A stretch of 64,000 nt of DNA, from NCBI GenBank assembly GCA_041500865.1, contig JBGQMY010000001.1, positions 18,834 to 82,833 of the forward strand. Direction: 5' to 3'. Of the stretch, positions 1 to 64,000 are shown piece after piece; positions within the stretch are counted from its first letter, which is position 1, and every line of letters begins with the position of its first letter. The notes beneath the pieces are model-generated. The model did not search any database, was not told the DNA's origin, and worked only from the letters and a program-made list of their open reading frames with translations. Origin of the DNA: Candidatus Micrarchaeia archaeon. GTDB taxonomy: Archaea > Micrarchaeota > Micrarchaeia > Anstonellales > J096. A program made the translations under genes and the position numbers.

Positions 1-214
1 CGCTGAAACGCTCAAGGGCGCCTGCGAACTTTGGCGAAGACGCATCCCCCAGGCTCAAGATGCGCCTTAGGGACAGATAGTCTGTCTCAAGCGAAGTGAA
101 CGCTTCCCTGAGCGGCGACTTGTCAAGCCTGCCCGTGGCTTTCTCAATTGAATTTGTCGTGTCCAACGCCCAGCGCATGGCCTCTGCGGCATTCTTTGTG
201 TAAAAATCCGGCAT
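1..214 (-). CDS. hypothetical protein, partial (C-terminus lies outside window)
   Basis: ATG at 214..212 opens a protein-like reading frame (MPDFYTKNAAEAMRWALDTTNSIEK...) that runs off the left edge. It is absent from the ORF track because it is truncated. Confidence 0.3.
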   Translation of the reverse strand, partial: MPDFYTKNAAEAMRWALDTTNSIEKATGRLDKSPLREAFTSLETDYLSLRRILSLGDASSPKFAGALERFS

Positions 215-346
215 GGGGGCCTTTTGGGGAATTGGCCCTTTCTCCTTTTCGGAATTTGGTTTCGCCGCGCGCAAAGCATCCTCAGCCATAAGGATATGTC
301 ATTGGGCATGTATTTAAACGCTGATGCTGGCAGCCAAAAATGGGCA

Positions 347-814
347 TTAGAGGAACATGCTGAAAACAAGCTCGTCCTCGCCCTTGTAATAATGGTCCTT
401 CAGCGTGGCCTCATGCCTGAACCCGAGCGTTCCGTAAAACGACTGGGCGTTCTTGTTTGACGCGTGCGTAAGCAGGTAAACCTTCCGGAGATTGTGGCCG
501 TTCAATCCATAGAATTTCTTGGCGTCCGCAAGCAGCGCGGAAAACAGGGCCGTCGCAATCCCCTTTGAACGGGATTCGGGAAGCACTGCAATCCTGTCCA
601 TCTCCGCAAGCCCGTGCTTCGTCAGGCCATGCATGGTCCAGCTCGCAAGGCCTACGATTTTGCCGTTGTCGTCAGCAACGACATAGCGGTGGCCGTGGGA
701 CAGTTCATTGAGGAAGGCGGCCTTCGCCTCTTCAAACGTTTCCATGTTGTAGCCTCGCAACAGCACTTCAGCTACGCCGCCAGCGTCGCCAACTGTCCCT
801 ATCCTAAGCATCAT
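347..814 (-). CDS. GNAT-family N-acetyltransferase, translationally coupled to glmS
   Basis: GNAT acetyl-CoA-binding motif (RSKGIATALF). The ATG at 814..812 overlaps the glmS TGA at 813..811, giving an ATGA junction. The MM start is preferred over the upstream MRHRQ extension. Confidence 0.75.
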   Translation of the reverse strand: MMLRIGTVGDAGGVAEVLLRGYNMETFEEAKAAFLNELSHGHRYVVADDNGKIVGLASWTMHGLTKHGLAEMDRIAVLPESRSKGIATALFSALLADAKKFYGLNGHNLRKVYLLTHASNKNAQSFYGTLGFRHEATLKDHYYKGEDELVFSMFL

Positions 815-2634
815 TCCACAGTCACCGACTTTGCAAGGTTCTTGGGCTTGTCTATGTCGCATTCCCTGAGCCTTGCTATATGGTATGCAAGCAATTGGAG
901 CGGAAGCACGGTAAGGAACGGATAGGCAAGGCCGCTTGTCTTTGGGACGAACAAAACGGTGTCGCTTATCCTCTTGATTTCCGTGTCGCCTTCCGTAGCT
1001 ATTGATATGACGATTCCTCCCCGCGCCCTTATCTCCTCTATGTTGCTCCTTATCTTGTCATAGGAGCTGTCCTGCACCGCGATTATCACGACCGGCATGG
1101 ACCTGTCTATGAGGGCTATCGGCCCGTGCTTCATCTCGGCTGCAGGATACCCTTCAGCATGGATGTAGCTGACCTCCTTCAGCTTCAGCGCGCCCTCCAG
1201 CGCTATGGGATAGTTGGTTCCCCTGCCAAGGTACAGGGCATTGGGCCTTGCGAAGTGCTTCTGCGCTGTTTTGACTATTTCGCTGTCCTTCTTCAGAAGC
1301 TCCGCCATCTGCGAGGGTATCCGCTCAAGGAACGCCAGCCTCTCTTTCAGGTGTTCTTCGTCCCATGAGCCCCTAAGCTGGGCAAGGTACACGCCGAAAA
1401 GGTAAAGCGCCGCAAGCTGGCTCGTGAACGCCTTTGTTGACGCAACGCCCATCTCCATCCCTGCCCTTGTGTATATGCATTCGTCACTCTCCCTCGGAAG
1501 CGAGCTGCCCATGACATTGCAGATAGAAAGCACCTTTGCGTTCTTGGATTTCGCCTCGCGGACAGCAGCAAGCGTGTCCGCCGTCTCCCCGGACTGGCTT
1601 ATCGCAATCACCAATGTGTCCTTGCCTATTATGGGGTTCCTGTACCTGAACTCCGAAGCGTAATCCACCTCGGTCGGGATTTTCGCAAGCGACTCGAGCA
1701 TGAACTTTCCGGCTATGCCTGCATGCCACGACGTCCCGCACGCGACAATCTTGACCATCTTTATTTTTTTTAGGTAATCTTCGTCAAGCCTGAAATTTTC
1801 AAAAACAACCTTTCCGCCATTTATCCTTCCGCGAAGCGTTTCCCTTATGGCGTCCGGCTGCTCGTATATCTCCTTCAGCATGAAATGCCCGTATTTGCCC
1901 TTCTGTGCCTGCGACATGCCGTAATCCAGCGTTTCTGCTTTCCTGTTTACCTTTTTCCCTGTCACGAAGTTGCTTATCTCCAGCGTCCCGTCAATGGCCG
2001 CCATGTCGCTGTCTTCCAGGAAAACGGCCTTGTTCGTGTATCCGAGGAATGCGGGGACGTCTGATGCCACGAAATGGCCCTTGTCGCCGATTCCAATGAC
2101 CAAGGGAGACGATTTCCTCGCTGCAAGCATGCCCCTGAAGCCTGAATGGATGGCGACTATGGCAAAGCTGCCTTCCAGTTGGTTAAGCGTCTCCCTGAAA
2201 GCGTCCCTGAAGCCCATGCCTTTCTTCATGTTATATTCTATTAGGCAGGGTATGACTTCGGTGTCAGTCTGGCTCCTGAACTGCACGCCGTTTTCCTCAA
2301 GGAATGATTTTAATTCGTAGTAGTTCTCTATTATGCCGTTGTGGACTACTGCGGTCTTCCTGTCTTGGGAAAGGTGCGGGTGCGCGTTTGACTCAGTGAC
2401 CTTTCCGTGCGTCGCCCACCTTGTGTGGCCTATCGTGAGGCCGCTTTGCGGAAGACCCAGCGAGGAGAGCTCAATGCCGCCTATCCTTCCCACTTTTCTG
2501 ACAAGGTTTATCTTTTCCTTGTCAGCCGAGGCGATGCCCCAGGAATCATAGCCCCTGTATTCTAGCTGCTTGAGCCCTTTGAGCACGATTTCGTTGGCGT
2601 CCCCTTCGCCAAGATAGCCGATTATCCCGCACAT
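811..2634 (-). CDS. glmS: glutamine--fructose-6-phosphate aminotransferase (isomerising)
   Basis: N-terminal MCGIIGY with the catalytic Cys of a class-II glutamine amidotransferase, followed by two SIS domains and a C-terminal ...VTVE. Full length of about 607 aa. Confidence 0.95.
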   Translation of the reverse strand: MCGIIGYLGEGDANEIVLKGLKQLEYRGYDSWGIASADKEKINLVRKVGRIGGIELSSLGLPQSGLTIGHTRWATHGKVTESNAHPHLSQDRKTAVVHNGIIENYYELKSFLEENGVQFRSQTDTEVIPCLIEYNMKKGMGFRDAFRETLNQLEGSFAIVAIHSGFRGMLAARKSSPLVIGIGDKGHFVASDVPAFLGYTNKAVFLEDSDMAAIDGTLEISNFVTGKKVNRKAETLDYGMSQAQKGKYGHFMLKEIYEQPDAIRETLRGRINGGKVVFENFRLDEDYLKKIKMVKIVACGTSWHAGIAGKFMLESLAKIPTEVDYASEFRYRNPIIGKDTLVIAISQSGETADTLAAVREAKSKNAKVLSICNVMGSSLPRESDECIYTRAGMEMGVASTKAFTSQLAALYLFGVYLAQLRGSWDEEHLKERLAFLERIPSQMAELLKKDSEIVKTAQKHFARPNALYLGRGTNYPIALEGALKLKEVSYIHAEGYPAAEMKHGPIALIDRSMPVVIIAVQDSSYDKIRSNIEEIRARGGIVISIATEGDTEIKRISDTVLFVPKTSGLAYPFLTVLPLQLLAYHIARLRECDIDKPKNLAKSVTVE

Positions 2635-2728
2635 CAAGGAAGGATTGGGACTGATGGGATTTTATTTGTTCCTGCAATCCAGCTTTTGCAAATGCGGGCC
2701 AAAATGCCATCATGGGACGGCAAGAACG

Positions 2729-2736
2729 TTTAAAAA
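2729..2736 (+). promoter_or_regulatory. TATA-like box (TTTAAAAA) about 33 nt upstream of tRNA-Asn
   Basis: AT-rich box at the spacing expected for an archaeal tRNA promoter. Confidence 0.35.
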
Positions 2737-2768
2737 CCTTAGCCGGCAAGTAAAGCAACTGCAATTTA

Positions 2769-2841
2769 GCCTCGATAGCTCAGCTGGTAGAGCGTCCGAC
2801 TGTTAATCGGAAGGTCGTAGGTTCAAATCCTACTCGGGGCG
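2769..2841 (+). tRNA. tRNA-Asn (anticodon GTT)
   Basis: Hand-folded cloverleaf. Acceptor stem GCCTCGA pairs with TCGGGGC. D-arm is GCTCAGCTGGTAGAGC. Anticodon stem TCCGA/TCGGA carries loop CTGTTAA. T-arm is GTAGG-TTCAAAT-CCTAC. Discriminator is G. No CCA is encoded. Confidence 0.9.
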
Positions 2842-2848
2842 ATATCGC

Positions 2849-3310
2849 CTATTTATTTATACACTCCTGGAACGCCGCTATGAATGCCTTTGACTGCTCC
2901 GGATTGGCAATTATCATCATATGGGCTTCAGCAATAGCCCATTTTTCTGGGTCTGGATTTTTGCTGCCAAAGAAAGCGATTTGCAACGGCGTCCTGTTGG
3001 TCATATTGCCCCTGGCATTAATGTCTGCGCCGTGTTCAATCAGAAGCGCATAGGTTTCGGAATTTCCGCACCATGCTGCATAGTGCAGCGCAGTCCAGCC
3101 CCCCGCATCTGTTGCGTTTATCTCGGCCCCAAGCTCCAGGAGACGCATTACTTCCTTATTGTTGCCAACATTGGCATAATCCAGAAGCTCACTATTGAGC
3201 CGCGCCTGGCGCTCTGCCGTAAGCCTCGGCCTTTCGCTCGGCAGGCCCTCCCTCGGAAGCCTGGGCTTTGGACGATTTGGGGCCCTGCCGGCTTCAAGAC
3301 GCTCTGTCAT
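2849..3310 (-). CDS. ankyrin-repeat protein with a KPRLP N-terminal motif and a C-terminal F-x-x-F-Q-E-C-INK tail
   Basis: Two to three ankyrin repeats (GWTALHYAAWCGN..., LLIEHGADINA). Belongs to the paralog family described in the findings. Confidence 0.8.
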   Translation of the reverse strand: MTERLEAGRAPNRPKPRLPREGLPSERPRLTAERQARLNSELLDYANVGNNKEVMRLLELGAEINATDAGGWTALHYAAWCGNSETYALLIEHGADINARGNMTNRTPLQIAFFGSKNPDPEKWAIAEAHMMIIANPEQSKAFIAAFQECINK

Positions 3311-3363
3311 GGATATTCAGTTAATAATAATGTTTAAAAATGTTTTGTATCATAATAGGCAAC

Positions 3364-3891
3364 ATGGACAAAAAACAGCTCGGCAAGAACAAATTGAAAG
3401 GTAACGCTACTCAGAAGATGCCTAATGTTAAAAAGGCCGTAAGCGCAGGCAAGGACGCCCTTGATGCAAAACTGGTTGCAGCCCAGGCTGTCAAAGCGCC
3501 GGCGCCAAAGGCTGCCGCTGACAAGCTGAAGCTGACGCAGGTGGAGCCTGAAGTTCCGCTTAAGGAAACGCTGAAGTCTGCGTGGAACAAGACTGCCCAC
3601 GTGGTCACCGTCCTGAAGAACATTGTCTGGAAGGCGGTTATCCCGGTTGCTGTAGCAGATTATGCCATCCAAACAATAAACGCATGCCAGCACACCACCA
3701 AGGGCCTGATTGTCGGCATTTCCACTGGATTTAACGCGGTTATGCAGCAGATTAAGCCTATTGTGGCATGGGGAGCAGGGCACACGTTGGGCGTAGTCTT
3801 AATAGTTGTTGGCTACATAGCGCTCAACAGGGCCCTGAAGTTCAGGTTCCATACCGCTTCCGCAAATGAATCCGCAGCGGAACAGAAATAA
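3364..3891 (+). CDS. hypothetical protein with a Lys/Ala-rich N-terminus and a C-terminal transmembrane segment
   Basis: ORF 3340..3891 in the track. The internal ATG at 3364 (MDKKQLGK) is the preferred start. An oligo-T tract follows the stop. Confidence 0.45.
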   Translation: MDKKQLGKNKLKGNATQKMPNVKKAVSAGKDALDAKLVAAQAVKAPAPKAAADKLKLTQVEPEVPLKETLKSAWNKTAHVVTVLKNIVWKAVIPVAVADYAIQTINACQHTTKGLIVGISTGFNAVMQQIKPIVAWGAGHTLGVVLIVVGYIALNRALKFRFHTASANESAAEQK

Positions 3892-3948
3892 TTTTATTTT
3901 TTTAGGTTTCTATTTTTCCTTCTTTTCACTAAAATTATAGAAGCGAGC

Positions 3949-5208
3949 TCAAAGCGATTTTAGTCCGCCTGCTATCCTCTTGATGCGCCTTGCCAGTGCG
4001 CCGGAATCCGCGCTCTCAAGGCAGGCAACAAGGTTCTTGTCTGAGACCTCTTGTGCGTATTTTTTGCAGCGCGCGCTTAGCTCCTCAGAGGCGCTGCCCA
4101 TATATGCCAGCGCAAGCCCGAATTTCAGGATTTCCATTGAATAGCCCACATTAATGCCTTCAAGGTCAGCCAACGTTATCGCCGCCTTGGCGCGTATTGA
4201 TTCCTTAGAAGATTCCATCTTCGGGAAGCCCTTGGCAAGGAGATATTCCATGATTGAGCGCTCATCCGCAAACTTTCCCCTGTGCGTTGAAAGCAGGTAT
4301 TTCAGGACTGCGCGGTATATGCGCTCCTCGTCTGCCCTGTTGGCCTTGGCATTGCCCCAAAGCCCGCCCGAAGGGAAGTCAGAAAGCGATTTGTTGGAAT
4401 AAATCCTTATCATGGTTTCTCCGGCAAAGGCAAGGAGCCGGAACTCGTCCTCCAAAAATCTGTCGGCAAGGATGGCTGGCCTCAAGGCGCCAATGTCCCC
4501 ATCATTCTCGCATCTTTCGCCGGAGACGAACTGGAACCTCCTGACCACGACGATATTGCCTATGCCCTCAGTTGCCTTGTCCCCATAAAGAAGGGCTTCC
4601 TGTATCGCGGCATTGAGCAGGTTGCCTTCGTCCCTAAGCGCGGATATTTTTTCAACTATTTCCTTCGTAGTGCCTTCATTAACCCTTATTGCGTCTGCAA
4701 TTGCTGAAACGTCCTTGGCAGAAAGCATGCGGATAATGGCAACCATATTCCTTGCCTGTAAAGGAAAATCCTGCGCCAGCCTGTTAAATTCATCTGCATA
4801 ATCAGTGCTAAGCGGCAGCATCATGCTTCCGTGCATGTACTCTATCAGGTCGGCCGTTATGAAGCCATCGCCCCTTTTCGCAGTCTCCCTTGGAGCCCTG
4901 ACCATGTCATGCAGAAGCCCTGCCATTATCGAAAGCGCAACCGCCTTTGGCCTTTCCGGGGAATGCTCCGGCATTGCATCCATTATGTATTCTGCCCCCG
5001 CCAGCGCTGTCCTGAGCATATGGCCGCTGTTGTGCGCAGCCTGCCTGATGTGCGTTGCTTCCTGCTTGGAATAGATAGAAATGCAGGAATCCGCGAATGC
5101 GCCGAGCTTTTTGGCCAGCGCATTGGAATTTGTAAAGACATCGCGGACGCGATTTGCTGCATAGACAGCCTCTTCCCCAATTGATTTATGGAGCTTGTTT
5201 TTTGTCAT
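3949..5208 (-). CDS. HD-domain metal-dependent phosphohydrolase
   Basis: H...HD motif (HSGHMLR...LLHDMV). The ATG at 5208..5206 overlaps the upstream methyltransferase TGA at 5207..5205, an ATGA junction, which favours the MTKNK start. Confidence 0.6.
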   Translation of the reverse strand: MTKNKLHKSIGEEAVYAANRVRDVFTNSNALAKKLGAFADSCISIYSKQEATHIRQAAHNSGHMLRTALAGAEYIMDAMPEHSPERPKAVALSIMAGLLHDMVRAPRETAKRGDGFITADLIEYMHGSMMLPLSTDYADEFNRLAQDFPLQARNMVAIIRMLSAKDVSAIADAIRVNEGTTKEIVEKISALRDEGNLLNAAIQEALLYGDKATEGIGNIVVVRRFQFVSGERCENDGDIGALRPAILADRFLEDEFRLLAFAGETMIRIYSNKSLSDFPSGGLWGNAKANRADEERIYRAVLKYLLSTHRGKFADERSIMEYLLAKGFPKMESSKESIRAKAAITLADLEGINVGYSMEILKFGLALAYMGSASEELSARCKKYAQEVSDKNLVACLESADSGALARRIKRIAGGLKSL

Positions 5209-6362
5209 GCAACCGCCTTTCTTTTTGCCATTGAGACGACATTGAGGTTGCCCTTGTTCCTCTTCTTGGTCACAAGCCTGTATTTTTCCATGCACTCCCT
5301 GTCAAAGCAGAAGCCGTTCTCAGCAAAGGCTGTTTCACGCCTCCACGCCCTTTCATGGCCCTCAACCACGTATATGGGCGACTTTGTCCCCTTTTCCGCA
5401 AAAATCTTGCCTACCTCAAACCAGAACTTCAGTATCGCCGCGTCAGCCTTCCTCTCGTCTTCAGAGAGGTTGGCAAATGCCAGGCCGCAGGAAAATGCGT
5501 CAAGATTAAAATATTTCCTGAATGCTGCTGCCCGTTCCTCCACAAAAGGCACCACAAGCGGCGCGCCTGCGCTAATGCGTTTAAAAACGTCTTTTTCTAT
5601 TTCCGCATTCCTGTGTCCTGAACTGTGGTTGGCAAGCAAAGTAAGAAGCCAGTAAACCCTTTCCGGCTTCTCCGAAAGCCCGTCATACCAGTCCCCGCTG
5701 ATGAGAGGGGCGTTTGGCTTAAGGGTCTTGGACATGGCCCCAAGATGGAAATTGAATGAGTTGTGGTGTATCGCCGCATTGGTTATGGCCATGTCAATTG
5801 AACCTGGCTTGATTTGCCGCAACGCCTCGGTTTCAGTCAGGTTATATACAACCGCAATGTTGGCTGCTGCCGTATTTATCTTCCTTATGGCATCAAGCGC
5901 TGCCTTTGTCCTGCTTGAGGACGGCTCAATGAGGGTAAGTTTTATGTTCGGGACTATTGTGCCGCCCAAGGCCGAAAGCATGGCCATTGACGTTGCGCCT
6001 GCGCCTGCGCCCACATCTAGCACAGATATGATTCCGTTCTTGCTGTGGGCAGATGCTGAGGCATATCCTCCTATTAGGGCATTCATGGTCGCATTCACGT
6101 CGCCGAGGCCCGCATTTTCCGAGGCCTTGCCCACAAGCGCGTTCAGCGAAGGGTCTGTGTCCTTCCATTCAACGGAATATGCCTCCTGCGATGCGCCATA
6201 AAGCCAGCCTATGTTTTCAGGGGTTATGCCTATGCCCCAGTTCCTGTATGAATACGAGGTTGCCCTCAGGATGCTGCCAAGCGGAACAGGGGACCAAGAC
6301 GTAAGGTCATCAATCTCGCGAACCCGCCTCTCTATGTCCTTTGTTGAGGTTAATATGTCCAT
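5205..6362 (-). CDS. class I SAM-dependent methyltransferase with a C-terminal extension
   Basis: Motif I (VLDVGAGAGATS) in a Rossmann-like fold. Translationally coupled to the downstream HD-domain gene. Confidence 0.65.
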   Translation of the reverse strand: MDILTSTKDIERRVREIDDLTSWSPVPLGSILRATSYSYRNWGIGITPENIGWLYGASQEAYSVEWKDTDPSLNALVGKASENAGLGDVNATMNALIGGYASASAHSKNGIISVLDVGAGAGATSMAMLSALGGTIVPNIKLTLIEPSSSRTKAALDAIRKINTAAANIAVVYNLTETEALRQIKPGSIDMAITNAAIHHNSFNFHLGAMSKTLKPNAPLISGDWYDGLSEKPERVYWLLTLLANHSSGHRNAEIEKDVFKRISAGAPLVVPFVEERAAAFRKYFNLDAFSCGLAFANLSEDERKADAAILKFWFEVGKIFAEKGTKSPIYVVEGHERAWRRETAFAENGFCFDRECMEKYRLVTKKRNKGNLNVVSMAKRKAVA

Positions 6363-6457
6363 GGTTGTATTGTGTAGATAAATGTTTAAAAATAGTGGTT
6401 ATTATCCGCTCTTTATAAAGATTACTTAGCCGTAACAGGGCATGATTTGGTGAGAAT

Positions 6458-7549
6458 ATGGTCTATGTGAAATCGGTTGCGCCAACAAATATAGCGGTCG
6501 TGAAATACTGGGGGAAGAACCCCTTGTGGGAAACGTACATGATACCCACCAAGAGCTCAGTCTCTTTTACTGTTGAGGGATTCCAGAGCGAAACCGAGCT
6601 GGACGCGCAGGCAGGCAGCGGCAAGGTGGAGTTCACGCTCAACGACAAAGCCATAACGCCGGACATGAAGGAATACGAATACGTGAAGGACATGTTCGGA
6701 AAGGCGTTTGAGCTGTTTCCAAACACCAAAAAGTACGATTATGCCGTAAAGAGCAGGAACAACTTCCCGACTGCGGCAGGATACGCCTCCTCGGCAAGCG
6801 GATTCGCGGCGCTTGCAAGGGCGCTCCAGGGCGCAATGAAGAGGCTTGAACCCGAGTTTTACGGAAAATACATGGCAAATGACAGGCTGCTTTCGGTTTT
6901 TGCGAGGCTGGGCAGCGGCTCCGCGACAAGGAGCGTGCCGAAGAAGGGTGGGTTCGTGCTTTGGAGGCGCGGCATGGGCCCAAAGGCCAAGAGTCCCGAA
7001 GGCATGGACGCAGCAGCAAAGGGGAAGGCAATATTCTCAAGCTGTTCCAAAAGCGTGCTTGCCCCGGAACACTGGCCGGAGCTCAGGATGATATACACAA
7101 AGGTGGAGGAGAAGGAGAAGAAGATAAAGAGCAGGGCAGGCATGAAAACATCTCTGCAGACGTGCCCGATATACTGGGACTGGGTGGATTACGAGGAGAA
7201 AAAGGACCTGCCGGCAGTCATTGACGCTGTCAGGGCAAAGGACTTCCAGGCATTCGCGAGGCTGGCAATGCAATGCAGCAACGGCCTGCATGCGATTATG
7301 GGATATACGTATCCAAGGATATCATACCTTACTGAGGGAAGCCTTGCCATAATAGACGCTGTCCATGCAATGAACGAGACGGAAACAAAGGCCGCGTACA
7401 CGTTTGATGCAGGGCCGAACGCGATAGTCTTCACGCTGGACAAGCATGAAAGCGAAGTGAAGTCCGCGCTTTCCGAGATAGTCGGAAGCGACAAGGTTGC
7501 AGTGACAAGGATGGGCAAGGGCTCACGGATAGAGAAGGTGGAAGGATGA
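6458..7549 (+). CDS. mvaD: diphosphomevalonate decarboxylase (GHMP family)
   Basis: N-terminal APTNIAVVKYWGK signature and a GHMP ATP-binding motif (AAGYASSASGFAA). First gene of a three-gene operon. Confidence 0.8.
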   Translation: MVYVKSVAPTNIAVVKYWGKNPLWETYMIPTKSSVSFTVEGFQSETELDAQAGSGKVEFTLNDKAITPDMKEYEYVKDMFGKAFELFPNTKKYDYAVKSRNNFPTAAGYASSASGFAALARALQGAMKRLEPEFYGKYMANDRLLSVFARLGSGSATRSVPKKGGFVLWRRGMGPKAKSPEGMDAAAKGKAIFSSCSKSVLAPEHWPELRMIYTKVEEKEKKIKSRAGMKTSLQTCPIYWDWVDYEEKKDLPAVIDAVRAKDFQAFARLAMQCSNGLHAIMGYTYPRISYLTEGSLAIIDAVHAMNETETKAAYTFDAGPNAIVFTLDKHESEVKSALSEIVGSDKVAVTRMGKGSRIEKVEG

Positions 7550-8643
7550 ATTCAGTAAACGTTCCTGGCAAGATACTGTTTTACGGCGGGTTCAGCGTGC
7601 TGGAAAGGGGCAACATTGCGCTAAGCGTCGCGGTCTGCGGGGAGGACGGCAGGGGCGTTGTGGCAGGTGCGGAAATAGGGGCAAGGAGGATTGTCTCGCC
7701 CCAGTTCGGGCTTGACATCAGCCCTTCGCTTGCCGACGGCCAGATAGTCTCTTATGCATACGTGTTTGCCGAGACCTACCTCAGGTCATGCGGCAAGTGG
7801 ACAGGCGACATAAGGCTGAAGGTGGAAAACAGCCCTGTGTTCGGGGCCAAGGACAGGAAGACCGGGCTCGGCAGCTCGGCTGCCGCAACCGTGGCCGTGG
7901 TCAAGGCGCTGTTTGAGGCAAACGGCCTGGACTCCAGCGCGCATGTCGAGACTGTGCACAAGCTTTCGCAGCTGGCATATGCCGCATTCTCAAAGAAGGT
8001 CGGCTCCGGGTTCGACATAGCGACAAGCGCATTCGGCAGAAGCATCATATACAATAGGTATGACCCGGCCGAGATTTCGCTTCCTTCTTCGCAGGAGGGA
8101 GCGGAAATCGGAAGGGCGATAGCCGCTTCTGTCAACAGGCCATGGGGGTGGGTGAAGGCAATCCCGTTTGCGTTTCCCAATGACTACAAGATTGTGTTCT
8201 TCAACATAATAAGGGGCAGCACGTCCACGATAAGCAGCGTCAAGGCTGCCATGGAATGGAAAAAGAGCAATGGCGACGAATACAAAAGGCTGATTGCGAA
8301 GCAAAGGGACGCCGAGGCAAAGGCCATTGAAGCCCTTTCTGCGCATAAGAGCGCCGACGTCAGAAAATACACCCATGTTGCGCGCGAGGCCCACCAGGAG
8401 CTGCAGAAAAGGGTCAAGGGGGCCGTGCCGGATTTTGACCCAATAGAGCCGGAACAGCTGACTGCCATAATACAGGATGCGGAGAAGATGGACGGAATTG
8501 TAGCCGGACGGTGCCCTGGCGCAGGCGGATATGACGGCGTGGCCTTCATAGCCGAAAGCAGATTTAGGGAAACTGGGGAGATAGCCGGGCTTGGGAAAAG
8601 GCATGGCCTGAAGCTCGAGCACATACCTTTGAGGGTGCTTTGA
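7546..8643 (+). CDS. phosphomevalonate kinase (Erg8/MvaK2-type GHMP kinase)
   Basis: N-terminal PGKILFYGGFSVLERG and a GHMP motif (KTGLGSSAAATVA). Four-nt ATGA overlap with the decarboxylase gene. Confidence 0.7.
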   Translation: MNSVNVPGKILFYGGFSVLERGNIALSVAVCGEDGRGVVAGAEIGARRIVSPQFGLDISPSLADGQIVSYAYVFAETYLRSCGKWTGDIRLKVENSPVFGAKDRKTGLGSSAAATVAVVKALFEANGLDSSAHVETVHKLSQLAYAAFSKKVGSGFDIATSAFGRSIIYNRYDPAEISLPSSQEGAEIGRAIAASVNRPWGWVKAIPFAFPNDYKIVFFNIIRGSTSTISSVKAAMEWKKSNGDEYKRLIAKQRDAEAKAIEALSAHKSADVRKYTHVAREAHQELQKRVKGAVPDFDPIEPEQLTAIIQDAEKMDGIVAGRCPGAGGYDGVAFIAESRFRETGEIAGLGKRHGLKLEHIPLRVL

Positions 8644-9522
8644 ATGCCTGGAACAGGATACGGCAAGGTCATTTTGTTTGGAGAGCATTTCGTCGTGCAT
8701 AACGAGCCTGCCATAGTCGCAGGACTGAAGAACATGAGGACTGTCATGGAGATAGAGGAAGGGCCGTGGAACCCTGAACTGGACGAGCAGTCAAAGGCAG
8801 GATATTCGGCTGTTGCAAAGGCCTGTGGCATTGAGGGAAAGACATTCACGCTGAATATCAAGGAGACTGTGCCAATAAAGCAGAACCTTGGAAGTTCGGC
8901 TGCATTTTTTGTTGCGTTCGCCAACGCGCTGAACAAAAAATACAGGCGCGGCATGAAAAAGGATGCGATAAACAGGGCGGCATATGAAGGCGAAAAATCC
9001 ATCCACGGCAAGCCCAGCGGCATAGACAATTCCGCGTCAACATACTGCAAGCCTTTGGTGTTCAGGAAAAACGCGGACGGCTCGTTCAGCATAAAGAAGC
9101 TTAGGATAGGGGCGCCGCTGCACCTTGTGATATCAAACACGGGGCCGAAAAAGGGGACAGGGGAGCTTGTTGCGCATTTCAGTTCGCTAAAAGAGAAAAA
9201 TGCCATTTCAAAGGACATGCTCTCGCTTTACAAAAAGATATTCACAAACGCTAAGACCGCGATAAAGGAAGGCAATGCAGATGGGCTCGGATTCCTGATG
9301 AACGTAAACCACGGGCTGCTTGCATCATTTGGCCTTTCCACACCCAAGATAGAGGAGGCGCGGTTCCTGATGCGGGAAAACGGGGCTTTGGGCTCAAAGA
9401 TAACCGGGGCAGGCGGCGGGGGCAACATAATAGGCCTTTTCAGGGGCGAGGAAGAGGCGAACAGGGCGAAGGCAGAAATGGAGAAGGAAGGATTCAAGTC
9501 CTTTTACGCAAGGATTGAGTGA
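8644..9522 (+). CDS. mvk: mevalonate kinase
   Basis: N-terminal GKVILFGEHFVVHNEPAIVAGL and a GHMP motif (NLGSSAAFFVA). The start codon directly abuts the stop of the preceding gene. Confidence 0.85.
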   Translation: MPGTGYGKVILFGEHFVVHNEPAIVAGLKNMRTVMEIEEGPWNPELDEQSKAGYSAVAKACGIEGKTFTLNIKETVPIKQNLGSSAAFFVAFANALNKKYRRGMKKDAINRAAYEGEKSIHGKPSGIDNSASTYCKPLVFRKNADGSFSIKKLRIGAPLHLVISNTGPKKGTGELVAHFSSLKEKNAISKDMLSLYKKIFTNAKTAIKEGNADGLGFLMNVNHGLLASFGLSTPKIEEARFLMRENGALGSKITGAGGGGNIIGLFRGEEEANRAKAEMEKEGFKSFYARIE

Positions 9523-9567
9523 TTCCATTGTTTTGTGCGGCCCAGCCATCGGTTTTGCCTGGGATTG

Positions 9568-10578
9568 TCACTCCGGGCAAAGAAGGGCCATGATGGACAG
9601 CGATTCCCAATCCTCTTGCGGGGTGTTGGCGCATTGCGTCCAAACCTCTTGGTTTGAAAGCTTAAGGAGCGTATTCAGGGCATGGAAAAAGGCCTTGCCG
9701 TCGCTCTCATGCATGGCATGCAGCAGGTATCTTGAAGTTTCGTCGTTTTTGGCAAGCATGCCAAGAATCACGCGCTTGATGTTAATCAGCACCCATAGCC
9801 CGTCCTGCCTTTTTGCCGAATACAAGAAGGGATAATATGTCTGCAGCTCTTTCATCTTACAGAGCGCGCAATCCAGTATGCATATTGACAGCACCGTTGA
9901 AAGGGCGTCCAGGGCCGCCTGCCTGTTGGGCGATGCGCAGGATGCGGCATATGCGCGCATCAGCCTGAGCCCATTAACTTCAAAAAGGACCGTTTTGCCG
10001 CCCTCAATATGATAATTAGCCTCAGGATGGCTGATGCCGATTCCGGAAATGTGCATCTTTCGCACAAGCGGGGCCAATGCCGGGTTCAGCTTATTTTCAG
10101 TTTCATCGCATTGACTGCAAAAGGCCTTGGCATGGCCAAAACTTTCCGAATCAGTTGGAGAATAAAGCATCCTGTAATACTGCTTCATGTTCTTGGCGCG
10201 CCTTGCCACAACGCCAGTCTCATCTGCAACAAAGTCGGAGTATGTCGCTGACATCATATGCCCGAAGCGCGAGAAGAGCCTTATCTCCTTGCATTCTGGG
10301 AAGTTTTCCGGGAACAGCGCCTTCGCAAGGCGCAGAGAGAAGAATTTCTGGAGGTGGTAGGCCGCGTCTGAAGGCGGCCATACTTTGTCGTACCCTTGCC
10401 TGATTGATATGGCAAATTCTTGACTCAGGAAAACATCATTGTGAAAGGGCTGGACGCGCTCAACCAGGTCCTTCTTGCCCGGACCCAGGCATATTCTCGA
10501 AACCCTTGCCTCGTCCCCCTTGCAAAGGGCCGTCCTTTTGCCAAGGCCGCGGACAGGCGGGGCTATCTTGACGCTCAT
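9568..10578 (-). CDS. hypothetical protein
   Basis: Track ORF is 9568..10659. The internal ATG at 10578 is preferred because an ATTTTTAAAT box sits about 27 nt upstream at roughly 10601..10610. No recognisable domain. Confidence 0.4.
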   Translation of the reverse strand: MSVKIAPPVRGLGKRTALCKGDEARVSRICLGPGKKDLVERVQPFHNDVFLSQEFAISIRQGYDKVWPPSDAAYHLQKFFSLRLAKALFPENFPECKEIRLFSRFGHMMSATYSDFVADETGVVARRAKNMKQYYRMLYSPTDSESFGHAKAFCSQCDETENKLNPALAPLVRKMHISGIGISHPEANYHIEGGKTVLFEVNGLRLMRAYAASCASPNRQAALDALSTVLSICILDCALCKMKELQTYYPFLYSAKRQDGLWVLINIKRVILGMLAKNDETSRYLLHAMHESDGKAFFHALNTLLKLSNQEVWTQCANTPQEDWESLSIMALLCPE

Positions 10579-10767
10579 GTTATAAATAATGGTTAATAGT
10601 ATTTTTAAATGGCATGGGACAGGGTCGTGTGAAGCATTATTACTAAAAAAACGCCTCACACAATGGATATATACCTCTTAATTTCCATAATGCCCCAGAA
10701 AATCCCTTTTTGAGCCGTAATCCGCCGATACAAACATATTTAAACACGTTTATACATAAATATACAC

Positions 10768-12201
10768 ATGCAGAGCAAAGCCCTCATCTCCTTCGGCGGG
10801 CCATTCCCCTATGACAGGTCGTTCCGCGGCCAAGGCATAGTCCAAGGCGACCTAATCAAGGAGGCGGCCAGCCGGGGCATGAAATCCGTCGTAATATCCA
10901 AGTACCACGGGCACAGGGACCCGCTCCTGGAAAGGGCGGAGTCCATGCAGAACGTCATAGCGGAAAAGGCGTTCTGCAGCGAAATGGCGTTCATGTACAA
11001 GTCCGATTTCTGCGACGCAAAGAACAGGTGCAAGATGGGCATGCAGACCGGAAAGCCGGGCGCAATAGGGCACTGGGGCAGGTTCTATGGCATAAACCAG
11101 GTAAGGAGGCTCGCTGAAACGTATGGGCAGGTATATTACTTCATGCATTACTACAACTCCAGGTTCATGGACGCGGAATACTTCTCAAGGCTTGTCAAGC
11201 ATGAGAATCTTGGCAGTGCAATAAAGGCATATTACTTCATACATGTCGCCCCGGACCAGCTTGTTGAAAGCGAAAGGGACGGCGGCTGGATGCTAAAGCA
11301 GAACACCGGAGGCGCGGTGGAATCGCTGGTAAAGGCGATTGAGGAGGACTGCTTCAAGGCATTCATAGCAGTAAGCCAGGCTGCAAGGGACATGTGGATA
11401 GAGCTGATAAAGGCATTTGGATATAGCCATGAAACCGTGTCAGCGGCAGAAAAAAGGATAAGGGCGGTGCCCAACGGCATAGACGCCAACCTCTACGGCT
11501 CGTCGTCCCTATTGGATTCCTCTGCCCTTGAAAAGGAAAGGGCGAAGCTGGGGTTCGACCCTTCAGTAAGGAAAATAGTGCTTGTAATGACCAGGCCCAG
11601 CATATCAAAGGGCATAGACAGGATAGAGGGCATCCTTGAGGAATTCAACGATTCAACAGAGGCGAGGCTGAAAAAGATAGGGTTTCTCGTCACAATGCCA
11701 GAAACAGAAGGAACGGAACAGTTCCTTGGAAAAATCAGGCACATGTCAAACCTGGTGGACGGCAACAGGCTGAAGGTCACGCTGGACATATCAAAGATAG
11801 TCAGGAACAGGCCCGAGCTTCACGAGGAGCTTGACAACATCCAGACTCTCATGCCGTTAAGCTACCAGGACGACAGGTTCTACATAAAGCCGATAGGTTA
11901 TCCGCTGACGTACGTTTCGGACGTTTTCCTGCACCTGCCGCATGCCGAGGCGTTCGGCCTTGTCGTTGCAGAGGCGCTGATGTCAGGCTGCGCTGTCGTG
12001 ACCACAGATGCAGGGGGAATACCAGAGGTGACAAAAAACTCGGAAAACAGCGTGATGTTCGACCACAGAAGGATTGACAGGGGCATTGTGGTTGAGGCTG
12101 TTGCCGACATCGAAAAGCCGGCTGCGCCGAACGGCGCGTTTGTCGAGCAGTTCAGTTTAAAAAGACAATTCGACAAGATAGTGGGTGATGGTAATGAATA
12201 G
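10768..12201 (+). CDS. glycosyltransferase family 1 (GT-B fold)
   Basis: C-terminal GT1 signature (EAFGLVVAEALMSGCAVVTTDAGGIPEV). A TATA-like box (ATATTTAAAC) lies about 27 nt upstream. Confidence 0.7.
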   Translation: MQSKALISFGGPFPYDRSFRGQGIVQGDLIKEAASRGMKSVVISKYHGHRDPLLERAESMQNVIAEKAFCSEMAFMYKSDFCDAKNRCKMGMQTGKPGAIGHWGRFYGINQVRRLAETYGQVYYFMHYYNSRFMDAEYFSRLVKHENLGSAIKAYYFIHVAPDQLVESERDGGWMLKQNTGGAVESLVKAIEEDCFKAFIAVSQAARDMWIELIKAFGYSHETVSAAEKRIRAVPNGIDANLYGSSSLLDSSALEKERAKLGFDPSVRKIVLVMTRPSISKGIDRIEGILEEFNDSTEARLKKIGFLVTMPETEGTEQFLGKIRHMSNLVDGNRLKVTLDISKIVRNRPELHEELDNIQTLMPLSYQDDRFYIKPIGYPLTYVSDVFLHLPHAEAFGLVVAEALMSGCAVVTTDAGGIPEVTKNSENSVMFDHRRIDRGIVVEAVADIEKPAAPNGAFVEQFSLKRQFDKIVGDGNE

Positions 12202-12775
12202 TGTGAATCCAAGCCTTGTGCATTACGGAATGAACAGGTATGTCTTCAGGCTGGACAGCAGAAGGAGAATAGAAATAAGGAAGATAGGCAACGATTCGAT
12301 CCTGTTCAAGATAATGAGAAAAAACAGGGCAACAGGCGAAGGCAATGCCCAAAGCTACCTGTTCCGCATGAAGGATATGGGTGAGGATGAAGAAAGCGAC
12401 CTGAAAAGAATCATGACAAACGTAAACATGCTGGCAGACATGATAAAGCTGAAAACAGACAGGGGCGACCAGGACGAGAAGTGGAAGAAGAAGCTCAATT
12501 TCTACCTGATGATACTCGGCCAGAGCAGCATGGCAGACAAGCACCTCAAGAGGATATACGAAAGGGAAGGCATAGCATACAGGAAAGAGGAGCTGCCCAG
12601 GATAAAGAGGCTTGTCATAAGGCTCTTCACCATACCCGAGCCTGAGCATGTGATTGCAAAGGCCGTTGAGAAAAAGATAAGCCTGAAGCCGGACGACGTG
12701 CCCAAAATCTGCTGGGGAATACACGCGTTCCAGCACGCGCTGGACGAGATAAGGGAAGGCAAAAGGATTTACTGA
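12185..12775 (+). CDS. hypothetical protein
   Basis: Charged, helical, 196 aa. Overlaps the end of the glycosyltransferase gene by 17 nt. Confidence 0.4.
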   Translation: MMVMNSVNPSLVHYGMNRYVFRLDSRRRIEIRKIGNDSILFKIMRKNRATGEGNAQSYLFRMKDMGEDEESDLKRIMTNVNMLADMIKLKTDRGDQDEKWKKKLNFYLMILGQSSMADKHLKRIYEREGIAYRKEELPRIKRLVIRLFTIPEPEHVIAKAVEKKISLKPDDVPKICWGIHAFQHALDEIREGKRIY

Positions 12776-12820
12776 TTGCAAAATCATTAGCTTTTTAAGG
12801 GTTTAACTTCAATTCTGCTT

Positions 12821-12863
12821 ATGGCAAACATTCACGATAACAGGGGATACCGTGGCGGCAGGC
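12821..12863 (+). repeat. 43-bp direct repeat, left copy (identical to 16921..16963, the start of the Nop5-like gene)
   Basis: Exact 43-nt identity (atggcaaacattcacgataacaggggataccgtggcggcaggc). Degenerate similarity also runs through the 25 nt of promoter sequence upstream. Confidence 0.9.
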
Positions 12864-13202
12864 GACAGCGGCAGGATTGCGAGGCTCCTGAGGCTCGGCG
12901 CCGACGTTTGGGCAAGGGACAATCTAGGCTTTACCGCACTCATGTGCGCCTCATTTGATGGGCACATCAGCATCTGCGCGCTGCTGCTTGAAAGGCTCGC
13001 GCAGGCAGGCGGGGACACAAGAAAGTATATCGAGACTGTGATAGAGGAAGGCATCCATAAGGGATGGGCTGCATTCACATATGCCGAATATAATCACAGG
13101 AAGCCGGCCAAGTTTCTAAAGGCGGCTCCGTTGCTTGCCGAGTCGATGGGAAACGCGGATTTCGCCAAGTTCCTTTCAGGCTTCAGGGAATGCATGGGCT
13201 GA
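12852..13202 (+). CDS. ankyrin-family C-terminal fragment driven by the duplicated Nop5 promoter/start
   Basis: One ankyrin repeat plus the family's C-terminal FAKFLSGFRECMG tail. GTG start in the track. Reading frame differs from that of the duplicated ATG. Confidence 0.5.
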   Translation: MAAGDSGRIARLLRLGADVWARDNLGFTALMCASFDGHISICALLLERLAQAGGDTRKYIETVIEEGIHKGWAAFTYAEYNHRKPAKFLKAAPLLAESMGNADFAKFLSGFRECMG

Positions 13203-13300
13203 TAATAGTCACAGAATCAAGATATGTTATAAAAATGTCAAAGAAGACGATATTTCTCAAATTTATATAGGTTACTTTTATAAATTATAATAAGTATTAA

Positions 13301-13660
13301 ATGGTCGGTGATTACATGGAAGATATAGAAGAAACTCCAGAGTCAATTACAGTTTCAGATTCTTATTCTTTTAAACTTTATCACGGAAGCAAAAAGAAAT
13401 ATTTACTAAAGGGAACAGGTAATGACAACGTTCAAAAAAGAATTTCAAGGAAACCATATGGTGCGCATGGTGCAATCCACCTAGTTATGGTAAAAGGAAA
13501 GTATGTTCATATCGATTGCAAAAACAAGGGATGCGGTAACAACTGGACAATGGAAAAAAATGGGAAGAATTATACTAACTTTTTTAGTGTGGAAAAAGAA
13601 GCATCTGGTATTGATTTGATTAAGTGCAAGAAATGTGGTGCTGAACACGAAAGTGGTTGA
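13301..13660 (+). CDS. small hypothetical protein with a Zn-ribbon-like CxxC...CxxC pair
   Basis: CKNKGC ... CKKCG. AT-rich (about 33% GC), unlike the surrounding genome. Confidence 0.4.
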   Translation: MVGDYMEDIEETPESITVSDSYSFKLYHGSKKKYLLKGTGNDNVQKRISRKPYGAHGAIHLVMVKGKYVHIDCKNKGCGNNWTMEKNGKNYTNFFSVEKEASGIDLIKCKKCGAEHESG

Positions 13661-13694
13661 TCCGAGATAGAGTAATAATGCAGCGACAAAAGAT

Positions 13695-14138
13695 TCAATC
13701 TTTTATTTTATAAACTTCAAAACCTTCTGCCAAAGCAACTTCTTTTAGATACTTATCCGCTGATGCAAATATTAGTTCATTGTGATTTTTCTTAGCTTCC
13801 AAGGCGCAAGCCAATTGCATTGCATCGAAAGATTCTAATTTTGCGTATTTTTCCATAAGCTGAACGCTTTTTTCCAATATTTCCTTAGTTATCTTTACTG
13901 TATTAAAGGATCTATATTCAACTAAAAAAGCATTTATATCGTTATGCTTCTTCGTCAGATTTGTTATTATTTCGTATGGCAAAAGGGATGAAATTATTAC
14001 ATTTTTAATGCCGCTGGATGCCTTTCCGTCAGATGATTCATTTAATATGGTCCAATATAAATTATTCATTTCGTTCGTACACTGCTCTTGCCTGAATATA
14101 CCAAACAATGCGCTGGTGTCACAGAAATAGTACTTCAT
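13695..14138 (-). CDS. PIN-domain (VapC-like) nuclease
   Basis: N-terminal YFCDTSAL with conserved acidic residues (SFDAMQLA). The ATG at 14138..14136 overlaps the restriction-modification gene TGA as an ATGA junction. AT-rich. Confidence 0.7.
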   Translation of the reverse strand: MKYYFCDTSALFGIFRQEQCTNEMNNLYWTILNESSDGKASSGIKNVIISSLLPYEIITNLTKKHNDINAFLVEYRSFNTVKITKEILEKSVQLMEKYAKLESFDAMQLACALEAKKNHNELIFASADKYLKEVALAEGFEVYKIKD

Positions 14139-16834
14139 TCTAGGCTTTCCTCTATTATTTTCCTTTCTTCATCCGTAATGTCATACAATTTATAGACTTC
14201 TTCATCAATTTCATTATCTAATTTTTGGATTTCTTTTTCAAGACGAATTTTTTCGTCGGTTTGCTTGTCTGATAATAATACAAATTTTTTTGCAAGACTA
14301 AGTCTATTATCAATTAATTTAATGATAATTTGCCTATTTGAATCAATAACTACGGGTAGTATATCTAGAAATTCGCTCCGATATCTCATATATCCTCCGC
14401 CCATATGCATTCCACCAAAAAGTACATTATATACAAAAGAAAGTAATTTACTATTTAATATACCCAATATGTATTTCAGTTCAATATCTTTAATTAAGGT
14501 GGCAAAGTAGACACCTCCTTGAGGAATTCTCTTGTCAAAATCAATAGTTGCACTAATCGTTAAAGCATCTTCCGCAATAATTAATTTATCTTTAAAAGAA
14601 TTCAGGAGCCGTTCAGACTTTTCTCCTGCAACAGTCATCAAATGATGTTTGCTAATATATGTGCCCTCCCTGATAGGGCCCCATTTTTCAAATTGATACT
14701 GTTTAACAATACCAAAATCATTCTTCTGTTTTTCTTCATAATCCACAGGAATTCTGAATCCTTCTGATATCTGTAAAATATCTGACAGTTTCCCATTTTG
14801 ACTCTCAAGTTTTAAAACTAAATTTATTGCTTTCTGGTTTGAGTTTATAGGAAATACTTTATAAGGAACAATAGAAAGATCATTGTTCTTTATATTAGAT
14901 ATTTCAAATTTGTTATTCAAAAAATATGCCAAATTTCTGATAAATCCTAACTTTAAATTTTTTAATTTTTCGCCTTTCCGTATGAGTATAATTACAGGGT
15001 AGTTGCTAGCGTCTTTAAAAATATCCAAATGACTAACACTTAATATTGAACAATCTTCAGAAGAATTCAGTAATAATTCCCGCAATTTTTTTGCTGAGGC
15101 AGCAGCACAAAATTTATTTGGAAGTATAAATCCGAGATACCCTCCTTTCTTTATTAATTTAAGAGATTGCTCAATAAAAAGATAATAAAGGTCGTATTTT
15201 CCTTCGGAAACAATAAACTCATCTTTCCAAAATTCCTTATCTTCTTTATCTAAACTATCAACTCTGACATACGGCGGATTACCAATCACCACGTCAAACC
15301 CATACCCTTCTTTCAGATTGCCGTTTTCGTCGTATTGTATGGTGTCCGGGAACTGCTCGTCCCAATTGAGCGGCTTCTTGTCATCCCACTTTTCGCCGAA
15401 GTATTTCTTCAGCTCCTCTTCCTTCCCGGAAATCAGCGAATTGCCGTTCTTTATGTTCCCGGAAAGCAGGGGGAACATTCCTCTTTTCCGCGAAGTTTCA
15501 ACCGCCTTAAGCAACAGGTTAAGCTCGGATATCTCAATGGCCTTTTTGTCAAGGTCTACGCCGTGTATGTTCTTGGTCAGAATCATGTGGGCATTGCGCG
15601 ATATGTCCTCCGTCAGCATCCCGCTGTCCCCGCCGTACGCCTTCCTGTACGCATCCGCGAACATCCCATAGGCGCGTATCAGGAACGAGCCCGAGCCGCA
15701 TGCCGGGTCAAGCACCTTTATCTTCTGCAGTTTCTCAGGTGTGTCTGCGCCCTTCAAGACCTCGCCAAGCGTGTTTTTGACAATATAATCGACAATGTAA
15801 CGGGGCGTGTAATAAATGCCCATTTCCTTCCTGTTGGCCTCTTTTGCCACCAAACGGCCGCTTTCACGCAATATCGTGGCAAGGTACTGCTCATATATCC
15901 CGCCCAGGACATCAACGTCTATGGCTGAAAAATCCCATTTATAAAGGCCGTCCTCTCCGTCTATGAGCTTCTCGACCACGGCATCGTCAATGTACATTTC
16001 CCCGGCAAAGTGGGGCGAAAACAGGTCACTGTCGTACCATTCTATGAAATCGTCAAAAACCTCCCTTAGGTGGCGCATGAGCTTCTTTTTCCCGTTTTCC
16101 CTCCATATGCGCACGGATTCCCGAAGCCGCTCATTCTCTATCCCAAGGCCCTCGCAGGTCCTTATGAACACGAAGCGGTTAAGCAGCTTCTGGACGCCCT
16201 CATCCACCTGCTCCTTGGAAAGCTTGTTGAGCCTGCTGTGCTCCATGATGTTGTTGGAAAGCGCCTTCCTCCATGCCATCAGGTCGTTAAGGAGCGCCTT
16301 GCCCACCGGCTCAGGCTTTATCTTCTTTCCCACCTTTTCAGCATAAGTGTCTATCTCATTGGAGGCAAACGCCTCCTTTCCAAGGAGCAGCAGTTCGCCA
16401 AGCCGTGAGACATAGTCATCCAGCGTGAATTTAAGGAACCGGCTGTCCTTGTTGTATTTTGCTTCGGCATTGTAGATAATCAGTTCCCTGAAGTTTGTCA
16501 GGACTGCCCATGGAACTGACTTGTAATAGGCATAATCAACCGACTGCTCCGCTTCCTTTTCCTCAAGCTCGACATTCACTGCCTTCGCCTCAAGGAAGAA
16601 CTTAAAGACCCCGGAAACCATGAAGGCATAGTCTGCCCTTGTGCGCAGGACATTGGACTCCATGGAGACTTCCCCAAGATCCTTCATATTCCAGCCAAGA
16701 GCCTCAAGAAGGGGCTCTATAAAAACCCTTTTTGTGTCGGGCTCCCCAAGGCCCTTTAGCATCCCCCTTGCCTCATATCCCTTATATTTTGAGACAAGCT
16801 CGGATATCTTGGCCTTTGCCGCTTCCGTATCCAT
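14135..16834 (-). CDS. Type IIG restriction-modification enzyme, MmeI-like: PD-(D/E)xK nuclease, gamma-class N6-adenine methyltransferase and target-recognition domain
   Basis: N-terminal D...EAK nuclease motif (ADYAF...FLEAKAV). Methyltransferase motif I LDPACGSGSFL at about aa 376 and motif IV GNPPY at aa 518-522. The 899-aa length matches MmeI. GC content drops sharply across the NPPY motif. Confidence 0.8.
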   Translation of the reverse strand: MDTEAAKAKISELVSKYKGYEARGMLKGLGEPDTKRVFIEPLLEALGWNMKDLGEVSMESNVLRTRADYAFMVSGVFKFFLEAKAVNVELEEKEAEQSVDYAYYKSVPWAVLTNFRELIIYNAEAKYNKDSRFLKFTLDDYVSRLGELLLLGKEAFASNEIDTYAEKVGKKIKPEPVGKALLNDLMAWRKALSNNIMEHSRLNKLSKEQVDEGVQKLLNRFVFIRTCEGLGIENERLRESVRIWRENGKKKLMRHLREVFDDFIEWYDSDLFSPHFAGEMYIDDAVVEKLIDGEDGLYKWDFSAIDVDVLGGIYEQYLATILRESGRLVAKEANRKEMGIYYTPRYIVDYIVKNTLGEVLKGADTPEKLQKIKVLDPACGSGSFLIRAYGMFADAYRKAYGGDSGMLTEDISRNAHMILTKNIHGVDLDKKAIEISELNLLLKAVETSRKRGMFPLLSGNIKNGNSLISGKEEELKKYFGEKWDDKKPLNWDEQFPDTIQYDENGNLKEGYGFDVVIGNPPYVRVDSLDKEDKEFWKDEFIVSEGKYDLYYLFIEQSLKLIKKGGYLGFILPNKFCAAASAKKLRELLLNSSEDCSILSVSHLDIFKDASNYPVIILIRKGEKLKNLKLGFIRNLAYFLNNKFEISNIKNNDLSIVPYKVFPINSNQKAINLVLKLESQNGKLSDILQISEGFRIPVDYEEKQKNDFGIVKQYQFEKWGPIREGTYISKHHLMTVAGEKSERLLNSFKDKLIIAEDALTISATIDFDKRIPQGGVYFATLIKDIELKYILGILNSKLLSFVYNVLFGGMHMGGGYMRYRSEFLDILPVVIDSNRQIIIKLIDNRLSLAKKFVLLSDKQTDEKIRLEKEIQKLDNEIDEEVYKLYDITDEERKIIEESLE

Positions 16835-16920
16835 AGAACCAGTATATTCTCAAACAATTATAAACCTTGCCAAGAGAACCCATCCCTCAGGTTTATAAGC
16901 ATTTAACCTAAACTACGTTC

Positions 16921-16963
16921 ATGGCAAACATTCACGATAACAGGGGATACCGTGGCGGCAGGC
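16921..16963 (+). repeat. 43-bp direct repeat, right copy (native 5' end of the Nop5-like gene)
   Basis: Identical to 12821..12863. Confidence 0.9.
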
Positions 16964-17814
16964 ATTACGGCGGAAAGCCCAGCGGAGGCTTTGGAAGGGA
17001 CGGGGGCCGGTTCGGGGGAGGCCAGGGCGGAGGCAGCAACCTCAGGGAAAAGTTCATGCACAGGGCACGCAAGAAGTTCGAGGAGTTCAGGGCAAGGGAA
17101 GATTTATTCTTAATGGAAGTGGACAGGGCCATTGACGACCTGGACAAGATGATAAACCTCATCGGCGAAAGGCTTGAGGAATGGATGGCATTCTACATAA
17201 GCGGCATAAGGCTGGGCGAAAAGGCCAAGCTGGCAAAGCTGACAATACTCATAGCAGACAAGAAGGACATAACAAAAGAGGATCTCAACGCATTCCTCAG
17301 CGAGAAGGAGACTGAAGCGGTCTTTGAAAAGCTGGGGCAAAGGACAAAGGAGGTCAAGGAAAAGGACCTCATTTACATGAAGAAATACGCGGAAATGCTG
17401 CTGAAGATGGTTGAGCTTAACGAGTTTTACGCGAACGAGATTGACGCACTGGCGAACAGGATTGCGCCGAACGCGACATACCTCGTGGGCGGAAAGGTCG
17501 TCGCGAAGATGATTACGCTGGCAAAGGGCCTTGACAGGCTGGCAAAGATGCCATCCAGCACCGTCCAGCTGCTTGGCGCCGAGAAGGCGCTGTTCAATTA
17601 CCTGAAGATGGGAAAGAAGGGCGACCCGCCAAAGCACGGCGTCATACTTTTCTCGCCCCAGGTTTCCGGCGTAAGGAAGGAATACAGGGGCAGGATGGCA
17701 AGGACGCTTGCTGCTAAGCTTTCAATAGCGTTCAGGGTTGACGACGCAAAAGGCGAGTTCTACGGCAAGCAGCTGAAGGAAGCGATAGACAGGAGAATGA
17801 AGGAACTGATTTAG
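16921..17814 (+). CDS. Nop5/Nop56-family (Nop-domain) C/D box RNP protein with an N-terminal Gly/Arg-rich (RGG) extension
   Basis: C-terminal Nop domain (LVGGKVVAKMITLAKGLDRLAKMPSSTVQLLGAEKALF...PKHGVILF...RGRMARTLAAKLSIAFRVD), preceded by a coiled-coil region. The first 40 aa are RGG/GGG-rich. A TTTATAAG box lies about 30 nt upstream of the ATG. Confidence 0.75.
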   Translation: MANIHDNRGYRGGRHYGGKPSGGFGRDGGRFGGGQGGGSNLREKFMHRARKKFEEFRAREDLFLMEVDRAIDDLDKMINLIGERLEEWMAFYISGIRLGEKAKLAKLTILIADKKDITKEDLNAFLSEKETEAVFEKLGQRTKEVKEKDLIYMKKYAEMLLKMVELNEFYANEIDALANRIAPNATYLVGGKVVAKMITLAKGLDRLAKMPSSTVQLLGAEKALFNYLKMGKKGDPPKHGVILFSPQVSGVRKEYRGRMARTLAAKLSIAFRVDDAKGEFYGKQLKEAIDRRMKELI

Positions 17815-17816
17815 GG

Positions 17817-18413
17817 ATGAGATTACTGTTCGTCTCTGACTTGCACGGAAGCGTTGAAGCGCTCAATGCGATAAAAAGGGCGGATTACGGCGCGCTGGTC
17901 ATAGCCGGGGACATCCAGTATGCTGACTGCGCCAGGGAAGTCGCAAAACTAAAAAACGTTTATTTTGTGCCTGGGAATATGGACACAGAACCGGTCCTTG
18001 ATGCAATGAAAGGCAAAAATATACACGGCAAAACTGTCAAGATTGGAAAGATAAAGGTTGCTGGCTTTGGCTTTGCCCCTCCTGGGCCGTTCCACACGCC
18101 AGGCGAGATAAGCGAGGAAAGCATTGCAGAAGGGCTGTCAAGGCTGGAAATTGACGACGATACGGTGCTTGTCACGCATGCCCCGCCTTACGGGATACTG
18201 GACAAATCCGATGGAGGCCGTGCAGGAAGCAAGAGCATAAGAAATTTCGTTCTCGCAAAAAAGCCGTTCATGCATGTTTTCGGCCATATACACGAGGCAA
18301 GCGGAAGCGTGCGCAAAGGAAACACCAATTTCGTGAAACTCCCTCCCGCATACTCGCTAAAGGGTGCATATCTTGATGATGAAACAAGGCAGTACATACT
18401 CTCTCTCATTTGA
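17817..18413 (+). CDS. calcineurin-like metallophosphoesterase
   Basis: Motifs DLHG ... GDI ... GNMD ... THAPP ... GHIH. Confidence 0.7.
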   Translation: MRLLFVSDLHGSVEALNAIKRADYGALVIAGDIQYADCAREVAKLKNVYFVPGNMDTEPVLDAMKGKNIHGKTVKIGKIKVAGFGFAPPGPFHTPGEISEESIAEGLSRLEIDDDTVLVTHAPPYGILDKSDGGRAGSKSIRNFVLAKKPFMHVFGHIHEASGSVRKGNTNFVKLPPAYSLKGAYLDDETRQYILSLI

Positions 18414-18789
18414 GAGAGCAGCCTTCACGGAACTCAGGGACATGGTAGAGCGCATCTTCCCGGATTGCCTTGTGACTGCGGAGAAGGGCGACGCCCTTTT
18501 CAGGGCCTATCTCATTTCCGGCACAATGGGGTTTGTCCACATAGGCATGAGGGACGGCGGATGGAGAATCGTTGGCATAGGCGTAAAGGAAGGCTCCAGG
18601 GGCAATGGATATGGAACGCGCATCCTGGATTTTGCGATAGACCTGATTAGGAGGATGGGCGGGCACAGGATAACGGTCTTGGTCGACAGGAACAATGCAA
18701 CAGCCATAAGGATGTACGCCAGGGCCGGCTTCAGGCTTGCCGGAAAGCACAAGAGCAGGCTCAGGATGGCGCTTGTGCTGAACAACTAG
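18364..18789 (+). CDS. GNAT-family acetyltransferase (start uncertain, probably near 18376-18379)
   Basis: Acetyl-CoA-binding motif (RGNGYGTRIL) and a C-terminal MYARAGFR. The 5' end overlaps the upstream gene. Confidence 0.6.
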   Translation: MHILMMKQGSTYSLSFERAAFTELRDMVERIFPDCLVTAEKGDALFRAYLISGTMGFVHIGMRDGGWRIVGIGVKEGSRGNGYGTRILDFAIDLIRRMGGHRITVLVDRNNATAIRMYARAGFRLAGKHKSRLRMALVLNN

Positions 18790-19625
18790 CGCGCCATTTT
18801 TTTATATATTTCTTTCATCCTCAGCGAATCCTCTGACGTATACGGCGTCTCCGAGATTATGGCCCCTGAATAGCCGTTCTCAGCGCACAGCTTCAGCAAC
18901 GGCCTTATAGGAGGCTCGTTGTTGGAGAACAGCGGCATGTGCGAAAGCTCCCCTGCCTTGCTGTACCTTATTTCCGAGAAATGGGAATGGAAGCTGCTTA
19001 CCGCCTTTTTGCCAAGCTCATTTTCCATGGCGTCAAAAATAACGGCGTAATCCTTTTCGCCCTTTATGGCTCCGCCGTGCCTTGCATGGTAGTGCGCGAA
19101 ATCAACGACAGGGACTGTGTTCGGTATTTCCTTTGCCAGCCGTATTATTTCGGGAAGGTCGCCGAAGGCGCTCTTCTTGCCGGTAAGCTCAGGCCCCAGC
19201 AGTATGTTGCTTATTTTTTTGCCTTCAAGCCATCCGTTTATGGACTCAAGCTCCTTCTTTACGATTTTGAAAACGTCCTCGCTATTCCGTGAAAGATAGA
19301 AGGCAGGATGGAAGACAACGACGCCCCCGCCTGCAAGGCTTAGCTTGCTTGCAGAATCAGTTATGAACTCAATGCTTCTCAAAACTTTGTGCTTTTCCTT
19401 TGCAGCGAGGTTTATCCAGTACGGGGCGTGGCATGAAAGCGCTATGCCGTTCTCCTTTGCCCTTCTGCCGACCTCTGTTGCCGTCGCGTCCGACATGTTG
19501 ACGCCCCTTACGAACTCCAGCTCCATGCAGTCAAGCCCGATTTGCTTCAGGAACTGGGGCGCCTCCAGGCTGCTTTTGCATCCGATTGGCACTCCAGCAG
19601 GTCCGAATTTCAGCATTTGTCGCAC
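18786..19625 (-). CDS. AP endonuclease family 2 / xylose-isomerase-like TIM-barrel protein (endonuclease IV-like)
   Basis: Segments alignable to Nfo: VVFHPA, PELTGKKSAFG, VDFAHYHA, FHSHFSEIRYSKAGELSHMPLF, ISETP. Confidence 0.55.
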   Translation of the reverse strand: MRQMLKFGPAGVPIGCKSSLEAPQFLKQIGLDCMELEFVRGVNMSDATATEVGRRAKENGIALSCHAPYWINLAAKEKHKVLRSIEFITDSASKLSLAGGGVVVFHPAFYLSRNSEDVFKIVKKELESINGWLEGKKISNILLGPELTGKKSAFGDLPEIIRLAKEIPNTVPVVDFAHYHARHGGAIKGEKDYAVIFDAMENELGKKAVSSFHSHFSEIRYSKAGELSHMPLFSNNEPPIRPLLKLCAENGYSGAIISETPYTSEDSLRMKEIYKKMAR

Positions 19626-20156
19626 TCACCTTGAATACGTCCCTACAAGCGTGGCCTGTGCGAGCACGTGCCCCTTCATGGCTTTCTCCAAATCCGCCTT
19701 TTCCGAATCCTCCCCGATGTCCAGCATCGTATCCAAAGCGTAAACTTTGAAGAAATACCTGTGGATGGAACCAGGCGGCGGACAGGGGCCATTGTACTGG
19801 TGCATGCCTCCGTCATTGACGCCTTCAACCGAGCCCTGCGGAACCTCCGCCTCGGGAATTGTTGAAATCGGCGTTATGTTCCATGCAATCCAATGCACCC
19901 AAATCTTCAGCGGCGCATCAGGGTCATCCACTATTATTGCAAGGCTTTTGGCATTGTCCGGAATGCCCTTTATGTCAATGCGCGGGCTGACGTTCTCGCC
20001 TTTGCACGTGTATCTGTCCGGAATCCTTCCCCCATCCGCAAAGGACGGACTTGATATGTTCATTCCCCCCATGTTGACAACCCCCTCCTGCTGGCTGCAG
20101 CCAGCTATAAGCATAAGCGAAACAAGAATTAAAATGCAAGACGTTTGCGCTTGCAT
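19626..20156 (-). CDS. YbhB/YbcL-type PEBP-family protein with signal peptide and lipobox-like Cys
   Basis: Motifs DPDAP...WVHW...GPCPPPGSIHRYFFKVYALD. N-terminal signal peptide ending in LIAGC. Confidence 0.7.
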   Translation of the reverse strand: MQAQTSCILILVSLMLIAGCSQQEGVVNMGGMNISSPSFADGGRIPDRYTCKGENVSPRIDIKGIPDNAKSLAIIVDDPDAPLKIWVHWIAWNITPISTIPEAEVPQGSVEGVNDGGMHQYNGPCPPPGSIHRYFFKVYALDTMLDIGEDSEKADLEKAMKGHVLAQATLVGTYSR

Positions 20157-20200
20157 GGAAGAGTTTGGGCCAGGCAGTTTAAAAGGCTAAAGGAAAGGGG

Positions 20201-21355
20201 TTAAAGGCCGGCCTCCTTCCTCAGCAGCTCCGCCTTGTCCGTCTTCTCCCATGTGAAGTCCGGGTCCTCCCTGCCGAAGTGGCCGTAAGACGCTGTCTTC
20301 CTGTATATCGGCCTTTTCAGATTCAGCTGCGCGACTATGTCCGCTGGCTTGACAGGGAAATATTTTTCCGCAAGCGCGGCAATCTTCTCCTCAGGTATCT
20401 TCGCGGTGCCGAATGTCTCCACATATATGGAAACGGGCTTTGCGACCCCGATGGAATACGCAAGCTGGACCTCGCACTTGTCGGCAAGGCCTGCCGCAAC
20501 GATGTTCTTTGCGATGTACCGCGCGGCGTATGCTGCGCTCCTGTCCACCTTGGACGGGTCTTTTCCAGAGAAGCATCCGCCCCCGTGCCTCGAGTATCCT
20601 CCATAAGTGTCCACTATGATTTTCCTTCCTGTCACGCCAGTGTCGGCCTCAGGGCCGCCGACCGAGAACACGCCTGTCTCGTTGACGAAGAACTTGGTGT
20701 CTGCGTCCAGCCACTTGCCGCAGACCGGCTTGATTATCTGCTCTATGACCTGCGACTTTATCTCCTCCCTTTTCATGTCTGGGTGGTGATGGACTGCGAC
20801 AACGACCGCATCCACCCTCTTGGGCATGCCATCAACATATTCAACTGTCACTTGGGACTTGCCGTCCGGCCTGACCCATTTCAGTATTTCCTTTTTTCTG
20901 ACCTCTGCGAGCCTCATCGTTATGCCGTGCGCGAGCATTATGGGCAATGGCATCAACTGCGGCGTCTCCTTGCACGCAAAGCCGTACATCATGCCCTGGT
21001 CCCCCGCGCCCTGTTCGTGCGACGCGGACGAATTGACGCCAACGGCGATGTTCTTGCTCTGCTCGTGTATCGAGACAAGCACCCCGCAGTCGGACGAATC
21101 AAGCCCGAACTCCGGATTCGTGTATCCGATGTCCTTGAGCGTCTTCCTTATGACGCTCGGTATGTCAACGTAGCAGTTGGTCGTTACCTCGCCCGCGACC
21201 ATGACAAGGCCTGTCGTGGTCAGGCATTCCACGGCGACCCTGGAATCGGGGTCTCCGGCCAGCATCGCGTCAAGTATCGCGTCTGAAACCTGGTCGCATA
21301 TCTTGTCAGGATGCCCCTCAGTAACGGACTCTGATGTCAATTTGAAGCTCTTCAT
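20201..21355 (-). CDS. metK: S-adenosylmethionine synthetase, bacterial/eukaryotic type
   Basis: GHPDKICDQ(V/I)SDA N-terminal signature and the Gly-rich loop GGGAFSGKD. Start taken at MKSFKL, 21 nt inside the track ORF. Confidence 0.9.
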
Positions 21356-21419
21356 CACATAACACCTTGAAACCATTTTAGGGGATAAATTTTTAAAGTA
21401 ATTTTTTCAAGTTGCAGCC

Positions 21420-21743
21420 ATGGCGGAAAAGGCGATAATGGTGGTTTCAACGTTCCCAAGAATGGCGGACGCAAGGAGGATATGCAAGGCGCTTGTCGTA
21501 AAAGGCATGGCCGCATGCGCAAACATAGTGAAAATTGAGAAGTCCATATACAGGTGGAGAGGGAAGGTCTGCGGGGGGCCTGAATGCGCGGCATTCATAA
21601 AGGCCAGGGAAAGGGACTACTTGAAGATTGAGAAGGCGATTAAATCGATGCATCCTTACGAAGTTCCGGAGATAATATCGTTCCGGATAGAAAAGGGAAA
21701 CCCCGGATACATTGCATGGGTTTTGGGCAGGAAAACGCGATAG
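21420..21743 (+). CDS. cutA: divalent-cation tolerance protein CutA
   Basis: About 107 aa with the CutA1 fold pattern (ACANIV...SIYRW.GK ... HPYEVPEII). TATA-like box at about 21389..21400. Confidence 0.75.
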   Translation: MAEKAIMVVSTFPRMADARRICKALVVKGMAACANIVKIEKSIYRWRGKVCGGPECAAFIKARERDYLKIEKAIKSMHPYEVPEIISFRIEKGNPGYIAWVLGRKTR

Positions 21744-21776
21744 GAACATATTTAAACCCTATTAGACACAGATGAT

Positions 21777-22421
21777 ATGATGAATCCCAACATACAAAAT
21801 GCGCCAGCAAAAGAAATGCGCCATGGTCCAGCCTGTGGCATACTGACCGGGGACTGCATGCTGGACGAATCGGAGCCTGCCACAAGAACAGAGATAGTCG
21901 TGAAAATGATGAGGCGGCTGAACAGGCTCCTGGGCCATTACTCAAAGGAGCATGAGGAAAAGCTTGCCATCGACATAATAAACCTCATAGAGAACGGCAT
22001 AAAGAAAGGGCCGCACAACGATTTGATGACAAGGGCTTTCGTGAACAAGCTGGCCAATAACGGAGACTTTCTCAAAGAGGTCTATCTCAGCGCGAAGAAC
22101 GTCACCCTTGAGTTCGGGCTGCTTATGAATGAAGGGGTCATTGAAAGCGGCGCCGAAGATGTGCATGACAATGAAAAGGTTGAGGAAGAAAGAAACAGGG
22201 CAAAAAACATAGTCTGGGTATTGAGGATGGCACTAAGGAGACTGGAACGCCTTATTGGGTTGGAGCAATATGACCATCTCATAACAGAGGGCGTGCAGGA
22301 AACCGCTGTGCAGTTCATAAAAGTCATGAGCTCAGACATAGACGAATTCTGCAAGGTGCATGGCATACAAGAGGATCAGTACAGTATAGTAGCGCCGCCT
22401 AATACCGCATCCCCAGAGTAA
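21777..22421 (+). CDS. hypothetical protein
   Basis: Helical, no recognised motif. The 3' end overlaps the convergent mnmA gene. Confidence 0.4.
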   Translation: MMNPNIQNAPAKEMRHGPACGILTGDCMLDESEPATRTEIVVKMMRRLNRLLGHYSKEHEEKLAIDIINLIENGIKKGPHNDLMTRAFVNKLANNGDFLKEVYLSAKNVTLEFGLLMNEGVIESGAEDVHDNEKVEEERNRAKNIVWVLRMALRRLERLIGLEQYDHLITEGVQETAVQFIKVMSSDIDEFCKVHGIQEDQYSIVAPPNTASPE

Positions 22422-23509
22422 AGGGCCGCAACCTGGCCCGGCGCGACCGCCCATACGGGTTTGCCGCGCATCCTGACTTCTGCAAAGCCGTTATTCTGGA
22501 TTATTACGGCATCCTGCGGCTCCATCCTGTTCCTTACGACGACTTGGCAATCCATCTTCTCTCCGGCTTTCAGCGGCCCAACAGAGGACCAGTTGATGTT
22601 TCCGACGCGGAATGAATCCCTGAGCAGCTCATTGAAGCTCCCGACCGTGACATTTCCTGATTTTACGTCTATCGCCTTTACGAAATGCGGCTCGCTGCCT
22701 TCTATCCCAAGGCCCCTTCTCTGGCCTATCGCGAAACAGTGCACGCCCTCATGCCTTGCAAGGGGCTTGCCTGAGGAATCAATGACATTTCCGCAGAGGC
22801 ATTTGCCCCCCATCCTTGCCCCGATATAGTCCCTTCTTGCCCCTTTCACAAAGCACAGGTCCTGGCTTTCTGCCTTGCCATCCATATGCAGGCCAAGCAT
22901 GGAGGCGATTTCCCTTGTCTTCTTCTTGGCAATGTGGCCAAGCGGAAACAGCGATTTGGACAGCATGCCCTGGGTAAGCATGGAAAGCACGTAGGTCTGG
23001 TCCTTGTTCCTGTCAACAGGCCTCATCAGGACGTGCCTTTTGCCGTTGAAAAACGACCTGGCATAATGCCCTGTTGCGTAAAAGTCGGAAAATTTGAGCG
23101 CATGCTGCATAAGCGCGCCGAACTTTATGGATTGGTTGCACGGGACGCAGGGGTTTGGGGTAAGCCCATTCATGTAGCTGTCAATAAAATAATTAACGAC
23201 TTTTTCCTTGAAAATGCTCTTGACATCCACTGTTTCAAGCCTGATGCCCAATTTGGATGCGACTGTTTTGGCGTCCTCAACCGCCTTGCCGTTGAATGCT
23301 TCGTCGCCTTCGGGCAACGTCAGCATATGGACGCCTGTCACGTCCGCGCCAGCCAGCTTGAGCAGCGCCGCCGTCGTTGAGCTGTCAACGCCGCCGCTCA
23401 TGGCTACTGCCACCTTCTTGCCTTTCACAGACTGGAGAAGGCACAGCATGTCGGCAGGAAGGGCTAGCTCATCTATTGATTCAGCCATAATAATGCACAT
23501 TTGCATCAA
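22376..23509 (-). CDS. mnmA: tRNA-specific 2-thiouridylase (MnmA/TrmU family)
   Basis: PP-loop motif SGGVDSS and catalytic NPCVPCN. The start may instead be MAESIDEL at 23488. Confidence 0.8.
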   Translation of the reverse strand: MMQMCIIMAESIDELALPADMLCLLQSVKGKKVAVAMSGGVDSSTTAALLKLAGADVTGVHMLTLPEGDEAFNGKAVEDAKTVASKLGIRLETVDVKSIFKEKVVNYFIDSYMNGLTPNPCVPCNQSIKFGALMQHALKFSDFYATGHYARSFFNGKRHVLMRPVDRNKDQTYVLSMLTQGMLSKSLFPLGHIAKKKTREIASMLGLHMDGKAESQDLCFVKGARRDYIGARMGGKCLCGNVIDSSGKPLARHEGVHCFAIGQRRGLGIEGSEPHFVKAIDVKSGNVTVGSFNELLRDSFRVGNINWSSVGPLKAGEKMDCQVVVRNRMEPQDAVIIQNNGFAEVRMRGKPVWAVAPGQVAALYSGDAVLGGATILY

Positions 23510-23542
23510 TATGTTTTAATTCCTTGCAGAAGATAGCCAACA

Positions 23543-24196
23543 ATGAAGGCTTTTGCGGCGTTCCTGCTGCTTGCTGTTGCAGCATCCCATGCATGGGACT
23601 GGGACACGCACCAGTGGTTCGCTGAACAGCTGTGCAACGCATACAACTGCAGCTGCATGGACCAAGTCAAGGAAGGCGCGATAGCCCCTGACCAGGTCTT
23701 CAAGGACACGTTTTATCACCATCTTTATGACCCATTGACCTGCGTACCAAGCCCGTATTACACCTGCCCAACGGAATATGACGGCGCAGCGATACAGAGG
23801 ATGGATGCCTGGCTGGCAAACGTTTCAACGCCGTGGGACTGCGAAGACTGGTACAGGATAGGCGTTGCATCGCATTATTTCACTGATTCAAAATGCATCT
23901 GGCACAACGTCAAGAACGAGGATTACGACAAGTGCCATAAGCCGTTCGAGGACAAGGTCGGCGAGTTCTTCAAAAAAGGGCAGACGGATTTCTCTGTCAC
24001 GCAGTGCGGGGAGACCGTTTACGGGAGCAACTTCACTGGATGGGGCAACGAGTTCATCAGGATGATTGAGCCTGGCGGAACCGCAAGGTTCAATGAAACC
24101 AGGCCGCAGGACACAGCTGGCTTGGCGGTCGCGGCGGCAGCGTTCCTGGCGGCAGCCGTCCTAATTGCCGCATTCCGCTTTTGGAGAAAAAGATAA
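23543..24196 (+). CDS. secreted zinc-dependent phospholipase C / P1-nuclease superfamily protein with C-terminal membrane anchor
   Basis: Signal peptide. W-D-W-D-T-H-Q-W N-terminus, HHLYDP and SHYFTD motifs matching the zinc ligands of the PLC/P1 family. C-terminal hydrophobic helix followed by RKR. Confidence 0.5.
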   Translation: MKAFAAFLLLAVAASHAWDWDTHQWFAEQLCNAYNCSCMDQVKEGAIAPDQVFKDTFYHHLYDPLTCVPSPYYTCPTEYDGAAIQRMDAWLANVSTPWDCEDWYRIGVASHYFTDSKCIWHNVKNEDYDKCHKPFEDKVGEFFKKGQTDFSVTQCGETVYGSNFTGWGNEFIRMIEPGGTARFNETRPQDTAGLAVAAAAFLAAAVLIAAFRFWRKR

Positions 24197-24300
24197 AGAC
24201 GCGGATTGATGCACATACACAAATGCGCCAAATTTGGGAAAAGGTTTATATATCCCGGCAATATATCCAAATAAGGATATAGTGGAAAGAGGTTTGCGGA

Positions 24301-25281
24301 ATGCAGTCAATACATGTAAAGGACCTGGCAAAAAGCTTCAACGGCTTCAAGGCAGTCGACGGCATATCGTTTGACGTCAATGAAGGCGAGCTGTTCGGCC
24401 TGCTCGGCCCGAACGGCGCGGGAAAAAGCACGACCATATACATGCTTACGACAATCATAGGGCAGAGCTCCGGCTCCGCAACGGTAAACGGCTTTGACAT
24501 CCGCACCCAAGCTGACGACGTGCGCAAATCCATAGGCATAGTGTTCCAGGACCCGACCGTCGACACGCGCCTAAGCGCATATGACAACCTAGACCTGCAC
24601 GGCAGGCTTTACGGCATGGACGCGAAAGCCAGGAAGGAAAGGATAAAGGAGGTCCTGGAGCTGGTTGAGCTCACGGAATGGAAGGAGAAGATGGTGAGGA
24701 CGTTCTCAGGCGGCATGCGCCGCCGTTTAGAGATTGCGCGCGGCCTGCTTCACACTCCGAAAATACTGTTCCTTGACGAGCCGACGCTTGGGCTTGACCC
24801 GCAGACCCGCAGGCACATCTGGAGCTACATCGAGAAGCTGAAAAAAGAGGGCATAACAATAATATTGACGACGCATTACCTTGAGGAGGCGGATTACCTG
24901 TGCGACAGGGTCGCGATAATAGACCACGGCAGGATAAAGATCATGGACACCCCAAAGAAGCTCAGGAACTCAATCGGCGGCAGCGTTGTGTCCATAGGCT
25001 CAAACGATTCAAATAAGCTCTGCCAGATACTCAGGAAAAACGGCCTTTGCGACGGCGCAAAGATAGACGAGGACGAGGTCTCGTTCAGCGTGAAGGACGG
25101 CGCAACGATGGTGCCGAAAATCATGCAGCTTGCGATGGAAGGCGGCATAAGCGTGGAAAGCATAGAGGTCCACCTTCCGAGCCTGGAGGACGTGTTCCTG
25201 CATTACACAGGCTCAAGCATAAGGGAAGAAGCCGGCGGGGAAGGCGAGATGAGAATGAGGATGAGGACGCATGCGCATTGA
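24301..25281 (+). CDS. ABC transporter ATP-binding protein (ABC-2 subfamily)
   Basis: Walker A GPNGAGKST, signature LSGGMRRRLEIA, Walker B ILFLDEPT. Confidence 0.85.
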   Translation: MQSIHVKDLAKSFNGFKAVDGISFDVNEGELFGLLGPNGAGKSTTIYMLTTIIGQSSGSATVNGFDIRTQADDVRKSIGIVFQDPTVDTRLSAYDNLDLHGRLYGMDAKARKERIKEVLELVELTEWKEKMVRTFSGGMRRRLEIARGLLHTPKILFLDEPTLGLDPQTRRHIWSYIEKLKKEGITIILTTHYLEEADYLCDRVAIIDHGRIKIMDTPKKLRNSIGGSVVSIGSNDSNKLCQILRKNGLCDGAKIDEDEVSFSVKDGATMVPKIMQLAMEGGISVESIEVHLPSLEDVFLHYTGSSIREEAGGEGEMRMRMRTHAH

Positions 25282-26023
25282 GATTTCAAAGGTTTATGCG
25301 GTATGGCTCCGCGAAGTCAAGAGGTTCACAAACTCCAAGTCAAGGATGGTCGGAAGCCTCGGCCAGCCGCTCCTGTTCCTGGTCGCATTGGGCGGAGGAC
25401 TTTCGGCAATGATGCCGGGCTTCAACTACCAGGCCTACATACTTCCGGGGATACTTGCGATGAGCCTGCTTTTCACGTCCATTTTCTCAGGCGTTTCAAT
25501 AATCTGGGACCGCGAGTTCGGATTTTTGAAGGAGATGCTGGTCGCTCCTGCAAGCCGCGAAACAATCGTCATAGGCAGGACGCTCGGCGGGGCAACGGCC
25601 GCGATATTGCAGGGAATCGTGATTTTGGCGCTTGGGATATTGATAACCGGTGTGCCAATCCCGTCAATCCTGCATCTTGCAGCCATGTTCGTGCTGATGG
25701 TGGCGTTCTCGTGCTTCCTTGTGGCAGTCGGCATCGCAATAGCATCCCTTGTGCAGGAGGTTGAGACGTTCCAGCTGATAATGAACCTGCTCATCATGCC
25801 GCTGTTCTTCCTTTCAAACGCGCTTTTCCCGATGAACCAGATGCCAGGCTGGCTTAGCACAATAAGCCAGCTGAACCCGATAAGCTATGCCGTTGACGGG
25901 CTGAGGACCCTGCTGATAGGCCAGGGCAGCTTCCCGCTGATGGTTGACGTGGCTGTTGTCGGCGTTTCGCTTGCGGCATCGCTTGGCGTGGCGTCATACC
26001 TGTTCTCAAAGACGTCGATATGA
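25271..26023 (+). CDS. ABC-2 type transporter permease
   Basis: Six predicted transmembrane segments. Overlaps the ATPase gene by 11 nt. Confidence 0.7.
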   Translation: MRIEISKVYAVWLREVKRFTNSKSRMVGSLGQPLLFLVALGGGLSAMMPGFNYQAYILPGILAMSLLFTSIFSGVSIIWDREFGFLKEMLVAPASRETIVIGRTLGGATAAILQGIVILALGILITGVPIPSILHLAAMFVLMVAFSCFLVAVGIAIASLVQEVETFQLIMNLLIMPLFFLSNALFPMNQMPGWLSTISQLNPISYAVDGLRTLLIGQGSFPLMVDVAVVGVSLAASLGVASYLFSKTSI

Positions 26024-26040
26024 GAGGAAACTGGCGAGCG

Positions 26041-28290
26041 TTAGACGCTGGACTCCAGGACTGGTTTGGTGGAGTCGCTTGCAGGCCCTTTCCTCTTGTA
26101 GTACCTCATAAGCAGCGCGTTGGAAACGACTGATATGGAGCTGAATGCCATTGCGGCTGCGCCCATCATCGGGTTAAGCATGAACCCAATGGGGTAGAGA
26201 ATGCCTGCGGCAACCGGAATGCCGATGCCGTTGTAAAAGAACGCCCAAAACAGGTTCTGCCTTATCTTGCCCAAGACGTATTTGCTGAGGTCGAATGCGG
26301 CAGCCACGTCCTTTATGCTGTTCCTGACGAGCACGATGTCGCCTGCCTCAAGCGCAACATCCGTGGCAGAGCCCATCGCTATTCCAATGTCTGCCTTTGC
26401 CAATGCAGGGGCGTCATTGACCCCGTCCCCGACCACTGCGACTATGCGGCCATTCTGCTGGAGCTTCGCTATCCTGGCCTCCTTGTCCTGCGGCATGATG
26501 CCGGATATCACGGTGCCTATGCCGAGCTTTGCAGCAACCGCTTTCGCAACCCTTTCATTGTCCCCTGTCATCATGGCGATGTCCTTGCCCATTGCCTTGA
26601 GCTCCGAGACTGCGGCCAGCGCATCGTCCCTTATCTCGTCCGCAACGCCTATGATGCCTGCCATCTTCCTGCCGTAAGCAATGAGTATTACGGTCTTGCC
26701 GTCCTTTTCCAGGGAAAGTATGGTTTTTCCGTTCTCCCCTGTTATATGGATTTTGCGCTCGTTGAGAAGCGCTATGCTGCCTGCCAGTATGTTCTTCCCC
26801 TTGTATGCGGCAACCGCGCCCTTTCCTGTTATTGATTCAAAGGAAGACGGCTTTTCCACCGCTATGCCGCTCATCTCTGCCCTTTCCATTATTGACCTTG
26901 CAAGCGGATGCCCGGATTTGCTTTCGGCGATTGCCGCAAGCTCAAGCAGGTCCTTGCTTGAAAGCTTGGCGTCAAACGGGATTATGTCGGTAACCGATAT
27001 CCTTCCGGTCGTGAGCGTGCCCGTCTTGTCGAAAACGACCGTCGTCGCCTTGTGCGCATTCTCCAGCGCCCTCGCGTTCTTGAACAGGATGCCGTTGTTG
27101 GCGCCTATGCCGCTGCCGACAAGTATCGCCGTCGGCGTGGCAAGCCCGAGCGCGCACGGGCATGCGATTATCAGGACCGCCACAAAAATGCCTATTGAGA
27201 ACGCAAAGCTTTGGCCAAGCATGTAATGCCAAGCTAAAAATGCAGCCAATGCAACCATGATGACGCCTATTGCGAAGTATCCGCTAACCTTGTCCGCAAG
27301 CCTCTGGATTGGCGCCTTGCTGGTCTGCGCATCCTCGACAAGGCGTATGATGTGGCTAAGAACCGTGTCCTTGCCGACCTTCGTGGCCCTGAACTCAAGG
27401 TACCCTGTCCCGTTGATGGTTCCGCCTATGACTGCGCTTCCCTCAGCCTTCCTTACAGGCATGCTTTCGCCTGTGACCATGGACTCGTCCACATGGGAAA
27501 GGCCTTCCGTCACCATGCCGTCCACTGCTATCCTCTGCCCCGGCTTTACCACGACTATGTCGCCAACCTTGATTTTTTCAGCCGGAATCTCCTCGTCCCT
27601 GCCGTTCCTTTTTACGATTGCGGTTTTTGGCTGCAGCTGTGCAAGCCTTGTTATCGCCTCTGACGCCTTTCCCTTGGCAACCGCCTCAAGCCATTTCCCA
27701 AAGAGCACTATCGTTATTATCAACGACGACGTCTCAAAATAGATGTTTCCGGACAGCTCGGTCCCAGGAAGCAGCAGCACAGCGGCGCTGTAGAAATATG
27801 CTGCTGACGTGCCTATTGCAATCAGCGTGTCCATGTTCGCGCTCAGCGACTTCAGCGCATAGAACGTTCCTCTATAGAACGTGAAGCCTGCGACGAACTG
27901 GACTGGCGTGGCAAGGGCGAAAAGGACGTATGGCGCATAGGGGATGCTTACGCCTATCCATGCCAGCGGCATTGCGATTATGAAAGCCGGCAGCGAAAAA
28001 AGCAATGACAGGAGAAACATGTCCCTTATCTCCCTTACCTCCTTGGCCTTCTGCTCCTTTTCCTTTTCCAGGATTTCCTCTTCAGCTGTGGCCCAGTAGC
28101 CGAGGCCTTCCACCTTCTTCATTATCTCCTCTTCGGTTATCTTTTTTTCGTCGAACTCGACATTGGCCTTCTCCTGCGTGAAATTGACCTTGAATGACGT
28201 TATGCCTTCTTCCCTTTCAAGCGACGACTCAATGTTGCTCGCGCATGACGCGCAGTGCATCCCGGTTATAAGGAATTTTGCCTTTTTCAT
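26041..28290 (-). CDS. copA: copper-translocating P1B-type ATPase
   Basis: N-terminal HMA domain (GMHCASCA), CPC transmembrane motif, DKTGTLT phosphorylation site, GDGVNDAP. Start taken at MKKAKF (28290), which sits within a repeated start module. Confidence 0.9.
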   Translation of the reverse strand: MKKAKFLITGMHCASCASNIESSLEREEGITSFKVNFTQEKANVEFDEKKITEEEIMKKVEGLGYWATAEEEILEKEKEQKAKEVREIRDMFLLSLLFSLPAFIIAMPLAWIGVSIPYAPYVLFALATPVQFVAGFTFYRGTFYALKSLSANMDTLIAIGTSAAYFYSAAVLLLPGTELSGNIYFETSSLIITIVLFGKWLEAVAKGKASEAITRLAQLQPKTAIVKRNGRDEEIPAEKIKVGDIVVVKPGQRIAVDGMVTEGLSHVDESMVTGESMPVRKAEGSAVIGGTINGTGYLEFRATKVGKDTVLSHIIRLVEDAQTSKAPIQRLADKVSGYFAIGVIMVALAAFLAWHYMLGQSFAFSIGIFVAVLIIACPCALGLATPTAILVGSGIGANNGILFKNARALENAHKATTVVFDKTGTLTTGRISVTDIIPFDAKLSSKDLLELAAIAESKSGHPLARSIMERAEMSGIAVEKPSSFESITGKGAVAAYKGKNILAGSIALLNERKIHITGENGKTILSLEKDGKTVILIAYGRKMAGIIGVADEIRDDALAAVSELKAMGKDIAMMTGDNERVAKAVAAKLGIGTVISGIMPQDKEARIAKLQQNGRIVAVVGDGVNDAPALAKADIGIAMGSATDVALEAGDIVLVRNSIKDVAAAFDLSKYVLGKIRQNLFWAFFYNGIGIPVAAGILYPIGFMLNPMMGAAAMAFSSISVVSNALLMRYYKRKGPASDSTKPVLESSV

Positions 28291-28397
28291 TGCTGTCCCC
28301 CGATGCCTGTTGCGTGGCAAGCCTTAAATATCCTATCTGGGTTTGCCATCATGCGCCCAGCTCGGATGCCTTGTAGCCGAGGCTTTCGATTATCCTG
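28280..28397 (-). repeat. about 118-bp repeat (copy 1): copZ 3' tail, intergenic promoter/RBS and copA start
   Basis: About 88% identical to 28557..28675. Offset of 277 bp, which equals one copZ unit. Confidence 0.8.
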
Positions 28398-28567
28398 ATT
28401 ATGTCCTTTGCCTGGATTTTCGTTTCGTCGAACTCCGCAACGGCCCTGCCGGTTACGGAATTTACTCCAATCGATACGATGCCCTTCTGCTTCCCAACGG
28501 CATTCTCGATGGCCGTCGCGCATGCCGCGCAGTCCATCCCCGATATCACAAACCTTGCCTTTTTCAT
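28349..28567 (-). CDS. copZ: copper chaperone CopZ (HMA domain)
   Basis: MKKARFVISGMDCAACA heavy-metal-associated motif. 72 aa from the preferred ATG at 28567. Confidence 0.8.
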   Translation of the reverse strand: MKKARFVISGMDCAACATAIENAVGKQKGIVSIGVNSVTGRAVAEFDETKIQAKDIIRIIESLGYKASELGA

Positions 28568-28675
28568 TGGTATCCCCCAACGGCTGTTGCGCGGCAAGCC
28601 TTAATTATCCTATCTGGATTTGCCATCAGGCTTCCGCCTCGGATGCCTTGTAGCCGAGGCTTTCGATTATCCTGA
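28557..28675 (-). repeat. about 119-bp repeat (copy 2): mini-ORF 3' tail, intergenic region and copZ start
   Basis: See copy 1. Includes a 37-nt identical coding tail (RIIESLGYKASE). Confidence 0.8.
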
Positions 28676-28760
28676 ACAGCCGTTTGGCACTGTGCATCCT
28701 TCTCACATAAGCCATGTAGCATTTGCATGCCCTTGATGCATTTTGCATAGCATTTTTCAT
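28626..28760 (-). CDS. 44-aa mini-ORF whose C-terminus matches CopZ (possible decayed HMA copy or small regulator)
   Basis: MKNAMQNASRACKCYMAYVRRMHSAKRLFRIIESLGYKASEAEA. A GGTGAT Shine-Dalgarno-like sequence lies 4 nt upstream. Below the size cutoff of the ORF track. Confidence 0.35.
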   Translation of the reverse strand: MKNAMQNASRACKCYMAYVRRMHSAKRLFRIIESLGYKASEAEA

Positions 28761-28764
28761 ATCA

Positions 28765-29469
28765 TCACCCCCCTATTTCCGTTGCCGGATACGTCTTGAA
28801 GATGCCCAAATTGAGTATGCCGTCTTTTGTCGTAACCGTTGAGTCGTATGACACTGCAAACTGGTTTGCTGGCGTGAATTTGACGTTTTTCACGCCATTG
28901 AGCTTGTAAAGCTCGCTTTCAATGAGCGGCGCATGGCCAGAACACGGAATGTCAACCCTTATTGTAAGCGTGCTCGGGGTTGTTTGAACGGCTGGCTGAG
29001 GCTGGGCCGTTGCCGGGATTTGGCATTCCGATGTCGCATTCAGGGGGCATAGGGACGCTGCAGCCGATACGCTAGCTGATGGCGCCGGTATCGCATTCGC
29101 CAATATCGGGAATATCACGAAGAAGAACAGCAGGTTGACCCCAATCGTGGTTCCGTACAGTACAGACAGGTATCCCTTGGCTCTTGCTATTCCCTGCGCT
29201 GAAAGCAGGCCCCTCTTGTTCAGGTAGATGGTTGCAGAGAGCGTTGCAAATGCAAACGACAGCAATATCAGCCCATAAAAGAGGTTCCTGTTCATGAGCA
29301 GCGGCTGGAACAGGGCGCTCATTGCCGTTGCGCCCACTATTGCAAATAGCACGAACGCAATGCACCCTGTATGCGGAATCAATCCGTAGATTATGCCCTC
29401 AAGCAGGCCGTTTGGCTTCCTTTCTTCGCTATCCTTTCCGGTTTCGCAGCACTTGTTTTTTTGTTCCAT
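28765..29469 (-). CDS. membrane protein of the copper locus with an N-terminal Cys-Cys pair and a C-terminal HMA-like domain
   Basis: N-terminal CCETG, 4-5 transmembrane segments, C-terminal beta-alpha region around IPCSGH. Possibly a MerT/CcdA-like metal handler. Confidence 0.45.
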   Translation of the reverse strand: MEQKNKCCETGKDSEERKPNGLLEGIIYGLIPHTGCIAFVLFAIVGATAMSALFQPLLMNRNLFYGLILLSFAFATLSATIYLNKRGLLSAQGIARAKGYLSVLYGTTIGVNLLFFFVIFPILANAIPAPSASVSAAASLCPLNATSECQIPATAQPQPAVQTTPSTLTIRVDIPCSGHAPLIESELYKLNGVKNVKFTPANQFAVSYDSTVTTKDGILNLGIFKTYPATEIGG

Positions 29470-29483
29470 GCCATTTTCCGCGA

Positions 29484-29563
29484 TGAAACGGGCTATTAAA
29501 TATTGTATGAAACTGGTTTCACAGGCGAAACGGCATATAAGCGTTTGTGCCTAACCGGTTTCA
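29484..29563 (-). promoter_or_regulatory. TGAAAC/GTTTCA palindromic half-sites flanking the TATA-like box of the copper-locus membrane gene
   Basis: TGAAACtgGTTTCA at 29508..29521, TGAAAC at 29484..29489, AACCGGTTTCA at 29553..29563, and a TATTAAATATT box at 29494..29504 about 27 nt upstream of the ATG at 29469. Confidence 0.35.
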
Positions 29564-30055
29564 TGCCTTGTGCTGGGGCGCCTTGAGGATTACGACGTTT
29601 GTCATGCCCCTCCTCTTGCGCTCTATCAGCCTGAGCCCCTCAAGCCTGTCCAGCAGCCGCGTGACCTTGACCTTCTGCATGCCGGTCTTGTCAACCAAAT
29701 CGGATTGGAACATGGCGCCTTCTGCCTCAATCAGCGTCCCGATTATGGCGTTTTCGTCTGCTGAAAGTATTTTCGTCACGCTTGCAAACTGCTCCTTTGT
29801 GGGCTTCTGCATGGGCTGGCCAGGCATGCCTTCCTTGAAGAAGAAGGCAAGATAGGCTCCGACAAGGAATATGAATGCCGTTATGCCAAGCGCCACCTTT
29901 GTCTGCGCGTCTATTGTTCCCCACATGGGGCAGGTAGACCCGTGAGAGCAAGACTCGTTGACTATGGCTGTTAGCGCGCTGTTGAATATGTACGTTATGA
30001 ACCCTATCAGGACAGCAACCCCTATCATGAGATAGCCGACATGTTTTGTTTCCAT
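29561..30055 (-). CDS. membrane-anchored winged-helix (MarR-like) transcriptional regulator with a CxxxxC motif
   Basis: Two N-terminal transmembrane helices bracket the sequence CSHGSTCPMWG. The C-terminal winged-helix region reads DLVDKTGMQKVKVTRLLDRLEGLRLIERKRRG. Confidence 0.6.
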   Translation of the reverse strand: METKHVGYLMIGVAVLIGFITYIFNSALTAIVNESCSHGSTCPMWGTIDAQTKVALGITAFIFLVGAYLAFFFKEGMPGQPMQKPTKEQFASVTKILSADENAIIGTLIEAEGAMFQSDLVDKTGMQKVKVTRLLDRLEGLRLIERKRRGMTNVVILKAPQHKA

Positions 30056-30100
30056 GCTCTTCTTTGGAATCAGGGATTTAAAAGGATGTTCTTCTGTAAA

Positions 30101-30973
30101 TCAGGGCGGCAGCCCTGCGCCTTCGCCAAAGCCATACATGATGTTCATGTTCTGCACTGCCTGGCCTGCGGCGCCTTTCATCAGGTTGTCGAGCACGGAA
30201 TGGATCAGAACTTCGCTGCCCTGCTGCCACACATGGATTTCGCAATTGTTGGTGCCTATCAGCGGGTGGGTCTCGACTGTGCTTTCCATCTTTGCCAAGC
30301 GAATTACATTGATGAAACGCTCGCGCATGTAGAACATCTCCAACGCGTTTGCGGCGTCAATCTCCTGTTTCAGCTGCGCATAAATTGTTGAGATGATGCC
30401 GCGGTCTATGTTTTCTATCACTCTCGGGGCAAACAGGATGCCCGTTAACCCAAGCTCCTTTTCCATTTCCGGCACATGGTCGTGCCCCTTTCCTGTCTTG
30501 TATGCCTTGATGTTTCCTATTGGCTTGGGATACTCGCCTGCCCCGGATATGCCAGAATCTGCGACTACAACTGCGCGTTCCACAACGCTTATTATTGGCA
30601 ATAAGCCGGATATCACGCTTGTTGCATAGCAGCCTGGATTGGATACCAGCTTAGCCGTCTTGATTTTTTGCCTGTTCTTCTCAGGGAGGCCATACACGGC
30701 GTCCTTGTCAAGGCGGTATGCCCTGCTGAGGTCAATCACTCTTTTTCCTGCCTTGATTAGCTCAGGCGCCTTTTGCAAGGATATCTGTGAAGGCAGTGCA
30801 AGGAACATCAGCTCTGTTTCATATCTGCTTCCTGTGCTTTTCTTGCTGGATTCGGTGTAGGCCAATTCAACAAGCGGATGGCAGGACAGCAATTCCTCAA
30901 GCACCTGTCCGCTCCTGCCGGTGTTGCCGGTTATGCCTACTTTGGGCTTTTTCCTGACTGTGTTTTGAGCCAT
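30101..30973 (-). CDS. N-acetyl-gamma-glutamyl-phosphate reductase-like semialdehyde dehydrogenase (ArgC/LysY family)
   Basis: N-terminal GITGNTGRSG NAD-binding motif and the catalytic SNPGCYATS motif. Shorter than typical ArgC at 290 aa. Confidence 0.55.
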   Translation of the reverse strand: MAQNTVRKKPKVGITGNTGRSGQVLEELLSCHPLVELAYTESSKKSTGSRYETELMFLALPSQISLQKAPELIKAGKRVIDLSRAYRLDKDAVYGLPEKNRQKIKTAKLVSNPGCYATSVISGLLPIISVVERAVVVADSGISGAGEYPKPIGNIKAYKTGKGHDHVPEMEKELGLTGILFAPRVIENIDRGIISTIYAQLKQEIDAANALEMFYMRERFINVIRLAKMESTVETHPLIGTNNCEIHVWQQGSEVLIHSVLDNLMKGAAGQAVQNMNIMYGFGEGAGLPP

Positions 30974-31021
30974 GGGTTTTTGTTATAGTTTAAGTTTAAA
31001 AAAGTATTCTTATCTCCAGCA

Positions 31022-31816
31022 TTACCTAAGATATGACCCTATGGGAGACGAGACACAGCCCAGAAACTCTTCAACGAACGGCCTTATTGTGTTTTTATTG
31101 AGAACATTGCGCACCTCCTTTTTTTCAAGGAATGTGTTCAGGAAGTTTATCTTGGCTGAGCTGTATTCCCATCCTTGTTTGTGCGCTCTGCGGAATGCAT
31201 CAAAAATAGATGTTCCAAGGCTTTCTTGGGAGCAGTCTGCGCCGTGGGATACGAGCATCGACACCATGGGCATCGACACATCAATTCTGCTGTTGCTTAT
31301 TGCCCAAAGCAACGGACGGTCTCCAAGGTTGGGGTTTGCGCCGGCCTCAAGAAGGGCGCTGGCGTTGTCCAGGCAGCCATTTTGTACGGCTAATGCAAGG
31401 GCCGTTTTTCCGGCACCGCACATTGCGTCCTTGTTTGCGCCGCATCCGATAAGGCACTTGACCACAAGCGTGTTTACTGACATGGAAGCGCTCATCAGCG
31501 GCGTGATGCCATCTTCGATGCTCATATTTACATCCGCCCCGTGCCTAACCAGGAGCGCACATATGTCAGGAAGCGGCTTTTGAACAGCCCTTGCAAGCGG
31601 CGTTGCCCCATATTCATCCCTTGCGTTGGGGTCTGTGCCAGCCTCAAGGCACGCCCTTGCGCCTTCATAATCGTCATTCTTTATTGTTCTGAACAGGCGG
31701 CTTGACTGTTCGGTTTTGAGGCTGTCAAGAATAAGCTCCCTTCCCCTGATTATGTCCTTCATTGGAACCGGGAGATTGGGGGTTTGCACTATGACCCTAA
31801 ACGACTTTTCTGCCAT
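31022..31816 (-). CDS. ankyrin-repeat protein with C-terminal FVEEFLGCVSS motif
   Basis: At least five ankyrin repeats. The internal start (MAEKSF) is preferred because the upstream extension is not protein-like. Confidence 0.75.
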   Translation of the reverse strand: MAEKSFRVIVQTPNLPVPMKDIIRGRELILDSLKTEQSSRLFRTIKNDDYEGARACLEAGTDPNARDEYGATPLARAVQKPLPDICALLVRHGADVNMSIEDGITPLMSASMSVNTLVVKCLIGCGANKDAMCGAGKTALALAVQNGCLDNASALLEAGANPNLGDRPLLWAISNSRIDVSMPMVSMLVSHGADCSQESLGTSIFDAFRRAHKQGWEYSSAKINFLNTFLEKKEVRNVLNKNTIRPFVEEFLGCVSSPIGSYLR

Positions 31817-31876
31817 TTTAACCGTTTGTTTTCGTGGTTGAAAGAGTTTATAATACCTTTCATGGAAAACCAATGC

Positions 31877-32812
31877 ATGAAAGAGAGGGAAAAGCCTGCC
31901 AAAATCCAGAAAAAGGTCCGCGGACGGGTAATCCGGCCAATGTACATGCTTGAATCCAAAAGGGGGCGGGAACTGTATATCCGGCTCCATGACGCGCTTG
32001 TTGGGGTGCCGGGACATCCGGATTGGGAGAAGGCAAGGCAAGCCATCAACGCAGGGGCGGATGTTGAATGCGTCCTGAATGAGCTGTTCAAGACTCCGCT
32101 TATATGCGCTGCCATTTACGGCAATGCGGAGACATGCGCCCTTTTACTGAACAAAGGGGCAGAGATTGATGCCGTTGACAGTGACGGAAGCACTGCATTG
32201 ACATCGGCTGCCATCATGGGAGGGCTTGAGGTTTGCAGGCTTCTGATAAGGAAGGGCGCGAACGTGAATGCAGAGAACGGACATAGCACTGCCCCGCTTG
32301 CGTATGCGGCATCAGGCGGCTGGACGGAGATTTGCAGATTGCTTGTCTCAAAGGGAGCGGATATCAACAATGCCAATATTCTGGGATATACCGCACTCAT
32401 GTCTGCGGCAAAGCAGGGCAAGGCAGAGACGTGCAGGGCTTTGCTGGACATGGGCGCCGACATGGATATGGCAGACAATAGTAACAATACAGCGCCTGAG
32501 CATGCCGCAAGGGAAGGAAACCCGGAAACGTGCAAGGTATTTTTGGAAAGAGGATTAGATATCAATGCAAAACGCTATGAGTCGAGCCTGCTCATGTGCG
32601 CCGCAGACAGCGGAAACATGAAAACCTGCGTGTTCCTGCTTGAGAACGGCGCAGATGTGTCCTCAACAGATGGTCCTGGCCACACGGCGGCGTACATGGC
32701 ACAGGCCAATAACCACAATGCAGTATCGGGATTCCTCAAGCTTATGGAATCGCTTGGCGATGATTCGATAATGCCGTTCCTTTCGGAGTTCAGGGCATGC
32801 GTAAGCCAGTAA
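31877..32812 (+). CDS. ankyrin-repeat protein ending in FLSEFRACVSQ
   Basis: Eight ankyrin repeats. A GTTTATAATA box at about 31845..31854 supports a leaderless start at MKEREKP. Confidence 0.8.
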   Translation: MKEREKPAKIQKKVRGRVIRPMYMLESKRGRELYIRLHDALVGVPGHPDWEKARQAINAGADVECVLNELFKTPLICAAIYGNAETCALLLNKGAEIDAVDSDGSTALTSAAIMGGLEVCRLLIRKGANVNAENGHSTAPLAYAASGGWTEICRLLVSKGADINNANILGYTALMSAAKQGKAETCRALLDMGADMDMADNSNNTAPEHAAREGNPETCKVFLERGLDINAKRYESSLLMCAADSGNMKTCVFLLENGADVSSTDGPGHTAAYMAQANNHNAVSGFLKLMESLGDDSIMPFLSEFRACVSQ

Positions 32813-32842
32813 TATTTAAACCTTTATCATCAAACCCAAACC

Positions 32843-33436
32843 ATGATTGCGGACAGGCTCAGGGACTGGCTTAATGTGAAGCTGTTTTTTCCCATAGGCA
32901 AAATGCTTTATTTCCTTGATCCTAATCTTATGACTGCGCTGGCATATCCGCTTTGCGCGATTGCCGGATATTTCGTTTATGCAAAAGACTATCCGCTTGC
33001 GCTTGTTTTTGTCGTCCTTTCGTCCATTGTCGACAACCTTGACGGAGCGATAGCGAAGGCGAACAACAAAAAGACGTCGTTCGGCTCTTATTTTGACGCG
33101 ATGACGGACAGGATACAGGAATTCTTCATACTTCTGGGTTTTGCGCTTTCCGGCTATGCGGTTGAGGCGTTCGTTGCGATTGCGGCAAGTTTCATGGTGA
33201 GCTACGCGAAGGCCCGCGCGGAAATGATTAAGCCGCTCGGCAACATGGACTGGCCGTCAATCGGCGAAAGGGCGGAGAGGCTGATAATAGTGATGCTGGC
33301 GATGTTGGCCGCGATATTCTACCCGGTCGTTTATGGATACAATACAATAAGCGCAGGGCTGTGGATACTGGCGATTGTCGCGTTCATAGGGACGGTGCAG
33401 AGGTTCTTCTTCGCGAAGCAACTGCTTTCAAAATGA
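32843..33436 (+). CDS. CDP-alcohol phosphatidyltransferase family protein
   Basis: Signature D-x2-DG-x2-AR-x8-G-x3-D-x3-D (DNLDGAIAKANNKKTSFGSYFDAMTDRIQE) in a multi-transmembrane protein. Confidence 0.75.
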   Translation: MIADRLRDWLNVKLFFPIGKMLYFLDPNLMTALAYPLCAIAGYFVYAKDYPLALVFVVLSSIVDNLDGAIAKANNKKTSFGSYFDAMTDRIQEFFILLGFALSGYAVEAFVAIAASFMVSYAKARAEMIKPLGNMDWPSIGERAERLIIVMLAMLAAIFYPVVYGYNTISAGLWILAIVAFIGTVQRFFFAKQLLSK

Positions 33437-34117
33437 GACGCATTCCAGGAAATTCATTCCGAACGCCTTTGCGGCGTATTCTGGGAGTATGTTGTGCAGC
33501 TTAACGAAACGTATCATATAATGTCTTGCGTCCTTTCCGATTGCCAGATCCCACGCGCTATAACTGTCAACATCCCTCTTTATGTTCGGGTCGGCGCCTG
33601 CAGCAAGCAGAACCATTGCCGCGTTAATCATAGTCATGCGATCTAAAGAACTTCCGGCAACGGCTTCGTGGAGCGGGGTGCTGCCGTATCTGTCAGTCGC
33701 ATTAACATTTGCTCCTTTGGTTATCAAGATGCTGCATATATCTGCGCATCCAGACCCTGCGGCAAGGTGCAGTGCTGTACTGCCACGGCTAGTCTTTGCG
33801 GTAATGAACCGCTTTACGCCTCCATTTGATTTTGCGCATTGTTCTATAAGCAGTGCGCAGGTTTGGTAATATCTCTTATTTGCAGCAAGATGCAGGGCAG
33901 TCCAGCCTGTATCGTCCTTTGCTGTGATGTTTGCGCCTTTCCTTATGAGCTTCACTATTTCCTCGTTGTTGCCGTTCCACGCGGCGCTGCGAAGCGCTTT
34001 ATTGAGCCGCCTCTGCTCTTTTGTGGATAATATGATCATTTCGCTCGGCAGTATGTCCATTGCCAGCCTTGGGCTTGAAGGCAGAATCTGTTTGATTTGG
34101 CTTTTTTCCTGCGCCAT
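33428..34117 (-). CDS. ankyrin-repeat protein, array member 4, ending in FGMNFLECVSF
   Basis: Ankyrin repeats. The start ATG directly follows the TAG of the upstream array gene. Confidence 0.8.
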   Translation of the reverse strand: MAQEKSQIKQILPSSPRLAMDILPSEMIILSTKEQRRLNKALRSAAWNGNNEEIVKLIRKGANITAKDDTGWTALHLAANKRYYQTCALLIEQCAKSNGGVKRFITAKTSRGSTALHLAAGSGCADICSILITKGANVNATDRYGSTPLHEAVAGSSLDRMTMINAAMVLLAAGADPNIKRDVDSYSAWDLAIGKDARHYMIRFVKLHNILPEYAAKAFGMNFLECVSF

Positions 34118-34684
34118 CTAGCCACCGCCCGATATGCATCCCTTGAATCCGGAAAGGAATTCCTTGAGGGATTTATTTCCAATCAGTTGCTGCAAAAACT
34201 CCATATTTTCAAGAAATAGGGCTGTGGCGGTGCTTTTCTGCTCTAGGGCAATCATGCGCGCAGTCCTTTTGAGATTGTCCCTTGCGCCGACATTTGCGCC
34301 TTTTTCAATCAGCAGTTTGCAGATTTTCGTATGGCCCTTGTATGCGGCAACCATGAGCGCGGTCCAGTTGTAGCTGGTCTTTGCCTCGATATCCGCGCCA
34401 TTTTCAATCAGGAGGGTGCAGATATCAAACTGCTCCTGTATTGCGGCCTTCATGAGCGCAGTAATCTCCTTAAGCGCATCCCTTGCGTTCGGGTTTGCGC
34501 CTTTGCCCAACAGAATCTTGACATCTTTTATCCGACCATACCTGACTTTCTGGAAAAGATCATCATTCAGCTGCTCTTGCGTCATTTCGCCAAACATAAT
34601 CCCATCTATTGCATACTTATGCTTGACAAGCCTTGGCTTCTCTTGTACGGGCATATCCTTCGGGAGATTCTTTAGCTGCGCCAT
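34118..34684 (-). CDS. ankyrin-repeat protein, array member 3, ending in FLSGFKGCISGGG
   Basis: Ankyrin repeats. N-terminal MAQLKN...EKPRL. Confidence 0.8.
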   Translation of the reverse strand: MAQLKNLPKDMPVQEKPRLVKHKYAIDGIMFGEMTQEQLNDDLFQKVRYGRIKDVKILLGKGANPNARDALKEITALMKAAIQEQFDICTLLIENGADIEAKTSYNWTALMVAAYKGHTKICKLLIEKGANVGARDNLKRTARMIALEQKSTATALFLENMEFLQQLIGNKSLKEFLSGFKGCISGGG

Positions 34685-35233
34685 TCAGGCACCGCCCCAT
34701 ATGCAATCCAGGAAGCTCTTTCCGAACGGGATTGTGTTACTGCCAATCAGCTCTTTTGTGTCCTCAAAATGGACGAGCGCAAGCCTCATCTTTCCCCTTC
34801 CGTTGGCAAAGTCCCATGCGTTGTTCGCCTCGCGGCTGCAAGTTTCGTAGATGTCGGGGTCTGCCCCATGGAAAACCAGCAGCAACGAGGCATCATAGTG
34901 GTTGTTGATTATGGCAGCCATAAGCGCATTGTAGCCATTGCTGTCCTGCTGGTTGGCGTTTGCCCCGTTTTTGAGAAGAATCCTGCATATGTCCGTACAG
35001 CCCTTGGAGGCGGCGATGGAAAGCATTGGCTGACGCTGAAACGGCTTGCCATTGGACTTTGTATTAGGGTTTGCGCCTTCCTTGATGCATCTGGAGACAA
35101 GGGAAACGTCCCCGGTCTTTACGGCATATTCAAGCGAATAATCCGCCAGGTCCTGCTTATCAGAATCAGTTGTTTTGAGCTTGGCAAGGTTTGGCTTCTT
35201 TTGCTGGTCTTTTTCCTGCTTTTGGAGCTGCAT
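34685..35233 (-). CDS. ankyrin-repeat protein, array member 2, ending in FGKSFLDCIWGGA
   Basis: Ankyrin repeats. Confidence 0.8.
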   Translation of the reverse strand: MQLQKQEKDQQKKPNLAKLKTTDSDKQDLADYSLEYAVKTGDVSLVSRCIKEGANPNTKSNGKPFQRQPMLSIAASKGCTDICRILLKNGANANQQDSNGYNALMAAIINNHYDASLLLVFHGADPDIYETCSREANNAWDFANGRGKMRLALVHFEDTKELIGSNTIPFGKSFLDCIWGGA

Positions 35234-35893
35234 TCAGGCACCACCCACGCATTCGCGGAAGGATTTCGTGAATGAAACCATTCCCTCTTGCCCTAGGGAC
35301 CTGCGCATGCGGTTAAAGAAAATCAGCAAACCTGCGACTTCGGGATGTTCGGCCCATACTGCCCTGCGCCAAGGCGCCCAGCCTTTTTTGTCCTTTGCTG
35401 TCATGTCGGCGCCGTTTTCAATCAGCAATGCGCATACGTCAATGTGCCCGGCCCAGGCTGCGCAATGGAGCGGCGTGTTGCCATCTTCGTCCTTTGCATT
35501 GACATCCGCTCCTTTGCTTATCAAAATGGCGCAGGCGCGGGCGTTTCCGCCGTTTGCGGCATGGTGCAGGGCCGCACTGCCGTGATTGTCCTTTAGCTCC
35601 ATGTCAGCGCCGTTTTCAATAAGCGCTGAACAGGCTTCCGGGGTGCCGTGCTTTATCGCATAATGCAGCGGCGTCTGGCCGTCCTTGTCCGTAGCATTGA
35701 CATTTGCTCCGTCATGAATGCTTTGCTGGATTCGTTCAATATCTCCATCAAGTGCGCCATTGAACAGCGCATTGGTCCTAAGAAGCTGGCCGTAGTCCTG
35801 CGGCTTTGGGCTTTTTTCCAGCAATGTTTCATCAGGCAGCCTGGGCTTCTGGGGCTGGGAACCGCTTTTTCCTGCTTTCCGGCTTTCCTGCAT
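35234..35893 (-). CDS. ankyrin-repeat protein, array member 1, ending in FTKSFRECVGGA
   Basis: Ankyrin repeats. N-terminal ...QKPRLP. A TATA-like box lies about 27 nt upstream, at roughly 35914..35925. Confidence 0.8.
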   Translation of the reverse strand: MQESRKAGKSGSQPQKPRLPDETLLEKSPKPQDYGQLLRTNALFNGALDGDIERIQQSIHDGANVNATDKDGQTPLHYAIKHGTPEACSALIENGADMELKDNHGSAALHHAANGGNARACAILISKGADVNAKDEDGNTPLHCAAWAGHIDVCALLIENGADMTAKDKKGWAPWRRAVWAEHPEVAGLLIFFNRMRRSLGQEGMVSFTKSFRECVGGA

Positions 35894-35933
35894 GCTTCCG
35901 CTTATTGCAACAGACCTGTTAAAAACCTATCCG

Positions 35934-35954
35934 GCACAGCCAAGTCGGCTGTGC
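35934..35954. promoter_or_regulatory. perfect 8-bp inverted repeat (GCACAGCC-aagtc-GGCTGTGC) between two divergent TATA-like boxes
   Basis: Lies between the promoter of the ankyrin array on the minus strand and the promoter of the 35995 ankyrin gene on the plus strand. Confidence 0.3.
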
Positions 35955-35994
35955 AAAAAGCTTAAAAAACCTTACAGATATATAGTAATTTTTA

Positions 35995-36588
35995 ATGGCC
36001 AATGAAACTTTCGCAAGAGGGGCGGAAAGGCCCGGAAACAGAACGCTTTCTTATGGCAAGGAACCTCTTTTTGACAGCCAAACGAAGCGCTGGCAGGATA
36101 GCGCGCTCCTAGTAGCAGTGCGCAACAGGAGCGTGGAAAGCGCGCTAATGGCAATAGACAAAGGCGCAAGCATAGACACAAAGGACATAAGCGGCAGCAC
36201 TGCGCTGATGATAGCGGCTGAAAGCGGTGATGCGGCTATGTGCAGGGCTCTTCTGTGCAAAGGGGCCGACATTGAGGCAAGGATGATAAACACCGATATC
36301 GGGCTCGGGACGTGCGAAACCGCGCTGATAACTTCGGCAAAGCACGGCAAAAAAGACGTTTGCATCCTTTTGCTGGAAAAAGGCGCAGACCCAAACGCAA
36401 AAGACAGGTACAAGACAACTGCGCTCATGTATGCTGCGCAGTTGGGGCATCCGGACGTTTGCACGGCCCTGCTGGAGCATGGGGCGGACCCGCGCCTAAA
36501 GGACGTGAACTTAATGACTGCGCTCCAGCTTTCAAGGAATGGCGCAAGCGAGGCCATACAGGAATACCTTGCCCATTTTAAAGTGTAA
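35995..36588 (+). CDS. ankyrin-repeat protein without the Cys-containing tail
   Basis: Five ankyrin repeats. Ends in ...EYLAHFKV. Confidence 0.8.
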   Translation: MANETFARGAERPGNRTLSYGKEPLFDSQTKRWQDSALLVAVRNRSVESALMAIDKGASIDTKDISGSTALMIAAESGDAAMCRALLCKGADIEARMINTDIGLGTCETALITSAKHGKKDVCILLLEKGADPNAKDRYKTTALMYAAQLGHPDVCTALLEHGADPRLKDVNLMTALQLSRNGASEAIQEYLAHFKV

Positions 36589-36630
36589 TCTGTGTTTAAA
36601 CGTGTATTTTTAAGTATTTCCTTTGATATT

Positions 36631-38058
36631 ATGGCTGTGCAAACGATAACCAAGGAAAAAAGCGTGCCCGCAAGGAGGATGGACCTTTCCAGATTCAAAC
36701 CAGACACAAAAAGGATAGAAAAGGAATGGGACCACCACGGCAGCTACCAGTGGACATATTTCGTTGAGGAGCAGAAACGACTCATTAATTTTTTCCTGTC
36801 AGAAAGGGCAGGCCCAAGGAACCTGGAAATCGGCGGGGGCTGGTACCAGTCATACCCAGGCTCAACCGCCATAGACGTATCAGCAGTATGCCTGGAATAC
36901 AACGAGGCGCGGAAAAAGGTGCAATATGACCTGGATTATGTAGCTGCCGGCTGCACGCTGCCGTTCAAGGACCGTTCGTTTGACTCCGCAACCATGATAA
37001 GCGTCTGGCAATACCTCCAAGACCCTGTTGCATTGCTGAAGGAGCTGGAAAGGGTGCTTGCGCCGGGCGGCGAGGTCTATGTCATCAACGGCCAGGGGGG
37101 AGGCGTGGAAGGGCTTGTGAAAAGCGCGTCAAGGTCTGAATCGATATTGGAAACGGCAATGCGATGCGGGTACGACGCAATGCTGCAAACCATCCCGACA
37201 ATGGATGGCGAGAGGGACACGTTCAAGTCTGTGTGCATCGCAATGCCGGACAGCACGCTGTTCGGCAAAAAATCGCAGATAATTGACAAAAGCAAAAGGG
37301 CAAGGAGATTGGGCAGCCCAGGGGAATTCCTTGAAAGATACGCGGAATGGGAACTTGAAAAAATCATGGGAAAGCTTTGGCAGCTTAGGACGTACCCGGT
37401 AACTGAATATTCTCGGCATTACCTTGAAGCGTGCGAGAATGCAAGCCAAGCGTTCAGCAAGAAAGCAGGAAGGTTCCCTGTCCTTTATTCGGAATCGCAC
37501 CAGGTCGAGATTGACATGTACGTCAAAGGCGGGTTCATAATGAGCCACGAGCTGATGATGGATGGTGTTTCCAACAAGGAGCCATTCAATGATTTTGCAA
37601 AACCGTTTGGGATTGGGTTCAGCGGATACTACGGCAGTTCTGTCAGCGATTACATCAAAAGGCACTTGGAAGGGAAGAACATCCTCCCGGAGATTCGCTC
37701 TGATTGGGGAAGGACGCGGGAAAGGGACGGCGCAATCTATAGCCTTGCAAGCTTCATCGTGTCAATACCGTTGAACAGCCATACGAAAAGCCTGCAGCAG
37801 TCCTTGCTTGAAAAGCTGGAGAAGGAGGCACCTAATGCAAAGGATGTGGTTGCTAGGGCAACGGCCAGGCGCCTGTATTCGTTATGCTACGAATACAAGC
37901 AAAGGAGGGGCATTGACAAGCTCATAAAAAGGAAAAGCGAACTAGGGGGAATGGAAGTAATCAAAGAGGCGGCCCTTGACATTGAAAAGGAGTTTCCCTA
38001 CTTCAGGAACTTCATTTTGGAGATTCCCATGGCTTGCGACGATTCCGGCATGGATTGA
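36631..38058 (+). CDS. SAM-dependent methyltransferase domain protein with a roughly 300-aa C-terminal domain of unknown function
   Basis: Motif I LEIGGGWY with DxxxxA downstream. The internal ATG at 36631 is preferred. Confidence 0.55.
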   Translation: MAVQTITKEKSVPARRMDLSRFKPDTKRIEKEWDHHGSYQWTYFVEEQKRLINFFLSERAGPRNLEIGGGWYQSYPGSTAIDVSAVCLEYNEARKKVQYDLDYVAAGCTLPFKDRSFDSATMISVWQYLQDPVALLKELERVLAPGGEVYVINGQGGGVEGLVKSASRSESILETAMRCGYDAMLQTIPTMDGERDTFKSVCIAMPDSTLFGKKSQIIDKSKRARRLGSPGEFLERYAEWELEKIMGKLWQLRTYPVTEYSRHYLEACENASQAFSKKAGRFPVLYSESHQVEIDMYVKGGFIMSHELMMDGVSNKEPFNDFAKPFGIGFSGYYGSSVSDYIKRHLEGKNILPEIRSDWGRTRERDGAIYSLASFIVSIPLNSHTKSLQQSLLEKLEKEAPNAKDVVARATARRLYSLCYEYKQRRGIDKLIKRKSELGGMEVIKEAALDIEKEFPYFRNFILEIPMACDDSGMD

Positions 38059-38106
38059 AAAAAGGCGATTGGCTTGCTTTTAAAAGCCAATGACTAAAAT
38101 GATTTC

Positions 38107-40899
38107 ATGCCTGGATTCAAGGACTTGGGCAACGCAACCTGGCTCATGGAAAAGGAAGGAATCATGCGGGTTCCTGCAGTCATAATCGGCACAAAGGCCT
38201 TGGTTGACGCCATGAGCAAGGACAGGACAATCGGCCAGCTCAGGAACATGGCATCATTGCCAGGAATAGTCAAGAACGCAGTGCTTATGCCAGACGGCCA
38301 CGAGGGCTACGGCTTCCCGATAGGCGGGGTTGCGGCTTTTGACAGCGAAGAAGGCATCGTTTCACCGGGCGGAATCGGATATGACATAAATTGTTTGCTT
38401 CCAAAAACGAGAATAACGAACGCGTATGGATATTATCGGAATATTGAAAACTATCAGTCTTACTTTTCAAAAAAATATGAAAAGAACGGGGTTTTATTGT
38501 TTGATGGAATGACAAGGATAAGTAGCGGAAGGAAATACGGAAATGCAACACATTACATGCACAAGAGATATTCCGGAAAAATCTATGAGATAACTGCCAT
38601 GGCCGGGAAGATAAAAGCTACGCCAGACCATCCCTTTATCACAAAAAAAGGGAAAATGCTGCCTGGGCATTTGAAAAGGAATGACTTCATACTATCCTAT
38701 CCTTTTGAAGGCATCCGCTATAGAAGATATTGCAAAAATGAGGATGAACTGGCGATTTACGCCAAACTTATAGGATATGCCACTGGAGACGGCAGCATAA
38801 CATCAGGTAATGGCAAGAGAAGTGTCCGGTTCTATAGCAAATACAAGAATGACCTTGAAGATATATTAAGAGATATAGAAAAGCTGGGGTATAATGGAAG
38901 TATATTTGAAAGGACCAGAAAGCATGATATAAATGGAAAAAAATTTACATCAACATCATTTGAGCTTGTGGTATATGCTAAGAAATTTGCCGAAAAAATG
39001 CTGGAATTTGGCTGTATAGAGGGACTCAAAACAGAAAAGGATGTTAGGGTGCCCAAATGGATAATGAAAGCGCCGTTGTGGATAAAACGATTGTATCTTG
39101 CCGCATTTTTTGGCGCGGAGATGTCTTCGCCAAAAACGTCAAGCAAAACCGGATTTTATATGCCGCAGATCAGCCAAAATAAGATAAAGTCCAAGGAAGG
39201 GAGCCTCAGGCAATTTTTTAGCGATATTTCAGAGATGCTGGATGAATTTGGGGTCAAAACAAACAAGGTAAGCTTTGTCGAAAAGATAAAATCAAAAATC
39301 AGATTGAGGATTATTCTTGGCGGAAGCGAAAATGACATAGAAAGACTTTATTCAACCATAGGCTTTGAATATAATGAGGAAAGGATGTTCAAGGCGCTTG
39401 CGGCCATTCTTTATATACGGATGAAAAGGCTGCATCGGCAAAAAAGGGAAGAAACAAGGAAAATGGCGCAAAAATACAGGAAAGCCGGAATTGGTCTGAA
39501 AAATGTCCAGAAAAAACTTGTTTCAAAATGGGCAAATTCCAGATTCATAGAAAGGGCATATTATGAAAACGTTTCTCCAAGAGCGCCATTGGATATCCAA
39601 AGCTTTAATGAATTTGAAAATCACCAGAAAAAGATATACAAAAAATATGGCGCACTTGAAGATATAGTGTTGGACATCAAAACAAGCGAGTATTCTGGAA
39701 AAGTATATGACTTCAGTGTTGAGAAGATGCATAAATTTGTAGCTAATGGCATATTGGTATCAAACTGCGGCGTCCGCCTGCTCAAGACCGGGCTGGAAAA
39801 GGGCGAGGTTGAAGAAAAGAGGCGCGACATAATAGAGTCAATATTCCACGAGGTGCCAAGCGGCGTAGGCAGTGAAAGCGACAACAGGATGACGGTTGAA
39901 TCGCTGGACAGCATCGCGGAGCTTGGGATGGACTGGGCAATTGACAACGGCTATGCAGAAAAATCCGAAAAAGGGAGGATAGAGGAATACGGCAGGATGG
40001 AAGGCGCAGAGCCGTCAAAGACGTCTGCGACTGCAAAGGCAAGGGGAAGGCGGCAGGTGGGAACGCTTGGCGCAGGCAACCATTTCCTTGAAATCCAATA
40101 CGTTGAAAAAATCCTGTATCCGGAGATTGCAAAGAAATTCGGGCTTCATGAAAATCAGGTGGTCATGATGATCCACACGGGCTCAAGGGGATATGGCCAC
40201 CAGATAGCGTCAGATTACATAAACGCGATAATGAGGGAAGGCCTGCCAAAAGGCATCCCCGACCCGGAGCTTGCATACGCAAAACTGGGAAGCAAGGTTG
40301 CGGACGATTACCTTTCGGCAATGAAGTGCGCGGTCAATTTCGCGTTCGTGAACAGGCAGATGATAACGCACAACGTGAGGAATGCGTTCAACAAGGTATT
40401 CGGCAACGTTGAGCTGGAGCTGCTTTACGACGTGGCGCACAATATAGGGAAATACGAGAAGCACAGCGTTGACGGGAAAAACAGGGAGCTGTTCATACAC
40501 AGGAAAGGCGCTACAAGGGCGTTCCCGGCAGGCAGGGAAGAGCTCCCTTCAATATACAGGGAAACCGGCCAGCCTGTCATAATCCCAGGCTCAATGGGCA
40601 CCGCAAGCTACGTGCTGGTCGGCGAGCAGAAAGGGCTGGACGTAAGCTTTGGCTCAACGTGCCATGGCGCAGGAAGGGCGCTGAGCAGGCATGCGGCGAT
40701 ACGGGAGTTCAAGAGCGACAATATAATAAAGCAGCTTGCGAAAAACGACATCTATTTCAGGTCGGATTCCAAAACCGCGGCATCGGAGGAGGCGCCTGGC
40801 GCGTACAAGGACATTGACGAGATAGTAAAATCGGTGGAATTGGCAGGCATAAGCAGGATTGTCGCAAGGCTGAGGCCGATTGGCGTTGTGAAAGGCTAA
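38107..40899 (+). CDS. rtcB: RNA-splicing ligase RtcB interrupted by a 458-aa intein (extein 472 aa)
   Basis: N-extein ...SPGGIGYDIN. C-extein CGVRLL...NHFLEIQYV...HTGSRGYGHQIA...CHGAGR contains the RtcB metal-binding motifs. Confidence 0.9.
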   Translation: MPGFKDLGNATWLMEKEGIMRVPAVIIGTKALVDAMSKDRTIGQLRNMASLPGIVKNAVLMPDGHEGYGFPIGGVAAFDSEEGIVSPGGIGYDINCLLPKTRITNAYGYYRNIENYQSYFSKKYEKNGVLLFDGMTRISSGRKYGNATHYMHKRYSGKIYEITAMAGKIKATPDHPFITKKGKMLPGHLKRNDFILSYPFEGIRYRRYCKNEDELAIYAKLIGYATGDGSITSGNGKRSVRFYSKYKNDLEDILRDIEKLGYNGSIFERTRKHDINGKKFTSTSFELVVYAKKFAEKMLEFGCIEGLKTEKDVRVPKWIMKAPLWIKRLYLAAFFGAEMSSPKTSSKTGFYMPQISQNKIKSKEGSLRQFFSDISEMLDEFGVKTNKVSFVEKIKSKIRLRIILGGSENDIERLYSTIGFEYNEERMFKALAAILYIRMKRLHRQKREETRKMAQKYRKAGIGLKNVQKKLVSKWANSRFIERAYYENVSPRAPLDIQSFNEFENHQKKIYKKYGALEDIVLDIKTSEYSGKVYDFSVEKMHKFVANGILVSNCGVRLLKTGLEKGEVEEKRRDIIESIFHEVPSGVGSESDNRMTVESLDSIAELGMDWAIDNGYAEKSEKGRIEEYGRMEGAEPSKTSATAKARGRRQVGTLGAGNHFLEIQYVEKILYPEIAKKFGLHENQVVMMIHTGSRGYGHQIASDYINAIMREGLPKGIPDPELAYAKLGSKVADDYLSAMKCAVNFAFVNRQMITHNVRNAFNKVFGNVELELLYDVAHNIGKYEKHSVDGKNRELFIHRKGATRAFPAGREELPSIYRETGQPVIIPGSMGTASYVLVGEQKGLDVSFGSTCHGAGRALSRHAAIREFKSDNIIKQLAKNDIYFRSDSKTAASEEAPGAYKDIDEIVKSVELAGISRIVARLRPIGVVKG
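38392..39765 (+). mobile_element. intein with a LAGLIDADG homing-endonuclease domain inserted in RtcB
   Basis: Begins with Cys, ends in SN, followed by extein Cys. Two LAGLIDADG blocks (LIGYATGDGS and LYLAAFFGAE). The insert is about 33% GC against about 55% in the exteins. Confidence 0.85.
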
Positions 40900-40902
40900 A
40901 AA

Positions 40903-43900
40903 TCAAAACGTTAGTTTGAAATACACGCTTACACCCCAGTTGTTGGGATTGAGCCTCTGCCTGGACATGTAGTTCCATGACCAGATGTCAGTACTGTAAT
41001 ACGGCAGCGGGCCTGTGCCCCCTGCAACGCCTATGCCCCATTCGTTCGGCAGCCTCGTGTGGGTGTATTCCGCCCCAAGGCCTATATAATCCCTGGCATC
41101 CATGTACCTTCCATAAGTCAGGTGGAACTGGAGCTTGCCTCCGACCTGGTTGACGTCAACCCAGGCGCGGTCCAGCCCGGCCGTCACCGACCAGTCCTTT
41201 TCCGTCTGAAAGGTGTCAGGCGCGATTATCAGCTTATGACGTTTCCTGTCAGCAAACACATACCATGCAGTTGCTGCATGCTCTACAAGCGTGGGCGCCT
41301 CTACAGTCGTCCCGGTTATTATTACTTGCCACTCGTTCAGCTCCGCGTCGTTCATCCTCTTGGTTCCTCCGACTAGCCCCAGTATGATGTCGGACTTTGC
41401 GGTCCTGCTCTGGTCGTCATTCTGCCTCAGGAATTTCCAAAGCAGCTGCCCGCTGCCGCCCCTTGTCGCAACAGCGGTTCCGGACACGTTCTGGTCGACC
41501 ATGAGCGTAGGCCCGCCCAGAACCCTGAACCGGTCCTTCAGGCCGCCGCCCAGGAACAGGTCCGGGTAGAACTCGCCCTGCGTGCCCCTCAGCGTTGAGG
41601 TGATGCCCTCAAGCCAGCCTTTGACATTCTGGTTTGCGTCGCTGAAGAATAAATATCCTCTCATGCTCGCGCTCCTTGCCTCAAGGTCCGTTGCCCCGAC
41701 AAGGTAGAACTTGCCGTCAACCCCCATGCCAAGCGCGTAGTTCTGCACATCCTTGGACTTGAGCTGGTCAGCGACTTCCTGGATTGCTGCTTTGTATATT
41801 ATCGCAGCTTCTTGGGGATTTAGCGTCGCCTGCTCTTCTGCATTCGTGATGGTCTGGTTTATGCCGTTCATCCATTGCGGCACCTTCTCGCCTGCGGCGA
41901 GCATGTTGAACCTGTGGGCCCAGACAATCAGGGTCGCCATCCCGTATCCCTGCTGCTCAAGGTCGCCCATCTGGTCCCTGACCATTGAATACATGTAGGT
42001 TCCGGAAACGAACGCCCCTGTGTTTTGCGCGTCGTTCCTCTTCCAGCCATAGACGTTGGTGAGGAAATTGGACATGTTTGACTGCAGCCCAAGCAGCTGC
42101 GTCTCGTCTATTCCGCTGTAAACGAGCGTTCCGCCAAGGCCGCTGAGGCCGGCCATTTTCTCTGTCTTTACCTGCAGGCCGCCCACATTGCTTCCTCCCA
42201 ATACCGCTATTACTGCAGCGGACTTTGAGATCTCAGCAGGCACATACCTGTACTTTAGCTCAATGTTGAAGTTGTATTGCTCATTCCCTATGGAGGTTCT
42301 CCTGTACGTGCCGATTACCGCGTCGTCCTTGTTGAACACGTTTGACTTGGACAGGCTTGCCGCCTGCTCGTTGGCCACCGTGCTCAGGCTGTTCCCGTTC
42401 CTAAGGACTATCTGGTTCCATAGGCCTGAGGCTGCGACAGTCCCTGCAGTGAAGCCCACAGCGGCACCGTTGAATGGCGCGTCCTTGTCCGGTATGTACG
42501 TTTTCAGGCTCGCAAGCACGTTGGTTGCGTTCGCCTCGCCGAACTGGTAGTTCATCAGCTTGTCCCTTGTGTCGGTGCCCATCCTGACCTCGTAGGCATC
42601 GCCGCCCTTTGTGACCCAGTACCAGCCCTCCTTTGTCCTTGAGTCCTTGTCATACGGGGAAAGCCCCCAGTTGCCCGTGAAATACGTAAGCATGTCCCCT
42701 TTGTCCTTTGCGACAGGGGCGAAAAGCCTGGCTGCCTCGGTTGCCATGTTCCTTTCCTCATAGGTTCCGGCTGCCGTTGCCGTGTTGACGTTGAAGCCCA
42801 TGTTGACCTTGCTGGCGTCAATGTCATGTGTCATGATGAAATTGTCGCCGGTCTTGCCGCCAGTCACTTCCGTTGTCACTCCGCCGCCGGCGCCGGTCTT
42901 TGCCACGCCCCTTGCGCCGACCTCGACGTACCTGTTCGCGGCCCCGAACCCGCCCTCCATGGAGCCGCCTATCCAGTCATTGTAATACTGTTCGTTGCCG
43001 TACCTTTTCGCGAATATCTTGTTCAGTTCCGTTATCAACGTATTGACATGCGCCCTCTCTATCCGGGCCATCTGCGGTACAGGCGGCCTGAAGTTGTTTC
43101 CTGGCGGGTTTAGCTCCGCATTGAGCCTGTTGTATATGTCAAAGGCGCCTTGCATCAGCAAAGGCATGGACCAGGAGAAGTAGCCGTTGTGGTAGTTCGC
43201 CTGGTTCGGCATGAGGCTCAGCGTCCTGTACTGCATAGGCACGTTGAGCATCGGGAAATAACTCCCCATCTTCGTCATCTCAGACTGTTTCACGTCATAA
43301 TAATACGGGCTCTCGTACGTCCTTGTCTTGTTCCAGATGTCATAGAAGAGGTCCTTGTGCGTGACGTTCGCCACCGGTATTCTTGGAAGGTCAGCGGAGA
43401 TGGCTCTGAACCTCGAAAGCATGTTCTCCCTTTCTGTCATGTTGAAGACATTTTTGCTGAGCCTGGTCTGCAGTTGGGCGCCGAATGTCGCGAAAAACAG
43501 CTGCACGTCGGTGTCTGCATTGGACAGCTGGGCAAACGCCGGAACGACGTAATGCAGGTATCCTGCAATTAGGTACGGGTCCCTGGTTGAAAGCGTCATT
43601 ATGTTCTCCATGAGCCCAGCATATGTCTTGGTGTCCGTTAGGCCCTTTGCCTCCAGGGCGTCGAGCGCGCCTCCAAGGAGCTTTACGTCCATGAGCGTCA
43701 TTATTGAGAATGCCTTGTCAATCGCCAATGCCTTTGACGAAAGCGAGTCCTCTGTCATGCCGCCTGTGCCCTGGTAGTAATTCATTACCTTGGACTTCAG
43801 GGCCTGGAACCTGCTCTTGTCGGATGAAAGCGCGTCGTAGTTCTGCGATATCCACTTGCCGAGCTGGACGGGATTAGATATTCCAAGCGCATCGCCGAGC

Positions 43901-45060
43901 GTTTGGAAGTCTATCCACTTTCCCATTGTCCTGTAGCTTCCATTGAAGACTGCATTGTAGTCGTTGAGCGCGTCATTGAACGTGCTCTTTTGCGCGGTGG
44001 ACGCGCTGAGCGACATGAGCACCTCGCCCTTCAGTGGGTCTATCTTCCTAAGGGCGTCCACCGCGCCAGCAGATTTTTGGCGGCCGTAGAAGTCCGGCCT
44101 GAACAGGTATTTCCATTCATCGAAAATGCCTGCTTTGTCCAGATAGTATTTTATCATGCCAAGGTACAGCTTGTTTGCATCCGAAGACATCTTCATGCCC
44201 GAATAGATGTTGTAGGACCTGTCGAAGTTTGCCTTGTATTTCTCGTCCGTGGTGGAGACATATAGCGTGAAATTCTTCATCATGTTGGAAATGTCGTTTA
44301 TCTTGTCCTGGTTCAGCATCCCTGTGTAAAACGAGACCATGGACGTCTTCGTGTCATTGTAGTTTTTTTCTCCGGATTCGTAGGCCTTTCTCATGCCGTC
44401 TATCGCCGTTTCGGCGCTGGCCGCATAATTGAATATCATTGCCGATAGGTCCTTGTCGCCCATGGACTCAACTTTCTTGGAGTACGCCTGCAGGTCGACA
44501 AGTATGTCGTGTATCTTTGCCACTGTGTTCTTGACCCTGGTTGTGTCGGCAGGAGTCGTGCCTTCCTTCGGGAAAAGCTTCTGCGCCGCTTTTTTTGCCA
44601 CCACCTCGGAGGACATGACGTTCGCGAAATCGGGGCCGTATTTTTCCCTTACGGCGTCTGGATTGGAGACGACGCTGTCCCTTGCATACTGGATGGCGTC
44701 AAGGAAGTCTGCCCTTGAGAACCTGCCTGCCTTCTTCACGTACGCTTCCCTGAGCTCAGAATAGACATTCGGCTGGGAGGGCTTGGCCAGCTCCGACGGG
44801 CCGTACTTGTCGGCAAAGGACTTTATCGCCTTGTCCGCCTTTGCCTTGTTTTCGGCGCCGCCTTTCATGACGAAAGATTCAAAGGCCTTGAAGACTGCTT
44901 CCCTGTCCTTCTCAATGCCCTTTTCCACTGCAACAGCGTTCTTGGATGTATCGCCCATGTTTTCACCGGCCGTTTTGAACTTCGCATAGGCCGGCCCTAA
45001 TGCCAGCCCTGCAACAATGCTACTGTATATGATAGCTTTTTTAAAGTCAATGTGAGCCAT
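40903..45060 (-). CDS. large secreted or surface protein, 1385 aa, with a beta-rich C-terminus ending in aromatic residues
   Basis: Signal peptide MAHIDFKKAIIYSSIVAGLALGPAYA. No catalytic motifs recognised. The C-terminal 120 aa are rich in G/Y/W with alternating hydrophobic residues, ending VSVYFKLTF. Confidence 0.55.
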   Translation of the reverse strand: MAHIDFKKAIIYSSIVAGLALGPAYAKFKTAGENMGDTSKNAVAVEKGIEKDREAVFKAFESFVMKGGAENKAKADKAIKSFADKYGPSELAKPSQPNVYSELREAYVKKAGRFSRADFLDAIQYARDSVVSNPDAVREKYGPDFANVMSSEVVAKKAAQKLFPKEGTTPADTTRVKNTVAKIHDILVDLQAYSKKVESMGDKDLSAMIFNYAASAETAIDGMRKAYESGEKNYNDTKTSMVSFYTGMLNQDKINDISNMMKNFTLYVSTTDEKYKANFDRSYNIYSGMKMSSDANKLYLGMIKYYLDKAGIFDEWKYLFRPDFYGRQKSAGAVDALRKIDPLKGEVLMSLSASTAQKSTFNDALNDYNAVFNGSYRTMGKWIDFQTLGDALGISNPVQLGKWISQNYDALSSDKSRFQALKSKVMNYYQGTGGMTEDSLSSKALAIDKAFSIMTLMDVKLLGGALDALEAKGLTDTKTYAGLMENIMTLSTRDPYLIAGYLHYVVPAFAQLSNADTDVQLFFATFGAQLQTRLSKNVFNMTERENMLSRFRAISADLPRIPVANVTHKDLFYDIWNKTRTYESPYYYDVKQSEMTKMGSYFPMLNVPMQYRTLSLMPNQANYHNGYFSWSMPLLMQGAFDIYNRLNAELNPPGNNFRPPVPQMARIERAHVNTLITELNKIFAKRYGNEQYYNDWIGGSMEGGFGAANRYVEVGARGVAKTGAGGGVTTEVTGGKTGDNFIMTHDIDASKVNMGFNVNTATAAGTYEERNMATEAARLFAPVAKDKGDMLTYFTGNWGLSPYDKDSRTKEGWYWVTKGGDAYEVRMGTDTRDKLMNYQFGEANATNVLASLKTYIPDKDAPFNGAAVGFTAGTVAASGLWNQIVLRNGNSLSTVANEQAASLSKSNVFNKDDAVIGTYRRTSIGNEQYNFNIELKYRYVPAEISKSAAVIAVLGGSNVGGLQVKTEKMAGLSGLGGTLVYSGIDETQLLGLQSNMSNFLTNVYGWKRNDAQNTGAFVSGTYMYSMVRDQMGDLEQQGYGMATLIVWAHRFNMLAAGEKVPQWMNGINQTITNAEEQATLNPQEAAIIYKAAIQEVADQLKSKDVQNYALGMGVDGKFYLVGATDLEARSASMRGYLFFSDANQNVKGWLEGITSTLRGTQGEFYPDLFLGGGLKDRFRVLGGPTLMVDQNVSGTAVATRGGSGQLLWKFLRQNDDQSRTAKSDIILGLVGGTKRMNDAELNEWQVIITGTTVEAPTLVEHAATAWYVFADRKRHKLIIAPDTFQTEKDWSVTAGLDRAWVDVNQVGGKLQFHLTYGRYMDARDYIGLGAEYTHTRLPNEWGIGVAGGTGPLPYYSTDIWSWNYMSRQRLNPNNWGVSVYFKLTF

Positions 45061-45182
45061 AAATAATAGAATATAGATATAATAAGGTTTTTAAATAGTG
45101 TCTCAACGTGGATAAATGTATCAAACAGAAACATGAATAGTGGCAACAAAAGTTTAAAATGTTATATGCTGGAATGGTGCTT

Positions 45183-46622
45183 ATGGGCAAATACGAGACA
45201 ATACTCAACTTCTGCTTCAAGAAGGGCTATTTTTACCCGAGCAACGAAATTTACGAGAACATCGCGGGATTCTATGATTACGGCCCGATAGGTGCGAGAA
45301 TAAAGCGGAAGATAGTCGACATCTGGAGGAATGTGTTCATAGACAGGCCAGGATTCCATGAGGTCGAGTCCACCATAATAGGCCCCGAAATAATGTACAA
45401 GGCCTCAGGCCACGTTGACGAGTTCACTGACCCGGCAGCCGAGTGCCTCAACTGCCACTCAATAATAAGGGTGGACAAGCTTATAGAAGAAAAGCTCGGC
45501 ATCCCATGGGACGGCAAGATGGAGACGCTGGAAAGCATACACAACCAGCACAAGCTCAAGTGCCCCGTATGCGGCGGAGAGATAGGCAAGTTCAGGAAAG
45601 TCAATTTGATGTTCAGCACGACCATAGGGTATGGCGGAACTGCGGCGTACCTTAGGCCTGAAACCGCGCAGGGCATTTACACCTCTGCAATAAGGAACGC
45701 CAAGACGCTTGGCCTGAAGTTGCCTTTCGGCATAGGGCAGATGGGAAAAGTTTTCAGGAACGAGATAAGCCCGAGGCAGGGCCTTTTGAGGCTGAGGGAG
45801 TTCTCGCAGCTTGAGCTTGAGTATTTCGTTGACCCGAGCAACTTCAGCTGCAGCATTTACGACAGGTACAAGGATATGGCGATTCCGTTCATGGCTCAGG
45901 ACGGCAAGACCGTGAAGAATGTGAAGATAGGCAAACTGCTTGACGACAAAAAGATAAACAAGCCTTTCGGCTCTCTGCTCGGCATGGACATGGAAATGCT
46001 CACAAGGGCTGGCGTAGACATGTCAAAGGTCCGGTTCAGGCATTTGAGGGACGATGAGAAGGCGCACTACTCAAAGATAAGCGTTGACGTTGAGATTGAG
46101 ACGTCTGCGGGCATCCTTGAGGTCATAAGCAACGCGCACAGGGCTGATTACGACCTCGGAAGGCACCAGCAGTTCTCTGGAAAGAATTTAACGCTTCAGA
46201 CGGAAAAGGGAAACATAGTGCCGAACTGCGTTGAATCGTCTATAGGGCTTGACAGGCTGTTCTACTGCATAATAGACCACAGCTACAAGGAGGCGTCCAA
46301 GGAAAGGGAGAATGAGTGGCTCAGCATAAGCAAGGAGATAGCCCCTTACAGCGTTGCCGTGTTCCCGCTTGAAAGGAGGGACGGCCTTGACGCCAAGGCA
46401 AAGGAGGCCATGGACATGCTGACATCCAACGGCCTTTCGGTGTTCTACAGCGAGACAGGGAGCATCGGCAGGAGGTATGCCCGCGCGGATGAGATAGGGA
46501 TTCCGCTTTCCATCACTGTTGACTATGAGATGCTTGATTCCGGAACTATAACGCTCAGGGACAGGGAAACCATGAAGCAGGAAAGGATAAAGGTTTCGGA
46601 TGCGCTGAAGAGGATATCATGA
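45183..46622 (+). CDS. glyS: glycyl-tRNA synthetase, alpha2 (archaeal/eukaryotic) type
   Basis: AGFYDYGPIG motif 1 region and class II motifs. A TATA-like box at about 45148..45156 supports the MGKYE start. Confidence 0.9.
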   Translation: MGKYETILNFCFKKGYFYPSNEIYENIAGFYDYGPIGARIKRKIVDIWRNVFIDRPGFHEVESTIIGPEIMYKASGHVDEFTDPAAECLNCHSIIRVDKLIEEKLGIPWDGKMETLESIHNQHKLKCPVCGGEIGKFRKVNLMFSTTIGYGGTAAYLRPETAQGIYTSAIRNAKTLGLKLPFGIGQMGKVFRNEISPRQGLLRLREFSQLELEYFVDPSNFSCSIYDRYKDMAIPFMAQDGKTVKNVKIGKLLDDKKINKPFGSLLGMDMEMLTRAGVDMSKVRFRHLRDDEKAHYSKISVDVEIETSAGILEVISNAHRADYDLGRHQQFSGKNLTLQTEKGNIVPNCVESSIGLDRLFYCIIDHSYKEASKERENEWLSISKEIAPYSVAVFPLERRDGLDAKAKEAMDMLTSNGLSVFYSETGSIGRRYARADEIGIPLSITVDYEMLDSGTITLRDRETMKQERIKVSDALKRIS

Positions 46623-47173
46623 AACTGCTTTTCGCGACGCACAACAAGGGGAAGCTTGCAGAGGCGCGGCAAATCCTTGGCCAGAAGGGGGTTGAGATAG
46701 GGCACCTTGAGGTTGAGTATGGCGAGCCGCGCGGGGAGGACACTTCCGAGATAGCGCGCAAGAGCGCTGAGCAGCTTTATCCGATCGTGAAAAAGCCGCT
46801 TTTCCTTGACGACAGCGGGCTTTTCGTTGATGCGCTGAAGGGATTTCCTGGGCCTTATTCCGCTTTTGTCTATAAAAGAATCGGATATGCCGGCATACTT
46901 AATTTGCTTAGCGGGAATTCCAACAGGAAGGCATATTTCAAGTGCTCAATTGCATATGCTGACGAAGACGGCGTCAAGGTTTTTGACGGGACAGTAAACG
47001 GCGGCATATCAAATGCGCCAAGGGGAGATGACGGATTCGGCTATGACCCTGTTTTCGTGCCTGACGGATTTTCCGAGACGTTTGCTGAGATGGATGACAA
47101 GGAGAAGAACGCGATTTCGCACAGGGGAAAGGCATTGGCCCTGTTCGCGGAATGGGTGGCAAAGAAGGATTAG
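46619..47173 (+). CDS. non-canonical purine NTP pyrophosphatase (Ham1/RdgB/ITPase)
   Basis: FATHNKGK N-terminus, FVPDG, and the SHRG C-terminal motif. ATGA overlap with glyS. Confidence 0.85.
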   Translation: MKLLFATHNKGKLAEARQILGQKGVEIGHLEVEYGEPRGEDTSEIARKSAEQLYPIVKKPLFLDDSGLFVDALKGFPGPYSAFVYKRIGYAGILNLLSGNSNRKAYFKCSIAYADEDGVKVFDGTVNGGISNAPRGDDGFGYDPVFVPDGFSETFAEMDDKEKNAISHRGKALALFAEWVAKKD

Positions 47174-47943
47174 GCGGCGAGGCAATCGCTGAAGGATTTC
47201 ATGAATGGGCTGAATGCTTCATTCCCAACCATTACCTCAAGCAATTTGGACGCAAGGAACTCCATGGGCAAGACATGCCCGCTCAGTATGGCCATGCCCA
47301 ATGGCGTATTGCCTGAATTGCTCCTTATGGCGATATCGGCGCCGTTTTCCATCAGCAGGGCGCAAGTCCTGGTGTCGATGTTGGTTGCGGCATAGTGCAG
47401 TGGCGTCATTCCGGCATAGTCTTTTGAGTTGATGAGCTCTATTACGTTTCCGCCTGCTTTTGCGTATTCTTCTATCAGCAGTTTGCAGATGTCGGTATTT
47501 CCAGACGCTGCGGCACGGTGAAGGGCTGTCTTGCCGGCATTGTCCTTTGCGTTCACGTCCGCTCCCTTTTCAAGCAGTAAAGCGCAGGTCTCGGTATGTC
47601 CGTTCGCTACGGCATACATGAGCGCAGTTGTACCATAATTGCTCTTTGCGTTCACGTCCGCTCCGTTCTTTATCAGCATGGTGCAGGTGTCGGTGTGTCC
47701 GTTCACTGCGGCAAGCATGAGCGCAGTCCAGCCGTCCTTGTCCTTTGCCTCGATGGTTGCGCCTTTCTTGATGAGCCGCTCTATCTCATTGATATTGCTA
47801 TTCTTTGCGGCGCTGATGAGTTCATCATTGAGTTTCTTCTGCGCTTCTTCTGGCACTTTTGGCTTCTCGCTTGGCAAAATATCGGCTTTATGGTTTATTG
47901 GTTTCTTTGTTGTACTCTTTAGGCTCCGCTTCCTTTCCTGCAT
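47170..47943 (-). CDS. ankyrin-repeat protein ending in FMKSFSDCLAA
   Basis: Six ankyrin repeats. The internal start MQERKR is preferred because the upstream extension overlaps the divergent MBL gene and is not protein-like. Confidence 0.75.
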   Translation of the reverse strand: MQERKRSLKSTTKKPINHKADILPSEKPKVPEEAQKKLNDELISAAKNSNINEIERLIKKGATIEAKDKDGWTALMLAAVNGHTDTCTMLIKNGADVNAKSNYGTTALMYAVANGHTETCALLLEKGADVNAKDNAGKTALHRAAASGNTDICKLLIEEYAKAGGNVIELINSKDYAGMTPLHYAATNIDTRTCALLMENGADIAIRSNSGNTPLGMAILSGHVLPMEFLASKLLEVMVGNEAFSPFMKSFSDCLAA

Positions 47944-47994
47944 GCATCCATCGTGCGGCAAAGGGATTAAAATGCTATTGGGCAATGAGATTCC

Positions 47995-48579
47995 ATGGAC
48001 GAAGTCAAGGTTCTTGTTGAAGGCTATGCCAGGAGGATGAAAAACGGCTGGGCGGCAAGCTCCGCAGCTATATTGGTAAGAAGCAGCGGCAAAACGATAA
48101 TCGTTGACCCTGGCTGCAACAGGCAAAGGCTGATGGGCGCGCTGAAAAGGGAAAGGCTCAGGACCGGCGATATTGATTTTGTTTTTCTCACGCACAGCCA
48201 TTTTGACCATTCCATGCTTGCCGGCATATTTGAGAATGCGAAAGTGATTGACTGCGAGGAGATTTTCGACGGCGACATGCAGGTCTCCCATCACGGGGCC
48301 ATACCTGGAACAGGACTGAAAATAATCCAGACGCCGGGCCACACCGACGACCATTGCTCGCTGCTTGCAAACACGGAAAAAGGCGTGTGCGCGATAGCCG
48401 GAGACGTCTTCTGGTGGGAAGAAGGCGAGAGGCAGTCAATTGACATAGGCAAGCCTGACGCCGCGCATCCCAGCGACGTGAAAAAACTTGCAAAAAGCAG
48501 GAAAATGCTGCTGGAAAGGGCGGACTGGGTAATACCGGGCCATGGCGGGCCGTTTAACACAAAGGGACGGCCAGATTGA
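47995..48579 (+). CDS. MBL-fold metallo-hydrolase
   Basis: Metallo-beta-lactamase metal-binding motif LTHSHFDH (HxHxDH) with downstream His and Asp ligands. Confidence 0.75.
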   Translation: MDEVKVLVEGYARRMKNGWAASSAAILVRSSGKTIIVDPGCNRQRLMGALKRERLRTGDIDFVFLTHSHFDHSMLAGIFENAKVIDCEEIFDGDMQVSHHGAIPGTGLKIIQTPGHTDDHCSLLANTEKGVCAIAGDVFWWEEGERQSIDIGKPDAAHPSDVKKLAKSRKMLLERADWVIPGHGGPFNTKGRPD

Positions 48580-48751
48580 AGAGGCTCGCCTTCTTTGACA
48601 GCTTCAAGGGGTGCATTTCAGCGAAGGCACATGCCAAACGATAGTTTCTAAGCAAGGCAGCGCTTGGAGCGCTCCGACGCAGGTATAACCCGCAAAATAG
48701 GGATAAGTTTAAAAATGCTATCCTGCATATAATGTGTCAAGGTGTTGAAAT

Positions 48752-49288
48752 ATGGCAGGACCATGCGAAAAAGCAGCTACTGAGTTGGTTAATGCTCTGT
48801 TCAAGGAGATGCCCGATGCATCCATAAAATCCTACATGGAAACGAAGCTCAACGAGAAATTCGTTGCGCAGTTCAAGTCCATGAAGGAGGATTTCCTCAT
48901 GGAGGTCGTCCCAAAGCTGAACGACGTACAGGAAGACATGAAAGCAATCATAGCCAAGAAGGGCAAGGAGAACGTGAACTACGGCGTCGCAATGCTCATG
49001 TATTATGCGGCAGCATGCAACGTCGGGAAGGACGAAATAAACAGCTTCCTTGTGTCATACGGCAAGGGCGGAAAGGAGCTGCTTGCGAAGTATCTCAGCG
49101 CTTCAGGAAATGCCGCTCTTATTGAGAAAAAGACTGTGTCTGCGATGGAAGTCGCGCTCAGCCTTGAGGAAGCAGTGTCTGAAACTACGTTCAGGGCCTT
49201 CAGCACCGAACTCTACAAATTCGCGGAAAAGGGCAAGAAGGGCGCTGAAACTGAAGGAACGGACGTGCTTTACCACAAAGTAGCGTGA
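48752..49288 (+). CDS. hypothetical helical protein, first gene of the AAA+/VWA operon
   Basis: 178 aa, no motif recognised. TTTAAAAA box at 48708..48715. Confidence 0.45.
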   Translation: MAGPCEKAATELVNALFKEMPDASIKSYMETKLNEKFVAQFKSMKEDFLMEVVPKLNDVQEDMKAIIAKKGKENVNYGVAMLMYYAAACNVGKDEINSFLVSYGKGGKELLAKYLSASGNAALIEKKTVSAMEVALSLEEAVSETTFRAFSTELYKFAEKGKKGAETEGTDVLYHKVA

Positions 49289-49294
49289 TAGCCT

Positions 49295-51925
49295 ATGCCA
49301 CAGGCGACCGTGCAGAGGTTCCCCTCGCTAGAGGAGGGCAAAAAAACCAAGCTGCACGGCGCACTTTCTTCTAAAACCGGAAAGTACGGGGAAATGCTTA
49401 GGGTAATCCCACAGATAAGCACTTTTACGGTAAACAACACCATAAAGATGCACCCCGCGTTCACGTGCAACGCGATGTGCATGTTCCTGGACATGACCAT
49501 GGGCGAGAAGCAGCCCTTTGTCCCCTATCTTGTCGGAAACCCCGGGACGGGCAAGACGTTTGCGGCGGAGATGCTGCTTGACGTAGCCCTAACTAAGATG
49601 AAGGGCGTGTTCTCGTCCCAGGAAGGCACCGAAAAAGGCATCACTGAAACGCTTGCGAAATGCGTGGACAACGGCATGCTGGAGTCCGACTTCAGGCCCG
49701 AAAAATCCAAGGCATTCGTCAAATACTTCGGAAAATCAAACGTGCTTGCTGAAATCGCCTCTGCCATGGCCGACGCGTATGCTGCCTCGCCGCCTGCAAA
49801 GATGGGGCAGATAAAGAGCAGGTTCGAGGAGATGATGATATCGCTCAAGGCGATAGCCAACGCGTCCGGGAAATCAAGGGATGAAATCGCGAAGGAGCTT
49901 GACAAAAGCATAAGCACGGATGTTTACGTTTTGCCTTCGGCGTCCTCCGCAACCGACATAATATCCGAAGAGGCCTATGTCATAAGCTCGTCAGGCATAG
50001 AAAGGGTGGTGAAGCACCCGATAATAAGGATGCTCGCAGAGGCTTACGAGGGAAAGATAAGCACGCTGATAATAGACGAGGCAAGCGAGACGCTGAAGGA
50101 GAAGGCCGCGGCAAGGGTGAAGAACCTCCATCCGCTGATTGACGCGCAGGTCAACGGAAAAACGCTGCTGGTTTCCATAAACCCGGAAAACGTGGACGAG
50201 GAAGGCAGGGACATGCTTGCGCAGCTCGGGTCCGCAGTGGAAAAAAGGATGAAGGAAGGCGGACTATGGGCAGAGGACAACATGGACGACATGAAGGCGC
50301 TGTCAAAGGACATAGGCGCAGCGCTTGAAGGAAAGAGAATCCAGCTGTCCATACCGATGCCCAATACGTCATGCATCATCATGACAGGCAACGTGAGGCA
50401 GGAATACGAGCAGATAGGGCTTACAGGGGCGACTTGGAGAAGGATACAGCCCATAATGTTCTCGTACCTGCCGCCGGAGCACATGGGGAAGTTCCTCAAC
50501 GACCTTAAGGACAGGTACAAGCAGGAGCTAAGCGCCGCGATGGGAAGCGACTTCAATTCCATAGAGGCGGACATGGGCCAGAGGAGGGACGAGTTCGTGA
50601 GGAGGCTTGTTGACGTATACAGGAGCATGTACGACAGCTACGTGGCCGAGCCCGCTAAGTTCGCAAACAGGATGCTGCCTTCGCTCAGGAGCATGGCATA
50701 CGCGCTCAGGTCGTTTGAGAGCTACTACGCAATGTCAAGCATAATAAGGGAGTCCGATGACTTTGACAAGGTGGAGTGCGCGGAAATCTCGCTCAACCTG
50801 ACTTCGCATGGCGGCCAAAGGTTCGTGGAGATGAAGAAGGACAAAAAAGGCCTGAAGGGGGTTCTGCCGAGCCAGCAGAGGTACGGCGAATTCCTGCTGG
50901 CGTCAATGGAGCTCTCGACATACATACCGGTCGGCAGCTTCACCGAGACCAGCGAGAGCAGGAGCGGCGAAAGCGAGATGACGCTCAGGTCAAAGGCAAG
51001 GGAGATATTCGCGGCAAGGGGCCTCAAGGGAGGCAGCACGCAGGAAAGGATGATATCCATAAGGCTCGGAAAAAAGGAATATGTGTATTCGGAGCCGAAC
51101 TACATGTACGTGATGTACGGGCTTGCAAACTCCCTGTCAAGGCAGAGGCTGATGCTGCTTGTCGGGGAAAGCCAGGAGGGAAAGACGACGACTGTTGATT
51201 TCACGCAGGCGTTCCTCAGGGAAAACGGGAAGAGCTTCGGTTTCGACGAAGTGAAATACGTCGGCATAGACGACATAGAGGAGTTCACGCTAAGGACCCC
51301 GAACATAAAAAGGAGGGAACAGGGGACTGAAAGGGCCGTGAAGAAATCCCTGCTCAGGGAAACGGTGGAAGACGCCAACGCAAACCCCGAAACGACGTTC
51401 ATAGTCCGCGTGGACGAAGTAGACAATTTAAGGTTCTCGCAGGAGCTCAATGCGCTGTTCACCAGGGACAGGATAACGATGGGCGGCAAGGCATACAACA
51501 TAGGGAACATCGTAATCATGGGAACGTCCAACATATCCCGGATTATGCTGGACAACTTCGTGAGCAGGGGCGGCATACCCCTTGTCTTCACCGGGTCAAC
51601 GTCAAAGGTTGAATATCCCGGCCAGAACTTCGACATAAGGAACATCTACCTCATGCATGCCGCTATGGAAAGGTCTCTCGGCAGCGCCGGAAAGGCCAAT
51701 GAGATAATGGGGCACCTGCTGAGCGACGCGAACACGGTTGACCAGATATCAAGGATAGACTTTTATGAGATAGCGAAGACGCAGGGCAAGCTTGCATCCA
51801 AGTACATGGCTGCAGTTGAGAAAGGGATGCCGGCAGAGGACTACGTCGGCGCTGTCTCCGCATACATAAGGTCCATCACCCAAACCGACACTGAGCGGGA
51901 GCAGGTGAAGAGGGGGGCGGTCTGA
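49295..51925 (+). CDS. tandem MoxR-type AAA+ ATPase with two AAA+ modules in one polypeptide
   Basis: Module 1: Walker A GNPGTGKT (aa 81-88), Walker B TLIIDEAS (about aa 257), sensor-1 SINPENVDEEG. Module 2: Walker A GESQEGKT (aa 624-631), Walker B FIVRVDEVDN (about aa 703), sensor-1 IMGTSN...LDNF. The NPxxxEG and LD(R/N)F pattern is typical of the MoxR class. Confidence 0.75.
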   Translation: MPQATVQRFPSLEEGKKTKLHGALSSKTGKYGEMLRVIPQISTFTVNNTIKMHPAFTCNAMCMFLDMTMGEKQPFVPYLVGNPGTGKTFAAEMLLDVALTKMKGVFSSQEGTEKGITETLAKCVDNGMLESDFRPEKSKAFVKYFGKSNVLAEIASAMADAYAASPPAKMGQIKSRFEEMMISLKAIANASGKSRDEIAKELDKSISTDVYVLPSASSATDIISEEAYVISSSGIERVVKHPIIRMLAEAYEGKISTLIIDEASETLKEKAAARVKNLHPLIDAQVNGKTLLVSINPENVDEEGRDMLAQLGSAVEKRMKEGGLWAEDNMDDMKALSKDIGAALEGKRIQLSIPMPNTSCIIMTGNVRQEYEQIGLTGATWRRIQPIMFSYLPPEHMGKFLNDLKDRYKQELSAAMGSDFNSIEADMGQRRDEFVRRLVDVYRSMYDSYVAEPAKFANRMLPSLRSMAYALRSFESYYAMSSIIRESDDFDKVECAEISLNLTSHGGQRFVEMKKDKKGLKGVLPSQQRYGEFLLASMELSTYIPVGSFTETSESRSGESEMTLRSKAREIFAARGLKGGSTQERMISIRLGKKEYVYSEPNYMYVMYGLANSLSRQRLMLLVGESQEGKTTTVDFTQAFLRENGKSFGFDEVKYVGIDDIEEFTLRTPNIKRREQGTERAVKKSLLRETVEDANANPETTFIVRVDEVDNLRFSQELNALFTRDRITMGGKAYNIGNIVIMGTSNISRIMLDNFVSRGGIPLVFTGSTSKVEYPGQNFDIRNIYLMHAAMERSLGSAGKANEIMGHLLSDANTVDQISRIDFYEIAKTQGKLASKYMAAVEKGMPAEDYVGAVSAYIRSITQTDTEREQVKRGAV

Positions 51926-52300
51926 ATGGCAAAAATGATTACTGCGGCCGAGGCAAGGCAGGTTATCATGACGCTGGAAGGCGCGGAAAGGTTCGCGCCG
52001 GCCTGGATAGCGTCCGGCTCAAGGAAGAACGTTTCCGGCTTCAGGGACGCATACCAGTTCCTGGCAAAAAGGTTCGCAAAATACCTGGAAGGCAGGTTCG
52101 GCGCGGAAAAGATGGAAAAGGAGGCGTTCTCCCGCCTTTTCACCAAATTCCTCATGCCATTCTGCTCGCCTGAGTTCATGGAAGGGCATGAAAAAAGCCA
52201 GTACAAGGCATGGAAGGCCATTGAAAGGATGCTTGACAGCTGCATGGACGGCATGGACCTGGCCTACGCCATAGGGAACGGCGAGTTCGTGGCGGCTTAG
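51926..52300 (+). CDS. small hypothetical protein between the AAA+ and VWA genes
   Basis: 124 aa, helical. Its start abuts the stop of the AAA+ gene. Confidence 0.45.
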   Translation: MAKMITAAEARQVIMTLEGAERFAPAWIASGSRKNVSGFRDAYQFLAKRFAKYLEGRFGAEKMEKEAFSRLFTKFLMPFCSPEFMEGHEKSQYKAWKAIERMLDSCMDGMDLAYAIGNGEFVAA

Positions 52301-52313
52301 GAGGCGGCTGACC

Positions 52314-55300
52314 ATGGCCCAATCCGCTTTTGACGTGATGAAAGAGGAGCCTACGCAGCGGAAGGGCGGCCCTCGCGAAAGAAAAAGGCTAATGGAATCC
52401 TCAGGCCTTGGCACGGCGGGGATGGAAAAGGGTGTAAGGCTTTTCACCGACTATGGGGCATTCACGGATTTTGCTTCAAGATTCAATGGGGACGTGGTGA
52501 CGGCATACGAGGCCGCGAAGCAGGGCACGGTCGAGGAGGCAGGCAGGATAGCCGAAGACCTGTTTCCGACAAAGGGCAACAGGGCCACGTTCGGGAAAGC
52601 GGTGCGGAAATTCTGCGACGACTCGTTCTCAATGCTGTTCGCGATGGTGCTCATGGAAGGCCAGCTGGACAGGAATTACACGGCCCACGTGGAATCCGCG
52701 CTTTCCCAAAGGGCGAAGAACCTGATGAGCTTCATAAGGGATTTTGAGGACATGAAGAGCCCGGAAAGGATGAGGGAAAGGGTGATTTCAACTATTGGGA
52801 CATTCAAGGACGAGTTTCCCTTTGCATTGATGCAGCAGCTTGACAAGTTCGAGGCAGGGGTAAGGAAAGGGGCTTATGACGACATGCTTGCGCAGATATC
52901 AAAGGCCTACATGGAGACCAGGATGGGGGAGCAAAAGGGGTTTGAGGCGTACTTTTTCATAAATTACAGGGAAAACGCGTTCTTTGACATCATAACGCTT
53001 GCGATGGAGAACTCCGCCATGGGCATGATAAAGAAGGACGACATGCTGGCCATGTTCAGGCGCGAAAGCCCTGAGCAGGTATTCCTGTTTCCCTCGCTTT
53101 TCGTCCCCATATACGGGGCGGACGAGTTCATGAGGCTCAGAGCCGGCAAGGTCGTAGCGGACATTCCGATAGACGACGGCCTGAGAGCCGTGCTCTCGGA
53201 GCAGGAGATGTGGAAGGACATCCCGATAAGGCCGGCAGAGCAGGTAATACCGCCGCTGGGCAACGTCGCGCAGCTCATAAGGGATATGCCGTCCGCTAAC
53301 GTGGACGCGGTCAGCAGGGCAGAGGCCAACACGCTGCCGCCGCAGGAGATGAAAAGCTTCATATTCAGGAGGATGGCCGAAAGGAAGATATCGCCAGTGC
53401 TTGACGTGGTCCCGTCAGGGTGCTCCATAGGCGAAAGGGACAGGATAAGGGCCAATGCCTCCACGAGGACCGTGCAGTACGGCGTAAACGACACCTTCCC
53501 GGAAATGGACATGGGAATCGGCATAAGCATCATGTTCCACCACCTTTCCGACAGGATGAAATTCGTAAACAGGATGGAAAACGCCCTTGGCTACACTGAC
53601 GGCGCAGGCATATACCTGTTCCCGTATTACTCAAGGATGCCGACAAGGGACCTCAATGCGTACCTGCTGTTCAACGTGGGCAGGCACGAGTGGGGCCACA
53701 TATCCATGGGCTCCTTTGAGTACACTGCCGGAAATGTGCCGAAGATAGACCTTTTCGCTCCGCTTGAAAGGGACGCCTCGTATGCCAAAAGGTATGAAGA
53801 AAAGGGAAAGGAGAACATAGCGCAGCTGCAGGAATTCATCAATGGGATCATGCGCTCAGTGGACGCTGAGCTCAGCAAAAGGGAGAACGGCAAGGCAACG
53901 CTCAGGGAGATATACAAGACGATAGACGGCACAATCAAGTCGCACTACAAAAAAGAGGAGCACAGCAAAAACCCCTACATCAAGAGGTTCTACGAGTATT
54001 TCGGGACAGAGCTGTACAGGCACATAGACAACGTGATAGACGACTACAGGATAGACAGGTCGTTCTATGACGGCAAGGGAAGGGACGAGATACTGTATGA
54101 GATGGGCGTGGCTGAAACGGACAAGCTGAGGAAGATTTACAGGGTTTCAACGTATCTCAGGGCCATGAACAGGGCGGTATCTATGCATGAGCAGTTCAAG
54201 GAGGAGCCAAACAAGTCAAATGCCGTGGACACGCTTTTCCTGAGGACGATACTTGATGAAAAGTCTTTCAGCGAACTGGTTGGCCCAAGCGTGGACCCGC
54301 TGTTCAGGGACATTTGCGAGATAGCGATGTCAGAGGTGTACAAGGGGGCGGATACGCCAAGAAGGGTGAACGAGGTCATGTGCGCGTCAATGGAATTCAT
54401 GGCGCTTGCGATGATTTTTGACGACGCCATAAAGCCGCCAAAGGTCGTAAGGCAGAAAAAGAAAGGTGAAGGCGGCGAGAAAGGTGGCGAAAAGGGGGAG
54501 AAGGGCGAGGGAGAACAGCAGGGCGGCACGCCAAAAGAGGACCTTGACAAGGAAAAGGGGGAGAAAGAAAAGGGCGGCAAGGGGGATAAGAAAGGGGACA
54601 AAGGAGATGAAGACGAAGGCCAGGGGGACAGCCTTATTGACAAAGACCAGGACGGAAACGTCAACATCAACAAGGATGACAAGAAGGTAGAAGGAAGGGA
54701 AAAGGAAGTTGAGAATTTAAATGCAGCGGAGAAGCACGGGTACGAGACAATTGAGGTCCGGGCTGAAAAGGTGGAGATGTTCAAGCAGTTCTTCCGCGAC
54801 CTGAGGATAGACAGGATGGTCATCATAACGGAACTCGGCAAGAGGGGCGCAAGGGTTGACGTTGACGAGCTTGTGAAATTCATGTACAGGAAAGGCGCAA
54901 GGGAAGCGACGTTTTTGGAAAAGAAGGTCATGGAAACCGACGTCGGAAGCCACCTGGAGGCAAGGCCCATAGACATATACATAGGCGTTGACACGAGCGG
55001 CAGCATGACCGGCGATTCCGGAAGGATGAAAAACTCCAAGAGGATATCGCTTGAGATGCTTGCAGGCTACAACGAGGTTGCGGCCGAGATGAGGTCCGCC
55101 AACATAAGGCTGCACCTGATATCCGTTGCCACGGAAGGCGACCATATCGCCATAAGGGACTGGGACGCCACAAAGGGCCTGATGGTGGAGAAGAAAGGCG
55201 ACTTCTACTCTATTTCATACAAGTTCAGCGAGATAAACGGGGCCACGGACCTGCCGGCCATGATAACCCAGTTCCAGTCGTTCGTTGAGGAAATAAAGAA

Positions 55301-55691
55301 GAACACGATAGGCGAGATAATCAGGGGCAGGAATGCGCTGAACCCTTCAGTGATGATAATGTACATAACGGATTTCGGGGACAACGCCGGTGACCTGGAA
55401 GGCGTAGTTTCGGCCACAAGGCAATTCGGGACGTTTGCCAGAAAATACAGGGCAGATTCCAAGACTGTCAATTACATCTCCAACGACGCGGGCATAGCCA
55501 CGCTGTTCGTTGTCCCGGACGAGCACAGCGACAGCGACGACATAATGGGCGCGGTTGAAAGGGCGACAAGCGGGGCCGTTGTCAAGTTCACCGGCGAGAA
55601 CGAGAGGGACGTTCTTGACAAGATGAACGCGCTCAGGCCCGTCCTTGAGGGGCTCAGGGCAAGCAACGTGGCTGAGAAGGCTGAAAAGTGA
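52314..55691 (+). CDS. large VWA-domain protein with MIDAS motif, HExxH motif and K/E/G-rich low-complexity linker
   Basis: HEWGH at aa 458-462 (nt 53685..53699). K/E/G-rich linker at about aa 716-800. C-terminal VWA domain with MIDAS motif DTSGS at aa 893-897 (nt 54990..55004). This is the AAA+ partner architecture seen in CobT, ChlD and NorD. Confidence 0.75.
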   Translation: MAQSAFDVMKEEPTQRKGGPRERKRLMESSGLGTAGMEKGVRLFTDYGAFTDFASRFNGDVVTAYEAAKQGTVEEAGRIAEDLFPTKGNRATFGKAVRKFCDDSFSMLFAMVLMEGQLDRNYTAHVESALSQRAKNLMSFIRDFEDMKSPERMRERVISTIGTFKDEFPFALMQQLDKFEAGVRKGAYDDMLAQISKAYMETRMGEQKGFEAYFFINYRENAFFDIITLAMENSAMGMIKKDDMLAMFRRESPEQVFLFPSLFVPIYGADEFMRLRAGKVVADIPIDDGLRAVLSEQEMWKDIPIRPAEQVIPPLGNVAQLIRDMPSANVDAVSRAEANTLPPQEMKSFIFRRMAERKISPVLDVVPSGCSIGERDRIRANASTRTVQYGVNDTFPEMDMGIGISIMFHHLSDRMKFVNRMENALGYTDGAGIYLFPYYSRMPTRDLNAYLLFNVGRHEWGHISMGSFEYTAGNVPKIDLFAPLERDASYAKRYEEKGKENIAQLQEFINGIMRSVDAELSKRENGKATLREIYKTIDGTIKSHYKKEEHSKNPYIKRFYEYFGTELYRHIDNVIDDYRIDRSFYDGKGRDEILYEMGVAETDKLRKIYRVSTYLRAMNRAVSMHEQFKEEPNKSNAVDTLFLRTILDEKSFSELVGPSVDPLFRDICEIAMSEVYKGADTPRRVNEVMCASMEFMALAMIFDDAIKPPKVVRQKKKGEGGEKGGEKGEKGEGEQQGGTPKEDLDKEKGEKEKGGKGDKKGDKGDEDEGQGDSLIDKDQDGNVNINKDDKKVEGREKEVENLNAAEKHGYETIEVRAEKVEMFKQFFRDLRIDRMVIITELGKRGARVDVDELVKFMYRKGAREATFLEKKVMETDVGSHLEARPIDIYIGVDTSGSMTGDSGRMKNSKRISLEMLAGYNEVAAEMRSANIRLHLISVATEGDHIAIRDWDATKGLMVEKKGDFYSISYKFSEINGATDLPAMITQFQSFVEEIKKNTIGEIIRGRNALNPSVMIMYITDFGDNAGDLEGVVSATRQFGTFARKYRADSKTVNYISNDAGIATLFVVPDEHSDSDDIMGAVERATSGAVVKFTGENERDVLDKMNALRPVLEGLRASNVAEKAEK

Positions 55692-56284
55692 TGGCAACCA
55701 GGATACGGCAAGCCAACCAAGGGGGCGGCGGGACAGAGACTGTATTAAATCTTGCGAAGCCTGAGCCAGATAAAAATCCAAATGCTTTTGCATCCAAGCC
55801 GGATACAGACAAAGAGGCGCTTTCGGCAGAGAATATGGATATTCTTACCGACGCGCTTATTTTTGAGATACGGCATGGCGGCATAAAAAACGTAAATTAC
55901 AGGCTTAGTGAAGGAGCCGACCCGAACAGGACAGACAAGGAAGGCATCTTGCCGATGGCAGCGGCAGTTTGCGTAAATAAAATCAATGTATGCAGGCTGT
56001 TGCTGAAAAAAGGGGCGGATGTAGATGGCAAGGACAGGCGCGGCTGGACTGCGCTCATGTATGCCGCCTGGGCCAACAACGCGATGATGTGCAGGTTTTT
56101 GCTGGGCCATGGGGCAGACGCCCTGATAATGGACAAAGAGAAAAATTCAACATACGGCCTGCCGAATGAAAAGGAAACGAAGGCACTGTTGAAGATGTTT
56201 GCATGGAAAAGCAAGGCCCTGAAAAGCCTGCTCAGTGGCAGGATTGGGGCGTTCAAGGAGCATTTTGGGCTCTGCGTTTCTTGA
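55691..56284 (+). CDS. ankyrin-repeat protein translationally coupled to the VWA gene, ending in FKEHFGLCVS
   Basis: TGATG overlap with the VWA stop. The track ORF begins with GTG at 55688. Confidence 0.75.
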   Translation: MATRIRQANQGGGGTETVLNLAKPEPDKNPNAFASKPDTDKEALSAENMDILTDALIFEIRHGGIKNVNYRLSEGADPNRTDKEGILPMAAAVCVNKINVCRLLLKKGADVDGKDRRGWTALMYAAWANNAMMCRFLLGHGADALIMDKEKNSTYGLPNEKETKALLKMFAWKSKALKSLLSGRIGAFKEHFGLCVS

Positions 56285-56414
56285 TAATCTGTATTCTAAG
56301 TAAGAAAATCCTTCCGTCTAAGCGGAAACTACAGCAACATTTATAAAACCTATCATGACATCATCATGATTGTATCGTGACTTCGTCAAGGCGAAATCAT
56401 GACACGGTGTAAGC

Positions 56415-56867
56415 ATGGAAGAAAGGGAATTTAAAGGTTCGCCCGATTGGGAGAACGACATAGAGAAGGAAGCCAAGAAAACGCTCACAAGGCTCAGAGA
56501 GGACCCAGTGATGCTCGGAGTTCTCATGTCCAAGATTCTGGAGGAACGGGAAAACACCAATAGGCTGCTAAAGAACCTGCTTCAAAGGATAGAGCAGCTT
56601 GAATCCAGGACCGTCAAGAACAGCGAGGTACAAGAGATTCGCGAAGCGATGCTGCCGGAAATCGACGAGCAGATTGTGGGATACATAAGGGAGAAGGGAA
56701 AGGCGAGCGCGGAGGACGTACGGGTTAGATTCAATTATAAAGGCACCAATGCGGCCTCCGCGCGGCTGAACAGGCTTTATAGCATCGGCATAGTAGACAA
56801 GAAACAGGCGGGCAAAAGGGTTTATTTCTTTTTGCCGTCATGGCAAGGCGACCAACCCCCCGGTTAG
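56415..56867 (+). CDS. winged-helix DNA-binding protein
   Basis: C-terminal winged-helix pattern (IVGYIREKGKASAEDVRVRFNY...RLNRLYSIGIV). TCATGA repeats lie upstream. Confidence 0.5.
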   Translation: MEEREFKGSPDWENDIEKEAKKTLTRLREDPVMLGVLMSKILEERENTNRLLKNLLQRIEQLESRTVKNSEVQEIREAMLPEIDEQIVGYIREKGKASAEDVRVRFNYKGTNAASARLNRLYSIGIVDKKQAGKRVYFFLPSWQGDQPPG

Positions 56868-56905
56868 TCCCCGCACTATACAGGCCATATACACCCCAAG
56901 AGAAA

Positions 56906-58393
56906 TCAGCCGAACTCGCTTCCCTTTTCCATCCTTTTCATTGAGAAATCGGATTGGCTTGCCTTCCACCAGTTTTTGTCGTACCTGTCAAACAGCTGCT
57001 CCTCTATCGTCTTTGCGTGGTTTATGGCTTCCAAAACGTGCCTTTTCTCTATCAGGCTGCTTCCTTCTCCTACTGCGCTGTCCCCGGAAAGGCGCACGAT
57101 GCCCGAAAGCTTCCTTAGCCTCAGCGTAAGGGACTTGGGCGCATTGTCCACGTTGTCCGCAATCCTCTTGGCCTCCTTGATTATCTCTTCAACGGCCTCC
57201 CTCGTGGCATGGGGTATCTTCTTGTCCCTTGCCACTTCCTGCGCCACGAACTGCACGAGCTTTGCCCTGCTCTCCGGCGTGTCAGGGACCTTGACGTCAA
57301 GCAAGACCTCGTAGCCTTCCCCCCTTATCCTGCTCCTGAGCGCGGGGTTTATCTCAGATATGTCGGTAACGTTCATTGCGCCTATGAATATGAAGTCGCA
57401 CGGCACGCCGTCCACCCTCACTATGGCACCTGTGCTTGTCGTGTTCCTTCCCAGTATCGGGAAGTTCTTGTCCTGCATCGCGGTAAGTATGCACTTCTGC
57501 AAAGGATAGTCTATGGACGTCAGCTCGTCAATGAAAAGCACGCCCTCGTGCGCCGAATGCACTGCCCCTGGGACGACCCTCATGAACGGCGGGATGCCTA
57601 TCTCCGGATGCCCCCCGTACGGGTCATGCTGTATGTCGCCAAGAAGCTCGCTTTCGCTTGCTCCCGTCGCCTGCACGAACGTGCTCCTGTTTATGGGCAC
57701 AAGGACCTTCTTTTCGTCCTTTATGCTGCTGGACGCCTTTTTCATCTCATCCTGCGTCAGCACCCTTATCTTTCCCTCGAACTGCTCGTAGATGACGATT
57801 TCCTTCTTGCCCAGCGGGTCCCTCTTTTCCGCCTTGACGAACTTCTTCCTTGAAGGCACGTCCCTTTGGGGGGCAATGAGGTCGTTGAACGGGTTTGAGA
57901 AGCTGGCATGCTTGGCCGCGCTGCAGTTCGGGCAGATGCCCAATTCGGGGTTGCTCAGCTCCCCGCAGCGCGAGCACCTGAATCCCAGCTCTTCAGCAAC
58001 GAAGATGGGCGCGTCCTGCGGCTCTATCAGCTTGCCTATTGAGGGCTGCGACGGCGCCTTTGTTGCCACGTCCTCCCTCCTTTCCAGCTTGAGTATGGGC
58101 CTTTCAGGCTTCCCGGCATTGTGCAGCACCGATATCTGCATCTTCGGCATCGGAAGGATTGTTGCCACGGCCCTTGCTATCATGCTTTTGCCTGTGCCCG
58201 GCGGGCCTACGAGGAGAAGATGCCTTTTCTGCATGGCCGAGACTCGCGCGAACTTCACTGCCCTTTCCTGGCCGATAATGCAGAAGAACGGGTCGTCCGG
58301 AACCGGTATCTCCGATGTGTCGCTGTAAGCCTCAACGGATTTCATGAGCTCCTGCTCGACTTTCTCCTTCAGGTGGCTGACGGCTGAAAACAT
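56906..58393 (-). CDS. LonB-like AAA+ ATPase lacking the protease domain, with an inserted Zn-ribbon
   Basis: IIGQERAV...LLLVGPPGTGKSM...ILP matches the archaeal LonB N-terminal module. Inserted CSRCG...CPNCS. Ends after the AAA helical subdomain. No S16 protease Ser-Lys dyad. Confidence 0.65.
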   Translation of the reverse strand: MFSAVSHLKEKVEQELMKSVEAYSDTSEIPVPDDPFFCIIGQERAVKFARVSAMQKRHLLLVGPPGTGKSMIARAVATILPMPKMQISVLHNAGKPERPILKLERREDVATKAPSQPSIGKLIEPQDAPIFVAEELGFRCSRCGELSNPELGICPNCSAAKHASFSNPFNDLIAPQRDVPSRKKFVKAEKRDPLGKKEIVIYEQFEGKIRVLTQDEMKKASSSIKDEKKVLVPINRSTFVQATGASESELLGDIQHDPYGGHPEIGIPPFMRVVPGAVHSAHEGVLFIDELTSIDYPLQKCILTAMQDKNFPILGRNTTSTGAIVRVDGVPCDFIFIGAMNVTDISEINPALRSRIRGEGYEVLLDVKVPDTPESRAKLVQFVAQEVARDKKIPHATREAVEEIIKEAKRIADNVDNAPKSLTLRLRKLSGIVRLSGDSAVGEGSSLIEKRHVLEAINHAKTIEEQLFDRYDKNWWKASQSDFSMKRMEKGSEFG

Positions 58394-58519
58394 ATGGTTT
58401 AAGGTTGCATATACCTGTTTATAACGCTTTGCGCAGTCGGAAAAAGAAAAGCGTTTTTAACCTATGCCAAGAATATATGGTAAGCCTTTTAGCAAAAGGC
58501 TTAAGCGAAAAACGTATGT

Positions 58520-58593
58520 GGGGCCTTGGGGTAACCTGGTTAGCCTGTTGGCTTCGGGAGCCAGAGATCCGAGTTCAAATCTCGGAGGCCCCA
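58520..58593 (+). tRNA. tRNA-Pro (anticodon CGG); coordinates uncertain by about 1 nt
   Basis: Hand-folded. Acceptor GGGGCCT/AGGCCCC, anticodon stem TTGGC/GCCAG with loop TTCGGGA, T-arm CCGAG-TTCAAAT-CTCGG, discriminator A, no CCA. A TTTATAAA box lies immediately downstream. Confidence 0.85.
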
Positions 58594-58626
58594 TTCTTTA
58601 TAAAACGTTTAATGCAAAATAAAGGC

Positions 58627-59187
58627 ATGGCGCAGGAAAGGCATAGGCTTGCTGCTAAGATTACCGAGCAAAAACGGCCCAAACTGGCAGGCAAGAAGCT
58701 GCCGGCAGACAAAGGCATTCAATACGAGAAGAAACAGAAGCGGCTCAACGGACAACTGCTTAAAGTTGCCGGAAAGGGAAATGCTGAAAAGGTGAAGCGC
58801 CTGCTGGAGCTTGGCGCAGACATAAATGCAAAAGACAGCGAGGGCTTTACAGCGCTCATGTTTGCCTTGAACGCGAGACATACCGATATCGCCATGTTCC
58901 TGATAGGATTAGGGGCGGACGTGCATGGAAAGGAAAGAGGCATGACTCCCCTTATGATTGCCGCATCATACGGCTATATAGGCATTTGCGAGCTGCTGAT
59001 TGGAAAAGGCGCGGATATCGGAGCAGAGGATCAGGCACGCCGGACTGCATATGACTGGGCAAAGATAAGGTTTGAGGAAGAAATGGTCGACTTCCTGATA
59101 TATGCGAAGCGTTTGGTGAAAGTGACTGGCAAGGACGGCTTCAGGACATTCCTTTCGGATTTCAGGGCTTGCGCCGGAAGCGCCTAG
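58627..59187 (+). CDS. ankyrin-repeat protein ending in FLSDFRACAGSA
   Basis: The track ORF 58405..59187 runs through the tRNA. The start is taken at MAQERH, about 25 nt downstream of the TTTATAAA box. Confidence 0.7.
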   Translation: MAQERHRLAAKITEQKRPKLAGKKLPADKGIQYEKKQKRLNGQLLKVAGKGNAEKVKRLLELGADINAKDSEGFTALMFALNARHTDIAMFLIGLGADVHGKERGMTPLMIAASYGYIGICELLIGKGADIGAEDQARRTAYDWAKIRFEEEMVDFLIYAKRLVKVTGKDGFRTFLSDFRACAGSA

Positions 59188-59226
59188 TTTTATAAACTCT
59201 TTTCAACATGAATTGAAACGATTGTA

Positions 59227-59988
59227 ATGAAGCTGGCCCGCAGAATAACCAACACTAAAAAGGTCGCTGGCAGCTTAATTTATAGAACAAATGTCCTTGA
59301 CCAGGAAGCGTTAAACAAAAAGCTTTTTGAGACAATAGATAACTTTGGCGGAAGGCCTGAAGTCTCATACTGGATAATGCAGGGCGCAAACATAGAGGCA
59401 AGGAACTCTAAAAAAGAGACACCGCTATTCATGGCAGTGTACCGCGGCGGGCCGGCAATAATAAATCTCCTGCTGGAATGCGGCGCAAATATAGACGCAA
59501 AGGACAAATGGGGCCGGACGCCGCTCATGAATGCAGTAATGCAATCAGACCGCGGCACAGAGGCATGGCTCCTTATAGAAAAGGGGGCGGATGTGCATGC
59601 AAAGGACAAAGGGGGCACGCCCGTCATTTGCTTTGCTGCGCTGTACGGAAGGAACCAAATTGTGTATGACCTCCTCAAAAAAGGCGCTGACATAAACGCA
59701 ACGGACAGGTGGGGCAAGACGCCGCTGATGATTGCAGTAAAGGAAAACAATCTCAAACTTATAGCGATGCTCATAGAGATGGGCGCGGACATAACGATAA
59801 TGGACAATGAAGGAATGACAGTGCTTGACCAAGCCAGAAGGCAGGAAAATGCCGAAAAATTCGGAACACTGCAGATAATATTCCTTGCAGGATTCGGAAA
59901 AGAGACATTCACGGCATTCAGGAAAAGCTTCAGGGAATGCATCGTCAAGGAAAGGGGATACATTTCCGCATCCAGCTACCTTTTATAA
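59227..59988 (+). CDS. ankyrin-repeat protein with FRKSFRECIV near the C-terminus
   Basis: Six ankyrin repeats. Confidence 0.8.
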   Translation: MKLARRITNTKKVAGSLIYRTNVLDQEALNKKLFETIDNFGGRPEVSYWIMQGANIEARNSKKETPLFMAVYRGGPAIINLLLECGANIDAKDKWGRTPLMNAVMQSDRGTEAWLLIEKGADVHAKDKGGTPVICFAALYGRNQIVYDLLKKGADINATDRWGKTPLMIAVKENNLKLIAMLIEMGADITIMDNEGMTVLDQARRQENAEKFGTLQIIFLAGFGKETFTAFRKSFRECIVKERGYISASSYLL

Positions 59989-60014
59989 AGGCTTTGCACC
60001 CAGAGGATTATTGC

Positions 60015-61133
60015 ATGAAGATTGGATTTTTCGTTGACAGGCTTCACCTTACCGACGGCGTAAGCATAGCCCTCGAGCTTCTGAGGAAGGAGCTGGAAGC
60101 AAAGGGCCATGAGGCATACGTGTTCTCGCCTGGGGAAAGGAAAAGGAAGGAGGAAAACAAGGACCCGAAGGTGTTCTTCTTCACCTCGCCCATATTCAAG
60201 GACTACCCGGACTTCAACATTGTAACGTTTCCGAACAACTCTGCCTACGAACTGGCAAAGAAGCTTGATTTGGACATAATACACTCGTTCGCGATGGGCA
60301 CGATGGGCGTGGCCGCGTCAAACGTGGCAAGCAAGATGAAAAAGCCTTCCGTTCTAACTGCCTACAGCCTGCCGCACAGGCAGATAGACAGCATTTTTGG
60401 GGACGGGCTGGGCAGCATAGTGCACAAGCTTTCCACCAAATACATGAGGTGGTACCTCTCAAGCTTCAGGTGCTTCTGCGTGCCGTCTGAATACGTGAAG
60501 GCCAGCATAGAGAAAGAAATGGGGATAAAGGCCAACGAGGTGCTGTCCCTGGGCATAGACTACGAGGCAGCGAAGGCCGGCCTGAAGTCAAAAAAGGAAC
60601 GGGGCAAGTTCGTCTATGCCGGAAAGATAGCGAAGGAGAAGGACCTGGACCTCCTGGTTTCGTCAATGCCGTCAATATCCAACAGGCTCAACGACGCGGA
60701 CATCCTCATATACGGCGAAGGCCCGTACAGGGAGACGCTGATAGAGAAGGCCATATCCACGAAGATAGACGACCACGTTTTCGTGGGCTCTTTCCTTACC
60801 AAGAGGAGGCTCATGGCAGAGCTTTCCAACGCGTCATTGTTCCTTTTCCCTTCGCAGAGCGACACCCAGAGCCTTTCGCTGGTTGAGGCCATGGCTGAAG
60901 GCGTAATCCCGATATGCCCGCAGGACTCCTGCGCATACGAGCTTGTGAAGGGCACCCCGCTTGAGAGGTTCAGCTTCAACAACAAAAAAGATTTTTCAGA
61001 AAAGGTGGTGTCGGCATACAGCGACGTCAACGACAATGACAGGGCGCTTGCGTCCGAAATCGCATCCCGTTATGACATAAGGGAGATAGCGAAAAGGCAC
61101 GTGGCGCTTTACGAGTCGCTGTCAAAAAAGTAG
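60015..61133 (+). CDS. glycosyltransferase family 4 (GT-B)
   Basis: EAMAEGVIPI motif. The internal start MKIGFF is preferred, with a TTTTATAAAGG box about 30 nt upstream. Confidence 0.75.
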   Translation: MKIGFFVDRLHLTDGVSIALELLRKELEAKGHEAYVFSPGERKRKEENKDPKVFFFTSPIFKDYPDFNIVTFPNNSAYELAKKLDLDIIHSFAMGTMGVAASNVASKMKKPSVLTAYSLPHRQIDSIFGDGLGSIVHKLSTKYMRWYLSSFRCFCVPSEYVKASIEKEMGIKANEVLSLGIDYEAAKAGLKSKKERGKFVYAGKIAKEKDLDLLVSSMPSISNRLNDADILIYGEGPYRETLIEKAISTKIDDHVFVGSFLTKRRLMAELSNASLFLFPSQSDTQSLSLVEAMAEGVIPICPQDSCAYELVKGTPLERFSFNNKKDFSEKVVSAYSDVNDNDRALASEIASRYDIREIAKRHVALYESLSKK

Positions 61134-61135
61134 AC

Positions 61136-63625
61136 TCAGCCTTTCAGCTGCTTGAGCTTGCTCTCCAGCTCGCTTAGCGTCATCAGCATGACATCGCCCG
61201 TGTCAATGTAGAACTTGAGCGTTGAGGAAAGCCTGCTGCCATCCGATATGGCATCAAGGAAGTCCCTCTTGGACGCATCGTCCTCGAAAACTATGAAGAC
61301 GAGGCCGTTCTTGACAAGGCCCCTGAAGTTGTCCTTTATGTACTTTATCTCCTTTGGTTCGTAGAAATAGACAAAGAACGAGTTCCACATGAGCTTGAGC
61401 TCCACATGGTATCCCTTGCTCCTGCCTATCTCGCTGAACGGGACGGTGTTCTCTATGCACATGTCCCTCAACGAGCGGAACATGGAAAGCTGCTTTATCG
61501 TGAAGCCGGAGTCCTTTTCCCACGACATAAGGCCATAGAAGTCGTTTTCCTCCTTGACGTCGCCCTCCTTCTTGAGTATGTCCATTATGTATTCTATGTT
61601 GAAGTCGCTCGCGTATATCCTGCTTCCCTTGTAGTATATGCTGGAAAGCTGCCTCTTTATGTCCTGTATTGAAACAGGCGTGTAATTCCACTTGTAGAAC
61701 TCGTTTATGTCCTCGAAAAGCTTCAGGAACGTGTTCCTGCTGAGCGGTATCCTTATGGCCTCTATGGACGGGAAGTCCGGAACGTCTATGCCGAATACCA
61801 GCTCTTCCTTCCGTGTCAGGAATACCCCGGCAAAGTAAATCAGCAGCGAGACTATGCCCACGAGTATGTTTGTAGTGTTGAAGACCCTGCCGAGGCCCGT
61901 CGTGTCCGGCCTTGAGACGGTAATCACGGTCTTGAAGCTGCCGGCCTGGACCGTGAAGTTGTATTTTCCGACAGGCACCGCGCCGTTGAAATAGTCGGAC
62001 ATGGATACCTTGAAGTTGGTCCTCCTTCCGGTGAATGAGTAGGACCTGTTGCCGCATGAGGTGCACGTGACCGTTGCGCTCTCGACCTCCTGCGGCCTTC
62101 CCTGCGAGCTGAAATTGAAGACGAACGCGGCATCATTGAAGTTGGGAATTACCTTTACGTCAAGCCCGCCGAACTGGATGTACGTGCGCGCGTACCTTTC
62201 GCTTCCGGACACGTCAAAGATGTAGGGCGCCGCGCCGAGTTCGTTCTTGACGTATTGGTAGTAAATTGGCGAGTTCAGGTTTGACTGGTCCAAATGGACT
62301 TTGTCGTCTTCCGTTCCATTGGCCGCAATCACGGACATGCTCATCGTCGGGTCTGAGTCGGCCCCTACCGTGCCATCCGCTATAAGCTCAAGCCTGGAGC
62401 CCTGGCCCGAGATGGAATAGGCGAGAAGCTTTGGCGCCTCAGTGTCTTGCGCATACAGGCTTCCGGCATAATCCTTCAGCGCGGACCTTATGTCAAGCGT
62501 TGAAAACGAAACGTTTTTCGGGTTGTAGACGTCAAACCTGATAAGCTCGAACACGTGGCTTCCGAGCTTGAACATGTCCGAGCCAAAGTAGTGGCTTTTG
62601 CCAATCGCGGGGTTCGCCATGACTACGGGACCTGGCATGAAAGCCGCCCACTTGTCAAACGAGGACGCAACCTTGAAGGCGTCCATTGCGGCGCTCTTGC
62701 CGTCGTCCCATCCGTTGTCCAGCGAGTTCGGGATGAACACCATGTTCCAATTCGAGTTTTTTGGCGCTATTATGGACACCGCGTCGTAGACCTTCGTTGC
62801 GTCGCTGGCCACGTAGAGGGCATTTCTCATATTGAGCGCCTTTATCTGTATGTCAGTTTGCACCTGGAACGAGATTCCCAGGCTGTTCCAGAACGGCATC
62901 AGGGGGGCCTGGTTCCCGTCCGGGTTGATTTTGAAATCCGGCATCACGCCGATGTACATGAACGTTATGTATTTCATCCTGTTCTGGCTGAATTGCGAAA
63001 CCAGCTCGTCCTGCGGATAGTCGTACGGCACCATGACCGTGGAGCCGTCAGGCACCCTTGACAGGTCAAGCCCGTTGACCACGACCGGATTGAGGCCCGA
63101 GGCGGTTGCGCTCTTGGAAAACTGGAAAACGAACTCGTCAAGCCTGGATTCGTTGCCGCCTGGCTGGATGCTTCTGGGCAGGACCAGGTAAACGTCCTTG
63201 GACAGGGGCCTGTCCGTGACATACACGGTCAGCGCGGAGGTGGAATTCTCGGATGCTGAGAGGTTTATTACGTTGACAACGGCATTCTGCTTGTTTTCGT
63301 AGCTGCCATAGTCGGCATACTGGACGCCCTTTATGTCCATTGACCCGTAGGGCGGCACAGGCTGCACGTTCAGCAGCGCGCTTATCTGGGATGCGAAGGA
63401 GGATATGAACAGGATTATCCCAAAAAAGACCAGCAGCCCCACGAGGACTGGCACGTAATTCACGAAATTGATTGGCTTCTTCGGCGCCTCTTCCTCGCCC
63501 TTCCTTGCAACGCGCCTGCCGAATATGGACTCCCTAATTGCCTCAAGCAGGGGCTTTTCGACTCTCTTCAGCCTGTACTTGACCTCAAAGGGCTTGAGCA
63601 GCTGCAGCCTTACCTTGTCCTTCAT
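61136..63625 (-). CDS. large membrane protein with an extracytoplasmic domain of about 560 aa and a cytoplasmic C-terminal domain
   Basis: Transmembrane segment near aa 50-75 and a second near aa 600. No catalytic motif recognised. Flanked by glycosyltransferases. Confidence 0.45.
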   Translation of the reverse strand: MKDKVRLQLLKPFEVKYRLKRVEKPLLEAIRESIFGRRVARKGEEEAPKKPINFVNYVPVLVGLLVFFGIILFISSFASQISALLNVQPVPPYGSMDIKGVQYADYGSYENKQNAVVNVINLSASENSTSALTVYVTDRPLSKDVYLVLPRSIQPGGNESRLDEFVFQFSKSATASGLNPVVVNGLDLSRVPDGSTVMVPYDYPQDELVSQFSQNRMKYITFMYIGVMPDFKINPDGNQAPLMPFWNSLGISFQVQTDIQIKALNMRNALYVASDATKVYDAVSIIAPKNSNWNMVFIPNSLDNGWDDGKSAAMDAFKVASSFDKWAAFMPGPVVMANPAIGKSHYFGSDMFKLGSHVFELIRFDVYNPKNVSFSTLDIRSALKDYAGSLYAQDTEAPKLLAYSISGQGSRLELIADGTVGADSDPTMSMSVIAANGTEDDKVHLDQSNLNSPIYYQYVKNELGAAPYIFDVSGSERYARTYIQFGGLDVKVIPNFNDAAFVFNFSSQGRPQEVESATVTCTSCGNRSYSFTGRRTNFKVSMSDYFNGAVPVGKYNFTVQAGSFKTVITVSRPDTTGLGRVFNTTNILVGIVSLLIYFAGVFLTRKEELVFGIDVPDFPSIEAIRIPLSRNTFLKLFEDINEFYKWNYTPVSIQDIKRQLSSIYYKGSRIYASDFNIEYIMDILKKEGDVKEENDFYGLMSWEKDSGFTIKQLSMFRSLRDMCIENTVPFSEIGRSKGYHVELKLMWNSFFVYFYEPKEIKYIKDNFRGLVKNGLVFIVFEDDASKRDFLDAISDGSRLSSTLKFYIDTGDVMLMTLSELESKLKQLKG

Positions 63626-63637
63626 CCGCGTTCATCC

Positions 63638-63997
63638 TCAGATTGGCTTGACGTAGTCATTCGATATCATGTCCTGCACGACGTTCATGACCCTTTGCTC
63701 GGCTATCTCGTAACGCTCCGAAAATGCCCCTATGTCAAGCTCGCCGCCATGGTCCTTGAGCCATTCAGATATCTTGAGCTGCAGCACCTCGTCGCTGAAC
63801 TTCATGAACTTCTCCAGCTTCGCCTCGGTCGAGGAAAGCCTGTTGCCGACTGTGTAGAGCTTCTTGGTCATCTCCTCGTTCTCGTGCTTGTAGTTGTTCA
63901 GCAGCGCCGTGGTCTCGTTGAGCTTGCTCTTGAGCTTGTCCCTTTCGATGTAAACGTCCTTGGAGCCTGCCGGTATCATGGATTCCATGTCTTTCAC
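63638..63997 (-). CDS. coiled-coil hypothetical protein; the ORF may extend beyond the window edge
   Basis: Heptad-like charged sequence. Start not certain. Confidence 0.35.
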   Translation of the reverse strand: MKDMESMIPAGSKDVYIERDKLKSKLNETTALLNNYKHENEEMTKKLYTVGNRLSSTEAKLEKFMKFSDEVLQLKISEWLKDHGGELDIGAFSERYEIAEQRVMNVVQDMISNDYVKPI

Positions 63998-64000
63998 GAG

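Follow-up and report, generated by a model that had tools for sequence, protein, structure and literature searches.

The question raised by this locus is whether a HEWGH pentapeptide within a large protein that ends in a VWA domain marks a metallopeptidase-like site, and whether such a site, joined to a VWA domain and encoded beside an AAA+ ATPase, represents a new kind of system. The protein has 1125 aa and its gene (52314..55691, + strand, stop codon included) was taken from the ORF list and its translation; 5 close and 16 distant homologues support it. The cassette is chromosomal and belongs to a Candidatus Micrarchaeota genome (a DPANN archaeon), of which a stretch of 64,000 nucleotides was analyzed here and is referred to as the window.

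Conservation of the HEWGH motif

The motif is encoded by codons 53685-53699 of the + strand (cac gag tgg ggc cac, H458 E459 W G H462 in the ORF translation), exactly where the sequence-only reading had placed it, and lies in the context NVGRHEWGHISMGSFEYTAGN. No other HExxH occurs in the protein. The two His residues and the Glu, whose retention in homologues that reading had proposed as a check, are kept in orthologues and distant relatives alike: H458, E459, and H462 show no substitution in any of the 5 close homologues or in 13 full-length family members whose identity falls to 17% overall and 15% in the domain. The homologues keeping these residues span 15-91% identity. A Micrarchaeia orthologue (L003) has HEFGH in place of HEWGH. 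Because only 13 of the 373 positions of the zincin-like domain are invariant in the 13-homologue set, and three of these fall within one pentapeptide, the conservation of this putative zinc-binding and catalytic motif is not a matter of chance.

A HExxH sequence is short, and given the length of the protein and its content of H (1.24%) and E (9.2%), 0.016 occurrences would be expected by chance; however, HEWGH is invariant in all homologues, with co-conserved motifs on either side, and its alignment with the HExxH of the CobT-like proteins and of DUF2201_N, two other families, is in register. It is therefore vanishingly improbable that HEWGH is a random occurrence with no functional meaning, a reading that the conservation data effectively refute.

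Domain architecture and candidate metal ligands

The protein begins with a helical region of ~339 aa (52314..53330, +) that has no phage counterpart; it gave no family match and no hhalign match to DUF2201 proteins, and its all-helical character is a low-confidence prediction from a full-length AF2 model that was built from 5 sequences and, at a pLDDT of 36, was unusable. The zincin-like domain that follows (residues 340-712; 53331..54449, +) was modeled separately with a pLDDT of 84.7 and a pTM of 0.85. In this model, predicted strands at domain positions 76-78, 87-89 (GYT of the TDG motif), and 94-96 (IYL) lie upstream of a helix (106-125) that carries HExxH at 119-123, equivalent to H458-H462 (block pLDDT 93/90). 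The TDG motif itself (T428-D429-G430; 53595..53603, +) aligns with the TDG of DUF2201_N and of the CobT-like proteins; in the family alignment, T428 is invariant and G430 is at least 90% conserved. Both generic features of a zincin, a HExxH on an alpha-helix and a beta-sheet with an edge strand just before the active-site helix, are thus predicted, the latter at the level of secondary structure. The sequence-only reading had named a non-protease helical fold as the outcome that would count against it; the model instead places the HExxH helix after a small beta-sheet.

The pentapeptide is part of an extended motif, HExxHIxxGSF, whose Gly (G466; 53709..53711, +) is invariant in the family alignments and recurs in the HExGHIxxGSF of actinophage CobT-like proteins. 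Further downstream is a family-specific helical insertion of ~85 aa (about residues 480-563; 53751..54002, +; model helices 143-224), which separates the HExxH helix from the helix bearing the conserved Asp residues and contains E485 and E495/496. The proposal that E485 and E494/495 serve as third ligands fails, since these positions vary among homologues and hence are not conserved. The residue numbering in that proposal was also off: 494/495 is Y494/E495, and the Glu pair is E495/E496.

Because the insertion intervenes, the conserved acidic residues (D/E576, D577, and D581) are found 115-123 residues downstream of the motif. They form part of N573-V-I-D576-D577-Y-R-I580-D581 (54030..54056, +), a motif of the form N-x-x-[ED]-D-x-[RK]-I-D, in which N573, D577, I580, and D581 are invariant, giving N573-x3-D577-x3-D581, and position 576 is D in close members and E in distant ones. 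In the model, N573, D577, and D581 are carried by helix 227-246 (pLDDT 93-95). On the strength of the alignments, D577 would be the best candidate for the third metal ligand; it aligns with the invariant D101 of DUF2201_N and with the D of EDxRx[DE] in the CobT-like proteins and is the sole acidic residue of the second motif that is common to all three families. A metzincin assignment (HExxHxxGxxH/D with a Met-turn) was considered and rejected: the Gly of HExxHIxxGSF is at +8, not +7, and there is no conserved His or Asp at +10/+11, where E469 is variable. As for a gluzincin-type third Glu on a downstream helix, the family has no invariant Glu there; position 576 is E in distant members, and D577-x3-D581 is invariant.

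The zincin-like domain is followed by a low-complexity linker rich in K, G, E, and D (about residues 713-800; 54450..54713, +; K20 G20 E16 D12 of 88 residues) whose length varies among homologues. Analogous acidic or Gly-rich linkers are present in the CobT-like protein of HVTV-1 and in phage N4 gp25. The C-terminal VWA domain, of the adhesion type (54951..55688, +), has a full MIDAS, consisting of D893-T-S895-G-S897 (54990-55004, +), T978 (55245-55247), and D1020 (55371-55373), and D893, S895, S897, T978, and D1020 are all invariant among homologues. The domain matched the DUF2201 VWA-like domain by hhalign (93.9%, E 1.6e-7); the Pfam VWA and VWA_2 families gave weak matches in only 3 of the 13 homologues.

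Relatives of the domain and the partner ATPase

Searches with Pfam and NCBIfam on the whole protein, and with Pfam on fragments and on 13 homologues, gave no informative family match. The comparison with zincin HMMs that the sequence-only reading had suggested came back empty, with no direct match at an E value of 10 or less among the peptidase families of Pfam and NCBIfam; PF13203 and PF09967 likewise had no match at E <= 10, and so none at the Pfam gathering thresholds, in the whole protein, its subfragments, or the 13 homologues. Pfam CobT and CobT_C (PF11775) did not detect the window protein, the CobT_C-type VWA family did not match any of the 13 homologues, and a single family member had a marginal match to Pfam CobT (E 0.046). 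A PHROGs scan yielded nothing informative, and PADLOC gave no support for an anti-phage defense system. Sequence searches of the PDB with the single sequence and with family profiles returned coiled-coil or spurious matches only, and Foldseek with the domain model found no match there (best E 2.1). Among viral structures, a query lacking the VWA domain had as its best Foldseek match a phage "CobT subunit" (prob 0.98, E 0.036), with a VWFA protein and a DUF2201-type "metallopeptidase domain protein" also among the top matches. Neither tblastn of the domain and VWA region against phages nor a scan of viral contigs found the archaeal zincin/VWA protein.

Profile-profile comparison was more sensitive. 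The zincin-like domain matched the N-domain of viral CobT-like proteins by hhalign at 95.2% (E 2.9e-8) when unmodified and at 97.6% (E 2.8e-12, 101 columns) when the insertion was removed; the motif series TDG...HExGHIxxGSF...EDxRx[DE] aligned residue by residue, and the phage and halovirus "CobT-like" proteins carry HE[IC]GHI. Against DUF2201_N, the match rose from 70.7% (E 3.8e-5) to 88-91.2% upon removal of the insertion, which allowed the alignment to span both motifs; deletions of equal size elsewhere brought no gain. Control scores were 8.9 for the reversed template and 12 +/- 2.4 for column shuffles (maximum, 18.9), compared with 43-49 observed, and masking HExxH in the two profiles left the alignment register intact, at a score of 28 versus 10.8 +/- 1.8. 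The protein is therefore homologous at the profile level to DUF2201_N and DUF2201 in both its N-domain and its VWA domain. The DUF2201_N invariant set (H75, E76, H79, H84, R87, N97, A99, D101, and N105) is retained in part: the archaeal family keeps H, E, H, N, and D, lacks H84, R87, and A99, and has D581 at the position of N105. The DUF2201_N profile, in turn, weakly matched MJ1213 (4qhf; E 0.003), which we take to be the minimal metallopeptidase selecase, and M48 peptidases, including BepA (profile against PDB; E 0.003 to 0.8).

The gene immediately upstream in every context examined encodes an ATPase, which in the window has 876 aa and two AAA+ modules (49295..51925, +; Pfam AAA_22, 5.6e-10, plus generic P-loop matches). 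Module 1 has Walker A GNPGTGKT (81-88), Walker B DE (261-262), and a sensor TGNxR (364-368), and module 2 has GESQEGKT (624-631), E708, T744/N746, and DNFxSR (753-758); these motifs are invariant in the family alignment. A small ORF of 124 aa (51926..52300, +) without a Pfam or NCBIfam match separates the two genes, and an ORF of 86-126 aa occupies this position in 8 of 10 contexts, being absent from L016 and L018. Upstream of the ATPase gene, an ORF of 178 aa (48752..49288, +) is possibly the first gene of the cassette; matched by position, ORFs of 167-409 aa are found ahead of the ATPase gene in L001, L002, L003, L012, L013, L017, and L018. The arrangement of ATPase, (small ORF), and zincin/VWA genes is kept in nine archaeal contexts, and the operon of ATPase and VWA genes in ten loci, including those of homologues at 17-25% identity.

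The VWA protein, with its intact MIDAS, therefore has an operonic AAA+ partner in every context examined, as in a MoxR-VWA pair; however, the partner is not demonstrably MoxR. There was no AAA_3 match (PF07726), the AAA_5 match (PF07728) was below threshold (E 0.022, 15.2 bits against a cutoff of 22), and one ATPase homologue had a weak AAA_5 match. Comparison by hhalign with phage MoxR/CobS-like ATPases gave partial similarity (43% over 129 columns for module 2 and 73.5% over 31 columns for module 1), and the PDB returned generic AAA+ matches only.

The sequence-only reading had also stated that, among the known VWA partners of MoxR ATPases in the CobT, NorD, or CbbO families, none is described with a metallopeptidase-like motif. 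Phage N4 gp25 combines PF13203 ("putative metallopeptidase") with the VWA-like PF09967 and adjoins gp24, an AAA_5 ATPase; jumbo-phage MoxR-vWA pairs with an N-terminal metallopeptidase have been described (PMC7824862); and the viral CobT-like proteins have HE[IC]GHI. Since zincin-VWA pairing beside an AAA_5/MoxR ATPase was already known in the CobT-like and DUF2201 proteins, the claim of novelty does not hold. As judged by sequence comparison, the archaeal protein is a divergent variant of a known, uncharacterized domain pairing and not a new kind of system.

Function and comparison with known systems

We consider it reasonably probable that HEWGH is the metal-binding and catalytic motif of a zincin-like domain that belongs to one superfamily with the viral CobT-like N-domains and DUF2201_N, is tethered to a VWA domain, and works with the AAA+ partner. 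It can be envisioned that H458 and H462 on the active-site helix, together with D577 on the next conserved helix, would hold a divalent metal, probably Zn2+, with E459 acting as the general base and the TDG strand as the substrate-binding edge. The charged, flexible linker would tether this domain to the VWA domain, and the protein would act with the co-transcribed two-module ATPase. By analogy with other AAA+/VWA pairs, the VWA/MIDAS would either bind a protein target or engage the ATPase, hydrolysis of ATP would drive remodeling of the target, and cleavage or processing by the tethered zincin would follow. The earlier suggestion of a protease effector is upheld in part: the conserved motif, its predicted helical context, and homology to putative metallopeptidase families favor it, but peptidase activity itself is something that we infer, as we do metal binding, the ATPase-VWA interaction, and the substrate. 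Peptidase activity is putative throughout the superfamily; the literature searched contained no demonstration of it for the CobT-like or DUF2201_N families. Two second-shell residues that are invariant in DUF2201_N, H84 and R87, are missing from the archaeal family, which argues against this reading, as does a partner that is not a typical MoxR.

The related AAA+/VWA pairs CobST, NorQD, CbbQO, and BchID serve to insert metals or to activate enzymes, CobST and NorQD being concerned with metal insertion rather than proteolysis, and this background lends weight to a rather unlikely alternative, in which the HExxH/Asp site binds metal but is not that of a protease. The protein would then be a CobT/NorD-type adaptor that, together with its AAA+ partner, delivers a metal ion or cofactor to a client or inserts it there, as a chelatase or metallochaperone-like maturation factor would, or it would perform a nonpeptide hydrolysis. 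The closest relatives are annotated as CobT-like, and their VWA domain matches CobT_C (that of PokyPuppy at 4e-7); the top viral fold match bears the name "CobT subunit"; and cyanophage cobT, "usually annotated as a peptidase," is deemed in the same report to be misannotated (PMC8651126). However, the catalytic Glu of HExxH is invariant, although a site for metal binding alone could dispense with it; the CobT of Pseudomonas phage nickie has SEISK at the aligned position, so the His pair is not required in a CobT of the chelatase type; and no cobN, other chelatase, NOR, or RuBisCO genes were found in the window around the cassette or in related loci. Loss of H84 and R87 could also point to a catalytically dead zincin kept only for its structure, to scaffold the ATPase or substrate or to interact with them, and in vWA-MoxR conflict systems vWA components commonly come fused to peptidase domains that are inactive (PMC7159879). 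Dead domains, though, usually lose their catalytic residues, whereas the H, E, H, and D577 of the archaeal family belong to the 13 positions that stay invariant at 15-25% identity and are also kept in the viral CobT-like relatives, and we regard such a remnant as very unlikely.

A bolder proposal, which we think doubtful, is that the cassette constitutes an unrecognized two-component ATP-dependent metalloprotease of DPANN housekeeping, with a two-module AAA+ motor and a MIDAS/VWA-borne protease; as a corollary, the N-domains of VWA partners of the chelatase and activase types (CobT, perhaps NorD/CbbO) would descend from this zincin by loss of the His ligands. Zincin-VWA proteins are currently annotated in conflicting ways, as peptidases, cobalt chelatase subunits, and even HNH endonucleases, and in the literature searched no protein of this architecture (phage CobT-like, N4 gp25/DUF2201, or jumbo-phage MoxR-vWA-peptidase) has a demonstrated activity. 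The shared motifs that tie together the CobT-like, DUF2201_N, and archaeal families could correct widespread misannotation. That small-genome DPANN archaea encode a deeply conserved cellular form on the chromosome implies a role at the core of the cell rather than one specific to phages, and the archaeal family, with its invariant catalytic residues and enlarged ATPase, provides an independent second lineage for testing the idea of an ATP-coupled protease.

Among known systems, bona fide CobT, NorD, and CbbO (with partners CobS, NorQ, and CbbQ) resemble the archaeal protein in their C-terminal VWA/MIDAS domain and AAA+ partner. The PF06213 and PF11775 matches and cobN/cobS context of an aerobic cobaltochelatase CobT are lacking here, with no cob genes nearby. 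The only bona fide CobT examined, that of phage nickie (Pfam CobT, 27.3 bits; CobT_C, 1.3e-28), has no His pair; a link between its N-domain and the HExxH domain was suggestive in register and fell short of significance (hhalign E 0.1). Midasin/Rea1 (AAA_5 ring, acidic linker, MIDAS) shares the AAA+ modules, charged low-complexity linker, and MIDAS but is a single eukaryotic polypeptide without a zincin domain; the phage partner ATPases match midasin at E 1e-18, whereas the archaeal ATPase has no detectable match. Minimal gluzincins and M48-type zincins (MJ1213, BepA, M48 peptidase) have a similar core of a strand followed by the HExxH helix, with the third ligand on a later helix; the archaeal family differs in having no direct sequence or Foldseek match to them, a candidate third ligand that is Asp rather than Glu, and a long insertion between the helices.

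The DUF2201_N plus DUF2201 proteins, presumably COG3864 and named "predicted metal-dependent peptidase" by JGI, also combine an N-terminal HExxH domain with a C-terminal VWA domain beside an AAA+ ATPase gene, and they have the TDG strand, HExxH, and N-x3-D-x3-[ND] helix in identical order. They are ~380-480 aa long, compared with 1125 aa, and the archaeal family is set apart by HExxHIxxGSF with the invariant G466 and by the acidic D/E576. Peptidolytic processing has been proposed for the MoxR-vWA-metallopeptidase pairs of jumbo phages (PMC7824862).

The CobT-like proteins of actinophages (Gordonia phage PokyPuppy gp87) and of haloarchaeal tailed viruses (HVTV-1 gp57, assigned to COG4547 [PMC8651126]) are each paired with an AAA_5 "CobS" ATPase. 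Like them, the archaeal protein has a collinear zincin-like N-domain, charged low-complexity linker, and VWA/MIDAS domain, the motifs TDGxxI..P, HExGHIxxGSF, and EDxRx[DE], and an adjoining AAA+ ATPase gene. Unlike these viral proteins of 630-890 aa, it is cellular, adds the ~340-aa N-terminal helical region and the ~85-aa insertion, and has no Cys-rich insert like that of the actinophage proteins; and where their partner is a single-module AAA_5 ATPase of 400-520 aa, the archaeal family has a two-module ATPase of 846-949 aa.

Conservation and predicted structure of the HEWGH domain

The motif H458-E-W-G-H462 is encoded by codons 53685-53699, within NVGRHEWGHISMGSFEYTAGN, of a 1,125-aa ORF (52314-55691, + strand) whose product also carries a VWA domain. 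It is the sole HExxH of that protein; the chance expectation, computed from the protein's own composition, is 0.016 occurrences. A word-indexed search recovered only 5 close homologues, and an HMM search run exhaustively over 1.8 billion cluster representatives recovered only 16; therefore, the family is rare. Only 13 of the 373 positions of the domain alignment are invariant. In the alignment of 13 full-length members (17 to 81% identity), both His residues and the Glu of the motif (H458, E459, and H462) are invariant together with G466, as are T428 and N448 before it; N573, D577, I580, D581, D591, and Y609 of a second motif group; and the VWA MIDAS set (D893, S895, S897, T978/D979, and T1019/D1020/G1022). 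The extended motifs of the family are [AS]xTDGxxIYLxP, HExxHIxxGSF, and N-[IV]-x-[ED]-D-Y-[RK]-I-D. The sequence-only reading had the coordinates and residue numbers of the motif right, with one exception: residues 494 and 495, given as Glu, are Y494 and E495, the Glu pair being E495/E496. The third ligands that it proposed, E485 and E495/E496, are freely variable across the 13 members. It is concluded that HEWGH is a real, conserved motif within a domain of a type annotated as a putative metallopeptidase; a chance origin is excluded.

A full-length model built from 5 sequences was unusable (pLDDT, 36); a domain model of residues 340-712 from 13 sequences reached a pLDDT of 84.7 and a pTM of 0.85. 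The latter has three short strands (residues 415-417, 426-428, and 433-435), a long helix bearing HExxH (445-464), a helix block (~480-563), and a helix bearing N573, D577, and D581 (566-585). In the prediction, the strands, the HExxH helix, and the ligand helix follow one another as a zincin core requires. Foldseek gave no match to the domain model in the PDB (best E value, 2.1). Among predicted viral structures, the top match to the VWA-less domain query was a phage "CobT subunit" (probability, 0.98; E, 0.036); a "VWFA domain protein" was also among the best matches, and Ruegeria phage V13 contributed a "metallopeptidase domain protein" at rank 4.

Relationship to DUF2201 and CobT-like proteins

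Direct HMM family scans with the zincin/VWA protein gave no match; two related families, DUF2201 and CobT-like, were reached by way of the viral fold matches. Phage N4 gp25 comprises PF13203 (DUF2201_N, "putative metallopeptidase domain"; 3e-87) and PF09967 (VWA-like) and adjoins gp24, an AAA_5 ATPase; pairs of this type are present in ~690 to 860 phage records. A diverse DUF2201_N profile matched the archaeal domain from TDG to HExxH with 70.7% probability (E, 3.8e-5), and with the family-specific helical insertion excised the match rose to 88 to 91% (E, 1e-6 to 3e-6) and extended further, so that N573-x3-D577-x3-D581 lined up with the DUF2201_N invariants N97-x-A-x-D101-x3-N105. This homology is supported by controls: the observed scores of 43 to 49 compare with 8.9 for the reversed template and 12 ± 2.4 for 30 column shuffles (maximum, 18.9), deletions of equal size elsewhere brought no gain, and masking HExxH in both profiles preserved the register (score, 28 versus 10.8 ± 1.8 for shuffles). 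The C-terminal region matched the DUF2201 VWA-like domain at 93.9%. Many of these phage genes (H7, H8, H14, H18-H22, H30, H38, and others, and RefSeq gp25 of N4) are labeled "HNH endonuclease," which conflicts with their PF13203 and PF09967 content and looks like a propagated misannotation.

The N-domains of CobT-like proteins match the archaeal domain much better than DUF2201_N does. This set comprises the proteins named "CobT-like cobalamin biosynthesis protein" in actinophages (PokyPuppy gp87 and relatives) and in haloarchaeal tailed viruses (HVTV-1 gp57); an AAA_5 "CobS" ATPase gene adjoins each of their genes. Their sequences read TDGKTIWIEPP, LNHEIGHILYGSF, and GEDIRCDE, after which come a low-complexity acidic linker and the VWA domain. 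The CobT-like profile matched the unmodified archaeal alignment at 95.2% (E, 2.9e-8) and the insertion-free alignment at 97.6% (E, 2.8e-12; 101 columns), and it matched DUF2201_N at 91% (E, 1e-6), so that the two families are mutually related. We regard these homologies of the archaeal domain as very probable. In the actinophage proteins (L020 and L022-L025), the stretch from the TDG strand to the HExxH helix holds a conserved H...C...CPxC insert that may be a zinc ribbon; neither the archaeal family nor the halovirus proteins have it.

The cobT gene of Pseudomonas phage nickie (L026:1184-3265) encodes a bona fide CobT (Pfam CobT, 27.3 bits; CobT_C, 1.3e-28) that, compared with L019, L020, and window positions 53685-53699, has LDSEISKVLYADG where CobT-like proteins have LNHEIGHILYGSF, with SEISK replacing HExxH at the aligned position. 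MAFFT and hhalign concur on this register, in a match that is not significant (E, 0.1). The N-domain of cobaltochelatase CobT may be a zincin that has lost its His ligands.

The cassette and its genomic setting

Directly upstream of the zincin/VWA gene lie a 178-aa ORF, an 876-aa ATPase with two P-loop modules, and a 124-aa ORF, an order shared by three close relatives (L001-L003). The cassette order also holds for homologues of 17 to 25% identity: in all six distant loci (L012, L013, and L015-L018), the HExxH/VWA gene follows that of an 846- to 949-aa ATPase, either directly or, more often, after an intervening 86- to 126-aa ORF. Two genome matches place the host lineage in Candidatus Micrarchaeota/Micrarchaeia, among the DPANN archaea. 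The locus is chromosomal, since the housekeeping genes of the window comprise, among others, an intein-containing RtcB, a class II aminoacyl-tRNA synthetase, Ham1, and two tRNAs. The label MoxR given earlier to the partner ATPase is not established: Pfam returned AAA_22 and generic P-loop matches, and two complete AAA modules are visible when seven homologues are aligned. The ATPase resembles the MoxR/CobS-type partners of phages only in part (module 2, 43%; module 1, 73.5% over 31 columns around sensor 1).

In L001-L003 and the window, but not in the distant loci, the cassette is immediately followed by a 150-aa ORF (56415-56867, +) and a gene for a 495-aa AAA+ protein (56906-58393, -) with Mg_chelatase, AAA_5, and LonB_AAA-LID matches and a DUF7130-like CxxC...CxxC insert, without a Lon protease domain. 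Ankyrin-repeat proteins are encoded at 47170-48354 (-), 55688-56284 (+), and 59227-59988 (+). The second (198 aa) has a GTG start four bases before the VWA stop and may therefore be cotranscribed; L001-L003 lack it there. In L018, a gene for an Ank protein (L018:11202-11633) lies two genes downstream of the cassette. HEAT-repeat proteins are encoded directly downstream in two distant loci (L012:8394-9587; L017:9998-11818 and 13639-15906), the L015 cassette abuts a ribosomal-protein operon, and a thermosome gene is near that of L018; the HEAT-repeat, ribosomal-protein, and thermosome neighbors may hint at clients or be coincidental.

Elsewhere in the window, the RtcB tRNA ligase (38107-40899, +; Pfam RtcB, 2e-159) is split by an intein (Intein_splicing, 1e-13) with a LAGLIDADG homing-endonuclease domain (LAGLIDADG_3, 1.5e-9). 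Large ORFs of 1,385 aa (40903-45060, -) and 829 aa (61136-63625, -) have no Pfam match; L001 and L003 have 829- to 830-aa ORFs at the position corresponding to the latter, adjoining a CdvB-HTH-like gene and a DUF87/TraG-type ATPase. A 260-aa TTG-start ORF (58405-59187, +) overlaps a same-strand tRNA-Pro (58519-58594) and is probably no real gene.

Proposed function and comparison with known systems

D577 is the only second-motif acidic residue conserved in the archaeal, DUF2201_N, and CobT-like families and is therefore the best third-ligand candidate; the metal site would comprise H458, H462, and D577, with E459 as the general base. Because its MIDAS is complete, the VWA domain is likely to engage an acidic residue, either in a client or in the ATPase, by analogy with other AAA+/VWA pairs, and the strictly conserved gene pairing argues for joint action of the ATPase and the zincin/VWA protein. 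We favor, with some confidence, the view that the cassette is an ATP-coupled processing protease; for actual peptidase activity, the chances appear about even. The main rival, a nonproteolytic, metal-handling role like that of CobT or NorD, is a serious but less probable alternative, since the catalytic Glu is invariant and the one bona fide CobT examined, that of nickie, lacks HExxH. That the domain is a dead scaffold is quite unlikely given its residue conservation.

The sequence-only reading took the combination of motif and VWA partner to be new; however, a fusion of zincin-like and VWA domains encoded next to a MoxR/AAA_5 ATPase is already in Pfam as PF13203 plus PF09967, and such a fusion beside a MoxR-type ATPase has been described for jumbo phages (PMC7824862). 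The architecture is thus known, although biochemically uncharacterized. It is doubtful that the cassette represents a new class of two-component AAA+ metalloprotease of which CobT-type VWA partners are degenerate descendants. What is new is the variant itself, which is cellular, confined to DPANN archaea, and strongly diverged: unlike the known families, the archaeal protein is undetected by current family models, is up to three times larger, has an additional N-terminal helical region and an insertion within the zincin domain, and is partnered by a two-module AAA+ protein.
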